Program-made: the position numbers and the translations under genes
From: a virus
Direction: 5' to 3' (one strand)
Length of the DNA: 64,000 bases
Virus record (IMG/VR): IMGVR_UViG_3300045988_119379
Location: 87,113-151,112 of that record
Shown here: positions 1 through 64,000 of the stretch, one piece after another
Position numbering within the stretch: the stretch's first letter is position 1
How the letters are laid out: every line of letters begins with the position of its first letter
The notes under the pieces: generated by a model
The model's input: the letters and a program-made list of their open reading frames with translations, nothing else
Told to the model about the DNA's origin: nothing
Databases searched by the model: none

Positions 1-64
1 ATCCGAGTCTGATTTCAAGGATTATTATCGTAAGATTTATGGTCGTGATCCCAATGCAGAGGAA

Positions 65-3000
65 ATGGCTGTTTTTCGTAATTCTAATGCTGATGTAGGT
101 AGTGCTATATTTGCCGCCAATATGGGTATAGTAGGATTATCTAACTGGCTTCTTTTTGGTAAGTATATAGGGTTAGGAGGCAAAGCTATACCAGGGTTGG
201 AAAAGAAGCTCAACAAGCATTTATTTGGATTAGGGACGGAAGTTGCGAAGCCGGGAGAGATGGCTATTAAAATAACCAATCCCAATATAGGACAGAAGAT
301 AGCAGGCAATGTTTTCAATATCATGAAAAGACCGGTATCTGAAGGCTTATGGGAAGAAGGATCTCAAGGTGCTGTCCAGAATACGGCTGAGGAATATGTT
401 AAGTCAAGATATGATAATGTCGCCATGAACGGAGCCGTTGATGTTCTTGATGCTATTTCTGAAGGATTTAAAAAGCAATATACGTCTAAAGAAGGATGGA
501 CTGAAATAGGAATCGGTGCTATTATCGGTTCTTTGTTCGGTATGAGGGAAGGCTTCTTTGGGTTGAAAGAGTATAGCAATAGTCAGATCTTGCTGGAAAG
601 GCAAGTGAATGAATACAACAAAGCATCTTCTAATCTTAACATGGCGGCTTTGAATACGTTGAAAAAATCAATGAGTTTAGGGCCTCAAGTTCGTTCCGAT
701 GCCCAGTCTATGACTGGTAAGGAGCTTGATGATGCTATGTTTGAAAAGATGTCTATTGACAACCAAATGGGAACCTTAGAGGATTCGGCTGAAAATTTCC
801 GGCAGATGATTGATATGATGCCTATTTCGGAAATAGCCGAAGCTAATGGAATGTCTTTGGAAGAGGCAAAGAAATACAAGGACTCTATTATTGATAATTA
901 TAACAATCGTCTTTCGGATTTCAGATCTGCCCAGAGTTTTGCCGAAGATCTTATAGGTGATGATTCTAAGATTGAGTTTAGGAAATACGTGGCTCGTAAT
1001 GCTTTCCTTGGTCTTCAATCGGAATCAAGAATGAAAGACATAGCTTCTGTCATAGAAACGCTTTCGGGTCAGCCTCGCGTGGCGGATGCTCTAAGTACGT
1101 TCTCCCGGCTGTCGGACAGGGCAAGGGAGCGGGCGATGGCTATCCGTGGCATACGGTCAAGGATAGAAGAACTTGAATCCGAAATAGAAGATCTTGCTAC
1201 CCGCCCTCGTAATGTAGAAGGGAAAGATCCGCAAGCTGAATCCATACAACGAAAAACCAAAGAATTGGAAAGCCTTAGAACCAATTATAACAATTCGTTG
1301 TCTGAGTTATCAACGTTAATAGGAAAAGAGTTTTCGATAGAAGAGTTGGTAAGTAAAACCGAATCTGTTTTATCATCTCCTCTTTCTCCCATAAGTTCAC
1401 AAGATGTAATAGAAGCCTATGATACACTTGTGGCTTTTGATGATTATTTTAATGTAAAATCAAGACAGGAAAAGAAGTTTACAGCCAAAGACAAAGCCAT
1501 GAGATCCTTGGTAAATGAATACCGAAGGAGTTTGATGGACTATAGGAATATGAATAACTTCTTGTCTAAGATGCTTGATAAAAGATTCTTAGCTGAGGAA
1601 AACAGGGGATTTTCAAAAGCGCTGTCTTCTCTATGGTCTACTCCTTATAAGGGGGATGACAAGGTTCCTGATTTTGCAGAGCCTAATAAAGTCGGTGAAT
1701 ATGATACTGATGAGGTAGTAGATCAAGCTGTGTCAGAAGGTAAGATTTCGGAAGACGAAGCTTGGACTATCAAGGCTTTTATGCATGCTCTTGATAAAGT
1801 AAGGGAAGATAGGATGAAGGAAGCAGAAGATGATATAAAAGAGTCACCGCTTACGGAGTCTGTATCGGATGAAGATTATGAGGCTGCTATGGATAATCCT
1901 ATTATGGTTCCGGCCGTAAGGCAGTCTATAATTGATAAACTATATACAGGTAATACCGATCTTCTTACTGCGAGAGAAAAAGATGTGTATGATAAATATA
2001 AACAAGATTTTGATGATTATGTATCGTCTTTGGGTGACAGTCCTGTTAATCTCATAAAATCATTATCTGAGAAGGCTGATAGGCTTACAAGTCCGAGATC
2101 TGTGTATGAGGATAATAAAGCTATTATTGATATGGCTAAATCCAATTTAGAACCAGATCAAAGGAAGGAGCTTGATGATGCTATTTCTTCGTATGTTGAC
2201 ATAATGAACAGACGGGATAAAGGGGAGAAGGTTGACGAAGATAAGCTTGCCGATTCGGTATTTACCATAGAAGATCTTGGCCAGGTTGGAAACATCACAG
2301 ATCTCCTTCCTTATATCGAACAAAACAGGATTATTGATAAAGGTCGTATTTCCGAATCTACGTTAAGTAATTTTGGAGAGGATGATGTTAATATAGATTC
2401 TCTTGTAAATGAATTAGACGAATCTGACAATACACCGGGAGCTAACATAGATAGCGTCCAGAATCCAGAGACGTTGATGGTAAGAAGAATCTATAATGAT
2501 GGAAATGAAAGGTATGAAATTGCGGGTCTTAGAGCCGATAAATTCATATCTTCCATAAAATCATTGGTTCCTATTCAAATAAGCTCTGAAATGAACGCTA
2601 ATGGTACTAAAAGGTATTCTCTTAACATAGGTGGAGAAACGGCTACTATAATGGAATTACCTTATCATGCGAGATGGTCTATAGACAAAGAATCGGCTCG
2701 TGTTCTTAACCGTTACACAGATGTGTCTATTCAGGACGTGGGTAATTCATATTCTTTGGTTTATAAGCGTCTTGATTCAGATGAGTTGGTTCCGTACAGA
2801 ACAGGTGTTGGATTCGGAGAGAATGAGGTAGATAAAATAGATCAGGAAGCATTATCTTCTTTGAAAAAAGGAGATAGGGTTAATCTCGAAATAGATGTAA
2901 ATGATACCTACAATCAGTCTCTTTTTACAGAATACAATAACGCTGTTCAGTCCGGCGATAAAAAAAGAATAGAATCTGCTGAAAATAAACTGGTGTCCAA

Positions 3001-5626
3001 TATGGTTATCAAGGTTATGAGTGGGAACAGATTCGTTTCTGTTGTAAAAGCTGACACAGGAGGTATAGATGGTATAAGTAAGATAAGAAGAACGGCTTTT
3101 AACAAGTGGAAGAAGGACGCCGGCCGGTCGGCTACCATCAGCGTCGGCACGCATGTTGTTGCCCAGACCCTTCCCGGAAGACCGGTGTTTAACATGAAGG
3201 TAAACGGCCAAGGATATGGCCAGGTAGAAAATCTCCCTATTACCGAAAAAGGTGCTGAAAAAGTATCTGATGTAGGATATGTATTAAATGGCAAAGTTGT
3301 GCTTAAGAACGGCTCTAAATACACAGGCTTCCCGTTTGCTTATTCTATATTAAATGACAAGGGAAATAATTACAAAAATGTAAGAGTTCCGGTAGTTGTT
3401 ATCAAGGGTAAAAACGGTCTTAATTATCTTTTCCCTGTTAGTCTACGTTCTGTAGAATCAGAGGAAGGGCAGAAATGGATGTCTTTTATAGATATGCTGC
3501 TTGAATCCGGTGACTCTGAATTGTTACAGATGGGTCAAGACGATATACAAGATCTTAATGCGTATCTAACCAAGTTAGGCCTTGATCCAGCTTCGTATCA
3601 AGTATCGTACTTGAATCCTATTTCAGGGCTTAGAAAAGCTCGTGAGGCTATAGAGGAATTATCTACGGTTCCTGATGTTGTTAAGTGGATAGAAGATGGA
3701 AGTAGGAGCGTTAAAGACATTGTGATGTCTGAGGTAGAATCTGGAATAGATTTCGAAGGTGAGATGTTTGTTGCTCCTAAGATCAGGATCCAGTTTGGTA
3801 AATCATCTTCCAGACCTAAATCGCTTATAGAGGACGATCTTCCTTTCTCTGATGAGGGTAAGACCGTTACTTCTAAGGAAGACGTGGAAGTTTATGAAGA
3901 GGAAATGCCAGAGGAAGGGACTGTTCGGGAGGCTCAGCCGGCACCATCGGCTCAACCGGCTCCTGCGGCACAAGCTGCGCGGTCTTTACCTGGCAAGAAG
4001 CGTACTTCCAGGAAAAACTTCTCTATTATGTTGAGTGAAATAGAATTTCATACAGAAAAAGAGGGATTGCCGCCTTATGCTAATATTTTTGATTTTATAG
4101 CAAGGAAGATTGTAGGAGGTGATTTGAGGTTTCTTCGTGAGAGAGGTAATCCTAAAAGCCTTAAGGAAGAAATGGGATTAGAACCTAAAGGAACAGTAGG
4201 TGATAAAATATCCACTCCTTCCAGTAAAGGTGGTAAGACTTTAGAAGAATACGTTTCTTGGCTTCGTTCTCAAACAGATCAGGTGGTGGTTGATTATGTT
4301 GGGCCAAGGTCTGATGAACAAATTATATCAGAGTTGAAAAACTTTTTGAAATATATTAATTTTGTTCCAAGCAAGGCTTTGAATTATTCCCTTAGAGTCA
4401 ATGGCATGGAAGCCCTAAAAGAGTACGGAACCAAGGAAGAGATTGATGCTATGGAGTCTAGTATCAATAGTTTGGTGTCCGTAGAAGTCCCGGCAGTTAA
4501 TGACCAGGTTGTAGAAGAAGTGGCCACCGCCATCGAATCAGGTAATTTACCTGCTATATGGAAGCCGATGGAAAGCATTGATATGACCGATGAAGAGAAG
4601 GTTGAATTTTTAAACAATATAGCGGATTTCCTTGGCAGCATACCAGGATATGATGCTGTTGTGGAGTCTATAGAGTCAGAATCAGATAATATTTTAAATG
4701 ATGGAAAAGAAGGAAGTGCAGAAGGCGGTGCAGTACGCACTGAGGAAGATGGCGATAAAAAGGGAGATGGAGAAGGCAAAGGACAATCCAGAACAAATGT
4801 CGAAGTTGAAAGAAATGTCGAATTACCTGGATCTGAAGAAGGAAGAGTAGATAACTATAGGAAGAACGGAGATAAGTTCTCTGACATTGCTGAAGTTACT
4901 TTATGGCTACTTAGAAGGGCTGCCGGCATAACCTCTATCCCGGAAGGAGAAGAGGTTTATGTAGAGGGAGATGAGGTTAATAGTATTATGACCGATATGG
5001 AGTCCAGGTATGGGATAGATACCATCAACCACTCACATACGACTAAGGCTATAAGGGATCTTGACGGCGTGTCAGGTTATAAAGTAGAATACGGCTTAAC
5101 CTTTTTGACATACGATCCTTTTATTAGAATATCCAATCCAAGGAAAGAATCTAAGGCTGCGAAAGACGAACCTCGTATATCTGAAGAACCGCTTACTTAC
5201 ATATCAAGGGTAACGACCCCTTATTTCTTGTACGGCGGTGATGAAGCATATACGTCTGTTCCAGCTAAGGTAGAACCTATACCAGAGGAGATAATGGCTC
5301 GTAACGGCATTAAATTTGGTATGAGTGTAACTGAGCTAACCAAATCAGGGTACAAAAAAGCTGGTGGAAACTGGATATACAAATTCTACATGAACTCAGG
5401 TGTGTATGATTTATATAATATCAGTACCGGAGAAGCGTTTAGGGTAAAACCGGATCTTGGAGTTAAGATAAGTTCCAGCGCATTCATCCGTTCTTTATCT
5501 CAATCTGGTAGGAAAATACAAAATATGATGAGTAGCATGAGCCAGGAAGAGATAGATAGGAATAAGAATCTTGTAGAAGGTTCTGATAATTCGGATTCGA
5601 TAAATGAGTTAAATAAGGAGTGTTGA
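65..5626 (+). CDS. giant hypothetical protein (>1853 aa); frame is open to the window 5' edge so it is probably 5'-truncated. Coiled-coil and acidic low-complexity segments plus a PAPSAQPAPAAQA linker. Possible virion/ejection protein.
   Basis: 5.5 kb uninterrupted frame on +; frame 2 is open from nt 2; GAGGA 1 nt upstream of ATG65; no catalytic motif recognised. Confidence 0.7.
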   Translation: MAVFRNSNADVGSAIFAANMGIVGLSNWLLFGKYIGLGGKAIPGLEKKLNKHLFGLGTEVAKPGEMAIKITNPNIGQKIAGNVFNIMKRPVSEGLWEEGSQGAVQNTAEEYVKSRYDNVAMNGAVDVLDAISEGFKKQYTSKEGWTEIGIGAIIGSLFGMREGFFGLKEYSNSQILLERQVNEYNKASSNLNMAALNTLKKSMSLGPQVRSDAQSMTGKELDDAMFEKMSIDNQMGTLEDSAENFRQMIDMMPISEIAEANGMSLEEAKKYKDSIIDNYNNRLSDFRSAQSFAEDLIGDDSKIEFRKYVARNAFLGLQSESRMKDIASVIETLSGQPRVADALSTFSRLSDRARERAMAIRGIRSRIEELESEIEDLATRPRNVEGKDPQAESIQRKTKELESLRTNYNNSLSELSTLIGKEFSIEELVSKTESVLSSPLSPISSQDVIEAYDTLVAFDDYFNVKSRQEKKFTAKDKAMRSLVNEYRRSLMDYRNMNNFLSKMLDKRFLAEENRGFSKALSSLWSTPYKGDDKVPDFAEPNKVGEYDTDEVVDQAVSEGKISEDEAWTIKAFMHALDKVREDRMKEAEDDIKESPLTESVSDEDYEAAMDNPIMVPAVRQSIIDKLYTGNTDLLTAREKDVYDKYKQDFDDYVSSLGDSPVNLIKSLSEKADRLTSPRSVYEDNKAIIDMAKSNLEPDQRKELDDAISSYVDIMNRRDKGEKVDEDKLADSVFTIEDLGQVGNITDLLPYIEQNRIIDKGRISESTLSNFGEDDVNIDSLVNELDESDNTPGANIDSVQNPETLMVRRIYNDGNERYEIAGLRADKFISSIKSLVPIQISSEMNANGTKRYSLNIGGETATIMELPYHARWSIDKESARVLNRYTDVSIQDVGNSYSLVYKRLDSDELVPYRTGVGFGENEVDKIDQEALSSLKKGDRVNLEIDVNDTYNQSLFTEYNNAVQSGDKKRIESAENKLVSNMVIKVMSGNRFVSVVKADTGGIDGISKIRRTAFNKWKKDAGRSATISVGTHVVAQTLPGRPVFNMKVNGQGYGQVENLPITEKGAEKVSDVGYVLNGKVVLKNGSKYTGFPFAYSILNDKGNNYKNVRVPVVVIKGKNGLNYLFPVSLRSVESEEGQKWMSFIDMLLESGDSELLQMGQDDIQDLNAYLTKLGLDPASYQVSYLNPISGLRKAREAIEELSTVPDVVKWIEDGSRSVKDIVMSEVESGIDFEGEMFVAPKIRIQFGKSSSRPKSLIEDDLPFSDEGKTVTSKEDVEVYEEEMPEEGTVREAQPAPSAQPAPAAQAARSLPGKKRTSRKNFSIMLSEIEFHTEKEGLPPYANIFDFIARKIVGGDLRFLRERGNPKSLKEEMGLEPKGTVGDKISTPSSKGGKTLEEYVSWLRSQTDQVVVDYVGPRSDEQIISELKNFLKYINFVPSKALNYSLRVNGMEALKEYGTKEEIDAMESSINSLVSVEVPAVNDQVVEEVATAIESGNLPAIWKPMESIDMTDEEKVEFLNNIADFLGSIPGYDAVVESIESESDNILNDGKEGSAEGGAVRTEEDGDKKGDGEGKGQSRTNVEVERNVELPGSEEGRVDNYRKNGDKFSDIAEVTLWLLRRAAGITSIPEGEEVYVEGDEVNSIMTDMESRYGIDTINHSHTTKAIRDLDGVSGYKVEYGLTFLTYDPFIRISNPRKESKAAKDEPRISEEPLTYISRVTTPYFLYGGDEAYTSVPAKVEPIPEEIMARNGIKFGMSVTELTKSGYKKAGGNWIYKFYMNSGVYDLYNISTGEAFRVKPDLGVKISSSAFIRSLSQSGRKIQNMMSSMSQEEIDRNKNLVEGSDNSDSINELNKEC

Positions 5627-5628
5627 GT

Positions 5629-6159
5629 ATGAGAAGAAGATTTTTTAATGCTGCGGATAATTTTATGGGAGGATGTTATAATAAGTTATCTAATGAAGAT
5701 ATAAAAAGGCTTGGAGGAAAAAGACCTTATGTATGTCAGTTTAATAAAATTCATATACATATAGGGCCTGTATTAAAAGATCATGATTCCGATGTTAGTT
5801 ACATAATGTTTAATAGTAATTGGAATTATGGTGGTTATGAATCTATGGTTTATCATCATAGCAATAGTGGTATTTTTATATTAGGTGAAAACAAAATTGG
5901 TAATATAGAAGACCATATACAAGATCTAACATATTGGTACGAATATGATCCAAGCATTAATGAAAATTATTGTTATTTTTATTATGAGGCTAATAACAGC
6001 GGAAATGCTATCAAGTTGAATGGTGAGTTTGGTAGTACCAGTACTGTTTTCAACATTCCCAGCTTGGAAGTCACCACTCTTCGTGATGGCAGTTTGAGTT
6101 TTCCGGAGATTTATATAGAAGGAGTTTGGGATCCGTCATTGTATAAGTCAGTTTTATAA
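5629..6159 (+). CDS. hypothetical protein (176 aa)
   Basis: ATG at 5629 preceded by AAGGAG (5615-5620) with 8-nt spacer; overlaps stop of upstream giant gene; TAA stop. Confidence 0.6.
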   Translation: MRRRFFNAADNFMGGCYNKLSNEDIKRLGGKRPYVCQFNKIHIHIGPVLKDHDSDVSYIMFNSNWNYGGYESMVYHHSNSGIFILGENKIGNIEDHIQDLTYWYEYDPSINENYCYFYYEANNSGNAIKLNGEFGSTSTVFNIPSLEVTTLRDGSLSFPEIYIEGVWDPSLYKSVL

Positions 6160-6185
6160 TTAACTTTGCAAAAAAGTTAATCACT

Positions 6186-8441
6186 ATGGGTGTCAAATGT
6201 CAGATAGAAAAGAAGGAAAATAAAATAGAACGGGTTGAGGCTCCTAACGGTGAGCCTTCCGTTCTTTATGAAAGTGCCTTAAAATTATTGGGAAATAGCG
6301 AGCGAGCTCTTCAAGTATGGGCTAAGGCTTACACCTCTAATTTTTTGTCGTATTATGGTCATTGGAATAACCCGGCTCCAGGGGAGATGTTTAATACCGA
6401 TCCCAATGGCGAACCTCTTTTAGAAGATGTGCTGTCGTATATGAAGCGTCAGGCTTATTTTTCCGATCCTTTAACGGCTCAGGATGTTAAGGACGTAAGA
6501 GATGTTATGATATCCAATTCCATATATAGTATAAGATCTCTTATTAATAGAGTTATAAGCTCTTTTTATGTGGATGGTAATCTTATCCTAAATGAAGAAA
6601 ATCTAAGGAGATCCGGTTTGTATAATGAGACGGAAATAAGTAGGATATTAGATAATCCTTCTGCACTCAATGAGGTTAGCTCTTTTATGAGGCTATTATT
6701 AGACTATTCCAATAACGAACACGATCTCGGGAAAGAGTCTTACTTCACAACCGTAGAAAAACCATACGGCCCTGTTGTGTATAAAAATGGCGTCTTCAAT
6801 AAATTAGGAAAGAGAGTATCATATAATCCGGCTGAAGTTTACGAGGCTATAAAAAATACAGTAGGAGGTATTAGTGTTGCTTCAGAGTTTGATGCTGCTT
6901 TCGAATCTTTATCTGATTCATATCCGGAATTAGTTGAAAGATATCAGTCGGATAAGAGTTTTGCCTTGTCGCTGTTCAACGAATTTTCGAATATGAACAT
7001 CGTTCCGGTTGTAACTTTAGAAGATAATAATATCGTAGAAGGGAAGAGACGGTCATTATCAAAGTTGCAAGATTATGCTTATTACAGCCCTATTAACGCT
7101 GAGTCATTACGAGCTCGTATATCAGCCTTTCTAAATAGGGTTAATGCTGATACAGAAGAAGACCTTAGAAGTATGATATGGGACGTAGAAGAGGCTTGTG
7201 TGGGTCTTGGTATAGATATCGTAGGCGTGTCTAAGGCATATGACGGAACAGAAGAATCGCTGAATAAAATTGATAGCTTGATGCTGGATCTTGATATTTA
7301 TGTAGCAAGGCGCAACGATGATACTTATGCTCCTACCTTAGCTTCTGCTATCGATGACGTTCTTGGAGATAGCAAGGATCGCCGTGTTATGTTTCTGCCA
7401 GAGTATATGGATAATATGAATATCGTTTATATGGAATCTGACACAGATCCGGTATCGGCATTTGAAAATCATTCTCTGCTTTATCTTGGTGGAAACCTAT
7501 ATCATAAGGTAGAAAGAGATAATTTAGGTGATTTGTACGATATGGCTGCCGAGCTTGCCAAGCAGAGTCTGACTTATTTCCCACCTGGCATCTATCCTGA
7601 ATATTGTTTTAAAGATGGTGTTTTAGATAAGCTCCGCGTGAAAAACGTAGATAGTAAGGCCCTTGCTGATTCTATTAAAAAATATGTCCTGTCTTATACC
7701 GATTCTCAGAATACGGAAGAGATGAATGCTACCAGATTGGCGTTCGGTCATCTTGTTGTTCCAGGAAGCCCGTATGTTAATGAAGAACGGGAGTTTAGCC
7801 GATATATAAACAGAAAGCAGGACAAAGATAATCCTTTACTCTTATTCGATTTATACCAATCTTATCTTGAAAATAAGCTTCATAATACAGAAGTGTACGA
7901 AGGGGCATACAAGTATCTTGATTTCAAACCAGATCATTTGCTGGGTCTTACCGTTTCGGATCCGGATACGTTAAAACAAATTGAATTGTCTTTGGCAGGT
8001 AATAATCGTGAGCAGTTATTTGAGTATAGCATGAGCAGTACCGATCCTTCTTTTACAGATCTGTTCTATTTGGATTATTATGATATGTTATATGCCGGTT
8101 CTGATTTCTATCACGATCTTTTTACAAAACATCCTAATCTCTTAAATGAGGTTCGGGATCATAACATAACTAATCAGGATGATAATGTTATCGTAGAAGG
8201 TTTGTATGATAATTTTATCAGAATAAGAAATACGGTCTTCACTAAAGTCGGCGAGAGTAGTTCCGGCTCTATCTACCAAAATCTGACAGGAACCGAATCG
8301 GAGGTGAAATACGATTCTACTCAGAAGGCTAAGACGGTAGAAACCGATTACGCTCCATACCAAAACAGATCTGGCTTGACGCAAGACATGACCGTAAGCA
8401 AGTCTGAATTGGATGATCTTAATAAATTGGAATGCAGGTAA
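6186..8441 (+). CDS. large hypothetical protein (751 aa)
   Basis: long uninterrupted ORF co-directional with giant genes; followed by hairpin terminator at 8485-8518. Confidence 0.7.
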   Translation: MGVKCQIEKKENKIERVEAPNGEPSVLYESALKLLGNSERALQVWAKAYTSNFLSYYGHWNNPAPGEMFNTDPNGEPLLEDVLSYMKRQAYFSDPLTAQDVKDVRDVMISNSIYSIRSLINRVISSFYVDGNLILNEENLRRSGLYNETEISRILDNPSALNEVSSFMRLLLDYSNNEHDLGKESYFTTVEKPYGPVVYKNGVFNKLGKRVSYNPAEVYEAIKNTVGGISVASEFDAAFESLSDSYPELVERYQSDKSFALSLFNEFSNMNIVPVVTLEDNNIVEGKRRSLSKLQDYAYYSPINAESLRARISAFLNRVNADTEEDLRSMIWDVEEACVGLGIDIVGVSKAYDGTEESLNKIDSLMLDLDIYVARRNDDTYAPTLASAIDDVLGDSKDRRVMFLPEYMDNMNIVYMESDTDPVSAFENHSLLYLGGNLYHKVERDNLGDLYDMAAELAKQSLTYFPPGIYPEYCFKDGVLDKLRVKNVDSKALADSIKKYVLSYTDSQNTEEMNATRLAFGHLVVPGSPYVNEEREFSRYINRKQDKDNPLLLFDLYQSYLENKLHNTEVYEGAYKYLDFKPDHLLGLTVSDPDTLKQIELSLAGNNREQLFEYSMSSTDPSFTDLFYLDYYDMLYAGSDFYHDLFTKHPNLLNEVRDHNITNQDDNVIVEGLYDNFIRIRNTVFTKVGESSSGSIYQNLTGTESEVKYDSTQKAKTVETDYAPYQNRSGLTQDMTVSKSELDDLNKLECR

Positions 8442-8484
8442 TTTTTGTATACATATAATATAGTTTTTTCATAATTACGATTTG

Positions 8485-8518
8485 GAAAGTGAGGCTTGTG
8501 AAAGTCTCACTTTTCTTG
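8485..8518 (+). terminator. rho-independent terminator (GAAAGTGAG / CTCACTTTT stem, 12-nt loop, TTTTCTT tail)
   Basis: 9-bp stem followed by T-run 45 nt after the stop of the 751-aa gene. Confidence 0.6.
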
Positions 8519-9032
8519 CATATGCACGTATATCAACAACATACAAGAAAAGTTAGATTTTCATTGTTTATGGATTATTTTTATTAAGTTTGCGATATTA
8601 GTTTCAGGAAGGGATTATAGAAAATAGGAAAAAGTAAGAACAGAACGTAACTAATAACAGTAGGAAATGAGAACCAGTACCATCAAACGTAATAACAGCA
8701 TTCATCTTATGTATAAAAACATTATGAATGATTTAGGTCAATTAAGAACTGTAGTTTCAAAATCCTATATTTATAATCTGATACAAAATCAAACCGGATT
8801 AAGTATCAGAACTATATCCCATGTATTTAACCATACCAAAGAACAGGATACGGATTCTTTGTGAAAAGCATGTATTTTCATACATTTGTTCGTTCTTTAG
8901 TTTTAGTAGGGAAAAGTTTTTCATGGTATTTTAGTTTAGATTAGTTGAGGCAGGATTCGCAGTGATGCGGATCCTGTTTTGATTTACAGCGCTTTACCCA
9001 AAAAGGAAAAGCGAAAGTTGCTGATTATCAAT

Positions 9033-9054
9033 TTTTCCCCATAAATGGGGAAAA
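9033..9054. promoter_or_regulatory. perfect 22-bp palindrome TTTTCCCCAT-AA-ATGGGGAAAA in long intergenic region (candidate operator/protein-binding site)
   Basis: 10-bp arms exactly reverse-complementary with 2-nt centre; lies 145 nt upstream of ATG 9199. Confidence 0.4.
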
Positions 9055-9198
9055 CTACTCGTTGTATATTATATTTCCGTTTTTACTGAAAATCCTTCCA
9101 TTTTATCGGAAACAAACTCAGCCTTGTTCCACCCTGCAATCATGATCTTTGTTACGTGCTTCATGCACGTATGTTTAACAATTAAATACTATAAAATT

Positions 9199-9495
9199 AT
9201 GGGTGGTGATAAAATCGTCCTTTTAGATGGAGCCGGGGCTAACGGTGGTGGTGCAGCCACTAACGGTCTTCTTTCAATGATTCCCGGCATGTTTGCTAAT
9301 TTGATAGGTGGTAATAAAATGGATCCGAATCTGGTGGCGGCTTTGATGAACGGTCGTAACAACCAGGACGGTTTCGGTGGGGCTAACGGTTGGTGGCTCT
9401 GGATAATTGTTTTGTTCTGGCTGTGGGGTGGACGCGGCTTCGGTAACGGTTTTGGAAATGGCGGTGATTGTTGTGCCAATGGTTTGCCGGGATAA
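9199..9495 (+). CDS. Gly/Asn-rich small membrane protein (98 aa) with one hydrophobic segment (WWLWIIVLFWLW) and a C-terminal vicinal Cys pair (GDCCANG)
   Basis: ATG 9199 chosen over the track's upstream alt-start; TAA stop; composition GGGAATNG, GFGNGFGNGG. Confidence 0.55.
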   Translation: MGGDKIVLLDGAGANGGGAATNGLLSMIPGMFANLIGGNKMDPNLVAALMNGRNNQDGFGGANGWWLWIIVLFWLWGGRGFGNGFGNGGDCCANGLPG

Positions 9496-9895
9496 CCAGC
9501 TTCGCACGTTGGAACAAACCAATGTCTTGCAGAACGGTCTCAACCAAGGTCTGGCTAACAATCGTGAGCAAGCTACAAGCCAATTCAATATCTTGTCTGC
9601 GAAACTTGACGCCCAAACCGTTATGATCAACGACAAATTCTGTCAGTTGGAAATGAGGGAGATGCAGAACACTATTGCTCAACTTCGTGAAGAAAAAGCG
9701 GCTTTGACAGCTTCGGCATTATCTCAGCAACAAACCCAGAATATCGTTGGTCAATTACGCCCGACGGCCGTCCCGGCCTACCCCTCTTGCTCTCCTTACC
9801 AGGCTTATACTTGGGGACAGGTATTCGGAGGAGGTTGCTGTAATAACGGATGCGGATGTAACAACGGATGTTGCAATAACAACGCTGCTGTCTGA
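9479..9895 (+). CDS. coiled-coil protein (138 aa) with Cys/Gly/Asn repeat tail GGGCCNNGCGCNNGCCNNN
   Basis: ATG 9479 overlaps end of upstream gene by 17 nt in another frame; TGA stop; nucleotide-level repeat aacggatg in tail. Confidence 0.5.
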   Translation: MVCRDNQLRTLEQTNVLQNGLNQGLANNREQATSQFNILSAKLDAQTVMINDKFCQLEMREMQNTIAQLREEKAALTASALSQQQTQNIVGQLRPTAVPAYPSCSPYQAYTWGQVFGGGCCNNGCGCNNGCCNNNAAV

Positions 9896-9918
9896 TTTTA
9901 TTAAGAAAGGAGGCTAAT

Positions 9919-10332
9919 ATGGCTTGTGTTTCTAAAATAGGATCGTTGTATGAGATGGTTACGAAGAATGTTATTGTCAGTACGACAAATACAGTCTTCG
10001 GTATTAACCCACGGGCTTGGATCGCCCTTCCGTGTGAGGGTCTTATCCTTCTTAAGATAAGGCAAGTAGTCCCCACAGCCGGAAGTGCTCTACCGGTACA
10101 GATTGCGGTCCCGGCAAACAGTACAGTTTCAACAGTAGGAGCCGACACCTGTTGCCCGGTTGCGGGAGTGAATGTCGTGAACCCTATTAACGTAGCTGTA
10201 ACGGGTGCTGCTATGGTAAATGGCACAGAACGCCTTCTGTACTTCAATAAAGTTCGTGGCGTGTTAAGATTAATGGATTGCTGTGTTCCAGTAGCGGCAG
10301 CCCAGGCGTCTGAAGTTAAAGCAGGTAAATGA
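9919..10332 (+). CDS. hypothetical protein (137 aa) with two vicinal Cys pairs (TCCPVAG, DCCVPVA)
   Basis: strong SD AAAGGAGG 9905-9912 then ATG 9919; TGA stop. Confidence 0.6.
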   Translation: MACVSKIGSLYEMVTKNVIVSTTNTVFGINPRAWIALPCEGLILLKIRQVVPTAGSALPVQIAVPANSTVSTVGADTCCPVAGVNVVNPINVAVTGAAMVNGTERLLYFNKVRGVLRLMDCCVPVAAAQASEVKAGK

Positions 10333-10388
10333 TTTCAGTAGGGTGATGAAGATCATCACCCTATTTTCACCTAACTAATATTTTGATC

Positions 10389-10877
10389 ATGTTTTCAGAT
10401 TTGAAGAAAGGGTTTCAGGTACATACCCTTGATACTAATACAGTACCTAAATACGAATTGGGAAAGGTAGTAGCCGTATCCGAACCCAGGTATCTTCCTC
10501 CTCAGCCAGGTCAGTATCAGGCGATGCAGACCCGCGTGGTGGATCTGACGGTAGAGCTCACTGGCGAAACCAAGACCTATACGGTCCCGGAATCCCAGAA
10601 TGTGGCTAAGGCTATGGGCATAACATTATCTACCAGCATAGATCCGATTATGAACGAACTGAATGCTATAAAAAACACCAGTCAAGACATAATAAACAGC
10701 GTAGATGCCCATCGTGCCAAGATAGAGGCTTGTGAATCTATATTAGAAGACATCAATCCGGCATTCAAACAAACGAGAGAGCAGGATCGTAAAATAGCTG
10801 GTATAGAAAATAAGGTGAATGACCTTACTGATTCATTCGAAGATTTAAAGAAGTTAATTGTAGAACGTTTGAAATAA
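10389..10877 (+). CDS. hypothetical protein (~162 aa), C-terminal coiled coil
   Basis: ORF with ATG 10389 (track alt-start TTG 10383); TAA stop. Confidence 0.55.
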   Translation: MFSDLKKGFQVHTLDTNTVPKYELGKVVAVSEPRYLPPQPGQYQAMQTRVVDLTVELTGETKTYTVPESQNVAKAMGITLSTSIDPIMNELNAIKNTSQDIINSVDAHRAKIEACESILEDINPAFKQTREQDRKIAGIENKVNDLTDSFEDLKKLIVERLK

Positions 10878-10884
10878 GTATAAT

Positions 10885-11253
10885 ATGATAGTATATGATT
10901 TAAATTCAGGACACAGAGAATATCCTGGATATGACGAGATAGAAGACAGACGAGGTGGAGGCAGAGGCAGAAGCCGGCGTTCTGATGGGACGTACATGGG
11001 GTACGGTGGTGGTATTTACGACCATTACGGTATGCATGAGAAGATGAAAGAAATGGAAGAACGCGAAAACGAGCTGGAAGAAAGGGAAAGAAGGCTCGAA
11101 GAGCGCGAACGTCGTCATGAAATGGAGGACCGGGAATACCGGAGGATGGGTTACGAATCCTACCCGACCGATTACTATGGAGACGACAGATACTACGGTG
11201 ACGGACCTCAGATGCGTAGAGGTCGCGGACGTGGCAGAGGTCGTTCTTATTGA
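10885..11253 (+). CDS. RG/RGG-rich, Glu-Arg repeat low-complexity protein (122 aa): GGGRGRSRR...EERENELEERERRLEERERRHE...RGRGRGRGRSY
   Basis: ORF with ATG 10885, TGA stop 11251; extreme charge periodicity; next ORF is in the same frame after the TGA. Confidence 0.5.
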   Translation: MIVYDLNSGHREYPGYDEIEDRRGGGRGRSRRSDGTYMGYGGGIYDHYGMHEKMKEMEERENELEERERRLEERERRHEMEDREYRRMGYESYPTDYYGDDRYYGDGPQMRRGRGRGRGRSY

Positions 11254-11346
11254 GGAGCAGACGCAGAGGATCCAGCTTATCAGAAATATGTAGATACTTA
11301 CGGCTACCATTTTTCTAATGCTCTTGCTGATGAGGCGGTAAAGAAG

Positions 11347-11640
11347 ATGGTCAACGTCGATGGATCCAAGAGGATCTGGAAGCAGCCGGAAATAAAAGAT
11401 ATTTTTGAAAAGTGCGGAGCGAAGAAGCCGGATAAAGCGACATGGGGCGATGTCCAATATGTCTTTGCAATGTACTATTCGGATGGTTTTCCGAAGGTCT
11501 TCAAATGTGAGAACGAGTTGGTGAAAGCTACGTTAATGTATTTGGATGATCCGGATGCTCCCGAAGGAGTAGCCTTTATAAGATGGCTTGCCGTGCAAGA
11601 TTACCTCGGCGAAAAAATAAACTGGAAGGATCTGACCTGA
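11347..11640 (+). CDS. hypothetical protein (97 aa); frame is open back to the TGA at 11251 (possible longer product or readthrough)
   Basis: ORF; same frame as 10885-11253; TGA stop; followed by hairpin plus T tract. Confidence 0.5.
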   Translation: MVNVDGSKRIWKQPEIKDIFEKCGAKKPDKATWGDVQYVFAMYYSDGFPKVFKCENELVKATLMYLDDPDAPEGVAFIRWLAVQDYLGEKINWKDLT

Positions 11641-11745
11641 GATCCAGACCCAGGTCCTTCCGGTGGTGCGGGAGCCATAGTAAAAAATATGATTCCCGCA
11701 TTCCCGTTTTTCCCGTTTGGAAAAAAAAGGAATAAAAATATTATA

Positions 11746-11786
11746 CCGGTCGGCGGGCAATAGAATACCCGTGGCCGGTTTGTTTC
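11746..11786 (+). terminator. candidate rho-independent terminator (CCGG..CGGG / CCCG..CCGG interrupted stem plus TTTGTTT)
   Basis: GC-rich imperfect hairpin followed by T-rich run about 105 nt after stop at 11640. Confidence 0.35.
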
Positions 11787-11857
11787 ACATAACTTTTTTT
11801 TGGACATGAATATAGCACACGAATCTAAATCGAATAAACCCCCCTTGTATTTAATAT

Positions 11858-12172
11858 ATGATGGACGGAAATCAGTTAGAGTATGTATTTGACAACATTA
11901 ATTTAGATCATATCACATTTAAAGGTAATGGTAAAGAACCTTTTTCATTTAACAGAGCCCTTGTTGAAAATTTAATTGAGACATTTGAAACTATGCATGA
12001 TATATATTCCGATAATTGCAAGCTTAAGGTTTATACTGGTAATTGCATAATTCAATTGAGCGCAGATTCAAAGGACTTAAGTGAATCCTTTTTTGACGTA
12101 TATGATAGAGATGAGATGAAAATGATATATACTATACACAATAGTATCTTGAAAGAAATGCTTATCATATGA
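11858..12172 (+). CDS. hypothetical protein (104 aa)
   Basis: ORF; ATGA overlap with next gene. Confidence 0.55.
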   Translation: MMDGNQLEYVFDNINLDHITFKGNGKEPFSFNRALVENLIETFETMHDIYSDNCKLKVYTGNCIIQLSADSKDLSESFFDVYDRDEMKMIYTIHNSILKEMLII

Positions 12173-12486
12173 TTACTAAACAAGATATACAAGTAGCAGC
12201 ATCGTATATTTTCCGAAGCAGTTTTGTCTCGGAGGACCAGGCAAGGAAAGCAATGGTAAAAGCCGGCAATAACGCTACCAAGATCCTCGTCAAGACCTTT
12301 AGAGGCAAGTTGTTCAAGAAAGCTTTTGAAAGAGCCCGTAGAGGAAAGGATATCAGTTCTTTTGAAAGACAGGAAAAAGAAAGTGGTTTCAATTTTCTAC
12401 ATAATCCTAATAATGGTCGTATGCAAAGCGGTCATATTATAATAGATGGAATTGGTCTGTTTAAACAAATAATTCATGAAAGGTAA
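12169..12486 (+). CDS. hypothetical basic protein (105 aa)
   Basis: ORF starting at ATG in ATGA overlap with upstream stop. Confidence 0.55.
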   Translation: MITKQDIQVAASYIFRSSFVSEDQARKAMVKAGNNATKILVKTFRGKLFKKAFERARRGKDISSFERQEKESGFNFLHNPNNGRMQSGHIIIDGIGLFKQIIHER

Positions 12487-12646
12487 AAAAGTTGATATTC
12501 GTTTAGGCAGAGGTCTGGCGAATCAGATTAAGATAAACAAAACCATCCCAGTGTCTCATAAACCAAAAGAAGAACGTCGAATGATGTTTGTTTGTGGTGA
12601 TGATATTGCTTCTCTTATAAAGCGGTTTGAAAATGAATCAAAGTAA
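12476..12646 (+). CDS. small Lys/Arg-rich ORF (56 aa) not in supplied track; ends 4 nt before a strong terminator
   Basis: ATG 12476 overlapping upstream stop by 11 nt; TAA 12644-12646; terminator immediately downstream. Confidence 0.3.
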   Translation: MKGKKVDIRLGRGLANQIKINKTIPVSHKPKEERRMMFVCGDDIASLIKRFENESK

Positions 12647-12650
12647 TATA

Positions 12651-12683
12651 AAGTCGGACATGTGTCTTGTCCGACTTTTTTTA
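12651..12683 (+). terminator. rho-independent terminator: 10-bp stem AAGTCGGACA / TGTCCGACTT, 7-nt loop, T5 (TTTTT) tail
   Basis: perfect 10-bp inverted repeat followed by T-run. Confidence 0.75.
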
Positions 12684-12695
12684 TATATTTGTGGC

Positions 12696-13019
12696 ATGGC
12701 AAGAGGTTATTATTGGATACCACAAACAGATGAAACGTTAAATGGCAGAAGCTATTACGTGGCTAAGATAGTAGGAGATATCACGTTTGATACTAAACGA
12801 AAAAGAATCGTATTTCAAGCTGATAGGTATTTCCCTGTAGGATCTGTTTTCCATTTTACGCACAATTGCTTCAATTATATCATAACTTGCCGACTTCGTA
12901 AGCCGGGGCTTTGGTTTGAAGCCAGGAGAGAGGATTCGGGCCCTATTTGCCCTGAAGATATTGAGCGCTTTGAATCGGGAAGGTTTATACACCGAGATGG
13001 GTACATGCATTACATATAA
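12696..13019 (+). CDS. hypothetical protein (107 aa); start moved to ATG 12696 because the track's upstream extension runs through the terminator hairpin
   Basis: ORF frame identical to track ORF 12627-13019; MARGYYWIP start after terminator. Confidence 0.5.
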   Translation: MARGYYWIPQTDETLNGRSYYVAKIVGDITFDTKRKRIVFQADRYFPVGSVFHFTHNCFNYIITCRLRKPGLWFEARREDSGPICPEDIERFESGRFIHRDGYMHYI

Positions 13020-13075
13020 GCTGAACTTGACGATTTTTTTCGTCAGATTATAATTTTTTTTTTATATCATTTTTA

Positions 13076-13112
13076 AGCCATCGGACTGAGAAGTTAGATG
13101 GCTCTATTTTTT
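13076..13112 (+). terminator. rho-independent terminator (AGCCATC / GATGGCT stem plus CTATTTTTT); a second small hairpin TGACGA-T6-TCGTCA at 13028-13045 precedes it
   Basis: 7-bp stem plus T-run 57 nt after stop 13019. Confidence 0.55.
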
Positions 13113-13164
13113 ATGACATGCTTGATTTTTAGCTACCTTTGTCACATAACAAAAATGTTTTATT

Positions 13165-16100
13165 ATGGCATCAACGTGTATTATTAAAAGAGATAATAAA
13201 AAGAAAGTTGTTTCTGTCTCTACCAGATCAGGGGATAGGTCTATGTTATTTGATAAAATAGCATCTATTCCTCTTATGGAGAACAGGGAACGGGCTACTA
13301 CTGTTTTTAAAACCGTATTTTCTAATAAGTTCTTAAAGGCTTTTGGCGACTGGAGAAAGAGAGTGCCTATCAACAAACAGGCCTACAATAAGGTGAAATC
13401 CAACATCGATCTTATTCCGGAAGCCTATAGAGAAAGGGTACTGGATAAGGCTTCTAAGATGAGTAATCCTGTTCTTGTGTCAAAATCAGATGCACCTTAT
13501 GAAATCCAAGAATCGGGCTTTGGATTTTACAGCCAAGATCTGGGTGATAATATTATGTTGGTAGATGCTATGGTCCCGTCAAGTATTTCCGTACCGGAAG
13601 AACCAGGAATAGACGCCGGGCAGTATCTACAAGATGCTATATCTTCGGACTTCACTCCCGTATCTATGGTACAGGATAAGGGTGTTAATTATATGGTTAT
13701 AAAGGACGGTCTTAAGATATTTAGCCCAGAAGAGTTACCAGAAACAGATTCTAATCCTGTGGGTGTAACGTATCAGACTGGAGAGCCTCGTTTGTTTTTC
13801 ATGAACGATCGTAGTCAATTATTTGAAGATTACGGAGAAGCTCTTCGCTCTGGCGGGAATGATATTAGAATAGGATTCTTATCAGGAACCGTTCAAGAAT
13901 CTACCGTGGATGGCGTGGCAGACATTACTTACAAAGCTGGAAAGTATGTTCTTAATAATCCCAAGTCTTTTATACCGGTCATGACCGCTTCTGCTTCTAC
14001 TTCTTTATCAACAAAAGGCGGGATAATTAACTACCTTATAAAGAAAGGTCTTTTGTCAGGATCTAAGATATTCGATTCTGAAACAAGAAGCTATCATCTT
14101 ACAGGAGAAGGTTATACAGGACAAATTAGACTTTTCAATTCAGCCTTATCATACACCGAGCTCCGTAATCATTTTGGTTCCGATGTTTCCATGAACGACC
14201 AAGGTATGATAACCATAAGCTCGTTGGATAACAGTAAGGTAACTATGAGACTCGCCACCGGAGGAACGGAAAGGGTTAGTGGGGAACAGATAAAGAACGA
14301 TCTTAAGTCAGGAAGATACAATGAATTGGACGCCAAGTACGATCATTTTGATGCGCTTGTAGTTTCATTCATATTAGAAGATAACGATCTTTATGCTGAT
14401 ACTAAAGCTAAGATCGTATCAGATTATAGCAGGCAGGAACGTGACCAACGAAATTCTATTGTCGAGATACTGAAAACTCTTGGCGTTAGTGTCATAGGTA
14501 TGACCGATTATATAGAGAAGTACCAAACCAAATACGGGCATGAACCTTCTGCTAAGGCATTGGCGGATATTGCCAATAACGTAATAGCAGTTGGTGAAGA
14601 TGCTACTTTATCTGATTTAGTAGAAGAAACAGCCCACTTCCTTGTAGAGGCATACAGAGATCAGAATGCTGTTGAGGCTGTTCTGCAAGATGTAGAAGGT
14701 ACGGAAGAGTGGAACCAGTATGCAGGTCAGTATTATAATACATACGGTAAAGCGTATGAAGGAGCTGAGCTTGATAATGCTGTTAGGAGAGAAATTCTTG
14801 GAAAGATCCTCGCCAGGGAGATGCAGACCGGCACAGCACAGGCGCCGGTAGAGCCCACCTCCTTCCTGGGGCGCGTCCGGCGGCTTTTCTCTGGAATAGT
14901 AAGCTGGCTTAAATCAGCTTTATCAACCCAAAGACAAGATTTGAATAACGTTATTAAAAACATTCGTGATCTTGCCATTACTGACATAGATAAAGGATTT
15001 GACACCTCTCTGTTAAAGGATAATGACTTTACATTATACTCCCTTTCTTCTATGAACAAGAACAAGTTTCTTGAGTCTAAGATCCTGGCATTAAGGAAAA
15101 CATTAAGAGACTTACGTCAGATAAGCTCTGATAGGGCTGTAACTACGTCTATGACCCTTGCGCAGCTTAAGACCATAGAAGATAAGATAAATAAAGTAGA
15201 GACCGAAATAGACAAGAATGAGATGGCGGCTGCCATGAACAGCATGATCTCCACAGCCGAAGCTCAGGTCAGATACTTAAGTAATGTGGTGAACACCATC
15301 CTTCATGGTGATACCAAAGACGGTAAGCTTCACTTCAATACCAATGATCGAAAGAACGTAGATATTATCAACAATCAGGTTCTTCCGATCATGAACGATC
15401 TTCGAGGATATATCCGTAACAGAAGTACCGAATTTGATGAACGTGAAAAGCAGGATTATACAAATAGGATCAATACCGTCATTGCCGACATCAATGGTAT
15501 TCAGTCTGATATTAAATCAGTACAAGACCTTGATGAAAGTACGTTGCTTGATAAGTTAATGAACGAACTTCATGTGCCGGCAGATAAGGTAAAGAGAGTA
15601 AAAGAATTTTTCGACAAGGTTCAACACGATGTTTCTTGGATAAGTAGGTGGTTTGGTATATTAGAGCATTCTTCCAGTCCGTTCAATAACGCTCTTGGAG
15701 CTATGATTGCCAAAGACAATTACAATGCGATGGTGAATGCCCAGCCCGCCATATCCGACTTCCTGGCATATGCTAAAAAGCATGGTTTTAACAAATCTGA
15801 ATTTGAAAAACTGCTTCAGAAAGTAGACGGCAAAACTTCTAATTACCTTCGTAGTGCTCTTGATATGGCTAAATACGATCGTAATAAGAAGCTGGCGCAG
15901 ATGCGAGCGTTTGCGACTGCCATGAACATAGAGATATCAGAAGAAGAAATTGGTGATGTGGTTGACAATAATCGTAATTACGTATTTAAAAGAGAAGTAG
16001 TTGACAAGGACGGAAATACGGTTACTGAAAACGCTAAATTTAAACCATCGTCCGATAGGGTTAATACCGATATTTTTACCATCGAGCAGGAAAAGATCTA

Positions 16101-19100
16101 TACGGAGCAGATGGAAAAGTGGGATGCTGAAAATTCAGAATTGGAATTTAGTGAAAGTTATGCCACAAGAATGGAATCCATATACAAAAAGGCTGAAGAA
16201 GAATTAGGACATCCGGTTTCTCAAACAACCAAAGAATACCTTAATGCCTTATCCCGGCAAAAACGGATATTGAGGCAGCCTTTTATTGATAGCGGTGGTA
16301 ATTTTGATGAGGTTGCCTACTATAAGAGTAGTAACTACGAAGAAGAAGGACTGCTTCGTAAACAACGTAAGGAGGCAGCTTCGGAATACATATATGTAGG
16401 AACCAGGAGAGTGGAAAAAACCGGCGACCAACTTAAGATGGCCAAAGAAATACAAGCCATAAATGAAGTTTGGAGAAAAGAATCAAATAATGCCACTAAT
16501 GCCGTATCAGAATCGTTTTTGCAAAAATTAAGAACGATTCAGAGCGAGTCTGGAGGAGAAGCTGCGCTGAAGACACTTATGTTGGGAGGTCACCTGTCAT
16601 TCAACGATCGGTTTTGGAATGATGTAGAATCAGAACAGTCGGCACGTACCGAATCAAATAACAAGGCTTCGTATCTTAAAATGGCGCATGATATCATTAG
16701 TTCTACGACAAGTGATAGAGATGCGACTGACGTGGATTCTATTGTGAAAGATATAGAAAAAAATAAGGCTATTATCAAGGAAATAATCGGAAACAATCGC
16801 GATGTGGCTGATATCGGAGAGATTAACGAAGCGACATTTACCTCATCTGAAAGAGATGCTTTTAGGGCCGCATCTGAAGCTATTGAAGCCGATTACGCTA
16901 TTTTGATAGATTATGCTAAGGTGGTGGGTCTTGAAGATATTGATAAGTACCTTACTAAAAGCAGTAAGGCTGAAAACGAAGTAAATCAGTCTTATTTAAA
17001 TGCTCTTGCTGACTCCAAGGAAGTGGAATGGAAGTTCGTACAACGTCATACTACGGCGAAGAAAGCAAAAAGGATTCAGGCTTTAAGGGATAAGCTGTTT
17101 AAGGCTGCTGATAACCGATATCTGTTTACCGTATCTGAAACCAACTACCTGTCAGAAAAGCTTGGTATAAGCAAAGAATTAGACGGTAGAGATTTCAGGA
17201 ATGCTGTTAATGCTAAGATGGCCAGCTTATTTTTAAATAATACAAGAGAAGAGGGCGTAGAAGAAGCTAATGCTATTGTTAATGAATTTGCCAGAAGCCA
17301 GGTTTTTTCGTACTATAAACGCATGGCGCCTACCGGATATGCAGCTATGATCGACAAAATCGGTCGAGGTGAGATAGATGTGGCGCAAATGGTTAAGGAC
17401 GTACAAAACGGTACATCCACCCAAGATTATGGCATGGACATATCGTACTTGTCTTTCGACCCTGCAAGGGCATGGGTGGCTGAATCTGAAGCCGAAAATA
17501 GCGGTCGTAATCCTGATTATGTAAAAGATCATGGGTATGGTCATCGAATGCCTAAGAAAAGCCTGTATCGTGACGAATCGTATTTCAATGACTTTGGTAT
17601 CAAGTATGATGCTGACGGTAATGAGGTTGCTACTAAAAACGTAGAGCAGTGGAATATGATTCAAAAACTCAAGGAAATAAAAAGACAATCCCTTGATCTA
17701 TACAAAGAGCAGAGCCCGAATCTGTATGCTATTCCACAGATATCCAAACAAGATATAGAACGTGTAGAAGGATTGGGTATTAACTTCAAAAATACGGTTC
17801 GTAATTTTGTATCAGATCTGTGCCTGGACAGAGTAGACGATTCTCTATATGGTAAGACCAGGCAAGGAGAAGTGTATGATCCAGAAGACAGGCTTAGGTC
17901 TATACCTAAATACTACATATATGAATTGGAGAACCAAGATGATGTATCTCACGATTTTGGCTACTCTTATTCGATGCTTATGATGCAGTCATCGTTATAC
18001 AACGAAAAGCAGAAGTCTATAGAGCTCGCTCAAGGACTGGAGCAGATGTTACTAAATAAACAATTTGAAGGTGGTAAAAAGGCTGAAGCAACCCAAGCAT
18101 ATCAGATGTTCAGGGACTTCTTCAACGATCATTATTATGGCATTAGAATGAACACCAAAAAACTTACGGTGAACATCGGAGGATATACGGTAGACCTTAC
18201 AAGAATTATGATGGCTGTTGAAAGGTTTATGTCGGTCATGAACTTGGCACTGTCTCCATTTGTGGCAGCTACCGGCGCCTTAACAGGTCATATCAACCTC
18301 ATCATGGAATCTGCCGTAGGACAGTATATAAGCAAAGACTCCCTTAAATACGCATCGGCTGAATTTTCACGCCTTGCTCCATCTTGTATAGCAGAAACCG
18401 GAGACATAGATAGGAAAAGCAAATTATATGTCATAGGTGAGAGAATGGGGATATTCAATATCCGAAATCGTATGTATGGTGCCGGATACAATAGAGCGGC
18501 CAGGACCTTAATGCGTTCGCCTATGTATGCTTTTATGGAAATCCTGAACTACCCTCTTGATCCGCAGGTTATGATTGCTACTATGGACAATGTTCGTTAT
18601 TACAAAGGCCGGTTCTACACGTTCCAAGATTTCAAGATGGAAAAAGAACGCAATAAAGAACAGAGTACCATAAAAAGAGAATGGAACGCATTAAAAGATC
18701 GTACTTTATGGAGTATGGTAGACGTCGTGGATGGGAAGGTGGTTGTAAAGCCAGGATCGGGTGTTACTGTTGAGGAAGTAGAAACCCAGATGGCTATAAC
18801 CAGAAATCAAGTTCGTAGCTTGTCGCAGATATGCAACGGATCTTTGAATGAAGAAAACCGAACTGCCGCATCGCGCAACTGGATAGCCAGGTTCATGACC
18901 GCCCACCGAGGATGGTTGGTGCTGTCGGCTCAACGTCTGTGGAAAAGACGTGGCTTCAATTTCCAGACAATGCAAGAAGAGGAAGGGTTGTCAATTACGT
19001 TAAAGAATATGATAGCCAAAACATTTAGCCTGGCTTCCGAGTCTGGTATGAAAAACATCATAGATGCCTGGAATGAAAATAAAGACAATATGAATGAGGT

Positions 19101-19587
19101 AGAAAAAACCAATCTCAAACGTCTCAGTGTCTATGCCGGCACGTTCCTTATCATGCAGGCCGTATCTATGCTTCTTGCCGGATGGCGTGATGATGATGAA
19201 AACGAAGAAAGTTGGCTTACTCAATTTGGATCCTATGTCGGATTCAGAACCATAAACGAAATAGCTTCACAGATGCCGTTTATTATGGAGCTTAACGTGG
19301 TAGATATCATTAACGATCCGTTTGTTATGGGGCGAAAACTGAAGGATCTTACCGATCTTAGGAATTATTCACTTGATAAAGTAACATCCGGTACATACAA
19401 GGGAGAGTCTAAGTTATTTAGGCAACTCGCCAAACAGACGTTTATCAAACAATGGTATAATATCAAGACGCCGGAAGACGTAGCGCGCGCCTATAATTGG
19501 TGGCAGCAGACGAACAACAAGTCAATGATGTTCTTCATCGGCGCTACTCCTGATTCGGAAGGGGACGATGATGTTAGCTACAAGTAG
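13165..19587 (+). CDS. giant hypothetical protein (2140 aa); coiled-coil rich; no recognised catalytic motif; possible virion/ejected cargo protein
   Basis: 6.4 kb uninterrupted ORF; TACCTTTG motif 27 nt upstream of ATG; terminator at 19724-19766. Confidence 0.75.
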   Translation: MASTCIIKRDNKKKVVSVSTRSGDRSMLFDKIASIPLMENRERATTVFKTVFSNKFLKAFGDWRKRVPINKQAYNKVKSNIDLIPEAYRERVLDKASKMSNPVLVSKSDAPYEIQESGFGFYSQDLGDNIMLVDAMVPSSISVPEEPGIDAGQYLQDAISSDFTPVSMVQDKGVNYMVIKDGLKIFSPEELPETDSNPVGVTYQTGEPRLFFMNDRSQLFEDYGEALRSGGNDIRIGFLSGTVQESTVDGVADITYKAGKYVLNNPKSFIPVMTASASTSLSTKGGIINYLIKKGLLSGSKIFDSETRSYHLTGEGYTGQIRLFNSALSYTELRNHFGSDVSMNDQGMITISSLDNSKVTMRLATGGTERVSGEQIKNDLKSGRYNELDAKYDHFDALVVSFILEDNDLYADTKAKIVSDYSRQERDQRNSIVEILKTLGVSVIGMTDYIEKYQTKYGHEPSAKALADIANNVIAVGEDATLSDLVEETAHFLVEAYRDQNAVEAVLQDVEGTEEWNQYAGQYYNTYGKAYEGAELDNAVRREILGKILAREMQTGTAQAPVEPTSFLGRVRRLFSGIVSWLKSALSTQRQDLNNVIKNIRDLAITDIDKGFDTSLLKDNDFTLYSLSSMNKNKFLESKILALRKTLRDLRQISSDRAVTTSMTLAQLKTIEDKINKVETEIDKNEMAAAMNSMISTAEAQVRYLSNVVNTILHGDTKDGKLHFNTNDRKNVDIINNQVLPIMNDLRGYIRNRSTEFDEREKQDYTNRINTVIADINGIQSDIKSVQDLDESTLLDKLMNELHVPADKVKRVKEFFDKVQHDVSWISRWFGILEHSSSPFNNALGAMIAKDNYNAMVNAQPAISDFLAYAKKHGFNKSEFEKLLQKVDGKTSNYLRSALDMAKYDRNKKLAQMRAFATAMNIEISEEEIGDVVDNNRNYVFKREVVDKDGNTVTENAKFKPSSDRVNTDIFTIEQEKIYTEQMEKWDAENSELEFSESYATRMESIYKKAEEELGHPVSQTTKEYLNALSRQKRILRQPFIDSGGNFDEVAYYKSSNYEEEGLLRKQRKEAASEYIYVGTRRVEKTGDQLKMAKEIQAINEVWRKESNNATNAVSESFLQKLRTIQSESGGEAALKTLMLGGHLSFNDRFWNDVESEQSARTESNNKASYLKMAHDIISSTTSDRDATDVDSIVKDIEKNKAIIKEIIGNNRDVADIGEINEATFTSSERDAFRAASEAIEADYAILIDYAKVVGLEDIDKYLTKSSKAENEVNQSYLNALADSKEVEWKFVQRHTTAKKAKRIQALRDKLFKAADNRYLFTVSETNYLSEKLGISKELDGRDFRNAVNAKMASLFLNNTREEGVEEANAIVNEFARSQVFSYYKRMAPTGYAAMIDKIGRGEIDVAQMVKDVQNGTSTQDYGMDISYLSFDPARAWVAESEAENSGRNPDYVKDHGYGHRMPKKSLYRDESYFNDFGIKYDADGNEVATKNVEQWNMIQKLKEIKRQSLDLYKEQSPNLYAIPQISKQDIERVEGLGINFKNTVRNFVSDLCLDRVDDSLYGKTRQGEVYDPEDRLRSIPKYYIYELENQDDVSHDFGYSYSMLMMQSSLYNEKQKSIELAQGLEQMLLNKQFEGGKKAEATQAYQMFRDFFNDHYYGIRMNTKKLTVNIGGYTVDLTRIMMAVERFMSVMNLALSPFVAATGALTGHINLIMESAVGQYISKDSLKYASAEFSRLAPSCIAETGDIDRKSKLYVIGERMGIFNIRNRMYGAGYNRAARTLMRSPMYAFMEILNYPLDPQVMIATMDNVRYYKGRFYTFQDFKMEKERNKEQSTIKREWNALKDRTLWSMVDVVDGKVVVKPGSGVTVEEVETQMAITRNQVRSLSQICNGSLNEENRTAASRNWIARFMTAHRGWLVLSAQRLWKRRGFNFQTMQEEEGLSITLKNMIAKTFSLASESGMKNIIDAWNENKDNMNEVEKTNLKRLSVYAGTFLIMQAVSMLLAGWRDDDENEESWLTQFGSYVGFRTINEIASQMPFIMELNVVDIINDPFVMGRKLKDLTDLRNYSLDKVTSGTYKGESKLFRQLAKQTFIKQWYNIKTPEDVARAYNWWQQTNNKSMMFFIGATPDSEGDDDVSYK

Positions 19588-19723
19588 ACGAAGAATATCG
19601 GACTTGCATTGTTTTTGTATGATTCCAATATGTTATATTAGCATCGTCAAAGAGTAGATTGTACGTTTTTTGTTCTTACTTGAAAGATTATGTAGGTTTA
19701 ATTTTTTCTGAAATTGTTTTCTT

Positions 19724-19766
19724 ACCGGTTCTCAGTCAGAGATGATAGGGAACCGGTTTCTTTTAT
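19724..19766 (+). terminator. rho-independent terminator: 8-bp stem ACCGGTTC / GAACCGGT plus TTCTTTTAT
   Basis: perfect 8-bp inverted repeat with 18-nt loop followed by T-rich tail, 137 nt after giant gene stop. Confidence 0.65.
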
Positions 19767-19800
19767 GTTGTCAATTATTGCTATCTTGCAAACAAAAATC

Positions 19801-20235
19801 ATGAGACGAAGATTTCAAATAGGGATGGGGGTAAATCCCTCGCTTATAATCAATAAAGGCATATACATCCAACATGTAGATGGAGGATTATATACAAAAG
19901 AAAATTGGTCTAATAAAGGATATTCCAATGATCTATGCAATGGAATAGCTCTTGTAGATAAAGTGTGTTTTGTTATAGCCACCGAATATATTGGCACATT
20001 TCGTTGGGGTAAGGATGGAGTAATAGACAATGCATTTGCACAAAATAGTTCTTATATGGAAACCGTTAAAAAGGATTATTGGGGGCGTGAAAATCAGAAT
20101 GCGTATCTTGAATATGATACCAGTAATGGAAATTACGCTTTTAATAAAGCTAATAGCTATTTATTTAAAAATGGTCAAAATGGATATGTAGGTGGCGCCG
20201 GAGAGTTTTTTTTTGATATCATTGTATGCGAATGA
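19801..20235 (+). CDS. hypothetical protein (144 aa)
   Basis: ATG 19801 downstream of terminator (track alt-start 19714 would run through the terminator). Confidence 0.5.
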   Translation: MRRRFQIGMGVNPSLIINKGIYIQHVDGGLYTKENWSNKGYSNDLCNGIALVDKVCFVIATEYIGTFRWGKDGVIDNAFAQNSSYMETVKKDYWGRENQNAYLEYDTSNGNYAFNKANSYLFKNGQNGYVGGAGEFFFDIIVCE

Positions 20236-20602
20236 AATAAACGAATGCCTTTTAATGGTAGGAGGTACGATAATAAGTAATAAAATGTGGACATCCACTC
20301 AATCTACACAATTTACCTATTCGTGGTATTATGATATAAACATCCAAGGAGATCATTTGAGTACAAGTACAAGGAGTAATCCACGTTATGTCCGTCCTTT
20401 TACTGAATTAATTTTATGAAATTATGAGAAGAAGATATCAAAATAATGCTAAACTATATGAGTATAAGATAGTTAGTAACTGTATAGGGGGGGGTGTTAT
20501 GTAAATAATGAACTTATCGGAACCGTCCCTGATGGTGGTGAGCTTATATACCAATCTTCTAAAAAACGGTTGGATACTGTGTATATTCGAGGAGGTGTTC
20601 CA

Positions 20603-21160
20603 ATGGAAGATAGGCAAGAGATCGATAGTCAGGTTGATACGACAGAGGAATTGCTTGAACAGGATTCGGTGGTTCTTACTATTGCTTTAACAACCTCTCC
20701 TTATTATGGATTTATAGTAAGTGTAATAGCTCCTGATGAGTTTACGCTAAGAACAACCAATAGGATTAATAGAACCTTTTTAATAACAAGCTTTACTCCA
20801 CCTGCTGCTATATACGGTGTAAACTTTGGTGATCCTATTGTCCTTAATTATGATAGTTACCAATATGAGATGCCAGATCTTGTAATTGATGGACCTCATG
20901 ATAGAATAGTTAGGGCAGATCCTAATCTTACTTGGGTTGTAAGATGTACAGATACCGACTTTACACCTTTGCCATATCCAGAATCATGGTCTGGCCAAGG
21001 TTTAAATTCTATATTCTTACCAGAAATGAAACGTCCTGCTCCTGGTGATCATCATGTATCATATACAACTTATATTAATTTGGACTTGATAGATGATGGC
21101 GGAAGTAAAGTTCATACTGAATATCTGATATTAGAAAAAACACTTAATTTTACGATATGA
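20603..21160 (+). CDS. hypothetical protein (185 aa)
   Basis: GGAGG at 20591-20595 then ATG 20603; last + strand gene before strand switch. Confidence 0.55.
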   Translation: MEDRQEIDSQVDTTEELLEQDSVVLTIALTTSPYYGFIVSVIAPDEFTLRTTNRINRTFLITSFTPPAAIYGVNFGDPIVLNYDSYQYEMPDLVIDGPHDRIVRADPNLTWVVRCTDTDFTPLPYPESWSGQGLNSIFLPEMKRPAPGDHHVSYTTYINLDLIDDGGSKVHTEYLILEKTLNFTI

Positions 21161-21206
21161 CAACAATCCCCAACCGTACGCCTATTGTATGGTTGGGGAT
21201 TGTTGT
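21160..21206. terminator. bidirectional hairpin at convergence point: perfect 16-bp inverted repeat ACAACAATCCCCAACC / GGTTGGGGATTGTTGT with 15-nt loop
   Basis: exact 16-bp IR between last + gene (ends 21160) and last - gene (ends 21250). Confidence 0.55.
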
Positions 21207-21249
21207 AGTTACCATCTTTTCTTGTATAAGCAGAACATGAAATAAGTTT

Positions 21250-21738
21250 CTAAGCATTAACTTCATGACCTTCCCTATCTGTGAAAACCAAACCAACACC
21301 TTCTATGATATGTCCTACTACAGGAGCTTTGTCAAATTCCTCCTTCGTAGCCCAAGTAGCATTATCAGGCATCAGATCCTTAAATGCATCCGAAACATCA
21401 CCTTGGCACCAGCAGTTATTTGATGTAACAATACCCTTCCCTTCGATATTGATATACATTTTTCTTCCACCACATCCAAGGCTATTCCATCCTCTTGGCA
21501 CGTTTTCCACCATAGGCTTAAGCACCCAGCTTTCACCGTCTATCCTAACCCATCCAGGATCGTCTTTGTGCTTGTCGTACATATTTTGCCAAAAAGAGCA
21601 TTCGTAGCACCATCCCTTGTCTTCCATGATAGTTCTTATCTCACACCTTTCAAATCCATCTGCATCCAACGTGTGCGGAGAATGAGGCTGGTGAGGGGTG
21701 CCACATTTTGGACATACGAGTTTTAAATTATTTTCCAT
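21250..21738 (-). CDS. hypothetical protein (162 aa) with N-terminal CPKCG zinc-ribbon-like motif
   Basis: ORF; part of co-directional packed array. Confidence 0.55.
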   Translation of the reverse strand: MENNLKLVCPKCGTPHQPHSPHTLDADGFERCEIRTIMEDKGWCYECSFWQNMYDKHKDDPGWVRIDGESWVLKPMVENVPRGWNSLGCGGRKMYINIEGKGIVTSNNCWCQGDVSDAFKDLMPDNATWATKEEFDKAPVVGHIIEGVGLVFTDREGHEVNA

Positions 21739-21739
21739 A

Positions 21740-21973
21740 TTATTTTACTTTCACGATCTTAATAGAATCTCCGATATTGTATTCTCCTTGGTATCCAACG
21801 AATTTTATAAGCCTATTATTATAAAATATTGAAATTCTTTCGTCTTCACCATAATACATTATACATCCATCTTCTAAAGGACGTAGATCATATATAACCC
21901 ATCCGTTATTAACCTGACTATCATGCGAACATGATGATAACACAAGTGCCATCAATAAAATAAAATACTTCAT
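21740..21973 (-). CDS. small lipoprotein (77 aa): signal peptide MKYFILLMALVLSSC with lipobox LSSC
   Basis: n-region/h-region/lipobox pattern with Cys at +1. Confidence 0.55.
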   Translation of the reverse strand: MKYFILLMALVLSSCSHDSQVNNGWVIYDLRPLEDGCIMYYGEDERISIFYNNRLIKFVGYQGEYNIGDSIKIVKVK

Positions 21974-21980
21974 ATTATTT

Positions 21981-22172
21981 TCAGCATAAAAATTTGTAAC
22001 CTGGTTTTACTGTCTCCGCTTCTTCTCTCGTATCAAACATTAAGGTAGTGACAGCTCCTATGCCTTCGCAAACGTAAGATACTTTCACCCACCACCTAAA
22101 AATCCCAGATCCGTAATCATCATAGTACGGCTCAGAAAGAACTTCTTCTACATACCCATCCAAATAATTCAC
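21981..22172 (-). CDS. hypothetical protein (63 aa)
   Basis: ORF in packed array, ATGA overlap. Confidence 0.4.
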   Translation of the reverse strand: MNYLDGYVEEVLSEPYYDDYGSGIFRWWVKVSYVCEGIGAVTTLMFDTREEAETVKPGYKFLC

Positions 22173-22882
22173 GATCGCTCCTCCTTATTTTTAGATTCAG
22201 CCTCTTCAAGTATGCTGATCACCTTATCAACAATATCCGAATCAGACATTTTCTCAATAAAAATATCCATTGCCTTAGTTATGTCATTGGCTTCTTTTTC
22301 TTCAAGAGCTATTTCCCCACCGGTAATAGCATCAGATAATGATGTAGATAAGTGTCTTATCTTATCAATGCTCATAAACGTAAATGGATTACCACCTTGA
22401 CCCCCACCCATTTCTTTCATGATCTGATATCCACCTGAGATAAGTCTGCCTGATGTCGTGGCCAAGGAGGATACGATTAGGGACAGTACCGCCGCTTCCG
22501 TCCGCTCCTCGGACACACCCTTCGACCACACGGCTGCCCTTATAGCGCCGGCCAGATCGTCTATGTATGGCATGAGGCAATCTTCCATCGCTTGTGTTAT
22601 ATCAGCTATAACCTCACTACGCTCTTTATTTATGTAGTAGATAGAAGCATTGTACCTCTTTATCTCCTTATCCATATCATTCAAAAATCGTTTGACATTA
22701 TGTTTGTACATAGGACCACCCTTAATCACTTCCTTTAGCTTAAGAATGTAATTATAAGCCTGGTCGTTTACGAACAACGTCATGGTTTCAACCGTTGAAT
22801 GAAGCGTGTTGAGGCTGTTAAGAATCTTATCGAAATTGTTTATCAAATAAGCTTTTCTGGCTTTTGCCGCGTAATTAATCAT
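22169..22882 (-). CDS. hypothetical protein (237 aa)
   Basis: ORF in packed array. Confidence 0.55.
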   Translation of the reverse strand: MINYAAKARKAYLINNFDKILNSLNTLHSTVETMTLFVNDQAYNYILKLKEVIKGGPMYKHNVKRFLNDMDKEIKRYNASIYYINKERSEVIADITQAMEDCLMPYIDDLAGAIRAAVWSKGVSEERTEAAVLSLIVSSLATTSGRLISGGYQIMKEMGGGQGGNPFTFMSIDKIRHLSTSLSDAITGGEIALEEKEANDITKAMDIFIEKMSDSDIVDKVISILEEAESKNKEERS

Positions 22883-23417
22883 CGTATTCGAATTTTAGAT
22901 TTTCAAGTTCGTGTATTTGTAACTTAAGAGACTTAATTAAATCCGTTCTCTGCTCCTCTGCATGTTTTAAAGCCTCTTCCTTGCTTTCAAAAGCACAATC
23001 CCCTATCTGATAAGGGGTGTAACGACCAGGAGTGTCGGCTAATAAAAGACCACCATAATCTTCTATTCTGGCTTTTACCTTTCTTATTTTCCCATCTTTT
23101 AGACACATGTCCGTAACCCATACGAATTTACCATATAATTTATCATACTTTTCTAATCTCTCTTCTTGCAATTCATACCATTTAGGCTTAGGAAATCTTA
23201 ATGTGAATTTAACCTCAGTATCTTTTTCTAAGACATTAATATCGTATGCTTCCGGCCACAGCTCTTTTATGCTGTCTTCGTCTTCGGCATACGCTACAAG
23301 TATGAATGAATCATCGGATTCACCACTACACCAATATGGATATTTTATAGGCCATTTGACTGGACGGTAGTCGTTATCGCAGTCGGATTTTTTAATGTAA
23401 AATCTTGTTCTAATCAT
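22875..23417 (-). CDS. hypothetical protein (180 aa)
   Basis: ORF in packed array. Confidence 0.55.
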   Translation of the reverse strand: MIRTRFYIKKSDCDNDYRPVKWPIKYPYWCSGESDDSFILVAYAEDEDSIKELWPEAYDINVLEKDTEVKFTLRFPKPKWYELQEERLEKYDKLYGKFVWVTDMCLKDGKIRKVKARIEDYGGLLLADTPGRYTPYQIGDCAFESKEEALKHAEEQRTDLIKSLKLQIHELENLKFEYDD

Positions 23418-24593
23418 GATTCTTTTATTCTTTTAAGTATATGTTCAATCACTTTAATAGTCCACCCGTTTCCCAACATCTTGTACTGTTGGGTTTCGCT
23501 GCATTCCCATTTATACCAATCTGGTACAGTCTGTAACCTGGAGCACTCTGTAGGGGTTAATCTTCTTATTCTGAAATCGCCATGTAATGTTCTCTGTATG
23601 ATAAAATTGTTTCTATCATATGAATTACAAGATAATGTTGGAGCCTTATCTTCATGAAATCCACCTTTGTTAAATCCTCTTGGTATTTGGAAAATAAGAT
23701 TATCTTCCTGAACTGTTGTGGGACAATTGGATTTTCCATCGTTTTTAAATTCAATCATCTGAACTGTTTTAAGACCAGATTCTCTACATGTAGGTTTTTC
23801 TGGATTCCTGCCTCTCATTGCTACACAAATAAGATCGTATGTGTATTTACCTTTTACGGTAACAGTATTGGATTTTTCATCTTTTGTTTTAATATTAGCT
23901 CCATAATAATTTCCCTTGTCGTGATTTCTTTTCAAGTGAAAAGCTAAATTGTTTAAAACTTTTTCAGATAAGTAATATTTTTCATCTACTTCATATTCAG
24001 CTATATCACTTATGGTCAAACCTTCGTCTTCAGGTTGAGGAATAATGCCGCCTTGAATATTAGTCCAATAAATACGTTTCCTGACTTGAGCGGAAACAAG
24101 TGCTGAATTAATATGATTGCCTTTACACCCTATAGTATCATCGAATACCGGCTCCCATTTCTTTCCCATCTTAACGTTCTCAAGAAGAAACAACACATCA
24201 GGATTAGTTTTTCTTACATCATTCAAAATACGAATAAACTCCCAGAATAAGTAAGACTGACCGGCAAATTCAAATCCTTGTTTTTTTTAATTCAAGATAC
24301 TCATTAAGTGATTTGATTTCTATTCCTTCTACGGTAGACAACCCTTTTCTTTTTCCAGAAAAGGACATATCCGTACATGGGCTGCCGGCTAAAATAAGAT
24401 CTATGTGTCCAAGATCTTCTACATTCAAATCCCTTACATCTCCTACTTGTATAGTATTAGGGAAATTTAATTGCGTTTGTTTAATAGCAAACTTATCTAT
24501 TTCTGATGCATAATATACTTCAGGTGTGATCCCTATTTCTTTTAACGCTATTTGACCACATGACATTCCGTCAAATAAACTTAACACTCTCAT
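23414..24593 (-). CDS. DNA (cytosine-5)-methyltransferase, split by a +1 frameshift at an A8 tract (24281-24288). N-part 24270-24593, C-part 23414-24226/24289.
   Basis: motif I MRVLSLFDGMSCG, motif IV GSPCTDMS, then after frameshift FEF...ENV (LFLLENV) and C-terminal GNGWT; removing one A restores ...LELKKQGFEFAGQSYLFWEF... Confidence 0.75.
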
Positions 24594-24597
24594 GGCA

Positions 24598-24906
24598 TTA
24601 TACACATTTTTCAATTTTAATTGATTTTGATGATAGATACATATTCCATATTCCTCTGCCTCTGTCACCTTTTTCGTTTTGTTTTTGGATTGTCAAGTAC
24701 AGATCTCCGTCTTCACATACTTCAACTTTTTTCAAGAAGCCTATCATTTCATCTCCTGCTTCGTGTAAAATACGGATCTTATCTCCTTCTTTTAACCCAT
24801 AATTGGAATCAAAATATTCTTTTTTGATTCTATCAATATTGTCTTTATGGTTTTTTATAGCATAAAGCTCTTTTCTTAATAAATAATTTAGTTGTTCTAT
24901 TGTCAT
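24598..24906 (-). CDS. hypothetical protein (102 aa)
   Basis: ORF; ends 4 nt before MTase start Met. Confidence 0.5.
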   Translation of the reverse strand: MTIEQLNYLLRKELYAIKNHKDNIDRIKKEYFDSNYGLKEGDKIRILHEAGDEMIGFLKKVEVCEDGDLYLTIQKQNEKGDRGRGIWNMYLSSKSIKIEKCV

Positions 24907-25448
24907 TTCTTTTCCTCCTTATTTAATGGTATCAACCCTTTTCCATGCTTGTCATACCACAGCATAGCTATGCAGTTCCATGCACATTGTGCAAGATGAA
25001 AACATCCTGTATCGGAATCCACTCTTTCTCCTTTCATGTATTCCATCAGGTGTCGAAACATTGCAGCTCGATACCGTTCAAATCCGTTGTCAAGATTCTG
25101 CCAATTATTAGGCCCATATTTCTTGGCTCCGGCATGATAGACTTTTACAATGTCCTCAATCTCTTCCATTGGAAGCAAATCCCATCGTAGTTTGTCGTCA
25201 ATGATGTCATTCTTTACCGACTTACTTTCTTTATTTTCAAAAAGAGTATTATCACTCTTAGATATATATTCAACTGGTACATCGAACTTCATACGACCTT
25301 CGTATGACAGTGTAACTTCTGTATCTCCTTTTTTGATATCCTTTTCACATGCAACCTTAAGTCCTTTTCTGGCTACTGTTACTTCACGAACATTAAGATC
25401 TCTGTTAAGAACTACATCGGTTCCTTTTTTAATAATAATATCGTCCAT
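24903..25448 (-). CDS. hypothetical protein (181 aa); C-terminal half (RWDLLP...AGAKKYGPNNW...) loosely resembles phage dATP/dGTP diphosphohydrolase-like domains (tentative)
   Basis: ORF; motif recall only. Confidence 0.45.
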   Translation of the reverse strand: MDDIIIKKGTDVVLNRDLNVREVTVARKGLKVACEKDIKKGDTEVTLSYEGRMKFDVPVEYISKSDNTLFENKESKSVKNDIIDDKLRWDLLPMEEIEDIVKVYHAGAKKYGPNNWQNLDNGFERYRAAMFRHLMEYMKGERVDSDTGCFHLAQCAWNCIAMLWYDKHGKGLIPLNKEEKK

Positions 25449-25493
25449 CTTTTATTTTGTTTTATCGTTATTTTAATTAACTGTCTAATAATA

Positions 25494-25838
25494 TCATCCA
25501 TCATCTCCTACAAAGCGATCAAATTCTTCTCCGCTCATGATAATGCGATTAATGATAATTATGCCGTTATTGCTATAACTATCATTTTTAACTCCCATGT
25601 CATCAAGCTCCTTCTTTAAATCTTCAAATGTAGGGCCTTTCTTGTCTTTAAAAAATAAAGTAGCATACACAACCCTTCCGTCGTTTTGTTTTATTCTTAC
25701 GGTATAGACATACCCTTTTTCATCTTCATCCTTTTTATTGATACCATCAAGGATGCTATTTATCATATCCTTGTCCTCACGTGATAGGTTGGATATGGCT
25801 ATTCTGCCCTTTAATCTAAATACTTCATTTTCGTTCAT
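25494..25838 (-). CDS. hypothetical protein (114 aa)
   Basis: ORF in packed array. Confidence 0.5.
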   Translation of the reverse strand: MNENEVFRLKGRIAISNLSREDKDMINSILDGINKKDEDEKGYVYTVRIKQNDGRVVYATLFFKDKKGPTFEDLKKELDDMGVKNDSYSNNGIIIINRIIMSGEEFDRFVGDDG

Positions 25839-26122
25839 GACTTTCTGTTTTTGTTGTTTTCAAAATATTGTCTTACGGATTCTATGGCTTTATCATCATC
25901 AAAAGCTTCTTCAAACTCCGTGTAGAACCTATCTCGCTCCATGCAGAAAGTGTTTTTCCCTTCCGGTATAGGACGGAACACAACCACCCTCTCTTTGTCG
26001 TGATTGGTTCCTATTATGTTATTGTCTAAGATAATAGAATACCTTCTTGAACTTTTGTTGATAACAACATCATGTTGAAGACCATACAATTTAAGTATTT
26101 CCCTTAATTCATTTGTTTCCAT
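25835..26122 (-). CDS. hypothetical protein (95 aa)
   Basis: ORF, ATGA overlap. Confidence 0.5.
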   Translation of the reverse strand: METNELREILKLYGLQHDVVINKSSRRYSIILDNNIIGTNHDKERVVVFRPIPEGKNTFCMERDRFYTEFEEAFDDDKAIESVRQYFENNKNRKS

Positions 26123-26846
26123 TATTTGAAGATTTTATATTTTTAGAAGATACTGCTCCCGATCCCCACTTTTTCTTATATATAGTCCCCATCATGTTTA
26201 TTAAATCGGAAAAAGAAGATATGGTTCCCATTTCTATACAAAATGCAAGATTGGATTGAAGCATTTCAAGTTCTTTTAACTGATCTTGAGTTGCTCTGTT
26301 ATCTAAAACATATTTATGTTTATTGAATACAATCCAGTTTAATTTATCAGCCATTTCTATGTAATCAACATCTTCAAATTTTGATACAGACCTTGAAAGA
26401 GTATTGTATTTATCTCCTATCTCTATTCTATCCAAAATAAGTTTATCATTTAACCATCCAGTAACTTCTGCATACAGCATAGGATTTAATTCTATAGCGA
26501 CTAATACCCATATGTAGGGATCACACATAACATTCCTGTTTGTTCCTCTTCCTGTAGTCTTATAGGCATTATACCACTTCATTACTTTTATCAAAGAGTT
26601 GTTTTCCACTATATCCATAAACTCTTTCAAGGTTTCACTTTTTATGTATTTCTGTTTTTTAAGAATATAAAATATCCTTTCTGCACTCTCCTTGTTCGAA
26701 AGAATATTTTCTATTCTCTTATCATTCCACCCCATCTCTACTCTTTTTCTTGTATATGCCTCTTGTAATCCAGTTAATGACATAAAGGAAGTTTTAATGT
26801 CTTGTATGATTACCACTCCATACAATAACCTGTCTTTAGAAATCAT
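26109..26846 (-). CDS. hypothetical protein (245 aa)
   Basis: ORF; preceded (5' on - strand) by 17-bp inverted repeat. Confidence 0.55.
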   Translation of the reverse strand: MISKDRLLYGVVIIQDIKTSFMSLTGLQEAYTRKRVEMGWNDKRIENILSNKESAERIFYILKKQKYIKSETLKEFMDIVENNSLIKVMKWYNAYKTTGRGTNRNVMCDPYIWVLVAIELNPMLYAEVTGWLNDKLILDRIEIGDKYNTLSRSVSKFEDVDYIEMADKLNWIVFNKHKYVLDNRATQDQLKELEMLQSNLAFCIEMGTISSFSDLINMMGTIYKKKWGSGAVSSKNIKSSNNGNK

Positions 26847-26867
26847 ACCTTTTAAATTATTTAATAA

Positions 26868-26933
26868 AATACGCTTGTATTAAAATTACACGACGTAAAA
26901 ATATAGATTGTGTAACTTTAATACAAGCGTATT
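26868..26933. promoter_or_regulatory. perfect 17-bp inverted repeat AATACGCTTGTATTAAA ...32 nt... TTTAATACAAGCGTATT with a nested imperfect IR (ATTACAC/GTGTAAC) in the spacer
   Basis: exact reverse complement arms between - genes ending 26967 and starting 26846. Confidence 0.5.
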
Positions 26934-26966
26934 GTGTTAAATTTTACTTATAGTGTTTTTATGGAC

Positions 26967-27323
26967 TCACATTATTCCTACCAAATTTACTTTTATAGAA
27001 CCATTTATGGTTTTAATGCTCCCATCTATGGTCGAAATCACATCATCTATATCATTTATAATACTTTCCATGTCATCAACCACCTCCTCCATATCAGTTA
27101 CAGCCTGATCTGATTCCCAATATCTTTCTGAGTCTTGTAACGATTCCGGTATATTATCTCTCGCCTCAGTCTCTTCGTCTAAAATCATATCAACATCATC
27201 TTTGGCTGAATTTATGTTGTGCTTCAACTCCGACAACTTTGATTTGATGTATTCAAAATCTGTTTTATACTTATTTACATTGTTAATAACATCCGATATT
27301 TTTTTTCTTCTCTTGTTGTTCAT
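26967..27323 (-). CDS. hypothetical coiled-coil protein (118 aa)
   Basis: ORF. Confidence 0.5.
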   Translation of the reverse strand: MNNKRRKKISDVINNVNKYKTDFEYIKSKLSELKHNINSAKDDVDMILDEETEARDNIPESLQDSERYWESDQAVTDMEEVVDDMESIINDIDDVISTIDGSIKTINGSIKVNLVGIM

Positions 27324-28741
27324 GCCTTTATCCTATTATAATATTCGATAATCTTTTCTTTCCTATCTCCTGGTTTTACTGCCATATTCTCAGCCAAGAA
27401 CCTAAAATACGACACCGGTATGTCCTTGAATCTAATTCCTTCATATTTTCCAAACCACATTATTATACTGTCAAGATCGTCTTCTCTCCTACCATCTCCA
27501 TTCACAGATTTAAGCGAGGCTGCCCGACGAAGGATCTCGTCTTTGGTAATAATATCACCCATCCTTATATTAGACAGAAGTTGATCGCCGGCAAACATAC
27601 ACCAGCCCTTAGAAGGGAATTGCTCAATTGTCAGGTCTTCTATCCGACCGAAACGCCTCATGTTGTCGCAGCAATCAACTATCAGCGCCTCTTTCTTGTC
27701 AGGATGGATGCGGACGGCGCGGCCTAATATTTGGTAATATGTTGAATATGAGAACGTTGGGCGACCAAACATCACGCAATCAAGTTCAGGAAAATCAAAT
27801 CCGGTAGCAAGCGTTGAATAATTAAAAACCACCTTCAACTTACCTTCTTTAAAATCTGATATGATTTGCTCTCTTTTCTTTTTGGTTGTTAGCGATGTTA
27901 CGACACCGGTTATGGCTCCCATCCTGGCATTCATGAACTCTGATATTCTATTACATGATTCGATAGAATCCATGCAAACCAAAATGGCTTTACGCTCGTT
28001 CATAAGTTGAAGAAGGCGCTTGTAGATAGAGTTGTTTAAGCCGTTTCGTACAATACTTTCTTTAATAGATTCGTTGGTGTATTCGGCTCCGGTACTGTTT
28101 AACATCAGAGCCGATTCATCAAACGACCATCGTTCGTACTTAAGTGGACACCAAAAACCTTGAGAAGTTAGCTCTTGTATTTGTATTACATGAACTATTT
28201 TCTTGAAGAAGTTATGTTCGTCTTTCGTCAGCATATTAAGTTTGCTGTAGTTTCCTTCCAGCATGGAGCTGTAGGTCCGGAGGCGGCAGGGCGTGGCGGT
28301 GAAGCCCAGCACCTTCGCCTCGGGAAACTCGCTCATAAACTCCATAAATTCAGAACCTTCCTCAGGGGAATACCCCGAGTGGCATTCGTCCACCAATAAG
28401 GTGTCTATCCCTATATCTTTCAACCTTGCTACGTCTTTCTTTATGCTTTTAAGTGTAGCATAAGTCATAGCCGATAATTCCTTTACGCCACATGAGGCAG
28501 AGTATATGGTAGGTTTAGCTCCAAATGATATGGCTTTCGCATAATTCTGTTCCAGAATCTCTTTTGATGGCTGCAATACTAACGTCGGTCTATTTATCTC
28601 ATGCGCTATCTTGGATATCAGAAGGCTCTTACCTGCTCCGCATGGGGCCACTATTATGCCAGGCTTCTTAGATTTTCCTGTAAGAAACTTAAGCCCGGCA
28701 TCTACGGCCTCTTTTTGGTAAGGTCTAAGTTCAAAGCCCAT
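27320..28741 (-). CDS. superfamily-2 helicase (DEAD/DEAH-like; Walker A APCGAGKS, motif II LVDECH, motif VI QILGRAVR) with C-terminal extension
   Basis: helicase motifs I, II, VI recognised by eye. Confidence 0.7.
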   Translation of the reverse strand: MGFELRPYQKEAVDAGLKFLTGKSKKPGIIVAPCGAGKSLLISKIAHEINRPTLVLQPSKEILEQNYAKAISFGAKPTIYSASCGVKELSAMTYATLKSIKKDVARLKDIGIDTLLVDECHSGYSPEEGSEFMEFMSEFPEAKVLGFTATPCRLRTYSSMLEGNYSKLNMLTKDEHNFFKKIVHVIQIQELTSQGFWCPLKYERWSFDESALMLNSTGAEYTNESIKESIVRNGLNNSIYKRLLQLMNERKAILVCMDSIESCNRISEFMNARMGAITGVVTSLTTKKKREQIISDFKEGKLKVVFNYSTLATGFDFPELDCVMFGRPTFSYSTYYQILGRAVRIHPDKKEALIVDCCDNMRRFGRIEDLTIEQFPSKGWCMFAGDQLLSNIRMGDIITKDEILRRAASLKSVNGDGRREDDLDSIIMWFGKYEGIRFKDIPVSYFRFLAENMAVKPGDRKEKIIEYYNRIKA

Positions 28742-29117
28742 CGCAATCTATTTTACTGTTTTTTGAAAGTTCTATTATCGCCTCCTTTAGCATTTCTCTC
28801 GCTTTATTCTCATTATCTTCAAACAGACATACACTGCATGTAGCACCTTTGGAGGGGTAGTCTCTGTAGGCTTCTGCTCTTTCTACAACGTATTCACAAC
28901 AATAGTCGTGACTCATGTCTTTTGCTATACTTATAAAATGATCTTCTCCATCCATCAACACGCAATATTCAGCATCGTTTTCACATGCAATAACACCTTT
29001 GTTTTTTAAAATGGATAGCACTTTATTTCCAAAAAGTCCAATATAGACCCATATATCTTTCCCTGCATTTTTGTAAAAAATATCCATCCCTTCTTTGATT
29101 GTGACTTTCTTTTCCAT
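28731..29117 (-). CDS. hypothetical protein (128 aa)
   Basis: ORF. Confidence 0.5.
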   Translation of the reverse strand: MEKKVTIKEGMDIFYKNAGKDIWVYIGLFGNKVLSILKNKGVIACENDAEYCVLMDGEDHFISIAKDMSHDYCCEYVVERAEAYRDYPSKGATCSVCLFEDNENKAREMLKEAIIELSKNSKIDCDGL

Positions 29118-29123
29118 AACCCC

Positions 29124-29447
29124 TTATTTTATATCAGTAATTAAAATATATTTTTTAACAATATATTCAAGACTCTCAGAAGAACGTATATATAGTTTTT
29201 CTTCGTACTCATATAGAGCGTACCCTTCTTTTATGTCTAATATCTTAATCACATGCTTGCCTCTTTCAAATGGATCCTCAAAGTAGTTCTTATGTTCGTA
29301 TCTTTGACCTACTTTGATTTTGTCAGTTTTCTTCTTCATCTTATAACGATCTACTGCTTCACCTGTTTTTATGAAAATTGTCGTGAGCAAGTATAATAAA
29401 ACTAAATACAAAAGGATCGCTACTCCACATATTAGATCTTCTTTCAT
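29124..29447 (-). CDS. hypothetical protein with N-terminal TM helix (107 aa)
   Basis: ORF; hydrophobic N-terminus. Confidence 0.5.
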   Translation of the reverse strand: MKEDLICGVAILLYLVLLYLLTTIFIKTGEAVDRYKMKKKTDKIKVGQRYEHKNYFEDPFERGKHVIKILDIKEGYALYEYEEKLYIRSSESLEYIVKKYILITDIK

Positions 29448-29617
29448 TGCACTCCCTTTAAGTAGTTAAACCAAATAGCCTCAAGTTTCTCCTGGAACTC
29501 AAACGCCTTTTTAAAATTTCTGCACCGTACCGCCACGTTCCTCATCTCTTCAAGATATATGACTTCCGGATCTTGCCGGTATTTTGTTCTTAACTTTTGA
29601 ACGTCCTCGTATTTCAT
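29444..29617 (-). CDS. small ORF (57 aa) not in supplied track, ATGA-coupled at both ends between the Cas4-like gene and the 107-aa gene
   Basis: ATG overlaps upstream TGA (29614-29617) and its TGA overlaps downstream ATG (29444-29447). Confidence 0.45.
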   Translation of the reverse strand: MKYEDVQKLRTKYRQDPEVIYLEEMRNVAVRCRNFKKAFEFQEKLEAIWFNYLKGVQ

Positions 29618-30633
29618 CGATTTATCTTTTTAGACGGATCCCAATCTGAAGAGAAAGGGCATTCGTTTTTGTTATGTAATCCAAAGTCACAATAATAACA
29701 CAGTGCCGACGGGCAGGGTAGCTTGTTTTGCGAAACAGGCTGGCTTAGGGTGGCACGCCGCTTGCTATATCTGGCCCCTTCTGCTCCCTGGATGTACGCT
29801 TGAAATGATTTTACACTATTATCTTCAAAATCATACATTTTAGATAAAGTGTCATTTAGCATTTCTATAGATTTTGTTTTACGCTCTTCATCCACCTTAA
29901 CCTTTTGGTACTGTCTGGTCCTGGTAAAGAAATAGATGTTCATATCTGGCAGAACTCCACCATATTTTCTATAGATGTAAAACGAATATATAGGATGCTG
30001 TAAATTCGTTTCCAACTTCTTAGAATCAAAAACCTTATTACCTGATTTCCAATCTATGACATAATGGTGAACTACGTTCTTGCTCTTTATAGCCAGATGA
30101 AGATCCACCGATCCTACTATGTACACATGAGTATGAACGGTCCCATTTATATCAACAGGCTTAGGAAGACGGTACGGCAGCACAAAATCTTCTTCGACTC
30201 CAACTATAGCACCGTGTCTAATAAGTTTCTCGCAGGGATTAAGATCACTATCAGCTATCATAAACTTATTCCCGTCTTTTTTAAACAGATCCACAATCCA
30301 AGCAAGAAGCTCCCCGGATTGCTTCATGGCTATCATCATATTTTCCGGTGATTGCCAAGGTATGTCTTCTTGATAGGAATAGTAACTTATTGCTTCTCCA
30401 AGGTCTTTACCAGAAGGCTGTCTTCCGTTCTTAAAAAAGTATTCCAGTGTCTTATGGATAACCGTACCATAAGACGTAGCTTCTTGTTTTTCCGTAGACC
30501 TTTTGCCCTCTACGTAAGTCTTATACCATTTCATTGGACAGGTAAGAAACGTATCTATCTGGGAATAAGATATGGCAAGACGTTTTACACCATTAAACTC
30601 CTTATATAGCAAATGCGTTTCCGGGACCATCAT
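29614..30633 (-). CDS. Cas4/RecB-family PD-(D/E)XK exonuclease with Fe-S cluster cysteines (339 aa)
   Basis: N-terminal SYSQIDTFLTCPMKWY, core VGSVDL...IDWKSG (D...D/ExK), C-terminal CPCPSALCYYC...C cluster. Confidence 0.55.
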   Translation of the reverse strand: MMVPETHLLYKEFNGVKRLAISYSQIDTFLTCPMKWYKTYVEGKRSTEKQEATSYGTVIHKTLEYFFKNGRQPSGKDLGEAISYYSYQEDIPWQSPENMMIAMKQSGELLAWIVDLFKKDGNKFMIADSDLNPCEKLIRHGAIVGVEEDFVLPYRLPKPVDINGTVHTHVYIVGSVDLHLAIKSKNVVHHYVIDWKSGNKVFDSKKLETNLQHPIYSFYIYRKYGGVLPDMNIYFFTRTRQYQKVKVDEERKTKSIEMLNDTLSKMYDFEDNSVKSFQAYIQGAEGARYSKRRATLSQPVSQNKLPCPSALCYYCDFGLHNKNECPFSSDWDPSKKINR

Positions 30634-30989
30634 AAGTCATTGTCTTTAAATCCTTCCGGGTAATATACGACATACTTCTTACCGTCTTCTGGTGTCATGG
30701 CAAACTGCATGTAGTTATTACGATTACGATGCTTGCCATCTAATCCTCGCTTCCAATACAGAATCCCATCTATATCCACATAAGACCGTCCGCGTTCGGC
30801 TCTAACTACGTCCGTGTGTAGCAGATACCCGTCGGAAGACACAATCCATACTTTATCCCCTTTGTTTAAATAAGATATTCTTTTTCTTACAACAACCTTT
30901 TTCTTATTATCTAATGCAAATTCTTCATCCGTCATATTCTTCATCCTCCTCTTCTTCTGTTTCAAAATCAATTCCATGACACTGATCAT
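30630..30989 (-). CDS. hypothetical protein (119 aa)
   Basis: ORF. Confidence 0.5.
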   Translation of the reverse strand: MISVMELILKQKKRRMKNMTDEEFALDNKKKVVVRKRISYLNKGDKVWIVSSDGYLLHTDVVRAERGRSYVDIDGILYWKRGLDGKHRNRNNYMQFAMTPEDGKKYVVYYPEGFKDNDL

Positions 30990-31103
30990 AATGCTTGGTC
31001 AGTTCTTCTGGTTCTAAATCTTGTCCAAAATCCATGTTAAAAATATTGTAATTAGTAAAGCACTGTCCCTGCCGGCAGGAAATCTATGAATGCTGCTTTT
31101 GCT

Positions 31104-31125
31104 TCTTCAATTAGGCCCAAGTGTA
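31104..31125. terminator. GC-rich hairpin GGCCCAAG-tgtaac-CTTGGGCC just 3' of the flotillin gene; T-run lies on the + side, so orientation is ambiguous
   Basis: perfect 8-bp stem; adjacent 12-bp palindrome CCTGCCGGCAGG at 31068-31079. Confidence 0.35.
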
Positions 31126-31142
31126 ACCTTGGGCCATTGTAT

Positions 31143-32843
31143 TTATTTTTTGTCATCTCCTTTTAACTTCTTTAAAGTATCTGCAATCGGAAGCTGATCA
31201 ATGACTCCCAATGCCGGAGCAACGGCCTTAACAACATTGTTAAGGAAATTACCGGTGCTGTTCTGACCGCCGTCAAATACCGTGATATTTCCGAGATTGA
31301 TGTGCTCGAACGCCTTAACCTGTTCTCCAGCAATTTCTTTCCACTGATTAACCATCTTGTACTGGATGGCGATCTGAGGATTGGATTCTGCTGCTTCCAC
31401 CATAGCCTTAAATCCGTCGGCTTCTGCCATCAACGACTTTTTCTTACCTTCGGCTTCCGCTTCCAGCTTCATCTGAATAGCTTTTGCTTCCGCCTCTGCT
31501 TTTGCCAAATGTGCTGCTGCTTCAGCATCGGCCCGGCGTTTGATCTTCTCAGCTTCAGCATCAGCTTGCAAGATAGCCTCTTCCTTCTGGGTTTCAGCCG
31601 GCACAATCTTTTCAGCTTTAAGCGCAGCTTGAACCTTCTTAGCTTTAGCTTCTTCCACTTCTTTATCAGCAAGCTCTTTTGCCGTTTTCACAGCCGCTTC
31701 CGATTTAACTTTCTCTTCCCCGGCTTTCTTTTCTGATTGAGCTTTGATAACCTGCAATTCTGATTCTGATACAGCAACCTCTTTCTGGGCATTGTTGTAG
31801 CCTACAGAAGCATTTTTCTCAGCTTCAGCTTTCTTAATCTGAGCTTCAGAGTCTTGTATTGCTATAGCTGCTTGTTTGTCAGCTTCAGCTTTATTCTTCC
31901 CAACTTCTTCCATTCTTTCGGCTTCAGCTTTGTTTACTTCAAGTTCCGCCTTAGATCTTGCGATCGCTGATTCCTTGTCAGCCAAAGTCTTTGCTATAGC
32001 CGCAGCCCTATCTCTATCGGCTTGAGCTACACCGATCTGTTTTTCTTTATCGGTTAAAGCCAAAGCTACTTCTTTTTCTTTCTTTGTTTCAGCTACTACC
32101 GTTTCTTTTTCTTTTTCAGTATAGGCAATTTGAATCTCTTGCTCTTTTTGGGTATTAGCTACAGCCGTTTCTTTTTCCTTCTGTTGTACAGCAATCTTAA
32201 TAGCACCCAGCTTTTCCTGTTCTTCGATATTAGCCTGTGCTTCGTTCAGAGCCTTGCTTTCAGCCTCTTTACCAAGATTCATGATGTAGCCGGCTTCATC
32301 TCTGATGTCACTGATGTTAATGTTCAAAAGATAAAGACCCAATTTATTAAGTTCGTTATCAATGTTTTTTCTTGCCTTATCCAAAAACTCATCCCTATCA
32401 GAATTAAGTTTTTCGATTGTCATTTCGGCAATAATCAAACGCATCTGACCGTAAACGATGTCTGTAATAAGATTTTCAGTAGATTCGGTATCCATCCCCA
32501 AAAGTCTTTCTGCTGCATTTTGCATGATTTCAGGATTTGTACTGATAGCTACTGTAATAGTTGTAGGCACATCTACTCTAATATTCTGAGATGACAAAGC
32601 ACCAGTAAGCCTACAATCTATTTGCATAGGCTCCATAGATAAAATATCATAGCTTTGGATAATAGGCAACACGAATGCTGCTCCACCATGATATAATTTC
32701 GCCGATTTCTTTTCCCCACCTGTCTTACCGTAAACGACCAAAACCTGATTAGGCTTGCATCTACGATACCTTGATAAGACTCCGATGATTGTCAAAATAA
32801 TCACTACAGCTAAGATAGCTGACACGTACATGATCGTTGTCAT
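31143..32843 (-). CDS. flotillin-like SPFH/band-7 protein (FloT/YuaG-like, 566 aa): N-terminal membrane hairpin, SPFH domain, long Glu/Ala-rich coiled-coil flotillin repeat region
   Basis: N-terminus MTTIMYVSAILAVVIILTIIGVLSRYRRCKPNQVLVVYG resembles B. subtilis FloT; EA-repeat coiled coil. Confidence 0.75.
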   Translation of the reverse strand: MTTIMYVSAILAVVIILTIIGVLSRYRRCKPNQVLVVYGKTGGEKKSAKLYHGGAAFVLPIIQSYDILSMEPMQIDCRLTGALSSQNIRVDVPTTITVAISTNPEIMQNAAERLLGMDTESTENLITDIVYGQMRLIIAEMTIEKLNSDRDEFLDKARKNIDNELNKLGLYLLNINISDIRDEAGYIMNLGKEAESKALNEAQANIEEQEKLGAIKIAVQQKEKETAVANTQKEQEIQIAYTEKEKETVVAETKKEKEVALALTDKEKQIGVAQADRDRAAAIAKTLADKESAIARSKAELEVNKAEAERMEEVGKNKAEADKQAAIAIQDSEAQIKKAEAEKNASVGYNNAQKEVAVSESELQVIKAQSEKKAGEEKVKSEAAVKTAKELADKEVEEAKAKKVQAALKAEKIVPAETQKEEAILQADAEAEKIKRRADAEAAAHLAKAEAEAKAIQMKLEAEAEGKKKSLMAEADGFKAMVEAAESNPQIAIQYKMVNQWKEIAGEQVKAFEHINLGNITVFDGGQNSTGNFLNNVVKAVAPALGVIDQLPIADTLKKLKGDDKK

Positions 32844-32876
32844 AACTTTTAAAATTTAATTGTTGATATAAAAAAA

Positions 32877-33371
32877 TTAGATACTTAATTCTCCTTCTTC
32901 GTATTTTATGTTCACCTTGTCACCATTTTTGTAATTTTTCCCAGACAAGCACCTTACTCTCATCTGTTCCTGTCTCCCGTTTTTCACAATATTTACCATA
33001 TAATGGTTCTTTCCTGATCTAAATACTATCTCCACCTCTCTGCCATTTAAATCTTCTGGACATTCGTACACCATTTCTTGTTTTAACTTAAGAAGTAACT
33101 TATATACGTAAAACAAAACGATAAAGAAAAACGACCCTATCACAACCCCTACTAAATGAGAACCCGAAAAGTAGGTAGTCCAGCTATATCCAAGGATGAA
33201 ATGTGTTATGCCCTTGAATGATATGATGTCCGACAAAGACATACTTAAATCAGAAGCACTGTCAATGTCAATATCCGTATCCAGATCAGATCCTAATATC
33301 GACAACAAAAACTGTATAACAAAAGCAAATGACGCTATTAAAGCCATGCATAAAATTATATCATTTCCCAT
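32877..33371 (-). CDS. NfeD-like membrane protein (164 aa): about 3 TM helices plus C-terminal OB-fold-like beta domain; canonical partner of SPFH proteins
   Basis: TM segments then GREVEIVF...GKNHYMVNI...MRVRC...GDKVNIKYEEGEL; position immediately upstream of flotillin. Confidence 0.5.
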   Translation of the reverse strand: MGNDIILCMALIASFAFVIQFLLSILGSDLDTDIDIDSASDLSMSLSDIISFKGITHFILGYSWTTYFSGSHLVGVVIGSFFFIVLFYVYKLLLKLKQEMVYECPEDLNGREVEIVFRSGKNHYMVNIVKNGRQEQMRVRCLSGKNYKNGDKVNIKYEEGELSI

Positions 33372-33612
33372 ATCCTTCTGTTATTATTTTGTAAACAAGA
33401 TCAGTCATATCTTTGATGGATTCTGTATCATAATCAATAATAACGATATTGAATTTTTGTTCCACCATCGCATCAAGCTCAATTCGATCAATAGAATCTA
33501 ATCCAAGTTCTTTAAACGACACATCTTCTTCATGAACTATATCCATTTCCGAATTAAGAAACTGAGTAATAATTATATCCTCTATTATCTTTCTAATTCT
33601 TACTTTTTCCAT
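33361..33612 (-). CDS. acyl carrier protein (83 aa) with phosphopantetheine-attachment motif LGLDSIDRIELDAMVE
   Basis: close match to AcpP signature [23 protein letters not shown]; overlaps NfeD start by 11 nt. Confidence 0.7.
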   Translation of the reverse strand: MEKVRIRKIIEDIIITQFLNSEMDIVHEEDVSFKELGLDSIDRIELDAMVEQKFNIVIIDYDTESIKDMTDLVYKIITEGYGK

Positions 33613-34313
33613 TGCTTTCTAATTTTGTTAAATAAATACGTTTTTATGTTTTTCAATCGCTCTTTATCTGTCTCCGAGCTTCCGGTAAACAAATAATCCG
33701 GATTGCCTTTAGCCGGCGGCGTAGGCAATTTAGATACGGCAAACAACCAATCCATTTCCTTATTCTTCTTAGACTCCAAATAAGGCTCGGTAGCGATCTT
33801 AAATTTTTCAGCTATTAAGTCAAAGAGCTTTGAATTTTTAAGGTTCATATGGACTGAAAAAGCCTGAGAAGGCGGTTTCCATATGAAGTTACATAAGCTC
33901 ATTGTATAATCTCCTGACTCTGCTATATAAGATTCCGTTACCTGAAGTATGACCTCTTTCTTGAATGAGGTGTTACCCATAAACCAACACAATCTGGATT
34001 CCGCTTCTTTTCTGCTGACACCTATGTCTTTTGAATACGATTCGTACATTCCTATCATAATCTTCAACGTTTCCTGAACCTCGTCTGTCATCTCCGGTGT
34101 CTCTATATAATTCACAAAAGACGTTCCTTTGTTGGTTAATCTCATCACACCTGATTTTAATTTCTCAACCAGGCCAAGCTCTATATACCTCCCAGCATCT
34201 TCTTTCGGCATGGCTTCGATCATAACCGAATCCTTCTGTCTTATGGCAAGAAGATTAGCAAGATCATTAGGAGTCATGTTTGATGCTGCAAGTTGTCTGA
34301 AATTGATGTACAT
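33600..34313 (-). CDS. hypothetical protein (237 aa), first gene of the ACP-NfeD-flotillin string
   Basis: ORF overlapping ACP start by 13 nt. Confidence 0.5.
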   Translation of the reverse strand: MYINFRQLAASNMTPNDLANLLAIRQKDSVMIEAMPKEDAGRYIELGLVEKLKSGVMRLTNKGTSFVNYIETPEMTDEVQETLKIMIGMYESYSKDIGVSRKEAESRLCWFMGNTSFKKEVILQVTESYIAESGDYTMSLCNFIWKPPSQAFSVHMNLKNSKLFDLIAEKFKIATEPYLESKKNKEMDWLFAVSKLPTPPAKGNPDYLFTGSSETDKERLKNIKTYLFNKIRKQWKK

Positions 34314-34315
34314 GC

Positions 34316-34513
34316 CTAATCAGCTTTAATGAAAATAACATTCTTTTTGTCTTCTCTTTCTGCACAATCGCATGGACCAATAGTCCCATCTCTAAATGAA
34401 CATGACATACAATCTTCAAATATACATCCATCGCATGTATCATTTTCCACGCATTTCAATTTTACAAATCCGGCAGTAAATACTTCTCCTACTTTAAATT
34501 CCTTCTTTTCCAT
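34316..34513 (-). CDS. small Cys-rich protein (65 aa; CVENDTCDGCIFEDCMSCSFRDGTIGPCDC)
   Basis: start moved to internal ATG preceded by AAGGAGGG; 8 Cys. Confidence 0.45.
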   Translation of the reverse strand: MEKKEFKVGEVFTAGFVKLKCVENDTCDGCIFEDCMSCSFRDGTIGPCDCAEREDKKNVIFIKAD

Positions 34514-34529
34514 ATTCCCTCCTTGTTTT

Positions 34530-35132
34530 TTAACTGTTGTACCCTTCTTTAATAATCGAATTTCTACCGGTAGATACCGACTGTCTAAGATCGTCATGTA
34601 CAGAATCTACCGTAGAGTACTTGTTTCTGGTTGTAAAAATCACTTCCAGCATCTCCTTGTAATCACCTAAAGCTACTTCGTATCTCGGATCTACTTTGGC
34701 TTTTCTTTCAGCCTCGGCATTACTTTTAGCCAGCTCCCGGTCGAGGAGGTCTTCTTTGATTCGGTCAGCAATCATATCAAGTTCTTTTTTAATAACTTCT
34801 CCTGCTGCCCGAAGTTGACCTTCTACGTCACCAAGCTGGTCTTGGACGGTTCCTATTTCTTTCTTTAGGCGATCGTATTCGTTAATCATACCCATATCAC
34901 CTGCATAGCCGGAAAAGTCCTTGATTATTCTGGTTCCTTCTTTAAGGAGCTCAATAACTCGTCTTTTACGTTCTCTGCTTATTAAAGACGGAAGACGATA
35001 ATTCATATCCGCCACCGCCTTATCATGTATGGAGTTGATTAAAAACATCTCTCTTTCATCTCCTGCAAACTCAGTAAGAACCAAAAGGAACTTACTTATC
35101 AGGTATTCGTTTTCTTCTACTGTTAGTCTCAT
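34530..35132 (-). CDS. hypothetical coiled-coil protein (200 aa)
   Basis: ORF. Confidence 0.5.
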   Translation of the reverse strand: MRLTVEENEYLISKFLLVLTEFAGDEREMFLINSIHDKAVADMNYRLPSLISRERKRRVIELLKEGTRIIKDFSGYAGDMGMINEYDRLKKEIGTVQDQLGDVEGQLRAAGEVIKKELDMIADRIKEDLLDRELAKSNAEAERKAKVDPRYEVALGDYKEMLEVIFTTRNKYSTVDSVHDDLRQSVSTGRNSIIKEGYNS

Positions 35133-35148
35133 GGTTCTTATTTTTTTT

Positions 35149-36276
35149 TTAATACAATGACTGTTCTTCTTTTGTCTCTTGTTCCTGATTGTCCGTAACG
35201 TCTTCCACAGTATAGAGCTTAGGCGGCGTCGGCGGCTGGTTGGGGTTCACGAACTTCGTCCCGCCCTCCCCGTACATCCATCCATGCCCCGGCAGAATCT
35301 CTGGGTGGATTGTATTAGTAAGCTCTTCCATACTAACTTGCCTTACCTTCAGTATATGATGAAACACCAGTCCGGCTGTCCTGAATGATGTTTTGTTTTC
35401 AGTTTTAAACCTATCAAGAGTCTGATACCAATCTTTCCCAAATATCATATACTTATCCAGCCCGTACCTACGAGGATTGTGCAAACCTATCATTAACGTA
35501 CATAACTGACCCAGCGTATCAGATTGGTAAAAATCAGAAAGACGCGGAGGCTGCTCTTGTGGGCTTTTTATCCTTCCTTCTATCTCTCTGTTGAATTGGG
35601 ATATGATGAGGAAAAATATGTTTTTATATACTAATTTAGCTTCGTTCATAACCGCCACCAAATCATCTATAGCCGACTTAGGATCTAATCCCATTCTTTT
35701 TATCAAAGCAATATGATCGACTTTAAATATTATAAGACGTTTGTCTTTGTGTTTGGTAGCTATATGATACACAGCCGCCTCAAACTCTTTTACCGTACAC
35801 GGAGCATCTATGTATATTATATTATTCCTAATTTCACCTTGAAGGATTTCAAACATCCTCATCTCTTCCACTGTATTATAATCTTGCCTTCTTAATATTT
35901 CAGGAGCTCTTTTTTTCATATCCTGGCTCATTCTGCGAAGAAGAAGATCTTGAGGATTCATTTCGAACTCGCAATTGACAAGAAAATAATCTTCTGCTTG
36001 CGGGTTGATCATCGGATTCATCACATTTTTCAATATCTTTTGGGCCACATACGATTTACCTACAGATGGCCGGGCTCCTATGGCAATAGCGTGCTGAGGA
36101 AAAATACCTCCAAGCAAAGCCTCATCAATATAATCGTATCCGGTTTTAGCGGGGATAAGCTCTCCCCGTCTGTATTTCAGAATATTCTCATACGCCTCTT
36201 CCATAACCTGTTTAGAGGTCTTGAATATCCTTCTTATATCTATCCTATTTGCTATCTCCTCTTGCATTTTTGTCAC
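35149..36276 (-). CDS. DnaB-family replicative helicase-like RecA-fold ATPase (375 aa)
   Basis: Walker A GARPSVGKS; Walker B IIFKVDH; motif ISQFNREIEGR...RLSDFYQSDTLGQL matches DnaB LSQLNR...SDLRESGxIEQ. Confidence 0.65.
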   Translation of the reverse strand: MTKMQEEIANRIDIRRIFKTSKQVMEEAYENILKYRRGELIPAKTGYDYIDEALLGGIFPQHAIAIGARPSVGKSYVAQKILKNVMNPMINPQAEDYFLVNCEFEMNPQDLLLRRMSQDMKKRAPEILRRQDYNTVEEMRMFEILQGEIRNNIIYIDAPCTVKEFEAAVYHIATKHKDKRLIIFKVDHIALIKRMGLDPKSAIDDLVAVMNEAKLVYKNIFFLIISQFNREIEGRIKSPQEQPPRLSDFYQSDTLGQLCTLMIGLHNPRRYGLDKYMIFGKDWYQTLDRFKTENKTSFRTAGLVFHHILKVRQVSMEELTNTIHPEILPGHGWMYGEGGTKFVNPNQPPTPPKLYTVEDVTDNQEQETKEEQSLY

Positions 36277-36568
36277 CTTTCGTATCCGATTTGGATCCCC
36301 TATTAGCTTTTACTGATTTATACCTAAGACCGTTCTTGGTATGAGAACAATCCTTGCCTTTTCTCCAGCCCTTACCCTTCTTCTTGTCCGTTTCGTAGTT
36401 TTTACGACCAAGCTCTCGGCGTTTGGCTTTCTGTTCCGGTCTGGCATTTATCTCCTTGTCCTTTTTAGCCTTTTTCTTCCTGGCTTCGGGATGAGTCCTG
36501 TAGTACTCTGTTGATCTGCCCATGTGCTTATATTTTTTTTTGATTAATAATAGCACAAAGATAGGCAA
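36245..36568 (-). CDS. highly basic Lys/Arg-rich protein (about 92-107 aa; possible nucleic-acid-binding)
   Basis: ORF; KKKAKKDK, KKKGKGWRKGK; A9 tract near its 5' end. Confidence 0.45.
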   Translation of the reverse strand: MPIFVLLLIKKKYKHMGRSTEYYRTHPEARKKKAKKDKEINARPEQKAKRRELGRKNYETDKKKGKGWRKGKDCSHTKNGLRYKSVKANRGSKSDTKGDKNARGDSK

Positions 36569-36576
36569 TTCGCGCC

Positions 36577-37143
36577 CTATTTCAACCTGCCGTAGCTCAT
36601 ATCAGGATCACACCAAACATACCCGTCTTTCTCATCATGAAGATACTCAGGACATCCTCTACATGCGCTACTGCCTGACACTATTTGATTGTTTTTGTTA
36701 GGGCACTTATCTCCAGGCTTATGCCATTCTATTCTCGAACCTGATCGCTCTTTGTTTACATGACAGAACTGAAAGATTTTCCCCATCGTCTTCTCGCCGA
36801 ACATACCTATATGTGTGTACTCTTCCGGTATAGCGAGAAATTCAGATAAATCTTTATACATCCTTTTCCGTTCCTCCGGCGTAGACCATAGTCTGTCAAG
36901 TTCGGTATGGACTCTTATCTTAAGAGACCTCAGTGATGGCCCCGCAAGTCGGCCTTTAGCTTTTCCCTTATTCGGCCCTGATTCATGAACACCGACATAA
37001 GCATTGCATGGTTTACACATCATAACCATCCCTAAGCCTTTTCTGCTATATATTTTATCGGCATTGACCAACTCGGTTTCTCTTCCACAATAAGGACAAA
37101 TTTCGCCTCTTAAAACCCGTTGTTGGCGCTCATTAAGTTCCAT
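36577..37143 (-). CDS. zinc-ribbon protein (188 aa; CPYCG...CKPCN and C-terminal CRGC)
   Basis: ORF; paired CxxC motifs. Confidence 0.5.
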   Translation of the reverse strand: MELNERQQRVLRGEICPYCGRETELVNADKIYSRKGLGMVMMCKPCNAYVGVHESGPNKGKAKGRLAGPSLRSLKIRVHTELDRLWSTPEERKRMYKDLSEFLAIPEEYTHIGMFGEKTMGKIFQFCHVNKERSGSRIEWHKPGDKCPNKNNQIVSGSSACRGCPEYLHDEKDGYVWCDPDMSYGRLK

Positions 37144-37385
37144 ACCCTATTCTTTTGTTTTTCTTTAAACTTTTCATACAAACTGCTCTCAGTTTCCATT
37201 TCCGAAATCTCTACCTCTACGTCCTCTCTTTTGAAAATTACTTTCTTGGCTGTCGGATACGCACATTTAGAGACACGAATAGCATTACGAATAGCGTAAA
37301 CAAAATACGTTTCTGGTGATGATTCGATCACCACTACCTCATTTAAAGTGTTTTTATAATTTTCCATATTATCTACTTGCTTCAA
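37110..37385 (-). CDS. hypothetical protein (91 aa)
   Basis: ORF. Confidence 0.45.
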   Translation of the reverse strand: MKQVDNMENYKNTLNEVVVIESSPETYFVYAIRNAIRVSKCAYPTAKKVIFKREDVEVEISEMETESSLYEKFKEKQKNRVWNLMSANNGF

Positions 37386-37722
37386 TTATATAACCCGGAT
37401 GATCTTCACACGCCTCTTTGTATTCGATAAGAAACTTAAGAAATGAATCATAAGACCCCCATCCGTTTTTCGGCTCGTATCTCAAAAGACTTTTTCTCTT
37501 GGAGATCATAATACATATACCTTTTGTAAGTACATTCTTCATCTCATTGGTATATATTTCTCTATACAATTCTTCTGGTCTCCAAACATAATCGTACAGC
37601 GTTTCTTTATTTTCTGATACGAATATTTTTTGTGCCATCTTGTTCATGTTATGGGTGATGTTTGCAACCCATTCACGATCCTCTTCTTTCTTCTTTCTTT
37701 TAATATAAACGTCCAGGCTCAT
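37369..37722 (-). CDS. hypothetical protein (117 aa)
   Basis: ORF. Confidence 0.5.
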   Translation of the reverse strand: MSLDVYIKRKKKEEDREWVANITHNMNKMAQKIFVSENKETLYDYVWRPEELYREIYTNEMKNVLTKGICIMISKRKSLLRYEPKNGWGSYDSFLKFLIEYKEACEDHPGYIIEASR

Positions 37723-38716
37723 ACTGTTTTTCTTTTACCTTGTTATTAATTATCAAATCTGCCACATCATCTCCGTCTCCTACATTTTCAACATTTTGAA
37801 GATAGTCCGATACTTTTATCCTTGACTTCATCATCATCATCCCATCTATCTTTTTACTCCATGTCTCAAATGCTTGTCCTTTGTCCGGAAAAGCTACGGT
37901 CTTTCTATCTTTTAAAACATCTATCACTTCCGGCCTTAGGTTCTGCAACCCACCGGTAGCTACAAATAACTCATCTGGTTTATTCACAGCGCATATAATA
38001 GCCGTCTTTTCTGATTCCACCAAATTAACCACCTTATCCGGATACTGGCTTAGAAGATGCTCTCCGAACAGGCATTGTCTAAACAAGAAGTCTCTTGCAT
38101 GCAACGAGTGATAAAACATAACATGAGGCCGTTCATTGTCACCGTCTTTTTCTTTCACTCTTTTTACATCAATCTCATTCCCCTGGCTGTCGGTCTTTAT
38201 ATAAAAGTCCATGATCTTGCCGGTTCTACATACAAAATCTTTGTCTATCTGCCAGAATACACAACACCCTTTCCATCCCCATAAGTCCATTGTTCCGACA
38301 TGATACCTTCTGAATACATCAGATACCCTTTCTTTTCCCCATAGAGACGATAAAAATCTAAATACGGTGTTTCTATCGTCTGGGACTACAGTCCTCTCAA
38401 ACTCGCTAAAAGGTATGTAATTTACAACGTCAGGATTTATAGGAGGACGATAAGCTCTTATACACTTATTTCCCGAAATCCAAAGATCTTTGTCACCTAC
38501 ATCCTTACCAGTGGGTCGTTTATCGTAACCGCAAGTCCGTTCGTGATCGCATCTTCCGAACTCGTTTCCAACAACCTGACCTGTTGCCACATCAATATAA
38601 GGAGTGAGGCACCGGCTTTTCCCGCAAGCCGGGCAGGTTAGCTTCAGTCGGCTCCTGCCGGGCCTGCGGTCAAGTTGAAACCGGGGTACGTTTTCGTATT
38701 TTCTGAAATCAAGCAT
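37700..38716 (-). CDS. putative DNA primase (338 aa): N-terminal Cys-rich zinc ribbon (CPACG...C...CDHERTC) plus C-terminal TOPRIM-like region (VVNLVESEKTAI ... AFPDKGQA)
   Basis: motif resemblance only; located next to DnaB-like helicase. Confidence 0.35.
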   Translation of the reverse strand: MLDFRKYENVPRFQLDRRPGRSRLKLTCPACGKSRCLTPYIDVATGQVVGNEFGRCDHERTCGYDKRPTGKDVGDKDLWISGNKCIRAYRPPINPDVVNYIPFSEFERTVVPDDRNTVFRFLSSLWGKERVSDVFRRYHVGTMDLWGWKGCCVFWQIDKDFVCRTGKIMDFYIKTDSQGNEIDVKRVKEKDGDNERPHVMFYHSLHARDFLFRQCLFGEHLLSQYPDKVVNLVESEKTAIICAVNKPDELFVATGGLQNLRPEVIDVLKDRKTVAFPDKGQAFETWSKKIDGMMMMKSRIKVSDYLQNVENVGDGDDVADLIINNKVKEKQYEPGRLY

Positions 38717-38725
38717 AATGCTTAT

Positions 38726-40042
38726 TTATATTACAAATCTTTTAGACATTTCCTCAGCAATATCATATACAACAATATGATCCTCTTCATTGTATGGCTT
38801 ATTGATATTCAGCACTCCTTTTCTCACTTTGAACCTCTTATCTTTTCTGATATGATTCAACATCCCTTGTTGGAATACACAGTCTGCCTTCTCCATAGCA
38901 GCATTTTTATCAGACCATTCTTTTAGCGTATAACCTTTACTGTTCGTGCTTTTTGGAGAAAAATTCATAATACGTGCATCAATTCCGTACCAGTTTTTAA
39001 CCATTCTCCTTTCAGCCTCCAATTGAAAAGCATGTTCATTTCGTATGTCACCTGATTTAAAATCTAAGATAACAATCTCTTCTTTCTCCACTTCTCTCAC
39101 TTCCTTCTTCTGATCTCCTTTTTTGAACTGCCCCGTAGCCCTTTGATACACGGCTCCAAAATAACCTTCTTCTTTGTACTTGAATGTCATTTTAACCATC
39201 GCATCTATCGGCGTAGCTACCAAATAATCTTCTAATGATAATATTCTTTCAATCATCATCGGCTTAACCTTATACTCCGAACAAAATTTAGCAAACTTCA
39301 TAACCCTAACAATCATATCGTCAAGATCATCTATGCTACCAAAGAATTTGTCAAGATTCTTTTTTGATATCTTCAGCTTGCCTTCTTGCACTGTCTTAAC
39401 TATAAAACTTCGATTTAAGACCATATCTCTACCTGTCAAGTATAATCCGTATAGGTAGTGCATGATCGTTCCTTTATCTGCATCATATTCTGATACTTCT
39501 TCCGGATTGCGACCAATCATCCTCATCTCCTGTCTCCATTCTTGAAGAGCCGTTTTGTCATCTACGAATCCGTCTCTGATCATGGTTGTTACCGAGGCGT
39601 ATATCTTGGCTGTCCCATCGTCCATCTTTCTTACATAAAAACGATTACCGTCTAATGTCAATCTTACGAATTTGGGAGTCTCGATCTTCTTTAACTCATC
39701 ACAGATATAAAACGGCTCTAACGTTTCCTGATTTTCTGTAAACGGATTCGAATCCTCTTCTCCAGGGTTAGAAGCGGCTCCCTCCTCCGGAGCTTCCGGT
39801 TCCTCCTTCTGGGCCTGCTCTGGCTCAGGCGCCGGCTCTTCAACTACTGGAACCTGTCCGCCTCTTTCTGCTATGTCTCTGTTCTTTATTAAAGACATAA
39901 CCTCCTTCTTTAACTGCTCTGGTGTTTGGTTGGGATCTGACACCGATATCACAACATCGTTCATTCTAAACAACGTATTTCCTTCTCCTTCCACCATAGG
40001 TACAAATCCTAAATCTGTCAATATTTTTATTTTTTCTTTCAT
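38726..40042 (-). CDS. hypothetical protein (438 aa) with acidic Pro/Glu linker; possible second PD-(D/E)XK-type nuclease (VILDFKSG) - tentative
   Basis: ORF; weak motif. Confidence 0.5.
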   Translation of the reverse strand: MKEKIKILTDLGFVPMVEGEGNTLFRMNDVVISVSDPNQTPEQLKKEVMSLIKNRDIAERGGQVPVVEEPAPEPEQAQKEEPEAPEEGAASNPGEEDSNPFTENQETLEPFYICDELKKIETPKFVRLTLDGNRFYVRKMDDGTAKIYASVTTMIRDGFVDDKTALQEWRQEMRMIGRNPEEVSEYDADKGTIMHYLYGLYLTGRDMVLNRSFIVKTVQEGKLKISKKNLDKFFGSIDDLDDMIVRVMKFAKFCSEYKVKPMMIERILSLEDYLVATPIDAMVKMTFKYKEEGYFGAVYQRATGQFKKGDQKKEVREVEKEEIVILDFKSGDIRNEHAFQLEAERRMVKNWYGIDARIMNFSPKSTNSKGYTLKEWSDKNAAMEKADCVFQQGMLNHIRKDKRFKVRKGVLNINKPYNEEDHIVVYDIAEEMSKRFVI

Positions 40043-40224
40043 GATCTTCCTCTAATCAATTCTTCTTTAATACAATGTAACACTGTTTCCACTTCATCTT
40101 TATCTCTATCTTTCACTGCGATAGCTATATCCTTACCATAACTCTCTCTTCGTATGTGAGCATAAAAGATAGTTTCATCGTCAGCTTCTATTCTTATTTT
40201 ATAAAGTTTTCTCATATCTGTCAA
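40039..40224 (-). CDS. hypothetical protein (61 aa)
   Basis: ORF, ATGA overlap. Confidence 0.4.
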   Translation of the reverse strand: MTDMRKLYKIRIEADDETIFYAHIRRESYGKDIAIAVKDRDKDEVETVLHCIKEELIRGRS

Positions 40225-40723
40225 TTATTTCAATAATTAATCTACCTCTTTCTTTAATCATTCCCCTGCTTTCCATATCCAGTACCTTCTTTACCGCATA
40301 CTTCCACACAAAAGGAAATTCTGTTTCAAGTTTATCAAATTCCATCCGGTCAAGATACATGTCGAATACCGTATGCTCCGATTCATGAAGGAAAACTATA
40401 TTATCTCTGCAAGTGGCAACCGACTTATATAACCCTTTCGGAAGTATGTGACAGACGTTACATACTGTAGGAAAATGAATAGCCTTACCAGTCATAGACA
40501 TTCGAATAGTACCCAACTCCTCCAACATAAGACGAAAAAACCCGGATAAATCCGGGTTCTCTAACTTTTTCTTCTTGCTGCTGTTTTTAATGGATGTAAT
40601 TCTGTCTTTTTTCTTCGGAGTCAACTCTTTGCTCCTGCAAGCCTGGCATAAGCCATGACTTCTTATCATTACTTTTCGTCCGCATTTTTCGCAGACGTAT
40701 AGCTTCTTTTCCTTGCTTTCCAT
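40199..40723 (-). CDS. hypothetical zinc-ribbon protein (174 aa; CEKCG...CQAC)
   Basis: ORF. Confidence 0.5.
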   Translation of the reverse strand: MESKEKKLYVCEKCGRKVMIRSHGLCQACRSKELTPKKKDRITSIKNSSKKKKLENPDLSGFFRLMLEELGTIRMSMTGKAIHFPTVCNVCHILPKGLYKSVATCRDNIVFLHESEHTVFDMYLDRMEFDKLETEFPFVWKYAVKKVLDMESRGMIKERGRLIIEIIDRYEKTL

Positions 40724-40908
40724 TCGAATAATAATGATATTATTGAAAAGAATAATCCCGCTGAAGCCAGTAGATAAGGCACGTTCATTAATAATTTAGA
40801 TACCTCGTCTGTCTTAATCACTATCAGAAGGAAAGCGCCTGCTGAAAGCAATGATATTATCGCCACAACAAGCGCTATGTTGGAAACTACATCAGCCTTA
40901 CTCTTCAC
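40669..40908 (-). CDS. small membrane protein (79 aa, 2 TM)
   Basis: ORF; hydrophobic segments. Confidence 0.4.
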   Translation of the reverse strand: MKSKADVVSNIALVVAIISLLSAGAFLLIVIKTDEVSKLLMNVPYLLASAGLFFSIISLLFEWKARKRSYTSAKNADEK

Positions 40909-41368
40909 TCTTCTTCTCGCCTAATTTTTCAGCTCCCTTCTGAAGATCGTATTTAAACACTTCAATGATTTTCGTTTCCACAATAGACTCGCAATTCCAG
41001 TCTCCTAACGTACCCTGCATACCTTTAGTCAACACAGCTTCGGCATCCTTAGGATTGCCGGCCTGGATATACATATAGCATGGAGTTTTCTTTTCTTTAC
41101 CTTTCTTTTCATCCAGTGTAATGTAATTCACCTTACACTTATACCAGTACTCAGCTTCTCCGTTGAAGAAGATTTCCGACACTTTAATAGGATTAATTTT
41201 TACAACCTCGAAAGAATTGTACAAATCCTTGAAGATCTCCAACGATCTTGATTCTGCCTCTGTGTAAGACAAGGCATCCACTAAATACTTTTCAGTTACT
41301 TTCTTTTTTTTGCCGTTCTCGATATTATCAATCTCGGCTTTTACCGTAATTTCAAACCATCTATTCAT
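40898..41368 (-). CDS. hypothetical protein (156 aa)
   Basis: ORF. Confidence 0.5.
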   Translation of the reverse strand: MNRWFEITVKAEIDNIENGKKKKVTEKYLVDALSYTEAESRSLEIFKDLYNSFEVVKINPIKVSEIFFNGEAEYWYKCKVNYITLDEKKGKEKKTPCYMYIQAGNPKDAEAVLTKGMQGTLGDWNCESIVETKIIEVFKYDLQKGAEKLGEKKSEE

Positions 41369-41379
41369 TGTATTAATAT

Positions 41380-41688
41380 TTAATTAGTTGATTTCTTTCC
41401 TTTCTCTATACTATTTTTAAATCTTTCAGAACACCACTGCAAAACGTCCATCATCGTCATCTCATTGTTGGATAAGATACCTTTTATAATTAACGCCAAT
41501 TGATGCTGTGACATTCTTTGACTCATATCAAATCTTCTTTCCTCTTCATTTACTATCGTAGCCACGAAATACTTACACCCCTCTAAGTGCGTCAGGGCTT
41601 CAATCATAGCTTCTTTTATCTCTTTTTCTTCCATTCTGTTTGTTTTTTTTGGACAAAGATATGTCTTTTGATAATAAAAAAGATTCAA
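41380..41688 (-). CDS. hypothetical protein (102 aa)
   Basis: ORF. Confidence 0.5.
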   Translation of the reverse strand: MNLFYYQKTYLCPKKTNRMEEKEIKEAMIEALTHLEGCKYFVATIVNEEERRFDMSQRMSQHQLALIIKGILSNNEMTMMDVLQWCSERFKNSIEKGKKSTN

Positions 41689-41708
41689 AATGATTTAATT
41701 TAGCTTAA

Positions 41709-42377
41709 TTACTGCTCTTTTGATTCGTCCGGTATAGGCATGTCAAACTTTTTTCTGATAAACGACTCTGTTTCTTCATTGAATGGATAGGCCTCCTTAA
41801 TAAAATTCATAGCTACCTCCATATTACCGTCTGCTATATCTTTATACCTTTCAAAGATACCAACCAGGTCATTGTTATATGAACGCTCTTGTTTTATGTT
41901 GTACACGTATTTCAACACCCTGTCTTTAATTTCATTGGCTTTTTTCACAGTATTATTGAAGGAATTTATACTTTCCAATTCCGGATCTTTGTTTTCCTTG
42001 TTTACCTTATCAAACTCTTCCTTGCTATATCCCGCTTCTCCTGTAATGGCTGGGCAAACACTTCCATTTATGATCCAAAACTGCTCATACGATCCTATTA
42101 GAAACTTTGATTCCATTTTAAATGCATTATATTTAATAAGCAAATTAGCCACCTCAGTTGCACCTTCTACGGTTCTAAAACCGATGCCGATATCTTTTAA
42201 CATAAATACTGGAACTCCAGTTCTTGGATACACGACTTCTTTTTTGTTCTTTATATTCCAGTTTTTAGCTTCAATTGGAATACCTTTACCAGCAAGCTCT
42301 TTGTCTATATACAGACATATCTCTTTACATGTCAATGACACAATCTCATCTCTGCTTAAATCAAAAACTGTTTTCAT
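41709..42377 (-). CDS. hypothetical protein (222 aa)
   Basis: ORF. Confidence 0.55.
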   Translation of the reverse strand: MKTVFDLSRDEIVSLTCKEICLYIDKELAGKGIPIEAKNWNIKNKKEVVYPRTGVPVFMLKDIGIGFRTVEGATEVANLLIKYNAFKMESKFLIGSYEQFWIINGSVCPAITGEAGYSKEEFDKVNKENKDPELESINSFNNTVKKANEIKDRVLKYVYNIKQERSYNNDLVGIFERYKDIADGNMEVAMNFIKEAYPFNEETESFIRKKFDMPIPDESKEQ

Positions 42378-42577
42378 TTCTTTTTATTTATTAAATTAAA
42401 CAATCTACCTCTTTGTTCGGGCTCCGTATATTCAACCCATATATCGGCTGCCACATTTCTAAGAAATTCCATAAAGTCTTGATGATCCCTGTATTCAGCA
42501 GAATCAACTTTTCTCACAAAACTTAGAATTTCCTTTAACATCTTATTGTTTTCTTCAAGAAGTTCTCTGTCGGTCAT
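42374..42577 (-). CDS. hypothetical protein (67 aa)
   Basis: ORF, ATGA overlap. Confidence 0.4.
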   Translation of the reverse strand: MTDRELLEENNKMLKEILSFVRKVDSAEYRDHQDFMEFLRNVAADIWVEYTEPEQRGRLFNLINKKK

Positions 42578-42697
42578 AACCTTTCATATTTTCTTCTTAA
42601 GTCTTTACCTGCCCAGATATCATGATCTTTTTCTTGTTCTTGATAAATCTTTGCTGCTTTTTCAATATCTTCTCTTTTCATAATTTTATACTTTAAT

Positions 42698-43033
42698 CTA
42701 ACCTCCAATAAAATCATCGGGAGTTATATATCCTACTGATTCCATACGGTCTATAATCTCATTCGCATTCATTTCTGAACCGTTCCATTCAAGTATGATT
42801 TCATTTCCTGAAGCCATGCTCAAATTAGGCTCATTATCTCTAAATCCTGAGAAAGCAAGATGTTCCCAAATGGATTGCAGTGCAAGATCCGCTTCGTTTT
42901 GTTTGTTTTCTGCTTTCTTTATGGCATTTCTTAATTTTTTATTCATTATCACCCCCTTTCTTCTTCTCATGGGAGCAAGTCCTCGATGTATGCCCAGCGC
43001 ATATAATGATCCTTTTCTGAAAGTTCTTCCCAT
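42698..43033 (-). CDS. hypothetical protein (111 aa)
   Basis: ORF. Confidence 0.45.
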   Translation of the reverse strand: MGRTFRKGSLYALGIHRGLAPMRRRKGVIMNKKLRNAIKKAENKQNEADLALQSIWEHLAFSGFRDNEPNLSMASGNEIILEWNGSEMNANEIIDRMESVGYITPDDFIGG

Positions 43034-43200
43034 GACTTGCTCTTGGTTAAATAGACCAAATCATAAGCACCGTCAATATCCTCCACAATGAGCAGTTTCC
43101 CTTTGTCTGGCTTTTCTCTTGCATCGTGCCACACGCTGTTAATGCGCCATTCTGCACCAGCTTTAAAAAGAGGAACAGCAAATTCTATATCTTGTTTCAT
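42967..43200 (-). CDS. hypothetical protein (77 aa)
   Basis: ORF. Confidence 0.4.
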   Translation of the reverse strand: MKQDIEFAVPLFKAGAEWRINSVWHDAREKPDKGKLLIVEDIDGAYDLVYLTKSKSWEELSEKDHYMRWAYIEDLLP

Positions 43201-43244
43201 GTCTTATTATTGTTTAATTAATTTAAATATTTTTAGTTTTGAAA

Positions 43245-43490
43245 TTATTTAATATGCTTATCGGCTGGATTGATTATCAATCCATCGTCACATGAAGGGA
43301 ATGATATGTTAGATTCTCCATTATCAAGATTAGTCAGTTTAACCGTTCCAGCATATTCATCATCCACAAAAAACAATTGACCCGAAGAAACCACAAACCT
43401 GCATTGATATGCATTCATCATTGTCCCAAGTTGTCTAATCTTAGTTTTAATCTCTAAAAGTTGAGCGTTGTTGATTATATTCTTATTCAT
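43245..43490 (-). CDS. hypothetical protein (81 aa)
   Basis: ORF. Confidence 0.45.
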   Translation of the reverse strand: MNKNIINNAQLLEIKTKIRQLGTMMNAYQCRFVVSSGQLFFVDDEYAGTVKLTNLDNGESNISFPSCDDGLIINPADKHIK

Positions 43491-43643
43491 ATTTTATTAA
43501 AGTTTATCTATTATTTTGTCACCCATTTCCTGCCATTCATCACTCACGCTTATAACCAATCCTATGACAGTGAATGATAATAACAACGTAAAAATAAGCC
43601 ATAACAGAAAGCGGATAAAAACACATACATACCTCATGATTTT

Positions 43644-44411
43644 TCAGTTGTTAGATAAAAGCAAAATCGGTTCATTTGACTCCGCAATTGCTTTTATTTG
43701 TTCTGGATTGATAAAACTCTTGACTTGTTCACTTATCTTACAAATAGATTTGATCATATCAACGAATAATTTTGAGGTGCATTCGTTGCATTCCACTTCC
43801 ATTACCGGCTTATATCGATTGTATGACATACCTGCTACACAATTCAGCCAGTGCGCATAGGTTCCTTTTTCTGTATTTAACCTGCTGTATTCTACTTTTG
43901 TCTCTCCATTTCCATATTCAATTACTCTTTTTAGAAATGGTTTTGCATAAACACTAAAACCGAAAGGTTGGGTGTTTAAGGCATCTAAACGGGAAGTTCC
44001 ATCCCTCCATTTTCCATTTTCATCGCCTCCTGTCCATTCCTTAGAGGGGTTAGGGACAATATTTCCGTTTTTGTCATAGGAAAACATGCAATTCGTTTCC
44101 AGTTGATACTTAATAATAGGCACTTCTTCTACTATTTTATAACTCAAACATCTCTTTAAAACTTCCCTGATTTGACTTTCCAAATCAGAAAGTGCTATAC
44201 TATTAAAATATCCTTCATTGCCTAATCTGTTTGTAGGTAATTTGATCCCATAAGAATGAATCTTGTCCACATCTTCTTTTGACAAGGTAGTGGTAAACAC
44301 TCCTTCTTTGGTGACATTTACTTTAACAGTTACGGACAAACTGTTGTTAGCATTCTTTTCCGTTATATTTAGTGTTGTTAATGCTGCCATAATCAGATCT
44401 TTTAAAATCAA
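43644..44411 (-). CDS. hypothetical protein (255 aa)
   Basis: ORF. Confidence 0.55.
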   Translation of the reverse strand: MILKDLIMAALTTLNITEKNANNSLSVTVKVNVTKEGVFTTTLSKEDVDKIHSYGIKLPTNRLGNEGYFNSIALSDLESQIREVLKRCLSYKIVEEVPIIKYQLETNCMFSYDKNGNIVPNPSKEWTGGDENGKWRDGTSRLDALNTQPFGFSVYAKPFLKRVIEYGNGETKVEYSRLNTEKGTYAHWLNCVAGMSYNRYKPVMEVECNECTSKLFVDMIKSICKISEQVKSFINPEQIKAIAESNEPILLLSNN

Positions 44412-44659
44412 TTCGAATAAATATAATACATTCCTGCTTCATATACCCTATGTACATCAGGGTCATTCTTGTCTTCCGGTTCCAATTCACTCTCTTCGCG
44501 AGTATAATCCCATTCAGAGTTGTAGTACATATCCTCATTTGTTTTCTCCAAGGAGCAATCTTTCATCAAATTCATATTTTCTCCCCATACTGCAACTTCT
44601 TGTCGTTGCTCTTCTTCTGCCATAAGAGATATTTTGTCTTTCAATTCTTTCCAGGTCAT
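44408..44659 (-). CDS. hypothetical acidic protein (83 aa)
   Basis: ORF, ATGA overlap. Confidence 0.45.
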   Translation of the reverse strand: MTWKELKDKISLMAEEEQRQEVAVWGENMNLMKDCSLEKTNEDMYYNSEWDYTREESELEPEDKNDPDVHRVYEAGMYYIYSN

Positions 44660-44683
44660 AATTTTTAAAAGATGATTAATAAT

Positions 44684-45067
44684 TTATTCTACATCAAAAA
44701 GCTGATCTAACACCAACAATTCCGCATTCATATCTTCATCTTTCGGGAAACGAACTTTTATATTTCCAAACTTAGATGTCTTAAACAAGATGTAAGGGTT
44801 CATATCTTCGGCAGTCACCGGCTTATATTCCTTAACTTCCGACATCTTGAGATACCAGTCACCTATTTTTACAAACCCAGAAAAGATAGAACACAGATGC
44901 GCTTTTACAGACTGTATCTCCTTTTTATCTTTGAAAGGTATAATTTCGTCCTTTCCCCTTATCCTGATTGACAAGAAAGGACGAATGTTATCTGTTTCAT
45001 TTTGAAATTTGAAGCCTGTTATGGCTTGCTTGGGGATTCTTCTTCCCATTAATATAAAATAGCTCAT
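44684..45067 (-). CDS. hypothetical protein (127 aa)
   Basis: ORF. Confidence 0.5.
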   Translation of the reverse strand: MSYFILMGRRIPKQAITGFKFQNETDNIRPFLSIRIRGKDEIIPFKDKKEIQSVKAHLCSIFSGFVKIGDWYLKMSEVKEYKPVTAEDMNPYILFKTSKFGNIKVRFPKDEDMNAELLVLDQLFDVE

Positions 45068-45378
45068 TGTGATAAGTGATTTTGTTTTATATCAGGTAAG
45101 TAATTTGTAATAACATCAAGTGATATCCATAACTCTGGCTCTATGCTATTTTTTATTCTATCACTGAAAAGAGAATTATCATCACAATCACAATGAGAGA
45201 TTGTGATATAACAATCTTGATAATCCCACCAATGAGCCGATTTAAAATCGTCTCCTCCATTCCAAAACCCTATTCTTATACCTCTTGGGTTGAAATCTTC
45301 ATCTATCCAACTTGGGTGATAAGCCAACACTTCTTCTCCCTCTGAAGGTTTTTCCTCTTTGAATTTCTTCCAGTTCAT
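45064..45378 (-). CDS. hypothetical protein (104 aa)
   Basis: ORF. Confidence 0.5.
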   Translation of the reverse strand: MNWKKFKEEKPSEGEEVLAYHPSWIDEDFNPRGIRIGFWNGGDDFKSAHWWDYQDCYITISHCDCDDNSLFSDRIKNSIEPELWISLDVITNYLPDIKQNHLSQ

Positions 45379-45478
45379 CTCACCTTTAATTAATTAGACA
45401 CAAATATACAAGTTTTACTAAGATGCCCTTCTGTCATCTCTTTGACATACTCCCACACCTAAAGTTCGCGGTAGTATG

Positions 45479-45832
45479 TCAATCTATTGATTTCTTCCCA
45501 ATCTTTTTAATCTTTGTTGGTCTTGACAATCGATAATCCTTTTCTATCGGCCTATCGAATACGTCATTCCTATATCCTTTATATCCTTTCTCGTAAATAC
45601 TAACCCTTGCACAAAACTCAATCACATCGCCTGGTAATAAATCGGCGCTTTCGAATCCTTTTGTCAAATCAAACCACAAATGATCTGTTACTATTTTATC
45701 ATCGAGTAACACGTCTTGTAAAAGTATTGTCTTTACAGGTCCTTTATACCCATCCCTGAATCCAAAACGAATGAATGTCGCTGTAAATACGCGCCGATCT
45801 CTTGATCCTATTATTTTCAGTTCTTTTCTCAT
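45479..45832 (-). CDS. hypothetical protein (117 aa), immediately downstream of ABC ATPase
   Basis: ORF. Confidence 0.5.
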   Translation of the reverse strand: MRKELKIIGSRDRRVFTATFIRFGFRDGYKGPVKTILLQDVLLDDKIVTDHLWFDLTKGFESADLLPGDVIEFCARVSIYEKGYKGYRNDVFDRPIEKDYRLSRPTKIKKIGKKSID

Positions 45833-45838
45833 TCTCTT

Positions 45839-46648
45839 TCATTTATTTGTTTCACTTATGAAATTGACAACATCCTTTAGATATCCTTCTGTCATCTCTA
45901 TGAAATTCACACAATCTAATTTGCTTAACTTGTAAATCAATGCCGGATTGTGTATTATGGCTATAATTTGTGTTTGTGGTTTATGGAATGACAATACATT
46001 ATAAATTTGCATTATGTTGTCAATGTCAAGATTCCTGTCTGGCTCATCCATGAGAACCGTGTATTCAAAACTGCTTTTTGTTAATGTTATGCGATTTCTT
46101 TTATAATACTTCAACAGGTTATCAATTCTTTTAATCCAAAACGCATTTGATTTTTTCTTGTATTCTACAAGATCTTGTATTGGAAACGCATAATCCTTTT
46201 GGCCGAACATTAAATTGAAAAGTGATTCCAATGATAACACCACTTTCTCTCCATAAGATTTTTGAATACTATTTATATACAAATCGAAATTGTTGATGTT
46301 TTTCAATACATTGTTTCTATCTGTCTCTATTAACGGCAATAAACGAAATACTTTCCCCACATAATCGGATGATATATCAATCCCATCGAGAACCTTACCA
46401 TCATCATTATCAAATATAGATAGAAAATCCAGTGCCTCGGTCGGCATTTCAGAGCACATGGATTTCTCGCATAACGCATACATTGATATTATGTTAAGCA
46501 AGGTCGATTTTCCACTACCGTTTTTACCTATAATTACATTCACTCCTGACTTGAAAATAAATTCTCTGCCATTTTCAAATGCTTCTATATCCGAAACATA
46601 TTCAAATGGAGTTTTTGTATTGTCTTTTATTTTTACCGATGTTATCAT
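45839..46648 (-). CDS. ABC-type (AAA_21/SMC-head-like) ATPase, 269 aa: Walker A GKNGSGKST, signature-like SYGEKVVLSLESL, Walker B/D-loop VLMDEPDRNLD
   Basis: motifs recognised by eye. Confidence 0.55.
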   Translation of the reverse strand: MITSVKIKDNTKTPFEYVSDIEAFENGREFIFKSGVNVIIGKNGSGKSTLLNIISMYALCEKSMCSEMPTEALDFLSIFDNDDGKVLDGIDISSDYVGKVFRLLPLIETDRNNVLKNINNFDLYINSIQKSYGEKVVLSLESLFNLMFGQKDYAFPIQDLVEYKKKSNAFWIKRIDNLLKYYKRNRITLTKSSFEYTVLMDEPDRNLDIDNIMQIYNVLSFHKPQTQIIAIIHNPALIYKLSKLDCVNFIEMTEGYLKDVVNFISETNK

Positions 46649-46659
46649 TGTAATTCTTT

Positions 46660-47514
46660 TTAAAAATCAATTACCGTCCGAACCCTGTCACTGTTGTACT
46701 TGTTGCCGGTGCCCGTGAGGCCACTGGAGAAGACCACGTACCACGCGACGGCCTGGCTGCTCTCAGTACTGGACCAATACCACGTCGAGGAGAGGGGAGA
46801 TGCCGAAACATAAGTGAATGCTTTGTTTAGTTCGTCCATATAATGGGCCATTAAATTTAATTGACCAAGAGATGGTATATACTCGCCATCTTCCAGCAGA
46901 TTTCTCAATTTTGGATTTCTGGCTACAAGGCGTTCCGTATTGCCGCGTCCGTCAATGTCAAACAGCGCATCACATTCACATTCGTAATATGTCCCACTTC
47001 CGGATTCTTCACGGCTATCATCGTCAAGCAATTGTACGATATCATGCTCCGTCAGTGAGATTGCAAATGACATGTATCTGTGCTTCAACCCAATGTATCG
47101 TACACAATCTTTGGAGTTATCGCCGGTAAACGGCTCTGCATGTCCGTCTTTGTAGATTATATACAGTCCGTCTGTTGACTCTTTCTTATCCTCTTCGGAT
47201 GGTACTCTGTTTTCACATGTACATTTCTCACTTTTGGATCTTACGATTATATTCAACTCATTTAATACATGATTCCTGATGACGCTCTCGCACGCTTTTC
47301 TTACAAAATCATGATCTCTTTGTTTGAGTTCATCATTCACCATACATCTGATCCAATGTTCTATCTGATTGTTTCCTCCGTATGTATTATACATACACCT
47401 TTTTACAAGTTTTTCCAATAATGGTTCTATGTTTTTGATTATATCTTCTTTGGTAAGGTGAAGTTCATTTAGTATGCAGTTCCTTACTGCCTTGTATTCT
47501 TTACTTGTGCTCAT
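46660..47514 (-). CDS. hypothetical protein (284 aa) with C-terminal DUF1566/Fib_succ_major-like region (IPSLGQLNLM...WYWSSTESSQAVAWYVVFSSG...VRTV)
   Basis: motif recall. Confidence 0.45.
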   Translation of the reverse strand: MSTSKEYKAVRNCILNELHLTKEDIIKNIEPLLEKLVKRCMYNTYGGNNQIEHWIRCMVNDELKQRDHDFVRKACESVIRNHVLNELNIIVRSKSEKCTCENRVPSEEDKKESTDGLYIIYKDGHAEPFTGDNSKDCVRYIGLKHRYMSFAISLTEHDIVQLLDDDSREESGSGTYYECECDALFDIDGRGNTERLVARNPKLRNLLEDGEYIPSLGQLNLMAHYMDELNKAFTYVSASPLSSTWYWSSTESSQAVAWYVVFSSGLTGTGNKYNSDRVRTVIDF

Positions 47515-47537
47515 AATATTCTATTATTTTTTTTCAA

Positions 47538-48200
47538 TTAATCCCATCCTCCAGTAGTGTACAAAGATACATCTTCATCCTCTACATTTACATCTTTAAG
47601 AGCCTGTAGAAGTTTTTTCTTTGTCTCCTGGCACATATTGTAACCATATCCTTTATACCGATATGAGCGCTCCCATGTGCTTACTGGAAAAGGAATATTT
47701 TCATCAATGACCAGCCTCTTCATATGAAGATGTTCGAAGAATTTCTCATGATAGAGTAGCTTATATTCGTATGCTACTATGCTTGCGGATGAGAATGGAA
47801 AATAATCATCTTCCTTTTCTTCGTATTTAGGCTCCTTATAGTAAGCCATTTTTGCCACAGTAAAGTCGAAGCTCCTGAGAATCTCTTCCGGCTTTCCAAA
47901 CTCTGACTCTATGAACTCTACCCATACCTTTTCTCCCTCTTTCTGGAATGCGCATACTTTCTCATTCCTGTACTTAAATTTCCATCCTTCTTTCTGATGT
48001 TTTTCATCATTGAACAAATCAACAGCCTCCTGAAAATCGCTTTCGCTTTCAAAGAAAATATCAATGTCTTTTACTCTTTCTCCAGAAAGGATATTCTTAA
48101 AACATCCTCCGGCAATGAATCCTTTATGACCTTCCATGTATTTGTCAAGCCATCTTATTTGCCAGAAATTATCTGGAGTATCTATTACAAAATTGTTCAT
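47538..48200 (-). CDS. Pol-beta-superfamily nucleotidyltransferase (220 aa) with CCA-adding/polyA-polymerase head-type motif AGGCFKNILSGERVKDIDIFF
   Basis: GG-x9-G-x4-DxD signature. Confidence 0.5.
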   Translation of the reverse strand: MNNFVIDTPDNFWQIRWLDKYMEGHKGFIAGGCFKNILSGERVKDIDIFFESESDFQEAVDLFNDEKHQKEGWKFKYRNEKVCAFQKEGEKVWVEFIESEFGKPEEILRSFDFTVAKMAYYKEPKYEEKEDDYFPFSSASIVAYEYKLLYHEKFFEHLHMKRLVIDENIPFPVSTWERSYRYKGYGYNMCQETKKKLLQALKDVNVEDEDVSLYTTGGWD

Positions 48201-48218
48201 ATTGTTTGTATTTTACTG

Positions 48219-48473
48219 TTACCAAGCGAGATAAAAATTCCGCTTCACAATAATACAATGAGTGTAATTACTCAGGTCGATTCCGTTGTCCGTAAATGTA
48301 TCCAGGACTCGTTTTTCCACGTATTTGAGTTTTACCATTATCCCCTTCTTAAACACTTCTATTAACTTCTCATTGCACTCAATAGGTCCAATAAGACAGT
48401 ATCTATTCGAAGGACTGTCTGATATACAATATGTCTGACATCCTAACATGTTGCTTAAAATTACTTCGTTCAT
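48219..48473 (-). CDS. hypothetical protein (84 aa)
   Basis: ORF. Confidence 0.45.
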   Translation of the reverse strand: MNEVILSNMLGCQTYCISDSPSNRYCLIGPIECNEKLIEVFKKGIMVKLKYVEKRVLDTFTDNGIDLSNYTHCIIVKRNFYLAW

Positions 48474-48480
48474 AATTTCT

Positions 48481-48957
48481 CTATGATTCTAATATGGTGT
48501 CTACAAACTCCGTTATTTTATCAACGGATTCTTTTGATAAGGTATATCTTCTCCAATCCCATCTAAAATGCGCTTTTGGGAGATTTTTAGTAGAATATTT
48601 TTCATTTCCGTCCTTGTTAGTCCATTTGTAATTATCCTCTGGATCCGCCACTTTTATCCCCGATTTAGGTCCGTTACGAAAGCTATATAGCATTCTTATA
48701 ACCGATTCAAAATCCGAACCTATATCAAATAGCATATGATACACCTTGTTTATTAAAGCCCTATCAGCTTGTTCCAAGTCTTCACCAAACAACTCTCTTA
48801 CACTCCAATTTTTCATTTCTGAATAACGAATGAAATTAAGTTTCCCTTTTTCTATATTAGGATCTTTTCTTGATAATACAAGCTCCAAATCTTTTACAAA
48901 TGACTCTTTTAGCTTCTGTTGTCCTAACAAGGCGGTGTATTTGCTTACTATATCCAT
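48481..48957 (-). CDS. hypothetical protein (158 aa)
   Basis: ORF. Confidence 0.5.
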   Translation of the reverse strand: MDIVSKYTALLGQQKLKESFVKDLELVLSRKDPNIEKGKLNFIRYSEMKNWSVRELFGEDLEQADRALINKVYHMLFDIGSDFESVIRMLYSFRNGPKSGIKVADPEDNYKWTNKDGNEKYSTKNLPKAHFRWDWRRYTLSKESVDKITEFVDTILES

Positions 48958-49256
48958 TATCCAAAGTTTTTTAATATTGCTCCAAACGAATCATATTTAA
49001 TCCCTAATGTATCATGTGCCTTTTGGGATCCACATTCACATTCTCCTATCTTCTGTCCTGATCCACACTCGCATAAATCTATTCCCCAATGGTTGACACA
49101 GTGGTCGCAGCAGTAGGACTGGTGAAGCCATGTGGCATCACCAGTATCCAAATCCAATTTTTCAAATGTTTCCCAAAACATGCTATTCGAAGCACTATTA
49201 TCAAATCTGATAGTGACTGCACCGCATTTACATTTTTGTATGTATTCTATTTTCAT
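48957..49256 (-). CDS. Cys-rich small protein (99 aa; CKCG...CCDHC...CECGSGQKIGECECGS)
   Basis: ORF with 11 Cys. Confidence 0.5.
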   Translation of the reverse strand: MKIEYIQKCKCGAVTIRFDNSASNSMFWETFEKLDLDTGDATWLHQSYCCDHCVNHWGIDLCECGSGQKIGECECGSQKAHDTLGIKYDSFGAILKNFG

Positions 49257-49316
49257 ATATGTTCCATTTTCAAAATATCTGGGGACAGATATTCTTGCAA
49301 CTCCAATTTGCGTACA

Positions 49317-50048
49317 TTAAAGCGCCTCATCAGTTCCTAAAAGATGCTCGTTACCCTCAAAACGAATACAATAATCCCATAATGTTCCATTGGAACATTC
49401 GTACTTATAAGGCAATCCATTATAATCGTCCACAATTTCCCTTGCAAACAAACTGATATTCCATTTTTTATTTCCTTCTTTTCTTACCAGCACTTTATCA
49501 AACGGCTTAAACTCATATTTCGGTTTTTCTTCAATCCCGAAGAAGCGTTTCAGATACTCTTTAGCTTCAGGTTCTTTGCTTGCCTTTAATGCGTCAACCA
49601 ACTTTTGTCTTTCGGACTCAGTGGCAAATCTGTATTTTTCTATCTGATTTTCCCAAGCAGATAAACCATCTTCTATTTTAAGAATACCTTTTTGATTTAA
49701 AGAGGCATAAAAAGACGTTATATATTTCCCATGTGTATTTAAAATAAAGATATAGCTACCATCTTTATTACTTAACACCTCTCCATCTTTAAACGTAGTA
49801 TATTCCGGGACTTCAAGAAGGAGGCGATTTTCGCTGCTAAGTGCTTTTCCTGTAGCAGAAAACCAGTCTGCCGATACAGAAATCGAATGAATTACAACCA
49901 ATAACGGACAATTTGACGAATTGTCTTCATATACGATTTCTGCTCTATTTTGTCCTTTCTCTGTCACAATACGACCTGCTATTTCCCCTATGTTTATTTT
50001 TTTCGCCGTTTCTAAATCAAACGGAATTGTTGCTGTTCTCTGTTCCAT
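49317..50048 (-). CDS. hypothetical protein (243 aa), paralog of 50053-50796
   Basis: shared C-terminal block FKPFDKVLVR...W...LFAR...YKYEC...GNEHLLGT. Confidence 0.6.
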   Translation of the reverse strand: MEQRTATIPFDLETAKKINIGEIAGRIVTEKGQNRAEIVYEDNSSNCPLLVVIHSISVSADWFSATGKALSSENRLLLEVPEYTTFKDGEVLSNKDGSYIFILNTHGKYITSFYASLNQKGILKIEDGLSAWENQIEKYRFATESERQKLVDALKASKEPEAKEYLKRFFGIEEKPKYEFKPFDKVLVRKEGNKKWNISLFAREIVDDYNGLPYKYECSNGTLWDYCIRFEGNEHLLGTDEAL

Positions 50049-50052
50049 GATC

Positions 50053-50796
50053 TTATTTGCTTTTATTAGTTCCTAAAAGATGCTCATTTCCTTGGTATGG
50101 AATACACTCTTTGTATCTCAAACCTCCCAAGCATTCATATTTGTATTCTTCTTCTCTTACTCTGGCAAATAAGTGTAGATTCCAATCTCCCAAATTGCTT
50201 GCTCTCACCAAGACTTGATCGAATGGCTTAAAATCGCATTTCTTTTCTTTAGTCAGCAAGTATTCGTACTCACTTAGATATTGTTTTATTATTCCTGCTT
50301 TTTTAAGGTTTTCTGTATTAGCAATTCTTTCAGCAAAAGATTTTTTCTCTTCCTCTGTGGCTAATCTAACATACTTGGATTTATCCTCACCACACACACT
50401 TGTCCATATTGGAACTTCTTCAGATGTAATCTCGCCATATGCCGATATACCATATATGCATCCCATATCTCCTTCTCTATTAATAATACCATTATATATA
50501 AATGGGTTCCCAAGCGTGCTTATTAATACATCTCCTTTCTTAAAATACGCTCCAGCCTCTACTTCCAATTCCAGAACGTTGTTGAAAAAAGTACGACCTT
50601 CTGTATCGGCATATATAGCACTTATCCCAGATTCATCTTTTTTTACAAAAAGTAAATTATAACGATCTGCACAGTCTTTTGACTCATATACAAATTCTAT
50701 TTTAATATTACCAATTAATACTGAACCTTCTATTTCTCCGCTTTTAATTTTTCTCGCCGTATTTAAATCAAACGGAACAATAATTGGATTTTCCAT
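50053..50796 (-). CDS. hypothetical protein (247 aa), paralog of 49317-50048
   Basis: tandem duplicate; same N-terminal (PFDLxTAxKI..GEI.G) and C-terminal blocks. Confidence 0.6.
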   Translation of the reverse strand: MENPIIVPFDLNTARKIKSGEIEGSVLIGNIKIEFVYESKDCADRYNLLFVKKDESGISAIYADTEGRTFFNNVLELEVEAGAYFKKGDVLISTLGNPFIYNGIINREGDMGCIYGISAYGEITSEEVPIWTSVCGEDKSKYVRLATEEEKKSFAERIANTENLKKAGIIKQYLSEYEYLLTKEKKCDFKPFDQVLVRASNLGDWNLHLFARVREEEYKYECLGGLRYKECIPYQGNEHLLGTNKSK

Positions 50797-50817
50797 ATCT
50801 TTTTATTTTTAATTATG

Positions 50818-50853
50818 TAATCAATAAAACAAGATGGGTTACTTAAACCCATC
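50818..50853 (-). terminator. rho-independent terminator on - strand: GGATGGGT-loop-ACCCATCC hairpin enclosing the upstream stop codon, followed by TTGTTTTATTGATT
   Basis: 7-8-bp stem plus U-rich tail in - orientation. Confidence 0.5.
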
Positions 50854-51904
50854 CCAGTTGTTTTGCTATTCTCTCCATTTCGTTATATGCTATCCTATGA
50901 CATCCAGCGGTTAGCAAATCGTTTTCGTACCGATTTAGACTCCACTGGTGACCGGTGATGTCCTCCACCAGACCGTGCCGAAACTCGGCGCCCCGGTGCA
51001 TTGCCGACACAGCCCTCCACAGTTTTCTGGCTTCTGCTATTCCAATCTTTATCTGTTTACTTGTCTCAATAATATTTCCTTTTATACGAATCCAGGCGTT
51101 AGGTTTTTCACCAGGAATATAGAAAGGTGTATTCAAGAAATTGATTTCTCCTGACTTCCACTCTTCCAGTTTTTCATCAAAATCCTTGTAACGGGCTTCT
51201 TCTTCCTTTCTTAATCTCTCTAATTTTATTCTTTCTCTTTCTTCCTCACCCTTTCTCCATCTTTCAGATCTTTCTGAATACTTAATCCATGTACCTTCCC
51301 CGCAAACTTCATCAACAATCACATTTACGGTCCCTAACACTTTTAATCCTTGATGATCTAATAAAATTTGAAAGATGCGTTTTAATTCATGTACGTGCTT
51401 ACGCTTGATACTATCTCCGCTCTTGGATAATTCATGATTGGTTCCAAGCCAATCATTAGCACTCTTTTTAAGGATACTCTTAGCAGTCCCCATGTTAAAG
51501 AACTGAATGTAATCCATCATATTCCCAAAAGCGCCCCAAATATCTGTATAAGATAATTCTGTTTTAGCTCTTTTGTATTTTTCAATAGACTTCTTAATTG
51601 ATTCCAGTTTGCTGGCAACAAACCTCATATTACCAGTATCCGATATATTATCCCCTACACTGAAAACCATTGCCCAAGTTGGTATCGCATTACGAACATA
51701 GTATTGATGTTTGCTCGTGGTAACAGAATAATAATCTTCATTTATCAGGTATGCTTTCTTCCCTTGTTTGTTTTTTACTATTCTCCCGACTTCAAAGTGA
51801 TGCCCATAAGAATAAATACTTGTACCTTCAAAGAAGAAATTGCTCCCTGATGCTGATTCTTCTTGTTCATGAGCCCACAAGTGAGCGACCATTAAATTGT
51901 TCAT
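50843..51904 (-). CDS. hypothetical protein (353 aa) with central Glu/Arg-rich coiled coil
   Basis: ORF. Confidence 0.55.
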   Translation of the reverse strand: MNNLMVAHLWAHEQEESASGSNFFFEGTSIYSYGHHFEVGRIVKNKQGKKAYLINEDYYSVTTSKHQYYVRNAIPTWAMVFSVGDNISDTGNMRFVASKLESIKKSIEKYKRAKTELSYTDIWGAFGNMMDYIQFFNMGTAKSILKKSANDWLGTNHELSKSGDSIKRKHVHELKRIFQILLDHQGLKVLGTVNVIVDEVCGEGTWIKYSERSERWRKGEEERERIKLERLRKEEEARYKDFDEKLEEWKSGEINFLNTPFYIPGEKPNAWIRIKGNIIETSKQIKIGIAEARKLWRAVSAMHRGAEFRHGLVEDITGHQWSLNRYENDLLTAGCHRIAYNEMERIAKQLGWV

Positions 51905-51916
51905 ATAAATATCTTT

Positions 51917-52207
51917 TTAATTGTTTAACTTACCTTTATCATATGACATTCTCTTTTCGTATTTTTCAATACGTTCGGTTATCATATCGCAGAAGGCTTG
52001 CCCCTCTTTTTCGGAACCTCTGAAGTAACCAACCATCTTCAGGATATTCCCGTCAAACTCATGGACAAACTTGTTATAATAATGTTCACCCATTACCCGT
52101 CCGTATTTTTCTACGAACAAATCCTTGTCCAGTGATTCATCCTTAAAGCAGCGGTTGTAATCCCATCTTACAACACGAAACAATGTTTCAAAATTCAATC
52201 TTTCCAT
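51917..52207 (-). CDS. hypothetical protein (96 aa)
   Basis: ORF. Confidence 0.5.
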   Translation of the reverse strand: MERLNFETLFRVVRWDYNRCFKDESLDKDLFVEKYGRVMGEHYYNKFVHEFDGNILKMVGYFRGSEKEGQAFCDMITERIEKYEKRMSYDKGKLNN

Positions 52208-52217
52208 ATCCTATATT

Positions 52218-53114
52218 TTATTTAAGTTCAAACCTAATATCTTCCGGCAACTTGGAGCGGTCTACCTTATTCACAAAATCATCAAACTCTTCCTGTGTGA
52301 TTTTTTCTCCATAACCGTTCCAGTTGAAAGACAAAGTGTTCGTGTGAGGATAATATATAACATTATTAATTGGCAATCCATAATCAAACACACAGAGCAT
52401 TATCTTCTTTTCTGCTTCTGCTTGTCTGATTTTCTTATCGTATCGCTCACAAATTTCAGCACGCTTTTTCAACATCTTTGCCTTATGAACCTCTTCCCTA
52501 CGTTTTTCGATATTTTCTGCGGAATAATACCCGGCTTTAATGCGCTCTTCAATAAGCAAACGTTCCTCGTCCGTTAATGTCAAAGTAAACCTTTCCTTTT
52601 CCGGCGTATACGGATTTACCCATTTCTTACCACACAGGTCTTCAAGTTCAACAAGAAGCTCGTCTGATTCACGTTTCCATCTATCTACAATTCCTAAATC
52701 GAAAAGCAGATACTTGAAATACATCTTATCCTCAGAGGCTTTATATAATTCTACGCATTCTTGTTCTGATATACGCAAATACTCCATTGCCACAGACATA
52801 CCACTTCTTCTAACGTGATATATGCCATTTTCTACCGGATGCATAGGAGCACCATAATGGTTACAAAGATGCAACGATATGAATTTCGCTAATTCCGGAA
52901 AATGTTTTGCGACTTCATCGTGGCAGCAGCCTCCTAAGTAATCCTCATATTTTCCATGCTTGTTTTTCCAGTCAACGTCGGCTGTTATGCTCCAGTCGCA
53001 TATGTTATTTTTGCAGTCATCATCCAAAGAGATTCTAACTGTTATTCTATAATCTTCTTCATTTTCTGTAAAGAATTTTGTACCTGAATAAAACAGTTTG
53101 TTTGTAGTTTCCAT
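52218..53114 (-). CDS. hypothetical protein (298 aa)
   Basis: ORF. Confidence 0.55.
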   Translation of the reverse strand: METTNKLFYSGTKFFTENEEDYRITVRISLDDDCKNNICDWSITADVDWKNKHGKYEDYLGGCCHDEVAKHFPELAKFISLHLCNHYGAPMHPVENGIYHVRRSGMSVAMEYLRISEQECVELYKASEDKMYFKYLLFDLGIVDRWKRESDELLVELEDLCGKKWVNPYTPEKERFTLTLTDEERLLIEERIKAGYYSAENIEKRREEVHKAKMLKKRAEICERYDKKIRQAEAEKKIMLCVFDYGLPINNVIYYPHTNTLSFNWNGYGEKITQEEFDDFVNKVDRSKLPEDIRFELK

Positions 53115-53125
53115 ATTATTTTAGT

Positions 53126-53362
53126 TTAATCATTACACTTATGAAAAATAAAATCTGCACACTCTCCGGGAAGTGTTCCTGCGTCATTACAACGGTAAAA
53201 CCCTTGTGTTTCCAAATCTACATCTACCGGATAACCTTCTGCTGCTTCCAAGAAGCGTTGGATTTCCTCACATTCTTCATCCGTTAATCCAGTGTAATCA
53301 TCATTGATTAACGGGCAAGCCCAATAAGAGGGCAACCTGTATCTTATTACTTTTATGCTCAT
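53126..53362 (-). CDS. hypothetical protein (78 aa)
   Basis: ORF. Confidence 0.45.
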   Translation of the reverse strand: MSIKVIRYRLPSYWACPLINDDYTGLTDEECEEIQRFLEAAEGYPVDVDLETQGFYRCNDAGTLPGECADFIFHKCND

Positions 53363-53751
53363 AGTTTTATTAATCTACAGTTACTATCTTCAAATACCGG
53401 AACCTTCCCTTGTTCTCTAAAATAAGCAGTGGCCACCTTGAAAGCATAAAGCGGATTTACTTTCTGGATTTCTTGTTGTGATTTATAGAAAGATAGCGGC
53501 TTACATACATAGAAATTTTCATTGCCAAGACTCCCAAAAAGCCAATCCATACTACCTTCATCACAATTAGTGCCACCCAGTATTATTAAATCACATCCGG
53601 TCTTCCGGGTTCCCAAAATAAATGCCTTGTTCTTATTCTCTGGCTGCATAAATATCTCCTTGTCGATTTTAAACCAGTCGCTCTGGCGACTCTCCACATC
53701 CCGGCGAACTATTTCGTCAATTTCAAGTGCATATTCTTCTTGTGTTTTCAT
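53359..53751 (-). CDS. hypothetical protein (130 aa)
   Basis: ORF, ATGA overlap. Confidence 0.5.
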   Translation of the reverse strand: MKTQEEYALEIDEIVRRDVESRQSDWFKIDKEIFMQPENKNKAFILGTRKTGCDLIILGGTNCDEGSMDWLFGSLGNENFYVCKPLSFYKSQQEIQKVNPLYAFKVATAYFREQGKVPVFEDSNCRLIKL

Positions 53752-53819
53752 AAGATATGTTATTAAATGTAGTTATATAATTTCTGGATAAAATCACTCA
53801 TGGCATCAGCATACACAAC

Positions 53820-54629
53820 CTATTCTTCTAAGCCATTCTCTATCATGACTTCCTTTATCAATTCATCTGTCTCCTCGTAACATCCCCAGCGAGAATCAAC
53901 CTCTTCCCATTCTTCGCAATCTTCATCCTCTCTTGATTTGTCTTTGTATTTCTTGGTAAATGCTACCTTCTTTTCAAGAACGTACCCTTTTACATCTCCC
54001 CACATCCACATACCTATGGACTTTACTTCATTATCTATAATCTTGGCACAATCTTCTTTCCAGTCTCCTTCTTTGTTGCAGACTTCATTATCATATTTTT
54101 CTTTTGTAACGTATACTATCCCTTTTATATAATCACCTTGATTATAACCCCCTGTCGACCACTCTATAGCTACCACATCTTTTCCATATTTGGATATGAT
54201 ATCTAACAGGTCTTCATCATCCAGATCCTCTATTAATTCTCCTCTGCAATCAAAGTCCTTCAAATCACCTGGTGAAAACTCTTGACCTATATGTAGACTT
54301 GTCTTATGTTTCAACTCCCATACATTGCCACCTCTGTTGTATGTGAATGAGATCCCATTCGCTTCCCCTTTCTTTAAATATTTTACAATGTCTTTCTGTT
54401 CTATATGCTTCATTACAATAGCATCAATAACATCTCTAAGATCATGCTTGTTATCGTAGAAGAAAGTTTTCCAATTGCATTCATCATGCAATTGATGCAT
54501 ATCAGAGTATTCAAAAAAGAATGACCCAAACAAACCCCAATTAGTTATAGGACATTCTGAATCACGGCAATAATACACTTTAATGCGATAATCGCCTACT
54601 TCTTTTGTTGTAATAAGATCGTCTTCCAT
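53820..54629 (-). CDS. hypothetical protein (269 aa)
   Basis: ORF. Confidence 0.55.
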   Translation of the reverse strand: MEDDLITTKEVGDYRIKVYYCRDSECPITNWGLFGSFFFEYSDMHQLHDECNWKTFFYDNKHDLRDVIDAIVMKHIEQKDIVKYLKKGEANGISFTYNRGGNVWELKHKTSLHIGQEFSPGDLKDFDCRGELIEDLDDEDLLDIISKYGKDVVAIEWSTGGYNQGDYIKGIVYVTKEKYDNEVCNKEGDWKEDCAKIIDNEVKSIGMWMWGDVKGYVLEKKVAFTKKYKDKSREDEDCEEWEEVDSRWGCYEETDELIKEVMIENGLEE

Positions 54630-54640
54630 GTCTTTATATT

Positions 54641-55099
54641 TTAAATAGTTCTTAATTTTTCTTCGATAAATGCATCTATTTCATCATAGTATGAGCCATC
54701 AAAATAATAATTCCCATATTTCTCTGTAAACTCTTTGGTCCACTCTTGAATGATGTTAAATGCCTCTTCCCTGCTACGTTCTTTTAATCCCATTAGATCA
54801 TCCACGGCTGTCACCGACATCTCTTGCAGATTTCGTAAGTAATTTAAACCTATGCTATACGGTAGCTTGCCTACTTCTATACATACATAATGACCCTGTT
54901 TAAAGGCATCCTGTAAATCTTCAAGACTCTCTATCGATGACTCAGACTCATCATCTACCCTCACCTTGTATAACTCAAAATCTTCATTTTCTGCTGACAC
55001 CCATATCTTGTAGGCTTTTTCGTTGGACAATATTTTCCAAACAAATCCGTCGCTGAATACAATTAGGCTACCTGTTACTATCGTATTTTTCATAATCAC
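54641..55099 (-). CDS. hypothetical protein (152 aa)
   Basis: ORF. Confidence 0.5.
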   Translation of the reverse strand: MIMKNTIVTGSLIVFSDGFVWKILSNEKAYKIWVSAENEDFELYKVRVDDESESSIESLEDLQDAFKQGHYVCIEVGKLPYSIGLNYLRNLQEMSVTAVDDLMGLKERSREEAFNIIQEWTKEFTEKYGNYYFDGSYYDEIDAFIEEKLRTI

Positions 55100-55102
55100 T
55101 TT

Positions 55103-55417
55103 CTAATCTGTTACTCTGTAATAATAATCAAGCTCTTCTCCCTTAAAATTGTTCATGGCATACTCGTCGGCTTCCCGCCACAACCGGTCATACAATGCAG
55201 CCAGTTCACGATCGCTTTCGTAATGTTGCCATATTTTATGATTCAGTACGAGCGTTAATTCCGTGAAAAACTTATAATCGTCTTTCCATTCATTAAACGC
55301 ACGTCTGTAGGTATCTTTGACACCTGCTATACCATACTTGTCAGCTATGCTGAAATCTTCCCAAAAGGTAGTCATCAGGTCATAGCCTACTTCTTTCATA
55401 AATTCTTTGAATGTCAT
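55103..55417 (-). CDS. hypothetical protein (104 aa)
   Basis: ORF; preceded by 22-bp perfect inverted repeat. Confidence 0.5.
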   Translation of the reverse strand: MTFKEFMKEVGYDLMTTFWEDFSIADKYGIAGVKDTYRRAFNEWKDDYKFFTELTLVLNHKIWQHYESDRELAALYDRLWREADEYAMNNFKGEELDYYYRVTD

Positions 55418-55434
55418 AAACTATTATTTTAGGT

Positions 55435-55488
55435 GGCGATTATATACTATTTTACAACATGTATGGTGTAAAATAGTATATAATCGCC
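55435..55488. promoter_or_regulatory. perfect 22-bp inverted repeat GGCGATTATATACTATTTTACA-(10 nt)-TGTAAAATAGTATATAATCGCC; adjacent unusually GC-rich island 55541-55610
   Basis: exact 22-bp arms; sits 17 nt upstream of the ATG at 55417 (- strand). Confidence 0.55.
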
Positions 55489-55591
55489 TAAATTCATAAT
55501 ATTTGTATCGTTTTCACCGTTCACTATCTGACTAATGTACGGACCTGGCCACAGACAGCCAGGCCGACCTCATCGCAGGGCAGGCTCCGCC

Positions 55592-55780
55592 TTATTCTGG
55601 CTGTTCCACCCATTCCCTGTATCCTACGTTAAAACCAATAGGATCATATCTTTTGATCATAGTACCATAATTCTCTCTACCGCAATACCTGTTTTTTCCT
55701 CCAATAATCCATCTCTCATCGTCTCTATCTGGAGATATGGAGTTAAGATACTTTTCATAATCCTTTCTACTCTTTCCCAT
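55592..55780 (-). CDS. hypothetical protein (62 aa)
   Basis: ORF. Confidence 0.4.
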   Translation of the reverse strand: MGKSRKDYEKYLNSISPDRDDERWIIGGKNRYCGRENYGTMIKRYDPIGFNVGYREWVEQPE

Positions 55781-56135
55781 CTTTGTCTTGATTTAAACAA
55801 TAGTTAATAAAATAAGCAACCTGTTCATTCTCCCCTGGATTATTATAATCATAAAAAGTCATATCAGTATAATCCAGCATAACTACACGAAAATCGTTTT
55901 TTTTGACATACACTTCCGTTAAATACATAGGATTTTCATCAATTTCTATTATCACCGGAAACTGATCATCAAAGTCAAATACATCATTAGTTTCTTTAAA
56001 TTCTTTAAACCCTTTAAATTTTAGCTTTATAATTCCATTGTTTTCTGCTAATGCTTCTCTGATGTACTCTAATCTTTTTGCATTCAGACTGGCCTCTGCT
56101 TCTTCTATTTCTTTATATAATTTATTTAAATCCAT
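55767..56135 (-). CDS. hypothetical protein (122 aa)
   Basis: ORF. Confidence 0.5.
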   Translation of the reverse strand: MDLNKLYKEIEEAEASLNAKRLEYIREALAENNGIIKLKFKGFKEFKETNDVFDFDDQFPVIIEIDENPMYLTEVYVKKNDFRVVMLDYTDMTFYDYNNPGENEQVAYFINYCLNQDKDGKE

Positions 56136-56647
56136 ATTCCACTATATTCCACTATATTTATGTTATCGAATTTTTCTTTTATAATATCCAAGACTCCGTA
56201 CTCGTTTGTTATCATAACATGCTTCCCTGGCTTCATTCTCCACAGATTAAAATACCTTGTCACATTCATAGTGGCATTAAATAATGATATTTCATATCTT
56301 GTGTTTCCATTTTTATCACGCCCTATGTTTTTAATATAACATATGTCTGGCTTGTATTTGAAATAATTAAAAAGCCTATACCATCCCTTCCCGTTACATG
56401 TTTCACAATTCCATTTTCCAGCAAGCCTTCTGTATCCCCTTACTGGTATTTTCACTATTTCCCTTGGCACGATTTCAATATACTTTCCTTCTCCGATTGG
56501 TATAGTCATATTACCTGTCTCTTCCGTGCAAAAGTATTCTATTTCAGATGCCATGTCTTTATATACATAGAACCGGTATAGGTTCCCGTCAGGGTCTACC
56601 CGATCCATGTAATATAATATCACTTTGTCTACTTTTATCGTTTTCAT
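56126..56647 (-). CDS. hypothetical protein (173 aa)
   Basis: ORF. Confidence 0.5.
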   Translation of the reverse strand: MKTIKVDKVILYYMDRVDPDGNLYRFYVYKDMASEIEYFCTEETGNMTIPIGEGKYIEIVPREIVKIPVRGYRRLAGKWNCETCNGKGWYRLFNYFKYKPDICYIKNIGRDKNGNTRYEISLFNATMNVTRYFNLWRMKPGKHVMITNEYGVLDIIKEKFDNINIVEYSGIWI

Positions 56648-56895
56648 TCCTTAATTCTACTTATCTTTAAATTGTTATTATTACAGTATTCCTTCAACCA
56701 ACTATCTGTTAGATAACGATTGACTCTATCGTATTTCTTTTTCGGACCCTTGCTCCAGAATTTCCATTCGTTTGTGATATTGTACCCATATTTATCAAAC
56801 CAATAGATATAATACACTACGTTACCGTATAAATCCACTCTTTTTCTTTCCTGTATGACTACCTCATAAGGTATCTCCTTGTCTCTTTTTCCCAT
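56644..56895 (-). CDS. hypothetical protein (83 aa; start moved to MGKRDKEIPYEV, preceded by AAAGGAGGA)
   Basis: track N-terminal extension is the reverse complement of a terminator T9 tract. Confidence 0.45.
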   Translation of the reverse strand: MGKRDKEIPYEVVIQERKRVDLYGNVVYYIYWFDKYGYNITNEWKFWSKGPKKKYDRVNRYLTDSWLKEYCNNNNLKISRIKE

Positions 56896-56916
56896 CTTTG
56901 TCCTCCTTTCTTGAAT

Positions 56917-56956
56917 AAAAAAAAACGGCACCTATCTTCACAGACCAGTGCCGGCA
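56917..56956 (-). terminator. candidate intra-operon terminator on - strand: CGGCAC/GTGCCG hairpin followed by U9
   Basis: 6-bp stem, 16-nt loop, 9-nt T-run on - strand between two genes. Confidence 0.4.
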
Positions 56957-56974
56957 ACTAACTCGCATGGAAAA

Positions 56975-57385
56975 CTACTTAACCTCAACTAATTCTACAG
57001 AGTTGTAGAATTTAGTGAAGCTACCAACAAATTCTCTTATATTTTTATATTCTTCTGGTCGTTTTCTGTTACCATCTTTTATATAATTCACCCACAGTCT
57101 ATCCTCTATGTTCTTAATCGCATTCTCTATCGTAAATTCGTCGCTGACGCTCATTAAACACGAAGACCCGGTTTTCTTATGTGGTTTATATATCCTTGAA
57201 AAAGACCACATTTTTATTCTATCATATATATATCCGTTGTTGGGATAAACGAATCCTATCCGGCTGTCACCTTCTTTAGCGTAAAACACACCTGGCTCCT
57301 TCCCGCCCTTTCTATATACTACAAATCCTTTTTCTTTTAGGATATTAACCACTTTATCTAATTTATTTTCTACGTTCATTTTCAT
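56975..57385 (-). CDS. hypothetical protein (136 aa)
   Basis: ORF. Confidence 0.5.
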   Translation of the reverse strand: MKMNVENKLDKVVNILKEKGFVVYRKGGKEPGVFYAKEGDSRIGFVYPNNGYIYDRIKMWSFSRIYKPHKKTGSSCLMSVSDEFTIENAIKNIEDRLWVNYIKDGNRKRPEEYKNIREFVGSFTKFYNSVELVEVK

Positions 57386-57836
57386 GCAAAAATTTAAAAA
57401 CGACCCTCATTATAGTTGCGAAGTTCTCTACCTTAACCCACTCATGAGCTACTGCTCTAAGTACAGACGTTTCATATGTTGGGACATTGTCTTCTTCAAC
57501 CACCTTACAAGAAGCCAGAACTCCTTCAGTCGGCTTTAGTCCACGGTCATGCAGCTCGCAGAGACCGTCTGGCCGGCGGAACACGCACCACCCGTCTTTC
57601 TCTGTTGGTTGGATCATCGCTATTGGTTTTTCTTTCACTGCAAGATACCCCACCATCCACATTGTCTCTTTTAGCCTGTCAGCATATCCTGCATCTATGA
57701 TAGCTTCTATGTCCTTTGGTGTACCAATACAAGGAACCTTACACATGTTCTTGCATTTATCACATGTACAAGGCTGCTCCCATCTATTATGATCTATGCC
57801 AACCAACCTCCTTATCCGTTCTACTTCCTCTTTCAT
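57363..57836 (-). CDS. Cys-rich protein (157 aa; CTCDKCKNMCKVPC ... C)
   Basis: ORF. Confidence 0.5.
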   Translation of the reverse strand: MKEEVERIRRLVGIDHNRWEQPCTCDKCKNMCKVPCIGTPKDIEAIIDAGYADRLKETMWMVGYLAVKEKPIAMIQPTEKDGWCVFRRPDGLCELHDRGLKPTEGVLASCKVVEEDNVPTYETSVLRAVAHEWVKVENFATIMRVVFKFLHENERRK

Positions 57837-57837
57837 A

Positions 57838-58122
57838 TTATACTGTCTCTGTTAGTTTTTCATAATACAACTTCATTTCCGGTGAAGCGTATTCCATGAA
57901 CGCTTCGAATAAGCGAGGTACCTCTATTATCATATTCACATTACAACCTTCTACCTGTGAAAGCGATTCAAGATCATTACTGTATGAACACGTTACATGA
58001 GCTCCTACATTAAACACATGCAAATCTAATCTTGCATATTCCATACACAAATCTAACGCCTTAAACAAGTTCTCTACCTCAATCTCCTGAAATAGGTCTA
58101 TAAACATTCTTAAATCCATCAT
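57838..58122 (-). CDS. hypothetical protein (94 aa)
   Basis: ORF. Confidence 0.5.
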   Translation of the reverse strand: MMDLRMFIDLFQEIEVENLFKALDLCMEYARLDLHVFNVGAHVTCSYSNDLESLSQVEGCNVNMIIEVPRLFEAFMEYASPEMKLYYEKLTETV

Positions 58123-58502
58123 TTTATCACCCTTTCCACGTGTTTAATTAATACTACTGCTATTCCCTTACCGGTTTTTATCGCACATTCCGACCCTTTT
58201 ATCCATTCTACACACCCTACATACTTTTCCGTAGCATGAAATCCGGGATTGTATTTTCCAGATGTACTGAACTCTACCGTATCCCCTACCTTCAAATCAT
58301 CAAAAGCAATAGACCATGTGGTCCAAATTCTATCATGTCTCCCAGGCTGAATGGCTCCAATTACGCCCTTCTTACGACCGTTTTTTATCGCCCTTAGTAT
58401 TATCTTTCTATCATCTTCGATAAGGCTGCAAAAGCGCCCGTAAAAGGTCAAATCAACCTGTTTTCCTCCTATTTCTTCTCTTATTTTTGTTATTCTGTTC
58501 AT
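58119..58502 (-). CDS. hypothetical protein (127 aa)
   Basis: ORF. Confidence 0.5.
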   Translation of the reverse strand: MNRITKIREEIGGKQVDLTFYGRFCSLIEDDRKIILRAIKNGRKKGVIGAIQPGRHDRIWTTWSIAFDDLKVGDTVEFSTSGKYNPGFHATEKYVGCVEWIKGSECAIKTGKGIAVVLIKHVERVIK

Positions 58503-58746
58503 TTTCTGATTTTGTTTTATTTTTTTCTTTGTTTTTTCTATCTTCTATAGAAGATGATAATAACATTATCTTTTCTATGTTACTTTTTGACTGTAAAAAA
58601 GAATCGCATTTCATTACTACTACCACCTTCTTAAGCTCCCCATTATCGTATAGCGATACACGCATCATGTTTTGCACTTCGTCCACTATCAGACCTGGAG
58701 TAGTCTTAGCCATTTTGCGTAGCTTATTATACTCCGGTCTTTCCAT
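58453..58746 (-). CDS. hypothetical protein (97 aa) with basic C-terminal tail
   Basis: ORF. Confidence 0.4.
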   Translation of the reverse strand: MERPEYNKLRKMAKTTPGLIVDEVQNMMRVSLYDNGELKKVVVVMKCDSFLQSKSNIEKIMLLSSSIEDRKNKEKNKTKSENEQNNKNKRRNRRKTG

Positions 58747-59011
58747 TTCCTCTGTTTATTACTCTATAGTATTTATCCTTATCCCCTTCTTTCAACTTCT
58801 CCAGATAGAAAATTCCATCATGTAAATGAGACAAACAAAACCTGTATCCGTATTTCTGTACTCTTCTTACATGATCCCGCAGTCTTATCTCTTCACTTTT
58901 GTCTTGTACTTTGATTTTAATACTGTCTCCTTCTTTGATTGTGTATAAAATAGTTTGAATCTCTTCTTTTTTCATCTTATAAAATATTTTAACGGCAGCA
59001 CCTATACTCAC
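58727..59011 (-). CDS. hypothetical protein (94 aa)
   Basis: ORF. Confidence 0.45.
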   Translation of the reverse strand: MSIGAAVKIFYKMKKEEIQTILYTIKEGDSIKIKVQDKSEEIRLRDHVRRVQKYGYRFCLSHLHDGIFYLEKLKEGDKDKYYRVINRGNGKTGV

Positions 59012-59038
59012 GCACCACTACTGCCTTATGTTTAACAA

Positions 59039-59848
59039 TTAAATACTTAACTCTTCAATGGTCAAGCCTTTTTCTTTTGCCCACTTTAGCATCGCGCATA
59101 ATTCTGTTTCTGACTTATATTTCGGATCACGCCACGCCCATCCGAATTTATCCAGGACATGATGATATAATTCGTCGGCCTTTGCCGTGTAAATGTCTTT
59201 GAATAAATGCTCCGAACCTTCCGGTATAAGCATCTCTGTTGTTGCAAAATCGGAATACGATAAACATCCGTAAGCATATTCTGTTATTTCACTCCATGCT
59301 TCTCCGGCTTTAAATCCAAATTCTTTTACAAAAGCCAAAGTTAGATACATATTTAATAATATTGTTACATCATATTCCGAATCTGACTTTCTTTCTATTA
59401 TTTCCTTTTCAAATTCCTTTAAATCTTCAGGCCCTAAAAAGATGTATCCTGATACCGACCGGTAATTAGCCTCCGCATACTTCTTGCATTTATCATCATT
59501 GGCAATCTTACCAATGTTAGATAACATCTTTTGCCTCCATTCATCACAAAACTCTACCCTTACATCCATCCAATCAGTACCATAATTGTGATCTTTTGGA
59601 TGTCCGACCGATATTACCTTTATGTTATTCACACCATATTCATAAAGGCGTTCGCCCACCTTATTCGCCCATTCCTGTACAAAAGGAATAAACTTATTGC
59701 AATAAGAATCAAAATCAAAATCTAATTCATCCTCATATTCTGGCATCTCTTCATAATCTTGTTCAAAGAAATCGCGAGGATCTGCTATTGTTTCATAGAA
59801 ACTTACGTTAATGAAACAAAACTTGTTGGTTGTCGTTTTTAATATCAT
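59039..59848 (-). CDS. hypothetical protein (269 aa)
   Basis: ORF. Confidence 0.55.
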   Translation of the reverse strand: MILKTTTNKFCFINVSFYETIADPRDFFEQDYEEMPEYEDELDFDFDSYCNKFIPFVQEWANKVGERLYEYGVNNIKVISVGHPKDHNYGTDWMDVRVEFCDEWRQKMLSNIGKIANDDKCKKYAEANYRSVSGYIFLGPEDLKEFEKEIIERKSDSEYDVTILLNMYLTLAFVKEFGFKAGEAWSEITEYAYGCLSYSDFATTEMLIPEGSEHLFKDIYTAKADELYHHVLDKFGWAWRDPKYKSETELCAMLKWAKEKGLTIEELSI

Positions 59849-60099
59849 AACTTTTTGTATTTACGTACATTTTTCTTGCCATAGAATCTACACATGGCAC
59901 GAATCTGACTATAAAATACTTTTGTCCTCCTGGCCTCAAAGTATTTAAACATTTCTTCATTCTTTGTTTCCCACACGTAATCCGTTTGGGAACTCATGTG
60001 ATTTTTGTCCTTGCGCGAATAATGGTAATATGATACCACAACACGTTTCGCACCATTCTTTACAGGTACGATATTCACATCTATGTTATTATCTGTCAT
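59845..60099 (-). CDS. hypothetical protein (84 aa); first gene of the - strand block
   Basis: ORF; upstream 300 nt non-coding structured leader. Confidence 0.5.
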   Translation of the reverse strand: MTDNNIDVNIVPVKNGAKRVVVSYYHYSRKDKNHMSSQTDYVWETKNEEMFKYFEARRTKVFYSQIRAMCRFYGKKNVRKYKKL

Positions 60100-60408
60100 A
60101 TTATTATTGTTTTATGTTATTTAATGGTAATACTGATCCCATTTATGTGTCAGATGATAATTAAACATTATATTTGCCCTGTCTTGCGACCTCGGAAGGG
60201 CATTTCCGAGTTGGAAAGTGCGGGTGATTCCAACGGTTGTAAAACCGGGGTTCCGTACGTTTGTATCCAAGAATCCCGTTTGCTTTAGCTATGGGAGTAT
60301 GTCAAGCATTATATAAATACAAAGAGCGCATACCTTCACAGGCCGGCGCTCCTTTCAATAAAAATGAAAAAACTAATATTACATAAACATATTGTTTTCT
60401 ACTCTTTA

Positions 60409-60642
60409 TTACAATACTTTTGTTCCGCAATTATTATATCTTCCATACTCTTTTTTCGTATCATTCAAAATTTCAAAAACCATCTTCTTATGATCTTTGT
60501 TTGGCAACTTGTCTTTAATAGCCGATATTACACCAGCTATAGACGTAAAGCCTGAATCCGTTATTGAACATAGTAATAATCCCCTGTCATCGCTGGTGCT
60601 TATCGCTGACGCCTTTATAATATCATTCTTATATATTCTCAT
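60409..60642 (-). CDS. hypothetical protein (77 aa)
   Basis: ORF in gene-poor region. Confidence 0.35.
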   Translation of the reverse strand: MRIYKNDIIKASAISTSDDRGLLLCSITDSGFTSIAGVISAIKDKLPNKDHKKMVFEILNDTKKEYGRYNNCGTKVL

Positions 60643-60662
60643 AACTTTTTTGTTTTATTGTT

Positions 60663-60757
60663 TGTGAGATGCCCAGAATCGAACCAGGACCGGTACATAC
60701 ATGCCGGCACGCCGCGTCATCCCCCTATATGATACAGAAATAGGCATGCCTATCCTC
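60663..60757 (-). tRNA. tRNA-like element (T-arm CCTGG-TTCGATT-CTGGG, 3' acceptor CATCTCA-C; possible long variable arm CCGG-10nt-CCGG); full cloverleaf not resolved
   Basis: GGTTCGATTC T-loop motif on - strand, 5-bp complementarity to an upstream TGAGG; no encoded CCA. Confidence 0.3.
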
Positions 60758-60818
60758 ACGAACCGACATGCCAAAACCCAAAACTTAATTTGATGAATAA
60801 AATAGATTAACAAAAATA

Positions 60819-61133
60819 CTATTCTAATTCTTTTATAATATCTTTCACAATATTCAGCCTTACCTCCTTCGTTTCTGGACTAAGACAACCAAACCACCCA
60901 TAAAACGTTCTTGTTTCCTCTGGTTCTGTGGCCATACTTATCTTCTCTTCCAATTCCGGGAAATATATTCTTACCATTTCGTCTGAACGAAACTCATAGA
61001 TATTTTTATGTGTTTTGAAATACATAAACACTACATTTCTTAACGCAACACATATATATTCCCCATCCTCTAACCTATCAATCATCTCATATACCTTTTC
61101 CCATATGAATAATCGCTCTTCTTTTGTAAACAT
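60819..61133 (-). CDS. hypothetical protein (104 aa)
   Basis: ORF. Confidence 0.5.
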   Translation of the reverse strand: MFTKEERLFIWEKVYEMIDRLEDGEYICVALRNVVFMYFKTHKNIYEFRSDEMVRIYFPELEEKISMATEPEETRTFYGWFGCLSPETKEVRLNIVKDIIKELE

Positions 61134-61141
61134 ATCCTTCT

Positions 61142-61489
61142 TTATTTTTGTGGTATTATTTGACTGTATGCAGACTTTTCCATGTACACAACACTATGCT
61201 CCTGTCCAAGTATTTTCTTTGCTGCCTCTTTCTTTATCGCACAATATCTCCCTGTACGATACGGATTCTTTTGATCTGATCCATCCTCGACTTCGATAAT
61301 AAAACAGCCTCCGTCATCTATTATCTTTTTGCAATTGTCACATACTCCTCCCGTGCATATATGATGCGGCGCCTGACCTTTGATGTTATTCCCTAATAAA
61401 GCAATCCCCATCTCTTCGCCACATATCATGCAGACTTCTATAGACGGATTCAATCCGTGTTCTGGATGTAATGTAATACCATCTTTCAT
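61142..61489 (-). CDS. Cys-rich zinc-ribbon-like protein (115 aa; CMICG...CTGGVCDNC...GGC)
   Basis: ORF. Confidence 0.5.
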   Translation of the reverse strand: MKDGITLHPEHGLNPSIEVCMICGEEMGIALLGNNIKGQAPHHICTGGVCDNCKKIIDDGGCFIIEVEDGSDQKNPYRTGRYCAIKKEAAKKILGQEHSVVYMEKSAYSQIIPQK

Positions 61490-61518
61490 TTTCTTTCCTC
61501 CTTTGTTTTTAATGTTGT

Positions 61519-61585
61519 GTGAGATCGCCGGAATCGAACCGACCTACCGCACCATGAATCCCATAAAGCAAATGCTCCGATCTTC
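61519..61585 (-). tRNA. tRNA-like element (T-arm GTCGG-TTCGATT-CCGGC, 3' acceptor GATCTCA-C pairing with upstream AGATC); preceded by a 9-bp hairpin (61571-61600); cloverleaf not resolved
   Basis: GGTTCGATTCC motif plus acceptor complementarity; shares 3' end ATCTCACA with the 60663 element. Confidence 0.3.
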
Positions 61586-61831
61586 GCAGACGGGAGCATT
61601 CTGTCTAAAGCATAAGAAAATTAATGAAGAAAATCTTCCTCACTTACGCCATAGCATCTAAAATAGCTATCAACACTATTTCTATGACAAGCATAATAGA
61701 GAATGTCTTAAATATCTTTTTCATATCTCCTCCTTTTTTATCTGTTCTTTTCACGTTCCACAATAAACTGTTCCGGCTCTGCTCCGACCTACGTTCCACC
61801 TACAACCGCAGGCCTTAGCCCAAGGCGCCGC

Positions 61832-62092
61832 CTACTCCCCCTCTATGGCAGCCTGTTCGTACCTACAAAGCCAATCTCCATCTATACAACTATTACTACG
61901 CGATAACAAACATTTATCCTTATAATAATCATAAAAAATACACCTCTCACAACTGTAATCCCTAATTTCTATACAGCTAACTACCTTAGCATATACTATA
62001 CCATCACTGCCTCCTATTCCTTTCACCCCAAAAATAGAACCTTCTTCCTCCTTACTCAAATCTAAGTCAGGCGCAAAGTCATATACGTTCAT
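61832..62092 (-). CDS. Cys-rich small protein (86 aa)
   Basis: ORF. Confidence 0.45.
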   Translation of the reverse strand: MNVYDFAPDLDLSKEEEGSIFGVKGIGGSDGIVYAKVVSCIEIRDYSCERCIFYDYYKDKCLLSRSNSCIDGDWLCRYEQAAIEGE

Positions 62093-62161
62093 GTTGTTTA
62101 TGTTTTAATTGTTATACATTCCGATTGAAAAAAATACTCACATAATGCAGTCCTTAACTCT

Positions 62162-62453
62162 TACCTACAGAATACTGTTTTAAAAACGCTGTAAGTCTTA
62201 ATTTTGTTGGAAAATCCTACAGAATGCTGTTTTAAAGCACTGCAATCCTTAATCTTGTTGGAAGAACCTACAGAATGCTGTTTTAAAACGCTGATCTGTT
62301 GAATTTTGTTGAAAGAGAGTTGAATTTTGTTGAAAGAGAGTTGAATTTTGTTGAAAGAGAGTTGAATTTTGTTGGAAGAGCCTACAGAATGCTGTTTTAA
62401 AACGCTGATCTGTTGAATTTTGTTGGAAGAGAGTTGAATTTTGTTGGAAGAGA
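62162..62453. repeat. iteron array: six 21-bp units TTGAATTTTGTTG(A/G)AAGAGAG interleaved with four ~52-bp units CCTACAGAAT(G/A)CTGTTTTAAAACGCTG...AATYTTGTTGGAA; followed by C-rich tract 62454-62505
   Basis: direct tandem repeats read from sequence; no spacers, so not CRISPR. Confidence 0.8.
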
Positions 62454-62978
62454 GTGCCCTCCCTCTCCCCCTCTCCAACCCCGGCTAATCCTCCGGCTTT
62501 CCGCATAGAACCTGCACTCTACCGCCTCACTACCGGCATACGGAGAACGCTACAAGCTTATACTATGGCATGAAGTATGGGGTGTTTAGAGATAATATCA
62601 TTCCATAGAGAGAATGAAGACCTTCAGCCCACGCCCTACCGTCTGCTCCTCCTATCAAAATAGATATTTAAACCTATAATCAAAGCCAATAAAGAAAAGA
62701 AAAAGGTCATTACAACATTATACTGATCCGGTCCGTACTCCAACATAGAACGAATACCAACCGACAGAAAATACAAGTCAGCTACTAATAAAAACCACCA
62801 CATAAAATAAAAAAAAAATACAATAAGTATGTCCGAAAATACGGGTATTATAAAACCTAACTAATTGATAATCAAGCATACCTCATTTTTGAGAAAAATA
62901 CAATAAGCTTAATTTTCAATCCATAGAGACGAAAAAGGCGGCATCCGGCACCCTATTTTGGGTCAGAAAACCGCCTAA

Positions 62979-63071
62979 AGTTTCGTTTTAGACCAATTTT
63001 AACGACATGATATAGACAAAATACCGGCATTATATCCAAACTATCCTATTTTAGTTTCGTTTTAGACCAAT
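62979..63071. repeat. two copies of 19-bp direct repeat AGTTTCGTTTTAGACCAAT (62979-62997 and 63053-63071) in AT-rich non-coding zone
   Basis: exact 19-nt identity 55 nt apart. Confidence 0.6.
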
Positions 63072-63176
63072 ATAGCTCAAATCCGACGTTCACTCTCAGA
63101 ATATCTTACCCTTAAATAGAAAGAGTAGGATACAAAAATAGGGCTGCTCCGATATTCGAAACAACTCTATTCCTGT

Positions 63177-63383
63177 TTAAATACTGTTTATGTTTTCTTT
63201 CACGTATGTTCGTGATGTATGGACTTTACGTTTGCATTTGTCCTTTCCTGTATCGGAATGATACGCTTCTTTGAGATCACGATACAACATAAATTCACGA
63301 TACGCTCTTTTCCTCTTTTCTTTAGCTTCTTTCCTGGACAGACCGCGAACATCTACCATGTAAGATTTAAATTTCCTTTCCAT
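63177..63383 (-). CDS. small basic protein (68 aa)
   Basis: ORF. Confidence 0.4.
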   Translation of the reverse strand: MERKFKSYMVDVRGLSRKEAKEKRKRAYREFMLYRDLKEAYHSDTGKDKCKRKVHTSRTYVKENINSI

Positions 63384-63405
63384 TTTCTTTATGCTTTAAT
63401 TATGA

Positions 63406-63576
63406 TTAACCCCAGCGGTTAAGTGCTTCAATATAGAAACCCTCCGCCTCTTTGTACTCACTTTCGCTTAATGTTTCCACCGTATCTATGTAGTTACGCA
63501 ATGTTATTTTTACGCAACTGTTTTTAGATTTATTGAACGCTTCAGTTAAAACGTTAATCATTGCTTTCTTTTCCAT
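63406..63576 (-). CDS. small ORF (56 aa) not in track, directly upstream of 63177-63383
   Basis: ATG...TAA frame MEKKAMINVLTEAF...; below the track length cutoff. Confidence 0.3.
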   Translation of the reverse strand: MEKKAMINVLTEAFNKSKNSCVKITLRNYIDTVETLSESEYKEAEGFYIEALNRWG

Positions 63577-63600
63577 GCTATTATATTATTTATAATTTAG

Positions 63601-63663
63601 AGGTTGCTCTGGAATCGAACCAGACACGCATTCCTATTCTATACGAATTTTATGCTACAACCA
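63601..63663 (-). tRNA. tRNA-like element (perfect T-arm TCTGG-TTCGATT-CCAGA, 3' acceptor GCAACCT-C pairing with upstream GGTTGT); only about 63 nt so probably non-canonical or mis-bounded
   Basis: GGTTCGATTCC motif; candidate anticodon stem-loop with AGA; D-arm not found. Confidence 0.25.
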
Positions 63664-64000
63664 ACAGCCCGTAATTAGTACGTAGTTCTTGTGTACAGGC
63701 CCGTACTATATTGTTATTATATTTTCCGTCTGCTACACAATTTAGCCACAAATAAAGGCGATTGTGTCCTTGCGTTTTGATACGGCACGTCCCTACATGG
63801 TAGGCTACATGCTTGTACCCTGTAATTTAATCTACAGCCTTGTTCTATTTTTCGTGTAAGCAAGTAAGGCACGTTTCGGTCTGGAGATAAATCGCGTACA
63901 ACGGTATGTTTTCCAAACTGTACTAACATACCTAACATAACTACATTTATTCAATGTAGTACATGCAGTAATACCAGCCCTTTAATTGCCAACGGCAAGG

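Follow-up and report, generated by a model that had tools for sequence, protein, structure and literature searches.

A C5-cytosine DNA methyltransferase gene with a coding poly-A run of variable length in a gut phage lineage: a probable natural OFF allele

Results

The methylase gene is interrupted at a run of eight A

The DNA analysed, called here the window, is a stretch of 64,000 nucleotides from the viral record IMGVR_UViG_3300045988_119379 of IMG/VR (positions 87,113 to 151,112). Translation of the region on both strands located a C5-cytosine DNA methyltransferase gene (DNMT3-like) on the minus strand, from an ATG at 24593 to 23414, with its coding information divided between two frames. 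Frame 0 encodes MRVLSLFDGMSCG, includes motif I (LSLFDGMSCG, 24555-24584) and, in the same frame, motif IV (GSPCTDMS, 24363-24386), and ends in LELKKTRI at a TGA (24270-24272) that falls 9 nt past a run of eight A (24281-24288, T8 on the plus strand). The product of this 5' frame (24270-24593) has 107 aa and contains motifs I-IV only. The +1 frame resumes at QGFEFAGQSYLFWEFIRIL and reads to a stop codon at 23414-23416, and this 3' part of the gene (23414-24280) encodes the FWEF helix, motif VI (ENV, in FLLENV, 24173-24190), motif VIII (QxRxR, in SAQVRKRIYW, 24065-24094), the target-recognition region, motif IX (RRLTPTECSRLQTVPD, 23519-23566) and motif X (GNG, in MLGNGW, 23462-23479).

When one A was deleted from the run, an ORF of 392 aa was obtained that matched Pfam PF00145 (2.8e-39, 135.9 bits for a cut-off of 22) and PHROG 116, 'DNA methyltransferase' (1.7e-65), with the catalytic motifs I, IV, VI, VIII, IX and X complete and in canonical order. 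A single uninterrupted ORF with every motif was found in orthologs with seven A, whereas in the window the first ORF ends past motif IV. The translations and matches agree with the original prediction, which had described a C5 methyltransferase with motifs I and IV in one frame ending just past the A8 run, with the ENV and C-terminal motifs continuing in the +1 frame, and with an uninterrupted coding sequence once an A was removed.

The only match in the phage collection was phage csAssE-Sib (OR575929.1; human gut, Russia; 151 kb), at ~97% identity; nothing on this phage was found in the literature searched. Its ortholog (WOZ57332.1) is intact, with 375 aa, and has A7 at the junction where the window has A8. 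As this ortholog aligns base for base across the junction, with A7 as the sole difference there, the 5' and 3' ORFs of the window are not a chance pair. The two methylases also differ by an in-frame segment of 51 nt in the variable, target-recognition region (23708-23758, minus strand), bordered on both flanks by direct repeats of ACAGTTCAG, which is present in the window and missing from csAssE-Sib and from the 375-aa variants. The first 305 nt of the gene are near-identical in both phages and the next 300 nt differ at ~25 positions, a pattern that marks a recombination boundary close to the run.

The original prediction had also looked to orthologs for the homopolymer. All the close orthologs carry the run, in agreement with it, whereas in those at 50-80% identity the run is absent and the corresponding residues read LELKEQ, LDLKSK or LELKEE. 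By comparison with these more distant sequences, a single GAA-to-AAA change (E-to-K) created the run.

Genomic context and probable host

The next gene upstream of the methylase encodes a dATP/dGTP diphosphohydrolase, and the neighbourhood consists of phage DNA-metabolism genes, with helicases and an exonuclease among them. No nuclease domain was detected by Pfam or PHROGs in the flanking ORFs (22875-23417, 24598-24906 and 22169-22882), and by known domains there is no adjacent gene for a cognate endonuclease of the kind found in Type II restriction-modification. As the flanking genes are without a detectable nuclease domain, the enzyme is probably a solitary phage methylase with an anti-restriction role, protection from host restriction being the usual function of such enzymes.

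The nearest bacterial homologs of the methylase, at 43-55% identity, belong to Dysgonomonas, Muribaculaceae, Prevotella and other Bacteroidales, and no prophage copy was found in a search of one genome per species. The window probably represents a widespread human-gut phage lineage related to csAssE-Sib with a host in the Bacteroidales, an assignment for which the only guides were the bacterial homologs closest in sequence, the origin from the gut and the 38% G+C.

A second gene of the window (19803-20419), adjoining the gene for a giant structural protein, is likewise split by a +1 frameshift, in this case at a T9 run (20206-20214) whose length varies among relatives. No Pfam or PHROG match was found for it, its homologs were found within this phage lineage only, and the AlphaFold model of its product (pLDDT 28) was unusable; its C-terminus may resemble DUF1566/lectin-like domains. 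No further ORF split at a homopolymer was found in the window. An apparent frameshift at an A10 run (35141-35150) near a DnaB-like helicase gene was discarded, as the run follows the stop codon and lies in the spacer before the next ATG.

Run-length alleles among relatives

The length of the run was followed in public sequence collections. In IMG/VR, a protein-guided scan returned ~50 close orthologs, and a scan for the exact flanks of the run returned 47 contigs with the site, of which 35 had A7, nine A8, two A9 and one A10. The same flank pattern gave 12 contigs with A7 and one with A9 in a metagenome collection. The gene is in frame with A7 or A10 and out of frame with A6, A8 or A9, and about one quarter of the sampled genomes carried an out-of-frame run.

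Exact protein look-up extended the survey. The 107-aa product of the window, identical to GenBank UVX68129.1, was present on 201 public contigs and a second A8 haplotype on 160, while A8 versions called from an upstream start were present on 76, 23 and 10 contigs. Products of A9 alleles were found on 8 contigs and those of A6 alleles (...LELKNKDL...) on 2, 17 and 6. The A10 product (LELKKKQGF) was also present in the protein collection, and two A10 alleles (L045 and P0017) were in frame. The A8 product of the window was indexed in 379 blocks of the collection; ten of its loci, each from an independent SRA or ENA sample, were read. Public runs in which the phage is present include SRR31216415, ERR2508938, ERR13988719, ERR12109072 and ERR3450761. 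In one case, the gene sequence was identical in three contigs, of which one had A8 and two had A9.

Inside the run itself, assembly stopped in contigs from five independent samples (DRR875499 and ERR13990468 among the runs concerned), and one of these contigs has a length of 36 kb. Such ends are expected where the reads of a sample disagree on the length of the run; because a recombination boundary lies close by, they are only a hint of switching.

Independent origins, intactness and selection

The out-of-frame alleles were dispersed over the gene tree. Fitch parsimony required at least 10 changes of length, with 8 changes between the in-frame (ON) and out-of-frame (OFF) states, on a tree with a total of 0.35 substitutions per site, and assigned A7 to the root; together with the csAssE-Sib alignment and the allele survey, this identifies A7 as the ancestral in-frame length. 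OFF genomes differed from their nearest ON neighbours at 35-170 positions over 3-7 kb, and no very close ON/OFF pair, from which a switching rate might be estimated, was found among the relatives compared. Out-of-frame alleles thus had at least 8-10 independent origins, in different strain backgrounds. Taken together, these comparisons show the run to be a mutational hot spot, at which OFF alleles arise repeatedly.

Once its length was corrected to A7, the 12 out-of-frame loci found in the first search of IMG/VR all became full-length with a normal C-terminus, and so did eight of the ten further A8 loci; no second lesion was found in the methylase copy of the window. Most OFF alleles are therefore a single step away from ON.

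Among 44 distinct alleles (814 pairs), the median pairwise dN/dS was 0.19, so that the methylase, including the 3' part past the run, is maintained under purifying selection. The two codons of the run itself, AAA-AAA, were invariant in the 44 alleles, but AAA/AAG polymorphism was found in just one of 24 invariant Lys columns; because so few of these columns vary at all, the constancy of AAA-AAA is uninformative on selection. Codon usage was therefore set aside as evidence for selective upkeep of the run.

One-way loss of an accessory gene as a rival reading

The same alleles might be read as the outcome of decay in one direction only, in which a dispensable accessory gene is lost repeatedly, the A run, as its most mutable site, is the commonest first lesion, and OFF alleles are young pseudogenes. 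Several relatives carry lesions of the kind that this reading calls for: in L016, codon 362 has changed from TGG to the nonsense codon TAG; L135 has lost 16 nt; L140 has lost 326 nt and has, in addition, a +1 insertion in a different short run; L059 has lost 228 nt, and with them both the run and the ENV motif; and in L311 a stop codon lies inside the run. The 3' part is replaced in a further A8 contig of the IMG/VR pattern scan (L088), and it is missing from two of the ten further A8 loci, replaced in one (L307) and deleted from just past the run in the other (L309). Furthermore, the run is short and of single-substitution origin, and selection for it was not detected in the 44 alleles, in which one of the 24 Lys columns was variable.

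Against this stand the dN/dS of 0.19, by which the gene is maintained in the lineage, the absence of a second lesion from most OFF alleles and the proportion of genomes, about one quarter, that carry an out-of-frame run. In addition, the in-frame A10 alleles fit a restoration of the frame by more slippage: they are what would be expected from an A8 or A9 run under selection for function. The methylase is an accessory gene that can be lost, and some OFF alleles are the first step of its loss; as an account of the variation as a whole, one-way decay is possible but somewhat unlikely. The recent pseudogene that the original prediction had allowed for is consequently in keeping with what is seen in the lineage, where relatives carry nonsense changes and deletions and two of ten A8 loci have decayed, but not with the copy in the window, which is without a second lesion.

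The extra A as a sequencing error: an unlikely reading

A homopolymer miscall, by which the true run of the window would be A7, had been among the readings of the original prediction, which set three side by side and made no choice between them. Two observations in the window are compatible with it: there are two +1 homopolymer frameshifts (at 24281 and 20206), and at intergenic runs (13034, 35141 and 36533) the window is often the longest when compared to its relatives, as over-calling of homopolymers would produce. Intergenic runs differ in length between strains, and thus homopolymers mutate often in these genomes, visibly so where selection allows.

Coding runs used as controls behaved differently from that of the methylase. 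An A8 run located 3 kb away (27299-27306) was A8 in 37 of 37 related loci, and an A7 run in a gene for a structural protein of 2140 aa (16757-16763) was A7 in 27 of 27 haplotypes. The methylase run deviated from its usual length in 12 of 47 contigs compared to 0 of 37 loci for the A8 control (Fisher test, p = 0.0008), and hence the polymorphism is specific to the methylase run and not general homopolymer noise. Apparent changes of length at two other positions (24851-24856 and 21135-21140) were found to be substitutions, with no indels.

The window itself has the usual length at 16757 and 27299, the two runs that could be compared across many relatives, and the other coding runs examined in it (e.g. 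2960, 16757 and 35910) do not split ORFs. The two runs at which it is frameshifted are the very coding runs whose length varies in nature, and the same N-terminal A8 haplotype was recovered on 201 contigs from independent runs. The A8 allele is very probably real and recurrent. An error specific to the assembly of the window is very unlikely, given the recurrence of A8 on independent contigs and the invariance of the control runs, and this part of the original prediction is not upheld.

Recoding and a split enzyme as improbable readings

A different possibility is that the A8 allele still yields the full-length enzyme by programmed recoding, if Lys-tRNA slips by +1 on AAA-AAA-A or if RNA polymerase slips on the run, as is known in bacteria where an A/T run has 8 or more residues. 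With A8, the product of a +1 slip would be identical to the A7 protein (LELKKQGFEF), and with A9 a -1 slip would yield the A10 protein, and the alleles in IMG/VR are expansions only; in the larger collection, A6 alleles are found as well. The allele that is both ancestral and in the majority reads in frame and has no need of recoding, the predicted RNA fold downstream was no better than that of shuffled sequences (z = -0.78), no stop or rare codon is placed as at prfB-type sites, and further decay, of the kind expected of true nulls, is seen in some A8 alleles. Recoding as the explanation of the A8 allele is therefore highly improbable, and a programmed frameshift was ruled out on the in-frame state of the ancestral, majority A7 and the lack of downstream RNA structure; it is plausible that slippage of RNA polymerase allows a small leak.

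That the two ORFs encode subunits that together form an active methylase, as in the two-subunit M.AquI, was rejected as scarcely credible, even though gene callers predict, downstream of the stop, an ORF that has 233-260 aa and matches PF00145, because a single chain is ancestral, the chain is broken between motifs IV and VI instead of in the variable region as in known splits, and the first downstream start, a TTG at 24226, drops the conserved QGFEFAGQSYLFWEFIRIL segment.

Discussion

A candidate ON/OFF switch

The reading preferred here, to which a probability of about 0.6 is assigned, is that the window carries a natural OFF allele of the methylase, produced by slippage at a hot spot, in what would be at least de facto a slow phase variation. 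According to this proposal, the A7 run, which is contained in the codons TTA-AAA-AAA (Leu-Lys-Lys), is a site where the polymerase would add or drop an A by slippage at replication; A7 and A10 would correspond to ON, and A6, A8 and A9 to OFF. With A8, translation would stop past 107 residues and the ENV and QxRxR motifs, the target-recognition domain and motifs IX-X would be lost, so that no methylase would be made, save for a rare product of transcriptional or ribosomal slippage. The slip-strand variable methylase of the original prediction is in this respect supported at the level of the population, where alleles from A6 to A10, at least 10 changes of length and a majority of intact OFF copies were found.

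The mixture of ON and OFF genomes may then amount to slow phase variation. Self-methylation would shield phage DNA from sequence-specific restriction enzymes and may carry a cost or do harm where the host has methyl-dependent (Type IV) restriction, in which case a population with both states would be hedged. That the switching is by itself adaptive and reversible is a tentative proposal, which we consider possible but rather doubtful from the alleles compared; classical contingency runs are longer than A7, and this counts against a switch. It is unlikely, though worth stating, that the lineage keeps at least two coding runs as true contingency loci, one (A7) in the C5 methylase and the other (T8) in the orphan-family gene that adjoins that of the giant structural protein. 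If so, each phage population would consist of methylating and non-methylating particles, together with variants of a virion-associated function, and would be hedged between two kinds of host, those whose restriction enzymes are sequence-specific and those whose enzymes are methyl-dependent (Type IV); in that case it would be the first epigenetic switch by phase variation to be described as encoded by a phage.

Phage-borne methylases are usually taken as fixed anti-restriction equipment, whereas the enzyme described here is ON in about three quarters and OFF in about one quarter of the natural genomes of a phage lineage abundant in the human gut, depending on one mutable run. If the variation is reversible and selected, it would represent standing epigenetic diversity in phage populations, with consequences for the hosts that can be infected, for the inference of host range from methylation motifs and for the use of gut phages, and it would tie phage self-methylation to the balance of methylation-sensitive and methylation-dependent restriction in the Bacteroidales. 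Annotation pipelines will call OFF alleles two fragments or pseudogenes, as exemplified by the GenBank entry UVX68129.1, a 107-aa fragment.

Comparison with known systems

Solitary anti-restriction methylases of phages include Dam of T4 and P1 and the multispecific C5 enzymes of the Bacillus phages SPbeta and phi3T. Like these, the present enzyme is phage-borne, has no partner nuclease and is encoded among DNA-metabolism genes. In the literature searched, no description of a homopolymer ON/OFF polymorphism in solitary phage methylases was found, nor any report of a phage-encoded phase-variable C5 methylase, which is not proof of absence.

The best matches among solved structures were DNMT3B (4e-18) and M.HhaI (2e-15), with the catalytic domains of the eukaryotic DNMT3A/3B represented (PDB 7v0e, 6kda and 10mh). 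The signatures of motifs I and IV (VLSLFDG... and GSPC.D.S) are shared with DNMT3A/3B and M.HhaI, but the match is for the most part confined to residues 1-86, with a weaker stretch at residues 109-201, and the target-recognition region is unrelated.

Among phages, hypermutable poly-G runs have been described in receptor-binding genes of Campylobacter phages (Sorensen 2021, Cell Rep 35:109214, as cited in PMC12823448 and PMC10877375). In the account given by the citing articles, coding homopolymers there also lead to mixed ON/OFF phage populations, but the runs are of poly-G, lie in receptor-binding or tail genes and act on host range at adsorption, whereas the run described here is of poly-A and lies in a DNA-modification gene.

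In bacteria, the control of methylase genes by simple repeats is well established (PMC12707154, PMC13076061, PMC4889913). In the phasevarions based on Type III mod and Type I hsd genes, and in Type II/IIG enzymes such as cj0031 of Campylobacter jejuni, a repeat within the ORF toggles the frame by slipped-strand mispairing and methylation is turned ON or OFF, as is proposed here. The present case differs in that the gene belongs to a phage genome and not to a bacterial chromosome, encodes a solitary, DNMT3-like C5 enzyme instead of a Type I/III N6-adenine mod subunit, and carries a short poly-A run of 7 where the bacterial genes have a long poly-G run or a tetranucleotide array. The presumed pay-off is also different, being escape from restriction and not the regulation of host genes, and the variation of the alleles is seen here between assembled contigs. 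By analogy, the locus would be best filed as a slippage-switched methylase, a mechanism known in bacteria that is here met in a phage.

Mosaic structure and possible remodelling of the methylase gene

When the C5-cytosine DNA methyltransferase (methylase) gene of the window was compared with that of phage csAssE-Sib (OR575929.1), the closest genome, a single difference was detected over the first 305 nt (24288-24593, minus strand), whereas approximately 25 were found over the next ~300 nt (23970-24280, minus strand) and none over the last 280 nt. This pattern is mosaic, with a recombination boundary near the A run. The same run was also the terminus of five contigs from independent samples (Logan/ENA contigs L312-L316: DRR875499_3503, ERR13990468_7429, ERR4088789_17159, SRR15372908_37423 and ERZ15184698 NODE_10784), which end in ...GAATTAAAAAA; these five ends inside the run point to a branch of the assembly graph there.

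The variable region of the methylase contained an in-frame segment of 51 nt (23708-23758, minus strand), with ACAGTTCAG direct repeats on both sides, that was present in the window but absent from csAssE-Sib. The orthologs fell into length classes of 374/375, 387/388, 390-392 and 399 aa. Together, the segment and the length classes suggest that the target-recognition region has been remodelled in frame repeatedly, possibly with accompanying changes of specificity.

Other homopolymers in the window

A second gene of the window (19803-20419, plus strand), located directly 3' of the gene for the giant 2140-aa structural protein, was also interrupted by a homopolymer, a T9 run at 20206-20214. This gene is the ortholog of WOZ57324.1 of csAssE-Sib, which is 205 aa long and belongs to an orphan family; the run in csAssE-Sib is T8. 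Of the related loci compared, about 87 carry T8, whereas 11 have T7 and about 11 have T9, and large clusters of truncated products were present in the protein collection. No match to the product was obtained in Pfam or PHROG, and its AlphaFold model had a pLDDT of 28.

A G8 run (20487-20494, plus strand) was located in the spacer 5' of an ORF starting at 20508 or 20570; relatives carry G8 or G9 at this position, and the window does not have the region 20445-21233 in common with csAssE-Sib. Intergenic A/T homopolymers at 11721, 11794, 12676, 13034, 13054, 32870, 35141 and 36533 also differed in length among related genomes, and at several of them (13034, 35141 and 36533) the version in the window was the longest seen in the genomes compared. 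These long runs are either a strain trait or the product of an assembly that is mildly prone to over-calling homopolymers.

In the GenBank record of csAssE-Sib, the CDS of a DnaB-like helicase overlaps the next CDS by 139 nt (35532-37273; 34530-36309 in the window, minus strand). In both genomes, the helicase ORF stops at a TAA that directly abuts an A8/A10 run, and the next gene has its ATG after this run. A frameshift was thus ruled out at this site, and the overlap is a choice of annotation.

Gene context of the methylase

The second gene upstream of the methylase (24903-25448, minus strand) encodes a dATP/dGTP diphosphohydrolase (PF18909, 8e-27). In some phages, this family occurs together with pathways for purine replacement (Z-base).

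Follow-up and report, generated by a model that had tools for sequence, protein, structure and literature searches.

The function of bacterial flotillins is debated, the proteins being seen as lipid-raft scaffolds, as regulators of membrane fluidity or as ATP-independent holdases. The flotillin gene is reported to stand second in an nfeD operon, and in S. aureus the OB-like domain of NfeD binds the coiled coil of FloA, the NfeD-flotillin pair stabilising unfolded membrane proteins independently of ATP and promoting stress survival (PMC11222466). A comparable pair in Bacteroidales (Bacteroides, Parabacteroides, Prevotella and Phocaeicola; loci L003 and L006-L085) consists of a membrane protein of ~165 aa followed by a flotillin. 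A pair with the same order, strand, short spacer and domain layout was found in the window analysed here, 64,000 nucleotides of viral DNA (IMG/VR record IMGVR_UViG_3300045988_119379, positions 87,113 to 151,112), where, unlike the Bacteroidales pair, it lies in a replication module without housekeeping neighbours. Compared with S. aureus NfeD-FloA and B. subtilis YuaF(NfeD2)-FloT, the similarity of the phage proteins is marginal, the partner is missed by PF01957 and the context is viral. The E. coli pair YqiJ-YqiK (a DUF1449/YqiJ_N and YqiJ_OB partner, then a flotillin) shares the two-gene architecture with similar protein sizes, and YqiJ, too, has several TM segments and ends in an OB domain. 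YqiK aligns end to end with the phage flotillin (24% identity, E 8e-21); an hhalign comparison of the partner family with YqiJ was not significant (E 0.05, probability 1%), and the Pfam models for YqiJ, which recognise YqiJ itself, gave no match to those Bacteroidales partner proteins that were tested.

The window is collinear with phage crAssE-Sib, whose genome encodes terminase, portal and capsid genes, which bears out the initial annotation in taking the contig for phage. The same gene arrangement recurs in a 151-kb genome that was assembled independently, as well as in many Logan/ENA contigs and at least 80 from IMG/VR. The carrier is an abundant human-gut crAss-like phage, and the pair occurs in one epsilon crAss-like sub-lineage. 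Phage replication genes flank the pair on both sides, its slot lying in the replication module between the genes for a 237-aa protein and an acyl carrier protein (ACP) and that for a PD-(D/E)XK exonuclease. The first viral-contig and protein searches filled with near-identical genomes, and more distant lineages were reached through homologues of the 237-aa protein and by re-ranking on a non-crAss flotillin. According to the paper describing the phage, there are repressor and anti-repressor genes, Parabacteroides harbours related prophages, and two of three prediction tools assign a lytic lifestyle. The locus had been thought undescribed, but the flotillin and the ACP are already annotated here in GenBank and JGI; the describing paper is silent on both, and literature searches for phage-encoded flotillin or NfeD returned only unrelated papers, for example on phage Perkons, which integrates into the host floA gene.

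Four genes were found on the minus strand at the positions first noted, encoding, in the order of transcription, the 237-aa protein (33600-34313), the 83-aa ACP (33361-33612), the 164-aa NfeD-like partner (32877-33371) and the 566-aa flotillin (31143-32843). They had been described as four overlapping genes, which is true of the 237-aa/ACP junction (−13 nt) and the ACP/NfeD-like junction (−11 nt) but not of the NfeD-like/flotillin junction, where an AT-rich spacer of 33 nt (+33 nt; 32844-32876, minus strand), read from the sequence, separates the partner's stop from the flotillin start. The whole region belongs to a co-oriented gene block of >40 kb in which neighbouring junctions measure −4, −4, −4 and −68 nt; overlaps are thus usual throughout the block and mark out no operon. 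Since the NfeD-like gene overlaps the ACP gene, no space is left for a 5′ promoter of its own, and the position inside the replication gene block suggests that the cassette is co-expressed with early/middle genes. A sigma-70 promoter scan gave no excess over shuffled sequence, the model not being of the Bacteroidetes/crAss type. Approximately 10 nt past the flotillin stop, in a stretch of 153 nt that is the widest space between genes in the block, a GC-rich hairpin, GGCCCAAG-N6-CTTGGGCC (31114-31135), was located by scanning for terminator-like sites and by reading the sequence directly. The hairpin may bound the cassette at its 3′ end or stabilise its RNA, and terminator-like sites in the region showed no excess over shuffled sequence.

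The 566-aa protein proved to be a full-length flotillin, as first proposed. It comprises an N-terminal anchor (residues 1-29, the only segment with hydropathy >1.6), an SPFH/Band-7 domain (30-211; PF01145, 2.5e-25, 90 bits vs a cut-off of 23.6), an A/E/K-rich region (212-449) and a C-terminal domain (450-559; PF15975, 1.8e-9, 38.2 bits vs a cut-off of 27). In the A/E/K-rich region, A makes up 22.7% of the residues, E 16.8% and K 16.4%, and there are 21 EA/AE dipeptides, a composition that points to a coiled coil. Its description as strongly FloT-like was overstated: NF058507, the NCBIfam equivalog model for B. subtilis FloT, scored 146 bits vs a cut-off of 700 and matched residues 9-275 only. 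Judged by these profile matches, the protein is a member of the flotillin family and not a FloT orthologue. A PADLOC scan found no defence-family match for either the flotillin or its NfeD-like partner.

The gene immediately upstream, carried on existing records as a 'transmembrane protein', is co-oriented with the flotillin gene across the 33-nt spacer, in agreement with the canonical partner-flotillin pair that had been recognised. Its product is predicted to contain three membrane helices (2-25, 52-69 and 72-101; hydropathy windows >1.6 at 1-30 and 67-96), with an acidic D-x-D-x-D loop after helix 1, and then a five-stranded OB-like beta-barrel at ~105-164, so that membrane-spanning segments stand ahead of a C-terminal OB domain in the predicted fold. 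No usable match to it was obtained in Pfam, PHROGs, NCBIfam or PADLOC scans, and neither PF01957 nor the YqiJ models (PF07290, PF21001) matched the phage partner or four Bacteroidales homologues at E<=0.1-1. Within the partner's wider family, PF01957 matched 4 of 68 members (best 6e-5). A profile of the C-terminal domain reached YuaF (2k14) weakly, at E 0.34, designed repeat proteins dominating its matches, and the full-length family profile returned only TM-helix noise against PDB sequences. The phage protein itself is not detected as NfeD by Pfam or NCBIfam; the predicted fold and the gene context, along with these weak sequence links, support the identification of the 164-aa protein as a putative NfeD-like flotillin partner. 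The Bacteroidales partner family has likewise escaped curation and gives no hit in Pfam or NCBIfam, which means that these bacteria carry a conserved NfeD-like family missed by both collections.

For the 83-aa protein, the proposed ACP identity held, in a divergent form: PF00550 scored 26.7 bits vs a cut-off of 20.8, phrog_5934 matched at 8.8e-8 and an 'LGLDSID' motif is present. Against the housekeeping AcpP models (TIGR00517 / NF002148) it scored ~29 bits vs cut-offs of 70-71 and is not equivalent to them, and by these matches it is a divergent phage-type ACP (phrog_5934). It shares the PP-binding domain and the DSL-type serine with the phage ACPs of PHROG 5934 (category 'moron, auxiliary metabolic gene and host takeover') but differs from these kin in that the window's genome lacks annotated partner enzymes and related phages carry a serine-less version. 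No phosphopantetheinyl transferase (PPTase), acyltransferase or Fab gene is annotated across the 151-kb phage genome, and a host enzyme would therefore be needed for any 4′-phosphopantetheinylation and acyl loading. Among 81 tblastn hits to the ACP in close viral loci, 77 have the carrier serine; it is retained in the ACPs of flotillin-bearing lineages, while Asp occupies the position in two flotillin-less lineages. L172 and L258, which are flotillin-less phages, have positional ACP orthologues after the 237-aa gene. The dN/dS of the ACP (0.33-0.47) is approximately ten times the values of its neighbours, and we judge that it adjoins the NfeD-like/flotillin cassette but is not part of it.

The 237-aa protein had no usable match in Pfam, PHROGs or NCBIfam; its predicted fold combines a MarR-like winged helix with a helical domain without match. 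The sole PADLOC match, to LmuC, was weak (E 0.004) and was dismissed, and an Sfp-type PPTase, which would be of similar size, was rejected on the absence of an ACPS match and on the winged-helix fold. The gene is conserved beside DnaB in flotillin-less relatives and occurs without the NfeD-like/flotillin pair in L172, L173, L174, L257 and L258, of which L172 and L258 also have the ACP. It is thus a conserved replication-module gene outside the cassette.

Chromosomal homologues of both members of the pair were detected in Bacteroidales by tblastn (flotillin 62-66% identical, partner 29-42%). The partner homologue lies directly upstream of the flotillin in 79 of 80 loci, with a spacer of ~42 nt vs 33 nt in the phage, and at locus L003 housekeeping genes surround the pair. 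On this sequence evidence, the bacterial and phage pairs are true homologues for both genes. The phage flotillin is 65-69% identical to host flotillins vs 82-94% among host genera, and the phage copies fall outside the tight Bacteroidales flotillin cluster. The pair is under strong purifying selection: dN/dS is 0.034-0.054 in the flotillin and 0.052 in its partner, values equal to those of DnaB and the exonuclease. Of 80 close viral contigs, 79-80 retain the four-gene order, as do the diverged lineages L166-L168. Flotillin-less relatives retain DnaB, the 237-aa gene and the exonuclease (L172 and L258 also the ACP) and carry other cargo in the slot, either a methylase and two radical-SAM genes or small ORFs. 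The ACP, 237-aa, DnaB and exonuclease genes are each absent from all 80 bacterial pair loci. The pair without the ACP recurs in other IMG/VR lineages, putatively viral in part, and no adjacent ACP or 237-aa gene was found in the non-epsilon viral lineages with the pair. The ACP and 237-aa genes thus do not accompany the pair across independent lineages, and the pair is independent of both genes.

The reading we favour, with somewhat better than even confidence, is that of a two-gene cassette from a Bacteroidota/Bacteroidales-type host that serves as a scaffold or holdase in infection, with the ACP and 237-aa genes separate from it. One epsilon crAss-like sub-lineage would have taken the pair from such a host, and it would have entered the replication module at a hypervariable slot for cargo, with the 237aa-ACP genes on one side and the exonuclease on the other. 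By analogy with S. aureus FloA-NfeD and B. subtilis FloT-YuaF, from which the functional steps are drawn, the flotillin would enter the inner membrane during infection by its N-terminal anchor and oligomerise via the A/E-rich coiled coil, and the phage's own NfeD-like partner, co-evolved with it, would dock on it through the cytoplasmic OB domain. The resulting scaffold or holdase may stabilise membrane proteins or membrane integrity in a stressed, energy-depleted host, and phage yield could be protected in this way.

The initial annotation had instead proposed a single system of four genes, with lipids remodelled for a flotillin microdomain by acyl transfer linked to the ACP. The genes are indeed co-oriented and tightly packed, with overlaps of 11 nt (ACP/NfeD-like) and 13 nt (237aa/ACP), all close relatives and also L166-L168 keep them in the same order, and the carrier serine is found in the ACPs of flotillin-bearing lineages where two flotillin-less lineages have Asp. 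However, such overlaps are usual in the gene block, and the 237-aa product is a predicted winged-helix DNA-binding protein whose gene stands beside DnaB in flotillin-less phages. Against an ACP-linked operon it also counts that the ACP and 237-aa genes occur without the pair in L172 and L258, and that no ACP adjoins the pair at any of the 80 loci in bacteria or in the other viral lineages that carry it; moreover, the ACP is ~ten times less constrained (dN/dS 0.33-0.47 vs 0.03-0.05) and the 151-kb genome has no annotated PPTase, acyltransferase or Fab gene. We consider the four-gene system very unlikely. That the locus is host DNA placed in a phage contig by mis-assembly or mis-binning, or else a decaying passenger pair, would fit the fact that the nearest homologues are chromosomal Bacteroidales genes. 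It is rejected as effectively refuted, the chance of it being negligible, by the recurrence of the arrangement in the independent 151-kb genome, at least 80 IMG/VR contigs and many Logan/ENA contigs, by phage replication genes on both sides, by an identity to any bacterium of only 62-69%, and by intact ORFs with dN/dS of ~0.03-0.05.

Two further readings concern what an authentic phage pair does. It might co-assemble with, displace or reorganise host flotillin microdomains, with the aim of superinfection exclusion, of blunting membrane-acting abortive-infection effectors or of anchoring replication or assembly at the membrane. A specialised role of this kind would fit a flotillin that is diverged from the sampled hosts (65-69% vs 82-94%) yet strongly constrained, and would suit both the location within the replication module and the recurrence of flotillin-like genes in unrelated phages (KIT04, MT835492 and other IMG/VR lineages, putatively viral in part); but neither gene matches a PADLOC defence family, and a co-evolved partner of the phage's own argues for an autonomous complex, so we hold this subversion to be possible but unlikely. 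Quite improbable, in our estimate, is a lysogenic-conversion moron, by which a prophage-expressed pair would raise the stress tolerance of a Bacteroidales lysogen if the phages are temperate. The repressor/anti-repressor genes and the related Parabacteroides prophages of the describing paper speak for it, as do the GC hairpin and the largest intergenic gap after the flotillin, which resemble a moron's 3′ boundary, and the contribution of NfeD-flotillin to S. aureus stress survival (PMC11222466). Nevertheless, the overlap with the ACP gene leaves no 5′ intergenic room for a promoter, the cassette lies inside a long replication operon, a pair of its own is already available to the host, and two of three prediction tools call the phage lytic.

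Full-length flotillin-like proteins with anchor, SPFH domain and coiled coil were also found in Vibrio phage KIT04 (Demerecviridae), in MT835492 (a putative phage from the gut), and in L203-type and L210/L243 contigs (putatively viral in part), although at only 26-47% identity to the window's flotillin. A partner-family member lies directly upstream of the flotillin in the L203-type and L210/L243 contigs, KIT04 has instead, upstream, just an 82-aa three-TM protein that lacks an OB domain, and in MT835492 a partner is missing altogether; in none of them does an ACP or 237-aa gene lie alongside. A tentative wider reading, which we regard as rather doubtful, is that unrelated large phages, among them epsilon crAss-like phages, a second gut lineage and Vibrio T5-like phages, repeatedly captured flotillins, some with an NfeD-like partner, for virus-specific membrane microdomains or cages, the serine-bearing ACP of the epsilon lineage possibly being a secondary recruit to the platform. 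If true, these genes would do more than top up a host housekeeping function, giving the virus a dedicated place on the membrane to replicate or assemble, or shielding it from superinfection and from abortive-infection effectors that target the membrane.

In practical terms, the comparison corrects an over-extended 'four-gene system' and upgrades the 'transmembrane protein' annotation to a putative NfeD-like partner. That a viral flotillin and its partner are constrained like a replicative helicase indicates machinery that matters in the infection of Bacteroidales, the dominant gut phylum. The public metagenome clusters for this phage lineage hold ~2,400-3,000 member sequences, which indicates that it is very abundant.

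All four ORFs that the initial annotation had combined into an ACP-NfeD-flotillin operon (a candidate membrane-microdomain system) could be read from the sequence with exactly the same coordinates on the minus strand: the 237-aa winged-helix gene (33600-34313), the 83-aa acyl carrier protein (ACP) gene (33361-33612), the 164-aa NfeD-like gene (32877-33371) and the 566-aa flotillin gene (31143-32843). Their description as overlapping holds for the first two junctions (237-aa/ACP, −13 nt; ACP/NfeD-like, −11 nt) but not for the third, at which an AT-rich spacer of +33 nt separates the NfeD-like and flotillin genes. Neighbouring genes commonly overlap by 4-68 nt across the >40 kb minus-strand block around the cassette, and tight packing is therefore no mark of a four-gene operon. 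A perfect 8-bp GC-rich hairpin (GGCCCAAG / CTTGGGCC, 6-nt loop; 31114-31135) lies ~10 nt downstream of the flotillin stop codon within the largest intergenic gap of the block; in relatives, ORFs of 50-52 aa are called across this site. Directly upstream of the 237-aa gene, a 93-aa Cys-rich protein (34316-34597, minus) is encoded by the most variable gene of the neighbourhood, with 56-81% identity between contigs that elsewhere agree at 97-100%.

The stretch 29000-37000 of the window matches, at 95.1% identity, OR575929.1 ('phage csAssE-Sib', 151,256 bp, human gut; hereafter crAssE-Sib), and the remaining window is collinear with positions 86,416-151,256 of that genome at 91-94% identity. Since crAssE-Sib encodes terminase, portal, major capsid, ring and muzzle proteins and a DGR, this collinearity identifies the window as phage rather than as a misread host chromosomal segment. 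crAssE-Sib is an epsilon crAss-like phage of the proposed genus Epsilonunovirus, with related prophages in Parabacteroides (PMC11054128).

Pfam searches found a Band_7/SPFH domain (residues 30-211, 2.5e-25) and a Flot C-terminal domain (residues 450-559, 1.8e-9) in the flotillin, which together with a hydrophobic N-terminus (residues 1-29) and an A/E/K-rich middle region bear out its assignment as a full-length flotillin. With E. coli YqiK it shares 24% identity over the full length (E 8e-21). It is, however, no FloT orthologue, and 'strongly FloT-like' goes too far, because it scored 146 bits against the 700-bit cut-off of the NCBIfam FloT model. The 83-aa protein was confirmed as an ACP by a PP-binding match above the cut-off (26.7 versus 20.8 bits), phrog_5934 'acyl carrier protein' (8.8e-8) and the motif LGLDSID, at scores far below the AcpP equivalog cut-offs.

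The assignment of the 164-aa partner to NfeD stood only in part. A full-database profile search of its family returned at least 403 representatives at 50% identity, mostly of 160-180 aa. Pfam NfeD was matched by 4 of the 68 aligned members (best 6e-5), a number equalled by one other Pfam family and exceeded by none, and with a profile of the C-terminal domain YuaF was the sole natural protein aligned over the whole domain (E 0.34). An hhalign comparison of the family with E. coli YqiJ gave no significance, and four Bacteroidales chromosomal homologues, like the phage protein, had no Pfam or NCBIfam match; YqiJ itself, as a control, was detected by Pfam (YqiJ_N, YqiJ_OB) and not by NCBIfam. Given these weak sequence links and the silence of both databases, 'NfeD-like' rests on predicted fold, topology and gene context, by which we call the protein NfeD-like, as a member of an uncurated family and not as a demonstrated member of PF01957.

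A bacterial contig carries the gene for P0158, a flotillin 50% identical to that of the phage, with pgi, lysS, aroC and others of this kind as neighbours; the gene directly upstream of it encodes a 165-aa protein 38% identical to the phage partner (E 1e-38). A GTDB scan with one genome per species yielded at least 411 flotillin relatives, the best 80 of which were 62-66% identical to the phage flotillin and nearly all titled Bacteroidales (Bacteroides, Parabacteroides, Prevotella, Phocaeicola, Leyella and Xylanibacter), the exceptions being three bins, of which two are titled 'uncultured bacterium' and one carries the label Coprobacillus. In 79 of these best 80 loci the flotillin gene is immediately preceded by that of a partner homologue (29-42% identical), and in none of the 80 was ACP, the 237-aa gene, DnaB or the exonuclease found within 5 kb. 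The Bacteroidales partner, of 165 aa and ~45 nt upstream of each flotillin gene, is recognized by no Pfam or NCBIfam model and is therefore likely to appear in reference genomes with no more than a hypothetical-protein or membrane-protein label.

The converse arrangement was observed in phages. Other contigs, 131-157 kb long, carry homologues of the 237-aa protein with as little as 36% identity, and in flotillin-less relatives the gene still follows a DnaB-like helicase, while the stretch from it to the PD-(D/E)XK exonuclease varies: one 101-aa gene in L257, two small genes in L174, a DPBB protein in L173, and ACP, C5-methylase and two radical-SAM genes in L172 and L258, with NfeD and flotillin absent from all five. 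This interval (window 29614-34313 compared with L172, L174, L257 and L258) is thus a hypervariable cargo slot in epsilon crAss-like phages. The order 237-aa, ACP, NfeD-like, flotillin is kept in 79-80 of 80 close IMG/VR contigs and also in lineages whose flotillins are 69-83% identical (partner 62% in L166, a diverged flotillin-bearing phage). The four-gene operon is accordingly not upheld, since the pair occurs without ACP and the 237-aa gene in 79 of the best 80 of at least 411 bacterial loci, and the 237-aa gene, with or without ACP, occurs without the pair in phages. The parsimonious reading is that the NfeD-like/flotillin pair is a two-gene cassette inserted in the slot, that the 237-aa gene is core to the module, and that ACP is either older than the cassette or unconnected with it.

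Flotillins share 82-94% mutual identity across Bacteroidales genera, but in every case 65-69% with the phage protein; partner identities are 39-84% among bacteria and 29-42% to phage. The pair has thus not been captured recently from a sampled host genus; its acquisition is either old or was followed by accelerated divergence. Because nearly all sampled Bacteroidales chromosomes carry the pair and the epsilon relatives L172-L174, L257 and L258 lack it, we infer by parsimony a host-to-phage direction of transfer. Against crAssE-Sib, dN/dS was 0.034 for flotillin, 0.052 for the partner, 0.036 for DnaB and 0.057 for the exonuclease, and against L166 it was 0.054 for flotillin with dS near saturation; ACP was markedly more relaxed (0.33-0.47). 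By these ratios, the phage copies of the pair are functional.

Only nine INPHARED records match the flotillin, and besides crAssE-Sib only Vibrio phage KIT04 (Demerecviridae) matches over the full length, at 28% identity and with the annotation 'flotillin family protein'. Directly upstream of its flotillin gene, KIT04 encodes an 82-aa three-TM protein (KIT04_049, L002:3680-3928) with an acidic TDLDD motif after helix 1. This protein is similar to the membrane portion of NfeD-like/YqiJ-type partners, but it has no OB domain and was not detected by the partner-family HMM. In MT835492, an unverified 121-kb gut phage, the flotillin-like gene (517 aa) has no partner gene. When the IMG/VR scan was re-ranked on the KIT04 flotillin, more contigs emerged in which flotillin is directly preceded by a partner-family gene: a second gut group (L203-L223, IMG/VR 3300045988; 93-270 kb) with a 173-aa partner and a 653-aa flotillin, whose neighbours are all ORFans with a probable tRNA ~3 kb upstream; another pair in L210 and L243, with HNH homing endonucleases among the L210 neighbours; and putatively viral environmental contigs (L176-L190). 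None of these carries an ACP or 237-aa homologue, and the pairs of the L203-type, L210 and L243 may be independent acquisitions by other large phages.

Flotillin is reported to come typically second in an operon that begins with the NfeD gene; NfeD docks on the flotillin coiled coil through its cytoplasmic OB-like domain and thereby stabilises oligomers; and FloA-NfeD, which is required under stress, acts on unfolded membrane proteins as an ATP-independent holdase (PMC11222466). By analogy, the phage pair would build a membrane-anchored scaffold or holdase in the infected Bacteroidales cell. This structure would be expressed with the replication genes and, up to lysis, would keep membrane proteins working or the envelope intact. 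Between phage lineages the partner is 62% identical versus 83% for the flotillin, and a co-diverging partner of the phage's own argues for a self-contained complex. Coiled-coil length differs between strains (flotillins of 467-597 aa).

Alternatively, the pair could subvert host microdomains for superinfection exclusion or anti-defence, form a membrane platform for replication, or serve lysogenic conversion. For a further reading, the ACP-linked lipid transfer suggested in the initial annotation, one hint remains: the ACPs of flotillin-bearing phage lineages retain the carrier serine (LGLDS[I/V/L]D; 77 of 81 tblastn hits to ACP across close viral loci), whereas the ACP-like genes of the flotillin-less L172 (7675-7938) and L258 (6675-6938), whose neighbours are a methylase gene and two radical-SAM genes, have GFDDLD at this site. 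The serine is exchanged for Asp there, and the products therefore cannot be phosphopantetheinylated. This contrast between flotillin-bearing and flotillin-less phages comes from very few independent lineages, and the evidence argues against an ACP-coupled system, as the pair is separable from ACP in the bacterial and other viral loci compared.

The kinds of component are already known, and GenBank labels the four genes in OR575929.1 as hypothetical protein, acyl carrier protein, transmembrane protein and flotillin family protein, while JGI names the flotillin homologues 'flotillin'. The words flotillin, acyl carrier, NfeD and membrane are all absent from the crAssE-Sib paper (PMC11054128), and the literature searched, which covered journals other than subscription ones, contained no paper on phage-encoded NfeD/flotillin. 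The system can thus be called undescribed as regards the papers searched, but its flotillin and ACP labels are already public. What is new is the recognition of the 164-aa 'transmembrane protein' as an NfeD-like partner, the placement of the pair as a strongly selected Bacteroidales-type cassette in a highly abundant gut phage lineage, and its separation from the ACP and 237-aa genes.

Elsewhere in the window, plus-strand structural genes give way to the minus-strand replication block at ~21 kb, where GC skew changes sign. Two giant plus-strand ORFs (65-5626, 1853 aa; 13165-19587, 2140 aa) had zero Pfam matches and are counterparts of crAssE-Sib 'structural protein' genes. The C5-cytosine methyltransferase ORF (23414-24550, minus) has only 270 aa from a TTG start and matches positions 150-323 of Pfam DNA_methylase; stop codons fill the upstream frame, the corresponding gene is annotated with 375 aa in crAssE-Sib, and the copy in the window may be frameshifted or split.

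Follow-up and report, generated by a model that had tools for sequence, protein, structure and literature searches.

A fast-evolving orphan acyl carrier protein gene in a hypervariable cargo slot of a human-gut crAss-like phage may encode a docking protein for a host partner

We analysed a window of 64,000 nucleotides of viral DNA (IMG/VR record IMGVR_UViG_3300045988_119379, positions 87,113 to 151,112 of that record) around a small gene of the acyl carrier protein (ACP) family, all window genes described here being encoded on the minus strand. The ACP open reading frame (33361..33612) runs from ATG to stop, encodes 83 amino acids with a pI of 4.35 and a net charge of -10 (full translation: MEKVRIRKIIEDIIITQFLNSEMDIVHEEDVSFKELGLDSIDRIELDAMVEQKFNIVIIDYDTESIKDMTDLVYKIITEGYGK) and has matches in Pfam, PHROG, NCBIfam and the PDB. 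The motif LGLDSIDRIELDAMVE (residues 36-51; 33460..33507) comprises the putative phosphopantetheine-attachment site and the acidic recognition helix II, which reads as a canonical GLDS(40)IDRIELD with the acidic residues D39, D42, E45, D47 and E51; the codon TCT at 33493..33495 encodes Ser40, the putative 4'-phosphopantetheine attachment residue. Directly upstream lies the gene for p237 (33600..34313), a 237-aa winged-helix DNA-binding protein conserved in crAss-like phages, the 3' end of which overlaps the ACP start by 13 nt. Downstream, the gene for a 164-aa membrane protein with three transmembrane helices and a putative C-terminal beta domain (32877..33371; TM protein), being NfeD-like by topology only, overlaps the ACP stop with its start by 11 nt and is followed after a gap of 33 nt by the gene for a flotillin of 566 aa (31143..32843) containing SPFH/Band_7 and Flot domains and an N-terminal TM helix. 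The conserved downstream flank (29614..30989) is formed by p119 (30630..30989) and a PD-(D/E)XK exonuclease (29614..30633; Pfam PDDEXK_1), which border the variable slot described below in most related phages.

The ORF was assigned to the ACP family by several profile collections. The Pfam family PP-binding (PF00550) matches with 26.7 bits (E=7e-6), above its curated gathering cutoff of 20.8, PHROG 5934 'acyl carrier protein' matches with E=8.8e-8, and several NCBIfam ACP models align near full-length (best E=5e-7). Among solved structures, 62 chains match at E<=0.01 (best E=1e-5) with the D-S-L/I-D motif and helix II in register; all but three of the best 60 of these are named acyl carrier protein, the three others being ACP subunits of complex I or the mitoribosome (SDAP1/2, mt-SAF32). 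When the protein is aligned with stand-alone ACPs, D39, E45 and E51 show no variation and S40 hardly any. Judged by these scores the family match is far beyond chance, confirming the claim of the first-pass annotation that the gene encodes an ACP with a near-canonical PP-binding motif and a modifiable serine, and the near full-length alignment to solved ACPs suggests a four-helix-bundle fold. Size (~80 aa), pI (~4.3) and the D-S-(L/I)-D sequence opening an acidic helix II are shared with the bacterial type II ACPs (AcpP; PF00550), and D39, D42, E45 and E51 match residues used there for docking of AcpS and of enzymes of fatty acid synthesis. In contrast to these, the window ACP is only 30-40% identical to any non-phage ACP and stays below every NCBIfam equivalog cutoff (best 29 bits versus 66-106 for TIGR00517 and NF002148-51); by these cutoffs it is not a housekeeping AcpP equivalog. 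The identical protein, which we found on at least 1000 contigs, is labelled ACP in JGI and DUF1493 in NCBI metagenome-derived phage records; Pfam at E<=0.1 does not reproduce the DUF1493 label.

The window is 94.7% identical at the nucleotide level to the phage csAssE-Sib (OR575929; a 151-kb genome from the human gut), in which the order p237, ACP, TM protein, flotillin is the same and in which the orthologue WOZ57347 is already annotated 'acyl carrier protein'. The ACPs of both phages share ~88% protein identity over residues 16-83, compared to 96.9% for flotillin and 98.3% for p237. The source is best explained as a human-gut crAss-like phage infecting Bacteroides, and the ACP as an accessory early or middle phage gene. 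A literature search found no paper dealing with csAssE-Sib, nor any dealing with ACPs of crAss-like phages. Stand-alone ACPs lacking a fatty-acid pathway, like the one described here, are known from other phages, comprising PHROG 5934, g153 of the Yersinia phage fHe-Yen9-04, ORF32 of the Erythrobacter phage vB_EliS-R6L and the ACP modules of flavobacterial jumbophages, and for ACP homologs in other phages it was stated that their 'function remains unclear' (PMC5463345; PMC13573597). The window ACP is a further orphan phage ACP, i.e. of a kind already known and with its gene already annotated in GenBank. It differs from the others in that its family is restricted to a single group of crAss-like phages of the gut, where it occupies a defined hypervariable slot; to the fHe-Yen9-04 ACP there is no close relationship (41.5% identity over 59% of the window ACP). 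Orphan ACP genes thus recur in phages, and the present one sits in a very abundant crAss-like phage of the human gut.

A carrier protein of a phage-encoded pathway would be expected in the company of enzymes. Our Pfam scans covered the neighbourhood genes, 80 further ORFs and three giant ORFs of the window as well as 42 unannotated csAssE-Sib CDSs located outside the window. No family of phosphopantetheinyl transferases (PPTase; ACPS), acyltransferases, ketosynthases, AMP-binding proteins/ligases or thioesterases was detected in the window, in agreement with the earlier statement that no PPTase or acyltransferase is recognisable there. The same holds for the remainder of the genome, for which the 95%-identical csAssE-Sib served as a proxy: these families are absent from its 42 unannotated CDSs by Pfam and from the depositors' annotation. 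As judged from these scans, no enzyme stands alongside the carrier that would make it part of a self-contained phage acyl-transfer or PKS/FAS module. With neither a PPTase nor an enzyme of acyl processing encoded by the phage, the ACP could be modified only by the host, which supports the proposed dependence on the host. With the D-S-I-D motif and D39, D42, E45 and E51 all being kept, a host AcpS-type transferase may convert the window ACP to holo-ACP.

For p237 no Pfam or PHROG family was matched. The AlphaFold2 model (pLDDT 88) shows an N-terminal MarR-like winged helix and no enzyme fold. Within its family in crAss-like phages, which combines the winged helix with a helical C-terminal domain, W110, W145, S161 and D165 are invariant. 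Roles as an acyltransferase, a ligase or a single-strand-annealing partner of the exonuclease were considered and rejected, as the model shows neither an enzyme nor an SSAP fold. Several related phages carry p237 but no ACP at all. The suggestion that the ACP might deliver acyl groups to the adjacent 237-aa protein therefore did not hold, the latter being a DNA-binding protein that has no enzyme fold and exists without an ACP in several relatives. The 13-nt overlap is common to every lineage having an ACP-like gene; in locus L087 a non-ACP gene starts at the same overlap.

The two genes downstream of the ACP have close chromosomal counterparts. Flotillin is supported by Pfam (Band_7, PF01145, E=2.5e-25; Flot, PF15975, E=1.8e-9), and the NCBIfam FloT model scores 146 bits, below its equivalog cutoff. 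The phage flotillin shares 62-66% identity with flotillins encoded on Bacteroides and Phocaeicola chromosomes (loci L104-L131), e.g. those of B. xylanisolvens XB1A and P. vulgatus ATCC 8482. In these genera a TM protein of 165-177 aa is encoded directly upstream of flotillin, and the phage TM protein shares 33-37% identity with this counterpart in most recovered Bacteroides loci; in the Phocaeicola-type loci the counterpart was undetected by tblastn, though the Phocaeicola protein does align. The gene upstream of the host TM protein does not encode an ACP; from reading the ORF translations we take it to be truA or ybeY. The close chromosomal counterparts of TM protein and flotillin suggest that the phage acquired both genes together from the lineage of its host, as an operon of two genes, which points to a host among the Bacteroidaceae. 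Phage-encoded flotillins are rare, with 9 matches in 50,697 phage records. With PADLOC, none of the ACP, p237, the TM protein and flotillin matched a defence system significantly.

NfeD-SPFH/flotillin operons are known from B. subtilis (yuaF-floT) and E. coli (yqiJK). The phage pair resembles these in its gene order, the flotillin gene being directly preceded by that of a small multi-TM protein for which a C-terminal beta domain is predicted; this adjacency is found in phage and host alike. The pair differs from these operons in that the phage TM protein and its Bacteroides homolog match no Pfam NfeD family or solved NfeD and that the ACP is not part of the operon: scans for NfeD (PF01957) were negative both with the phage TM protein (threshold E<=0.1) and with its homologs from Bacteroides/Phocaeicola (threshold E<=1), and a profile built from 12 TM-protein homologs retrieved no NfeD chain from the PDB. 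In a single-sequence AlphaFold2 model of low confidence (pLDDT 53), three long helices are seen together with some six strands at the C-terminus. The label 'NfeD' given to the TM protein on first reading is thus unsupported by any profile. Delivery of acyl groups to the TM protein/flotillin pair, proposed along with this label, is not supported by the data either: the host flotillin operon in the Bacteroides/Phocaeicola loci has no ACP, ACP knock-out alleles leave the pair intact, and a Ser-type ACP occurs in locus L135 without the pair. The best explanation is that the ACP is probably not mechanistically tied to p237 or to the TM protein/flotillin pair.

To describe variation within the phage species we used 80 IMG/VR contigs carrying the same cassette with flotillins being 97-100% identical. 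The ratio pN/pS is 0.38 for the ACP, compared to 0.056 for p237, 0.071 for the TM protein and 0.042 for flotillin; the ACP lies below neutrality in a segregating-site test (P=0.03). Diversifying selection centred on helix II was rejected, pN/pS being ~0.4 in all longer ACP segments (0.25-0.45) without a hot spot. The Ser40 codon is TCT in all 73 equal-length strain alleles, while 33 other positions vary, and the Asp-Ser pair is invariant in these 73 window-type alleles as well as in all 15 listed members of the cluster from the related locus L086. This invariance fits the requirement of a holo-ACP in both lineages. Nonsense (four) or frameshift (one) alleles of the ACP, which were drawn from metagenome assemblies and could include consensus errors, occur in 5 of 79 strain contigs, the ORF being intact in ~94%. 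Both downstream genes are intact in each of these five. In the same contigs no knock-outs were found for p237 and the TM protein, and three C-terminal truncations for flotillin. These truncations (L008, L009, L041) are due to nonsense changes at flotillin codons 490/500, resulting in a loss of the last ~70 residues within the Flot domain. A recoding of stop codons was rejected as explanation for the in-frame stops in the ACP: the three TAA codons and one TGA codon occupy different sites, and every one of them differs from GAA, CAA or CGA by one base. Two further proteins are in-frame fusions, P0121 joining the ACP N-terminus to the TM protein C-terminus and P0123 joining the ACP N-terminus to the flotillin C-terminus; these are either natural internal cassette deletions or assembly chimeras.

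By anchoring on p237 homologs we compared the contents of the slot, from p237 to the exonuclease, in related phages. The window and L086 contain a Ser-type ACP followed by TM protein and flotillin. In L091, L093 and L094, which belong to the same species as the window phage, an ACP-like gene is present which is 36% identical to the window ACP and has the serine replaced by Tyr (Phe in L094), and TM protein and flotillin are missing. The ACP-like genes of L084, L098-L100 and L134 have Asp or Asn in place of the serine and are accompanied by a C5 methylase and two radical-SAM genes, which are located downstream of the ACP-like gene (8217..9946 in L084). L135 has a Ser-type ACP and a methylase, and L136, L089, L088, L087 and L085/L090 have no ACP in the slot. 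The backbones of L091, L093 and L094 are nearly identical to that of the window (DnaB 98%, p200 100%, p237 97-98%, exonuclease 96-98%), and blastn breakpoints against these three define a variable cassette of 2.5 kb (31044..33571) comprising most of the ACP gene (starting at about codon 14) together with the TM protein and flotillin. In L091 a 293-bp block (6042..6334) with the Ser-to-Tyr ACP-like gene replaces this cassette, the flanks of the swap showing ~85-95% nucleotide identity. In the window species, Ser-type ACP, TM protein and flotillin are thus gained or lost as a single 2.5-kb unit. A strict tie of Ser-type ACPs to the TM protein/flotillin pair, which held in four lineages, was rejected, being broken by L135 with its methylase and no flotillin and also undercut by the host flotillin operon without an ACP. 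In the Ser-type ACP gene of L135 (5694..5935), nine consecutive A directly behind codon 8 contain a +1 frameshift, for which an assembly error in the homopolymer, a pseudogene or slippage-dependent expression may be considered.

In both lineage pairs compared, the ACP or ACP-like gene is the most diverged one: between the window and L086 it shares 36% identity, versus 64-84% for the neighbours, and between L084 and L134 48%, versus 76-91%. The serine was lost at least twice among positional orthologs sharing the 13-nt overlap with p237. The Asp/Asn type forms a clade of at least 23 protein clusters plus one member which is only 48% identical and still reads GFDDLD, showing that the Asp-type ORF stayed intact through deep divergence without the serine. 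The Ser-less copies have pN/pS values of 0.35-1.1, i.e. near-neutral over short distances, the Tyr type showing six nonsynonymous and no synonymous differences; these copies may be relics in decay and need not prove that a function independent of the serine exists. The acidic positions of helix II and the overall acidity (pI 4.05-4.35) are retained in all clades, the motif and the helix II acidic residues being kept across clades that are only 28-48% identical. Loss of the serine in homologs had been named beforehand as the observation speaking against a genuine ACP; it was found in the positional orthologs, as Tyr within the same species and as Asp or Asn in the sister clade, whereas the serine of the window type itself stood invariant. 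Judged by sequence comparison, the slot is a hot spot for cargo and the ACP gene is accessory, labile and fast-evolving; it is best explained as being conditionally useful and often lost. IS605/TnpB elements and intein-like (Hom_end_hint/LAGLIDADG) insertions in the SNF2-type helicase adjoining the slot were observed in L087, L088 and L136, consistent with a recombination-prone region.

The ACP fold, its acidity and helix II are kept across lineages and the serine is not, suggesting that the selected function is most likely an ACP-like protein-protein recognition. As the best overall explanation, to which we assign a probability of roughly 0.45, we propose that the selected trait is an ACP-like docking to a host partner in the sense of mimicry or takeover rather than acyl carriage. 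According to this model, a small and very acidic protein of the ACP fold would act on a host enzyme or regulator to which ACP normally docks, by binding, titrating or redirecting it; the window allele may be made holo-ACP by the host AcpS, and the selected function would probably not need the prosthetic group. We infer this role entirely from the evolutionary pattern. In E. coli, apo-ACP inhibits growth, which is comparable in principle to the proposed takeover. The absence of cognate enzymes, an evolution faster than that of the neighbours, the dispensability and the loss of the serine in positional orthologs all set the window ACP apart from the bacterial type II ACPs. Being fast-evolving, dispensable and having lost the serine in sister phages, it is probably not the hub or carrier of a phage-encoded acyl-transfer pathway.

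A genuine holo-ACP with an auxiliary metabolic role is considered to be less probable than docking. The host AcpS would modify Ser40, the host FAS-II or an acyl-ACP synthetase would load the holo-ACP, and phospholipid or lipid A synthesis would be boosted or redirected, possibly together with the TM protein and flotillin. This would agree with the canonical DS(I/L)D motif preceding the acidic helix II, with the Asp-Ser pair staying invariant amid the 33 variable positions, with the weak but significant purifying selection, with the joint movement of Ser-type ACP, TM protein and flotillin in one cassette of the window species, with the success of an allele found on so many contigs and with the category 'moron, auxiliary metabolic gene and host takeover' to which PHROGs assigns phage ACPs. 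It is at odds with the rate of evolution, bacterial ACPs evolving slowly and the window ACP being the fastest-evolving gene of its neighbourhood, with the replacement of the serine in positional orthologs even within the same species and with the absence of acyl-handling enzymes from the Pfam-scanned window and csAssE-Sib. A joint action with the flotillin pair is moreover countered by the knock-out alleles in which the pair is intact, by the host operon lacking an ACP and by the Ser-type ACP of L135 lacking flotillin. Were the serine-independent reading wrong, the window protein would be one more phage ACP relying on the host AcpS; were it true, some of the phage 'ACPs' filed as auxiliary metabolic genes may act as protein mimics instead of carriers.

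A narrower form of the docking model, in which the protein is a mimic of the host ACP, docks with helix II on a host client of ACP and is engaged in an arms race with this target, appears rather unlikely. Candidate targets would be an acyltransferase of lipid synthesis, AcpS, or a stringent-response or regulatory protein. Such an arms race would explain that the gene evolves fastest locally, that its alleles are swapped within one species and that the serine changes to Tyr, Asp or Asn. If the mimic reading is true, it would define a new class of phage host-takeover or anti-host factors built on the ACP fold.

More doubtful still is a decaying or functionless passenger, according to which the ACP was acquired long ago and drifts in the recombination-prone slot, persisting only because its start lies inside the conserved 3' end of p237. 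The relaxed constraint, the nonsense and frameshift alleles, the pN/pS values near 1 in Ser-less copies and the patchy presence in close relatives would be accounted for by drift. The pN/pS of 0.38 of the window type with P=0.03 against neutrality, the motif and helix II acidic residues kept across strongly diverged clades and an ORF intact in ~94% of strain contigs and through the deep divergence of L084 and L134 would not. A co-translated partner or regulator of p237 modulating its DNA binding, by analogy to acyl-ACP acting as co-repressor of the MarR-type FabT, would fit the 13-nt stop/start overlap kept in every ACP-like-bearing lineage and is nevertheless improbable given that p237 is highly constrained (pN/pS 0.056) while the ACP varies more than any other gene and is lacking from five of the lineages sampled, that the non-ACP gene of L087 uses the same overlapping start and that FabT is just one among ~60 generic MarR matches.

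Serine-, Tyr- and Asp-type, knock-out and ACP-less genotypes form a natural series on near-isogenic backbones, by which the function of the ACP would be testable, and the defined, swappable 2.5-kb cassette carries the flotillin pair of probable host origin. Elsewhere in the window, the gene of a C5 cytosine DNA methyltransferase is divided between two ORFs (23414..24226 and 24270..24668), one matching positions 1-87 (N-terminal) and the other positions 150-323 (C-terminal) of the PF00145 profile, while the csAssE-Sib methyltransferase is a single CDS of 375 aa; a frameshift, an insertion or a split enzyme could underlie the split. Adjoining this methylase is a dATP/dGTP diphosphohydrolase domain (PF18909, E=8e-27; 24903..25448), and the location of such an enzyme beside a methylase hints at a non-canonical nucleotide or DNA-modification chemistry.

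What the first reader, a model, noticed from the sequence alone, without database searches (positions are those of the whole stretch)
62162..62505. Iteron array plus C-rich tract: candidate replication origin or protein-binding array
About 290 bp of nested direct repeats: six 21-bp units (TTGAATTTTGTTGAAAGAGAG) and four about 52-bp units containing the near-palindrome ACAGAATGCTGT and the same TTGTTGGAA core. A 50-bp polypyrimidine/C-rich tract follows immediately (CCCTCCCTCTCCCCCTCTCCAACCCC). This architecture (iterons plus an adjacent compositional-asymmetry element and an AT-rich zone downstream) is typical of phage and plasmid origins bound by an initiator. The two supplied ORFs here are translation artefacts of the repeats.
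Basis: partly seen in the sequence, partly recalled or inferred. Interest (0 to 1): 0.6.

Follow-up and report, generated by a model that had tools for sequence, protein, structure and literature searches.

The report
Hypervariable non-coding repeat array, crAss-like phage
A real 293-bp block of tandem DNA repeats lies in the main gene-free region of a gut crAss-like phage; its two short core motifs are conserved, but its copy number changes faster than point mutations, and nothing yet shows that it is the replication origin.

Summary
The repeats are real: window 62163-62455 reads ABABABBBBABB, where A is a 30-nt head and B a 21-nt tail, followed by a C-rich tract. The window is an epsilon crAss-like phage, 94% identical to crAssE-Sib (OR575929).

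In about 95 related loci the array sits at the same place. A copies range 2-10 and B copies 1-10. Genomes with identical 1.2-kb flanks differ by 21, 51 or 72 bp. 27 of 95 loci have a contig end in the array.

Two cores (CTGTTTTAAA and TTGAATTTTGTTGG) and their 23-24-nt spacing are conserved, and every complete genome keeps at least two units. The ACAG..CTGT palindrome, a G-quadruplex motif and any ORF across the array are not conserved.

The motifs occur nowhere else in the genome. No initiator, partition ATPase or DnaA-box cluster is nearby. The GC-skew minimum lies 18.8 kb away but only follows gene orientation, so it neither supports nor excludes an origin.

The array is 639 bp from the published PhageTerm start of crAssE-Sib, just upstream of the first gene of a long leftward block.

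Verdict: a fast-evolving minisatellite built on a probable multi-copy protein-binding motif. Origin is the leading single function but is unproven (about 0.3).

The parts
62163..62455 (.). Tandem array ABABABBBBABB. Long units (A head + B tail) are at about 62163-62214, 62215-62265, 62266-62316 and 62380-62430. B-only 21-nt units are at about 62317-62337, 62338-62358, 62359-62379 and 62432-62452.
   Evidence: The motifs are confined to this locus.
62175..62184 (+). First copy of the conserved A core CTGTTTTAAA. Other copies start at 62227, 62278 and 62392.
   Evidence: The core is nearly invariant among 77 distinct unit variants.
62200..62213 (+). First copy of the conserved B core (T)TGAATTTTGTTGG or TTAATTTTGTTGG. 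Other cores start near 62251, 62302, 62323, 62344, 62365, 62416 and 62437. It lies 23-24 nt after each A core.
   Evidence: A-to-B spacing is 23-24 nt in 173 of 180 cases.
62093..62162 (-). Leader and upstream region of the 86-aa gene. It holds a degenerate A-like unit (62138-62162) and an A-run whose length varies (7-11) among relatives.
62457..62505 (+). C-rich tract. 62457-62476 is a pure 20-nt pyrimidine run, which is a polypurine, G-rich run on the gene-sense minus strand.
   Evidence: Run length is 20-21 nt in 54 of 65 loci. A canonical G4 motif is present in only 29 of 65.
61832..62092 (-). 86-aa Cys-rich, beta-rich protein of unknown function. It is the first gene downstream of the array in the leftward block.
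62636..62803 (-). 55-aa hydrophobic ORF, a likely small membrane protein, upstream of the array in the leftward sense.
   Evidence: A comparable small membrane ORF lies next to the B-like motifs in the divergent relative L226.
62814..62907 (.). AT-rich zone with two exact copies of AAAAATACAATAAG (62814-62827 and 62894-62907). It also holds a leftward sigma-70-like promoter match, TTGATT-17-TATAAT, at 62875-62847.
   Evidence: The motif is also present twice in L226.
62935..62954 (-). Terminator-like hairpin followed by a T-run on the minus strand.
62979..63071 (.). Two exact copies of AGTTTCGTTTTAGACCAAT (62979-62997 and 63053-63071). The second ends 23 bp before the position that matches the crAssE-Sib genome start.
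63094..63095 (.). Position that matches the start of the crAssE-Sib record (record base 1 = window 63095). The authors set that start with PhageTerm.
   Evidence: paper PMC11054128
63143..63165 (-). Terminator-like hairpin just after the stop of the upstream 68-aa gene. It overlaps a TTG-N21-TATTTTTG match on the same strand.

Best explanation
The array is a fast-evolving, non-coding minisatellite built from a conserved two-part DNA motif. The motif is A core CTGTTTTAAA, then 23-24 nt, then B core TTGAATTTTGTTGG. The array lies in the single large control region of an epsilon crAss-like phage.

Shown: the array gains and loses whole units (21, 51, 72 bp) faster than the flanks collect point changes. 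The cores and their spacing are kept. At least two units are always present. The motifs occur nowhere else in the genome.

Inferred: the units are multiple binding sites for one sequence-specific DNA-binding protein, as iterons are. Unit gain and loss probably comes from slippage or unequal recombination. Only a small minimum number of sites is needed, so extra copies drift freely.

Most likely job (inferred, weakly): this is the origin region of a phage that has no DNA polymerase of its own and must recruit the host replisome together with its own DnaB-like helicase and primase. In that model, leftward transcription from the AT-rich zone would run through the 20-nt polypurine tract. This could help open or prime the DNA next to the bound array.

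I put about 0.7 on 'functional multi-site binding array' and about 0.3 on 'origin' specifically.
For: The array and its chance expectation are established. About 95 relatives carry the array at the same locus, with A copies 2-10 and B copies 1-10.

Genomes with zero differences in 1.2 kb of flanks differ by 21, 51 or 72 bp in the array. The core logo and spacing are conserved: A-to-B is 23-24 nt in 173 of 180 cases, B-to-A is 27-29 nt in 125 of 136, and the modal B-to-B spacing is 21 nt.

B-only runs with different junctions and periods (17, 20, 21, 22, 23 nt) appear in different lineages, and all keep the B core. No complete locus has fewer than two A units.

A relative whose neighbouring protein is only 54% identical keeps the same order: membrane-protein gene, purine-rich tract, three B-like motifs, next gene.

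The motifs are unique in the 151-kb genome. It is the only strong tandem array in the 64-kb window, and no iteron-like repeats lie near the helicase and primase genes.

Epsilon phages lack a DNA polymerase (PMC7886860), while DnaB-like helicase and primase genes are present. Coding-strand GC skew steps from 0.267 to 0.181 across this locus, and an origin at 0-0.5 kb of the crAssE-Sib record, just right of the array across the record junction, is the second-best fit.

Against: There is no DnaA-box cluster. The AT-rich zone is not exceptional. The replication term in the skew model is negligible: residual sum of squares is 0.861 without it and 0.828 with it. The best fit is at the 18-kb divergent junction.

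Copy number is unconstrained, and B spacing ranges from 17 to 23 nt, so strict helical phasing is not required. The array region is the least conserved part of the locus, though this is partly an alignment effect. The divergent relative has only 2-3 degenerate copies.
Confidence: 0.3

Rival explanations
1. The array is a near-neutral minisatellite (VNTR). It would be a slippage-prone stretch in a tolerant intergenic region with no sequence-specific function, kept uniform by concerted evolution.
For: Unit gain and loss outpaces point substitution. Copy number ranges widely. The array is the least conserved part of the locus. 27 of 95 loci have a contig end in it, as do 3 of 3 long ENA or Logan contigs looked up. 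There is no large array in the divergent relative L226. The palindrome, the G4 motif and the ORFs are not conserved.
Against: Cores and inter-core spacing are far better conserved than linker positions across 77 and 144 distinct variants. The two oldest units have diverged from each other (65-79% identity) yet still keep the cores. No genome has collapsed to one or zero units. B-like motifs and the purine tract persist at 54% protein identity.
Confidence: 0.25
2. The array is a transcriptional control element for the leftward gene block. It could be operator or upstream-activator sites for a phage regulator. Alternatively, the G-free B repeats in the leftward transcript could act as an RNA-level signal such as a Rho-loading site. 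Copy-number changes would then tune early expression, as in a contingency locus.
For: The array starts 70 nt upstream of the first gene of a long block of small leftward genes, and degenerate units reach to within about 45 nt of its start codon. Two terminator-like hairpins and a promoter-like site lie upstream in the same sense. Orientation is fixed in all relatives. The minus-strand B run contains no G.
Against: No Bacteroidetes-type or sigma-70-type promoter is recognisable on the sense strand within or just below the array. Known phage operators are few and usually dyad-symmetric. No regulator is identified. The motif is not found upstream of any other gene.
Confidence: 0.2
3. Each unit is a host-type promoter that fires rightward on the + strand. 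The B core would act as the Bacteroidetes -7 box (TAnnTTTG) and the CTG or TTG of the A core, or of the previous B unit, as the -33 element. The products would be non-coding or antisense RNA running towards the genome end.
For: TAATTTTG (6 of 6 specified positions) or GAATTTTG (5 of 6) is present in every unit. A 20-21-nt spacer to an upstream TTG or CTG is preserved in both AB and BB junctions.
Against: The consensus is AT-rich and non-specific, with 31 comparable hits in 2.6 kb. Strict matches are rare and not clearly used by this phage. Conservation extends well beyond the promoter boxes. There is no + strand gene, terminator or structured RNA downstream. The B-like motifs of L226 (AATTTCTG) do not fit the -7 box.
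Confidence: 0.1
4. The array is an element linked to packaging or to the genome end. It could be a terminase-recognition (pac) accessory site, or a signal acting on the first DNA to enter the cell, like the short repeat arrays that flank the T7 terminal repeat.
For: The array ends 639 bp from the position that matches the PhageTerm-derived start of crAssE-Sib. It shares one non-coding region with two other pairs of locus-specific repeats.
Against: The 19-nt repeats at 62979-63071 lie far closer to the predicted end and are better pac candidates. The terminase genes are 20 kb away. No other public contig ends at the PhageTerm position, whereas many end in the array, which points to a repeat-induced assembly break. 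The packaging class was not reported in the paper.
Confidence: 0.1

Closest known systems
Iteron-type phage and plasmid origins (lambda ori with four O-protein sites; SPP1 oriL and oriR 'AB boxes' bound by G38P; R6K and pPS10 plasmids). Basis: established knowledge.
   Same: Several direct repeats of about 20 bp, here with a modal 21-bp spacing, lie in a non-coding stretch with an A/T-rich segment nearby. The unit is bipartite, as in the SPP1 AB boxes. The phage depends on the host polymerase but brings its own helicase and primase.
   Different: No cognate initiator gene lies in or beside the array. Copy number varies from 2 to 10 between near-identical genomes. Spacing is not fixed (17-23 nt). 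No replication data exist.
Bacterial VNTR or minisatellite loci and contingency loci (MLVA markers; repeat tracts upstream of phase-variable genes). Basis: established knowledge.
   Same: Head-to-tail units change in number faster than point mutations, lie in non-coding DNA just upstream of a gene, and break short-read assemblies.
   Different: Here the units carry two strongly conserved cores with fixed spacing, and there is a floor of two units. That argues for a sequence-specific role beyond length variation. No phenotype is known.
Tandem-repeat centromere or maintenance arrays (F plasmid sopC, 12 x 43 bp; Epstein-Barr virus oriP family of repeats). Basis: established knowledge.
   Same: Units of about 40-50 bp are arrayed many times, with tolerated variation in number. 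A plasmid-like carrier state has been proposed for crAss-like phages (PMC10983915; discussion in PMC11054128).
   Different: No ParA, ParB or ParR-like gene was found in the proteins I scanned. There is no evidence of episomal maintenance for epsilon phages.
Short repeat arrays flanking the T7 terminal repeat, and the tandem early promoters A1-A3 near the T7 left end. Basis: established knowledge.
   Same: A repeat array lies a few hundred bp from a predicted genome end, at the head of a block of small genes read inward from that end.
   Different: Terminal repeats are not shown here. No sense-strand promoters are recognisable in the array. The packaging mode is unknown.

Membership tests
Iteron-type replication origin | Three or more direct repeats of about 17-22 bp with a conserved core | tested here: met
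   There are eight B cores and four A cores in the window. The cores are nearly invariant across relatives.
Iteron-type replication origin | Fixed, helically phased spacing of the repeats | tested here: inconclusive
   The modal B-to-B spacing is 21 nt (44 cases), but spacings of 17, 19, 20, 22 and 23 nt also occur in relatives. A-to-B spacing is fixed at 23-24 nt.
Iteron-type replication origin | Cognate initiator (Rep, O or replisome-organiser) gene containing or adjoining the repeats | tested here: not met
Iteron-type replication origin | Adjacent exceptional A/T-rich unwinding element or DnaA boxes | tested here: not met
   The AT zone is only in the top 1% or so of unstable stretches and is not the extreme. 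There is no DnaA-box cluster.
Iteron-type replication origin | Strand-composition switch (GC-skew extremum) at the site | tested here: inconclusive
   The skew minimum is at 18 kb of the crAssE-Sib record, 18.8 kb from the array. Skew is explained by gene orientation, and the replication term is negligible, with 18 kb and 0-0.5 kb nearly tied.
Iteron-type replication origin | Replication starts there (marker frequency, 2-D gels, autonomous replication) | not testable with these tools
VNTR / minisatellite | Head-to-tail units with copy-number polymorphism among near-identical genomes | tested here: met
   Loci L034, L041, L043 and L052 have identical flanks and differ by 21, 51 or 72 bp. The range is A 2-10 and B 1-10.
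VNTR / minisatellite | Non-coding (no conserved reading frame) | tested here: met
   A frame stays open across the array in only 3 of 65 loci. Periods that are not multiples of 3 occur in relatives.
Plasmid or phage partition centromere (sopC, parC type) | Adjacent ParA-type ATPase and centromere-binding adaptor genes | tested here: not met
   No ParA, ParB or ParR family hit was found in the neighbours or in the ATPases scanned.
CRISPR array | Identical repeats separated by unique spacers | tested here: not met
   Both parts of the unit recur, and there are no unique spacers.
Structured non-coding RNA or tRNA | Match to a known RNA family, or unusually stable fold | tested here: not met
   There are no Rfam hits at gathering score, only chance-level hits at E about 5, and no tRNA. 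Fold z-scores of 62452-62660 are +0.47 and +0.29.
pac / terminase recognition site | Location at the packaging cleavage site and binding by the small terminase | tested here: inconclusive
   The array is 639 bp from the position matching the PhageTerm start. Other repeats lie closer. Binding cannot be tested here.

The most novel reading that the evidence does not exclude
The array could be a copy-number-variable maintenance element for a plasmid-like carrier state of a polymerase-less crAss-like phage. In this reading a phage or host protein coats the repeats to tether or segregate the episome, or to fire its origin, much like the Epstein-Barr virus family of repeats or F sopC. Strain-to-strain changes in unit number would tune persistence.
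Probability: 0.05. Interest if true: 0.8.

Novelty: new member of a known kind. Interest (0 to 1): 0.4.

Why it matters
Epsilon crAss-like phages are common in the human gut, cannot yet be grown, and encode no DNA polymerase. How and where they start replication is unknown.

This array is the only strong candidate cis-element of its kind in the genome, so it gives a concrete site to test. It is not described in the published crAssE-Sib analysis, where a 'hypothetical protein' is annotated across it.

Two practical points follow. The array breaks a large share of public assemblies of these phages. Its unit number is also a ready-made high-resolution marker for tracking strains between people.

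If the array has no function, it is an ordinary minisatellite and matters only for those two practical reasons.

Tried and rejected
**Coding repeat protein.** Rejected. A frame is open across the array in only 3 of 65 loci, and relatives have periods of 17, 20, 22 and 23 nt.

**tRNA or known RNA family.** None found.

**Structured RNA next to the array.** Fold z-scores are about 0.3-0.5 on both strands.

**Conserved G-quadruplex on the minus strand.** A canonical motif is present in only 29 of 65 loci.

**Conserved palindrome ACAG..CTGT.** Not conserved; variants read ACAT, ACAA, ATAT and ATAG.

**DnaA boxes.** No cluster.

**Dispersed promoter or operator motif.** The A and B cores, the AAAAATACAATAAG motif and the 19-nt repeat are all confined to this locus.

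**Second iteron set near the helicase and primase genes.** None.

**Partition system.** No ParA-like ATPase.

**attP site.** The published search for an integrase failed (PMC11054128). The two T-arm-like motifs nearby are not tRNAs.

**GC skew as an origin locator.** Uninformative, because it follows gene orientation.

**Search of bacterial genomes for the array.** My pattern was too degenerate.

**IMG/VR search with the most divergent homologue.** Found nothing useful. The relative was reached through the look-up of encoding contigs instead.

**Other epsilon relatives in GenBank phages.** Only crAssE-Sib itself is present.

Full report
**1. What is there.** The sequence at 62163-62455 is a 293-bp tandem array. 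Tandem Repeats Finder reports a 51-nt period over 62163-62316. It also reports a 21-nt period over 62298-62380 (4.0 copies, 98% matches) and over 62412-62455 (2.1 copies, 100%). The repeat finder gives the same picture. Each long unit is a 30-nt head (A, CCTACAGAATGCTGTTTTAAAACGCTGATC) followed by a 21-nt tail (B, TGTTGAATTTTGTTGGAAGAG). B also occurs alone, so the array reads ABABABBBBABB. Both motifs are far above chance and occur only here in the window. A C-rich tract follows.

**2. Where it is.** The window is an epsilon crAss-like phage, 94% identical over this region to crAssE-Sib (OR575929.1, 151,256 bp). Genes from about 21 kb to the end of the window all lie on the minus strand. In crAssE-Sib this block continues across the record junction to a divergent switch at 17.4 kb.

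The array lies in a 1.1-kb stretch without confident genes (62093-63176). Read in the leftward (gene) sense, the order is as follows:
- the stop of a 68-aa gene;
- a terminator-like hairpin (63165-63143);
- the position that matches base 1 of the crAssE-Sib record (window 63095);
- two exact 19-nt repeats (62979-63071);
- a second terminator-like hairpin (62954-62935);
- an AT-rich zone with two exact 14-nt repeats and a sigma-70-like promoter match;
- a 55-aa hydrophobic ORF;
- the polypurine tract;
- the array;
- 70 nt further on, an 86-aa gene that opens a long run of small genes.

The crAssE-Sib authors set their record start with PhageTerm (p = 1.5e-22; PMC11054128). The array is therefore 639 bp from a predicted physical genome end. 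They annotated a 40-aa hypothetical protein across the repeats and do not discuss the array.

**3. Comparison with relatives.** A DNA pattern search and a search with the 86-aa protein brought in 97 IMG/VR loci, plus four contig sets from other collections. The array is at the same place in all of them, but its architecture differs widely, from AAB to ABABABABABABABABABB.
- In 65 loci that span the whole region, A copies range 2-10 and B copies 1-10. The distance from the start codon to the C-tract ranges from 143 to 569 bp.
- Loci with no difference at all in 1.2 kb of flanks (L034, L041, L043, L052) differ by 21, 51 or 72 bp in the array. Unit gain and loss is therefore faster than point substitution.
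- In 27 of 95 loci the array touches a contig end. All three long ENA or Logan contigs I looked up also end in it or just before it. No contig other than crAssE-Sib itself ends at the PhageTerm position. These are repeat-induced assembly breaks.
- The array region is the least conserved part of the locus (0.79-0.92 against 0.95-0.99), though part of that is alignment noise in repeats.

**4. What is conserved.** Across 77 distinct A variants and 144 distinct B variants, two cores are nearly invariant: CTGTTTTAAA and (T)TGAATTTTGT(TGG). Linker positions vary.
- A-to-B spacing is 23-24 nt in 173 of 180 cases. B-to-A spacing is 27-29 nt in 125 of 136. B-to-B spacing peaks at 21 nt but also takes 17, 19, 20, 22 and 23 nt.
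- B-only runs in different lineages have different junctions, so they arose independently, and all include the B core.
- No complete locus has fewer than two A units.
- In a relative whose neighbouring protein is only 54% identical (L226) there is no large array. The same order is kept, however: membrane-protein gene, purine-rich tract, three B-like motifs (TTATCCAATTTCTGC twice and CATTTCTGCGGTTGGAAG), then the next gene. The 14-nt motif and a version of the 19-nt motif are also there.
- The following are not conserved: the ACAGAATGCTGT near-palindrome, a canonical G-quadruplex motif (29 of 65 loci), and an open frame through the array (3 of 65 loci).

I read this as a short functional motif, needed in at least two copies, embedded in an expansion-prone array.

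**5. Tests of the origin idea.**
- The cumulative GC-skew minimum of the complete crAssE-Sib genome is at 18 kb, the divergent gene junction, 18.8 kb from the array. The maximum is at 111 kb, the convergent junction.
- A regression of skew on gene orientation plus a bidirectional-replication term shows that orientation explains nearly everything. The residual sum of squares is 0.861 without the replication term and 0.828 with it. The best origin positions are 18 kb and then 0-0.5 kb, just right of the array across the record junction. Skew therefore neither supports nor excludes the array.
- Coding-strand skew does step from 0.267 to 0.181 across the locus. No matching difference appears within the plus-strand block, so a change of gene class explains the step equally well.
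- There is no DnaA-box cluster. The AT-rich zone is only in the top 1% or so of unstable stretches.
- In favour of an origin: epsilon phages encode no DNA polymerase (PMC7886860), so they need a defined site to recruit the host replisome. This is the only iteron-like array in the genome.
- The arrangement of promoter-like site, 20-nt polypurine tract in the transcript, then array also resembles transcription-primed origins. That is an analogy from general knowledge, not a result.

**6. Other readings.**
- **Pure neutral minisatellite.** This fits the hypermutability but not the conserved cores, the fixed spacing or the two-unit floor.
- **Transcriptional control element.** This fits the position just upstream of the first gene of the block. 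I found no sense-strand promoter in or below the array, and the motif is not reused elsewhere.
- **Rightward host-type promoters.** On the + strand each unit resembles a Bacteroidetes promoter: TTG or CTG, 20-21 nt, then TAATTTTG or GAATTTTG. That consensus is non-specific here (31 comparable hits in 2.6 kb). Strict matches are rare in the window. Nothing lies downstream on that strand. The motifs in L226 do not fit.
- **Packaging role.** This is possible given the nearby predicted end, but the 19-nt repeats lie much closer to it.
- **Partition, attP, CRISPR and RNA-gene readings.** All fail their defining tests.

**7. Verdict.** This is very probably a multi-copy protein-binding array (about 0.7). 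Its copy number is free to drift, and nothing shows that it is the origin. I rank origin first among specific functions at about 0.3. A functionless minisatellite follows at 0.25, a transcriptional control element at 0.2, rightward promoters at 0.1 and packaging at 0.1. It is a new member of a known kind. It is of moderate interest as a testable origin candidate in an uncultured, polymerase-less phage group. It is of practical interest as a cause of assembly breaks and as a strain marker.

Noticed in passing
window 62979-62997 and 63053-63071: There are two exact copies of AGTTTCGTTTTAGACCAAT, found nowhere else in the window. The second ends 23 bp before the position that matches the PhageTerm-derived start of crAssE-Sib (window 63095). 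They are better candidates for a packaging recognition site than the array. A related motif occurs twice in the divergent relative L226.
   Followed up: partly
window 62814-62827 and 62894-62907: There are two exact copies of AAAAATACAATAAG, 80 bp apart, in the AT-rich zone. They flank a leftward TTGATT-17-TATAAT match (62875-62847). The motif is also present twice in L226 (AAATACAATAAG).
   Followed up: partly
window 61490-61831; L001 7392-7796: The window lacks a 134-aa gene that crAssE-Sib and other relatives carry between the 115-aa and 86-aa genes. About 395 bp are absent, leaving 340 bp with no long ORF.
   Followed up: partly
window 61527-61545 and 63610-63625, minus strand: Motifs resembling a tRNA T-arm (GGTTCGATTCC) lie in non-coding stretches. 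ARAGORN and Rfam call no tRNA. The first sits next to a stable hairpin (AATGCTCC...GGAGCATT; fold z-score -1.96). They could be tRNA remnants or small RNAs.
   Followed up: partly
window 61573, 61780 and 63145: A 14-nt motif (TGCTCCGATCTTCG and variants) recurs three times. Each copy is in or next to a hairpin after a gene end on the minus strand, so it may be a shared terminator module.
   Followed up: no
window 62095-62106 and 63185-63196: The same 12-mer (TGTTTATGTTTT, which reads AAAACATAAACA in the gene sense) lies within a few bases upstream of the start codons of the 86-aa and 68-aa genes. This suggests a shared translation-start leader.
   Followed up: no
window 62125-62135 and relatives: An A-run just upstream of the 86-aa gene varies from 7 to 11 bases among relatives. 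It is a second, homopolymer-type variable site next to the array.
   Followed up: no
window 61832-62092, minus strand (alignment A1): The 86-aa protein has a variable Cys-rich insertion (such as CHKDNCY) in some relatives. This is a small coding repeat polymorphism inside a probable metal-binding region.
   Followed up: no
window about 20.9 kb; crAssE-Sib 110.8 kb and 17.4 kb: The sign of the GC skew follows gene orientation exactly. It is positive in the plus-strand structural block and negative in the minus-strand block. The convergent switch is near window 20.9 kb, and the divergent switch is outside the window.
   Followed up: yes
window 63133-63164, minus strand: The terminator-like hairpin after the 68-aa gene overlaps a full match to the Bacteroidetes promoter pattern TTG-N21-TATTTTTG. 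The same 30 nt could therefore end one transcript and start the next.
   Followed up: no
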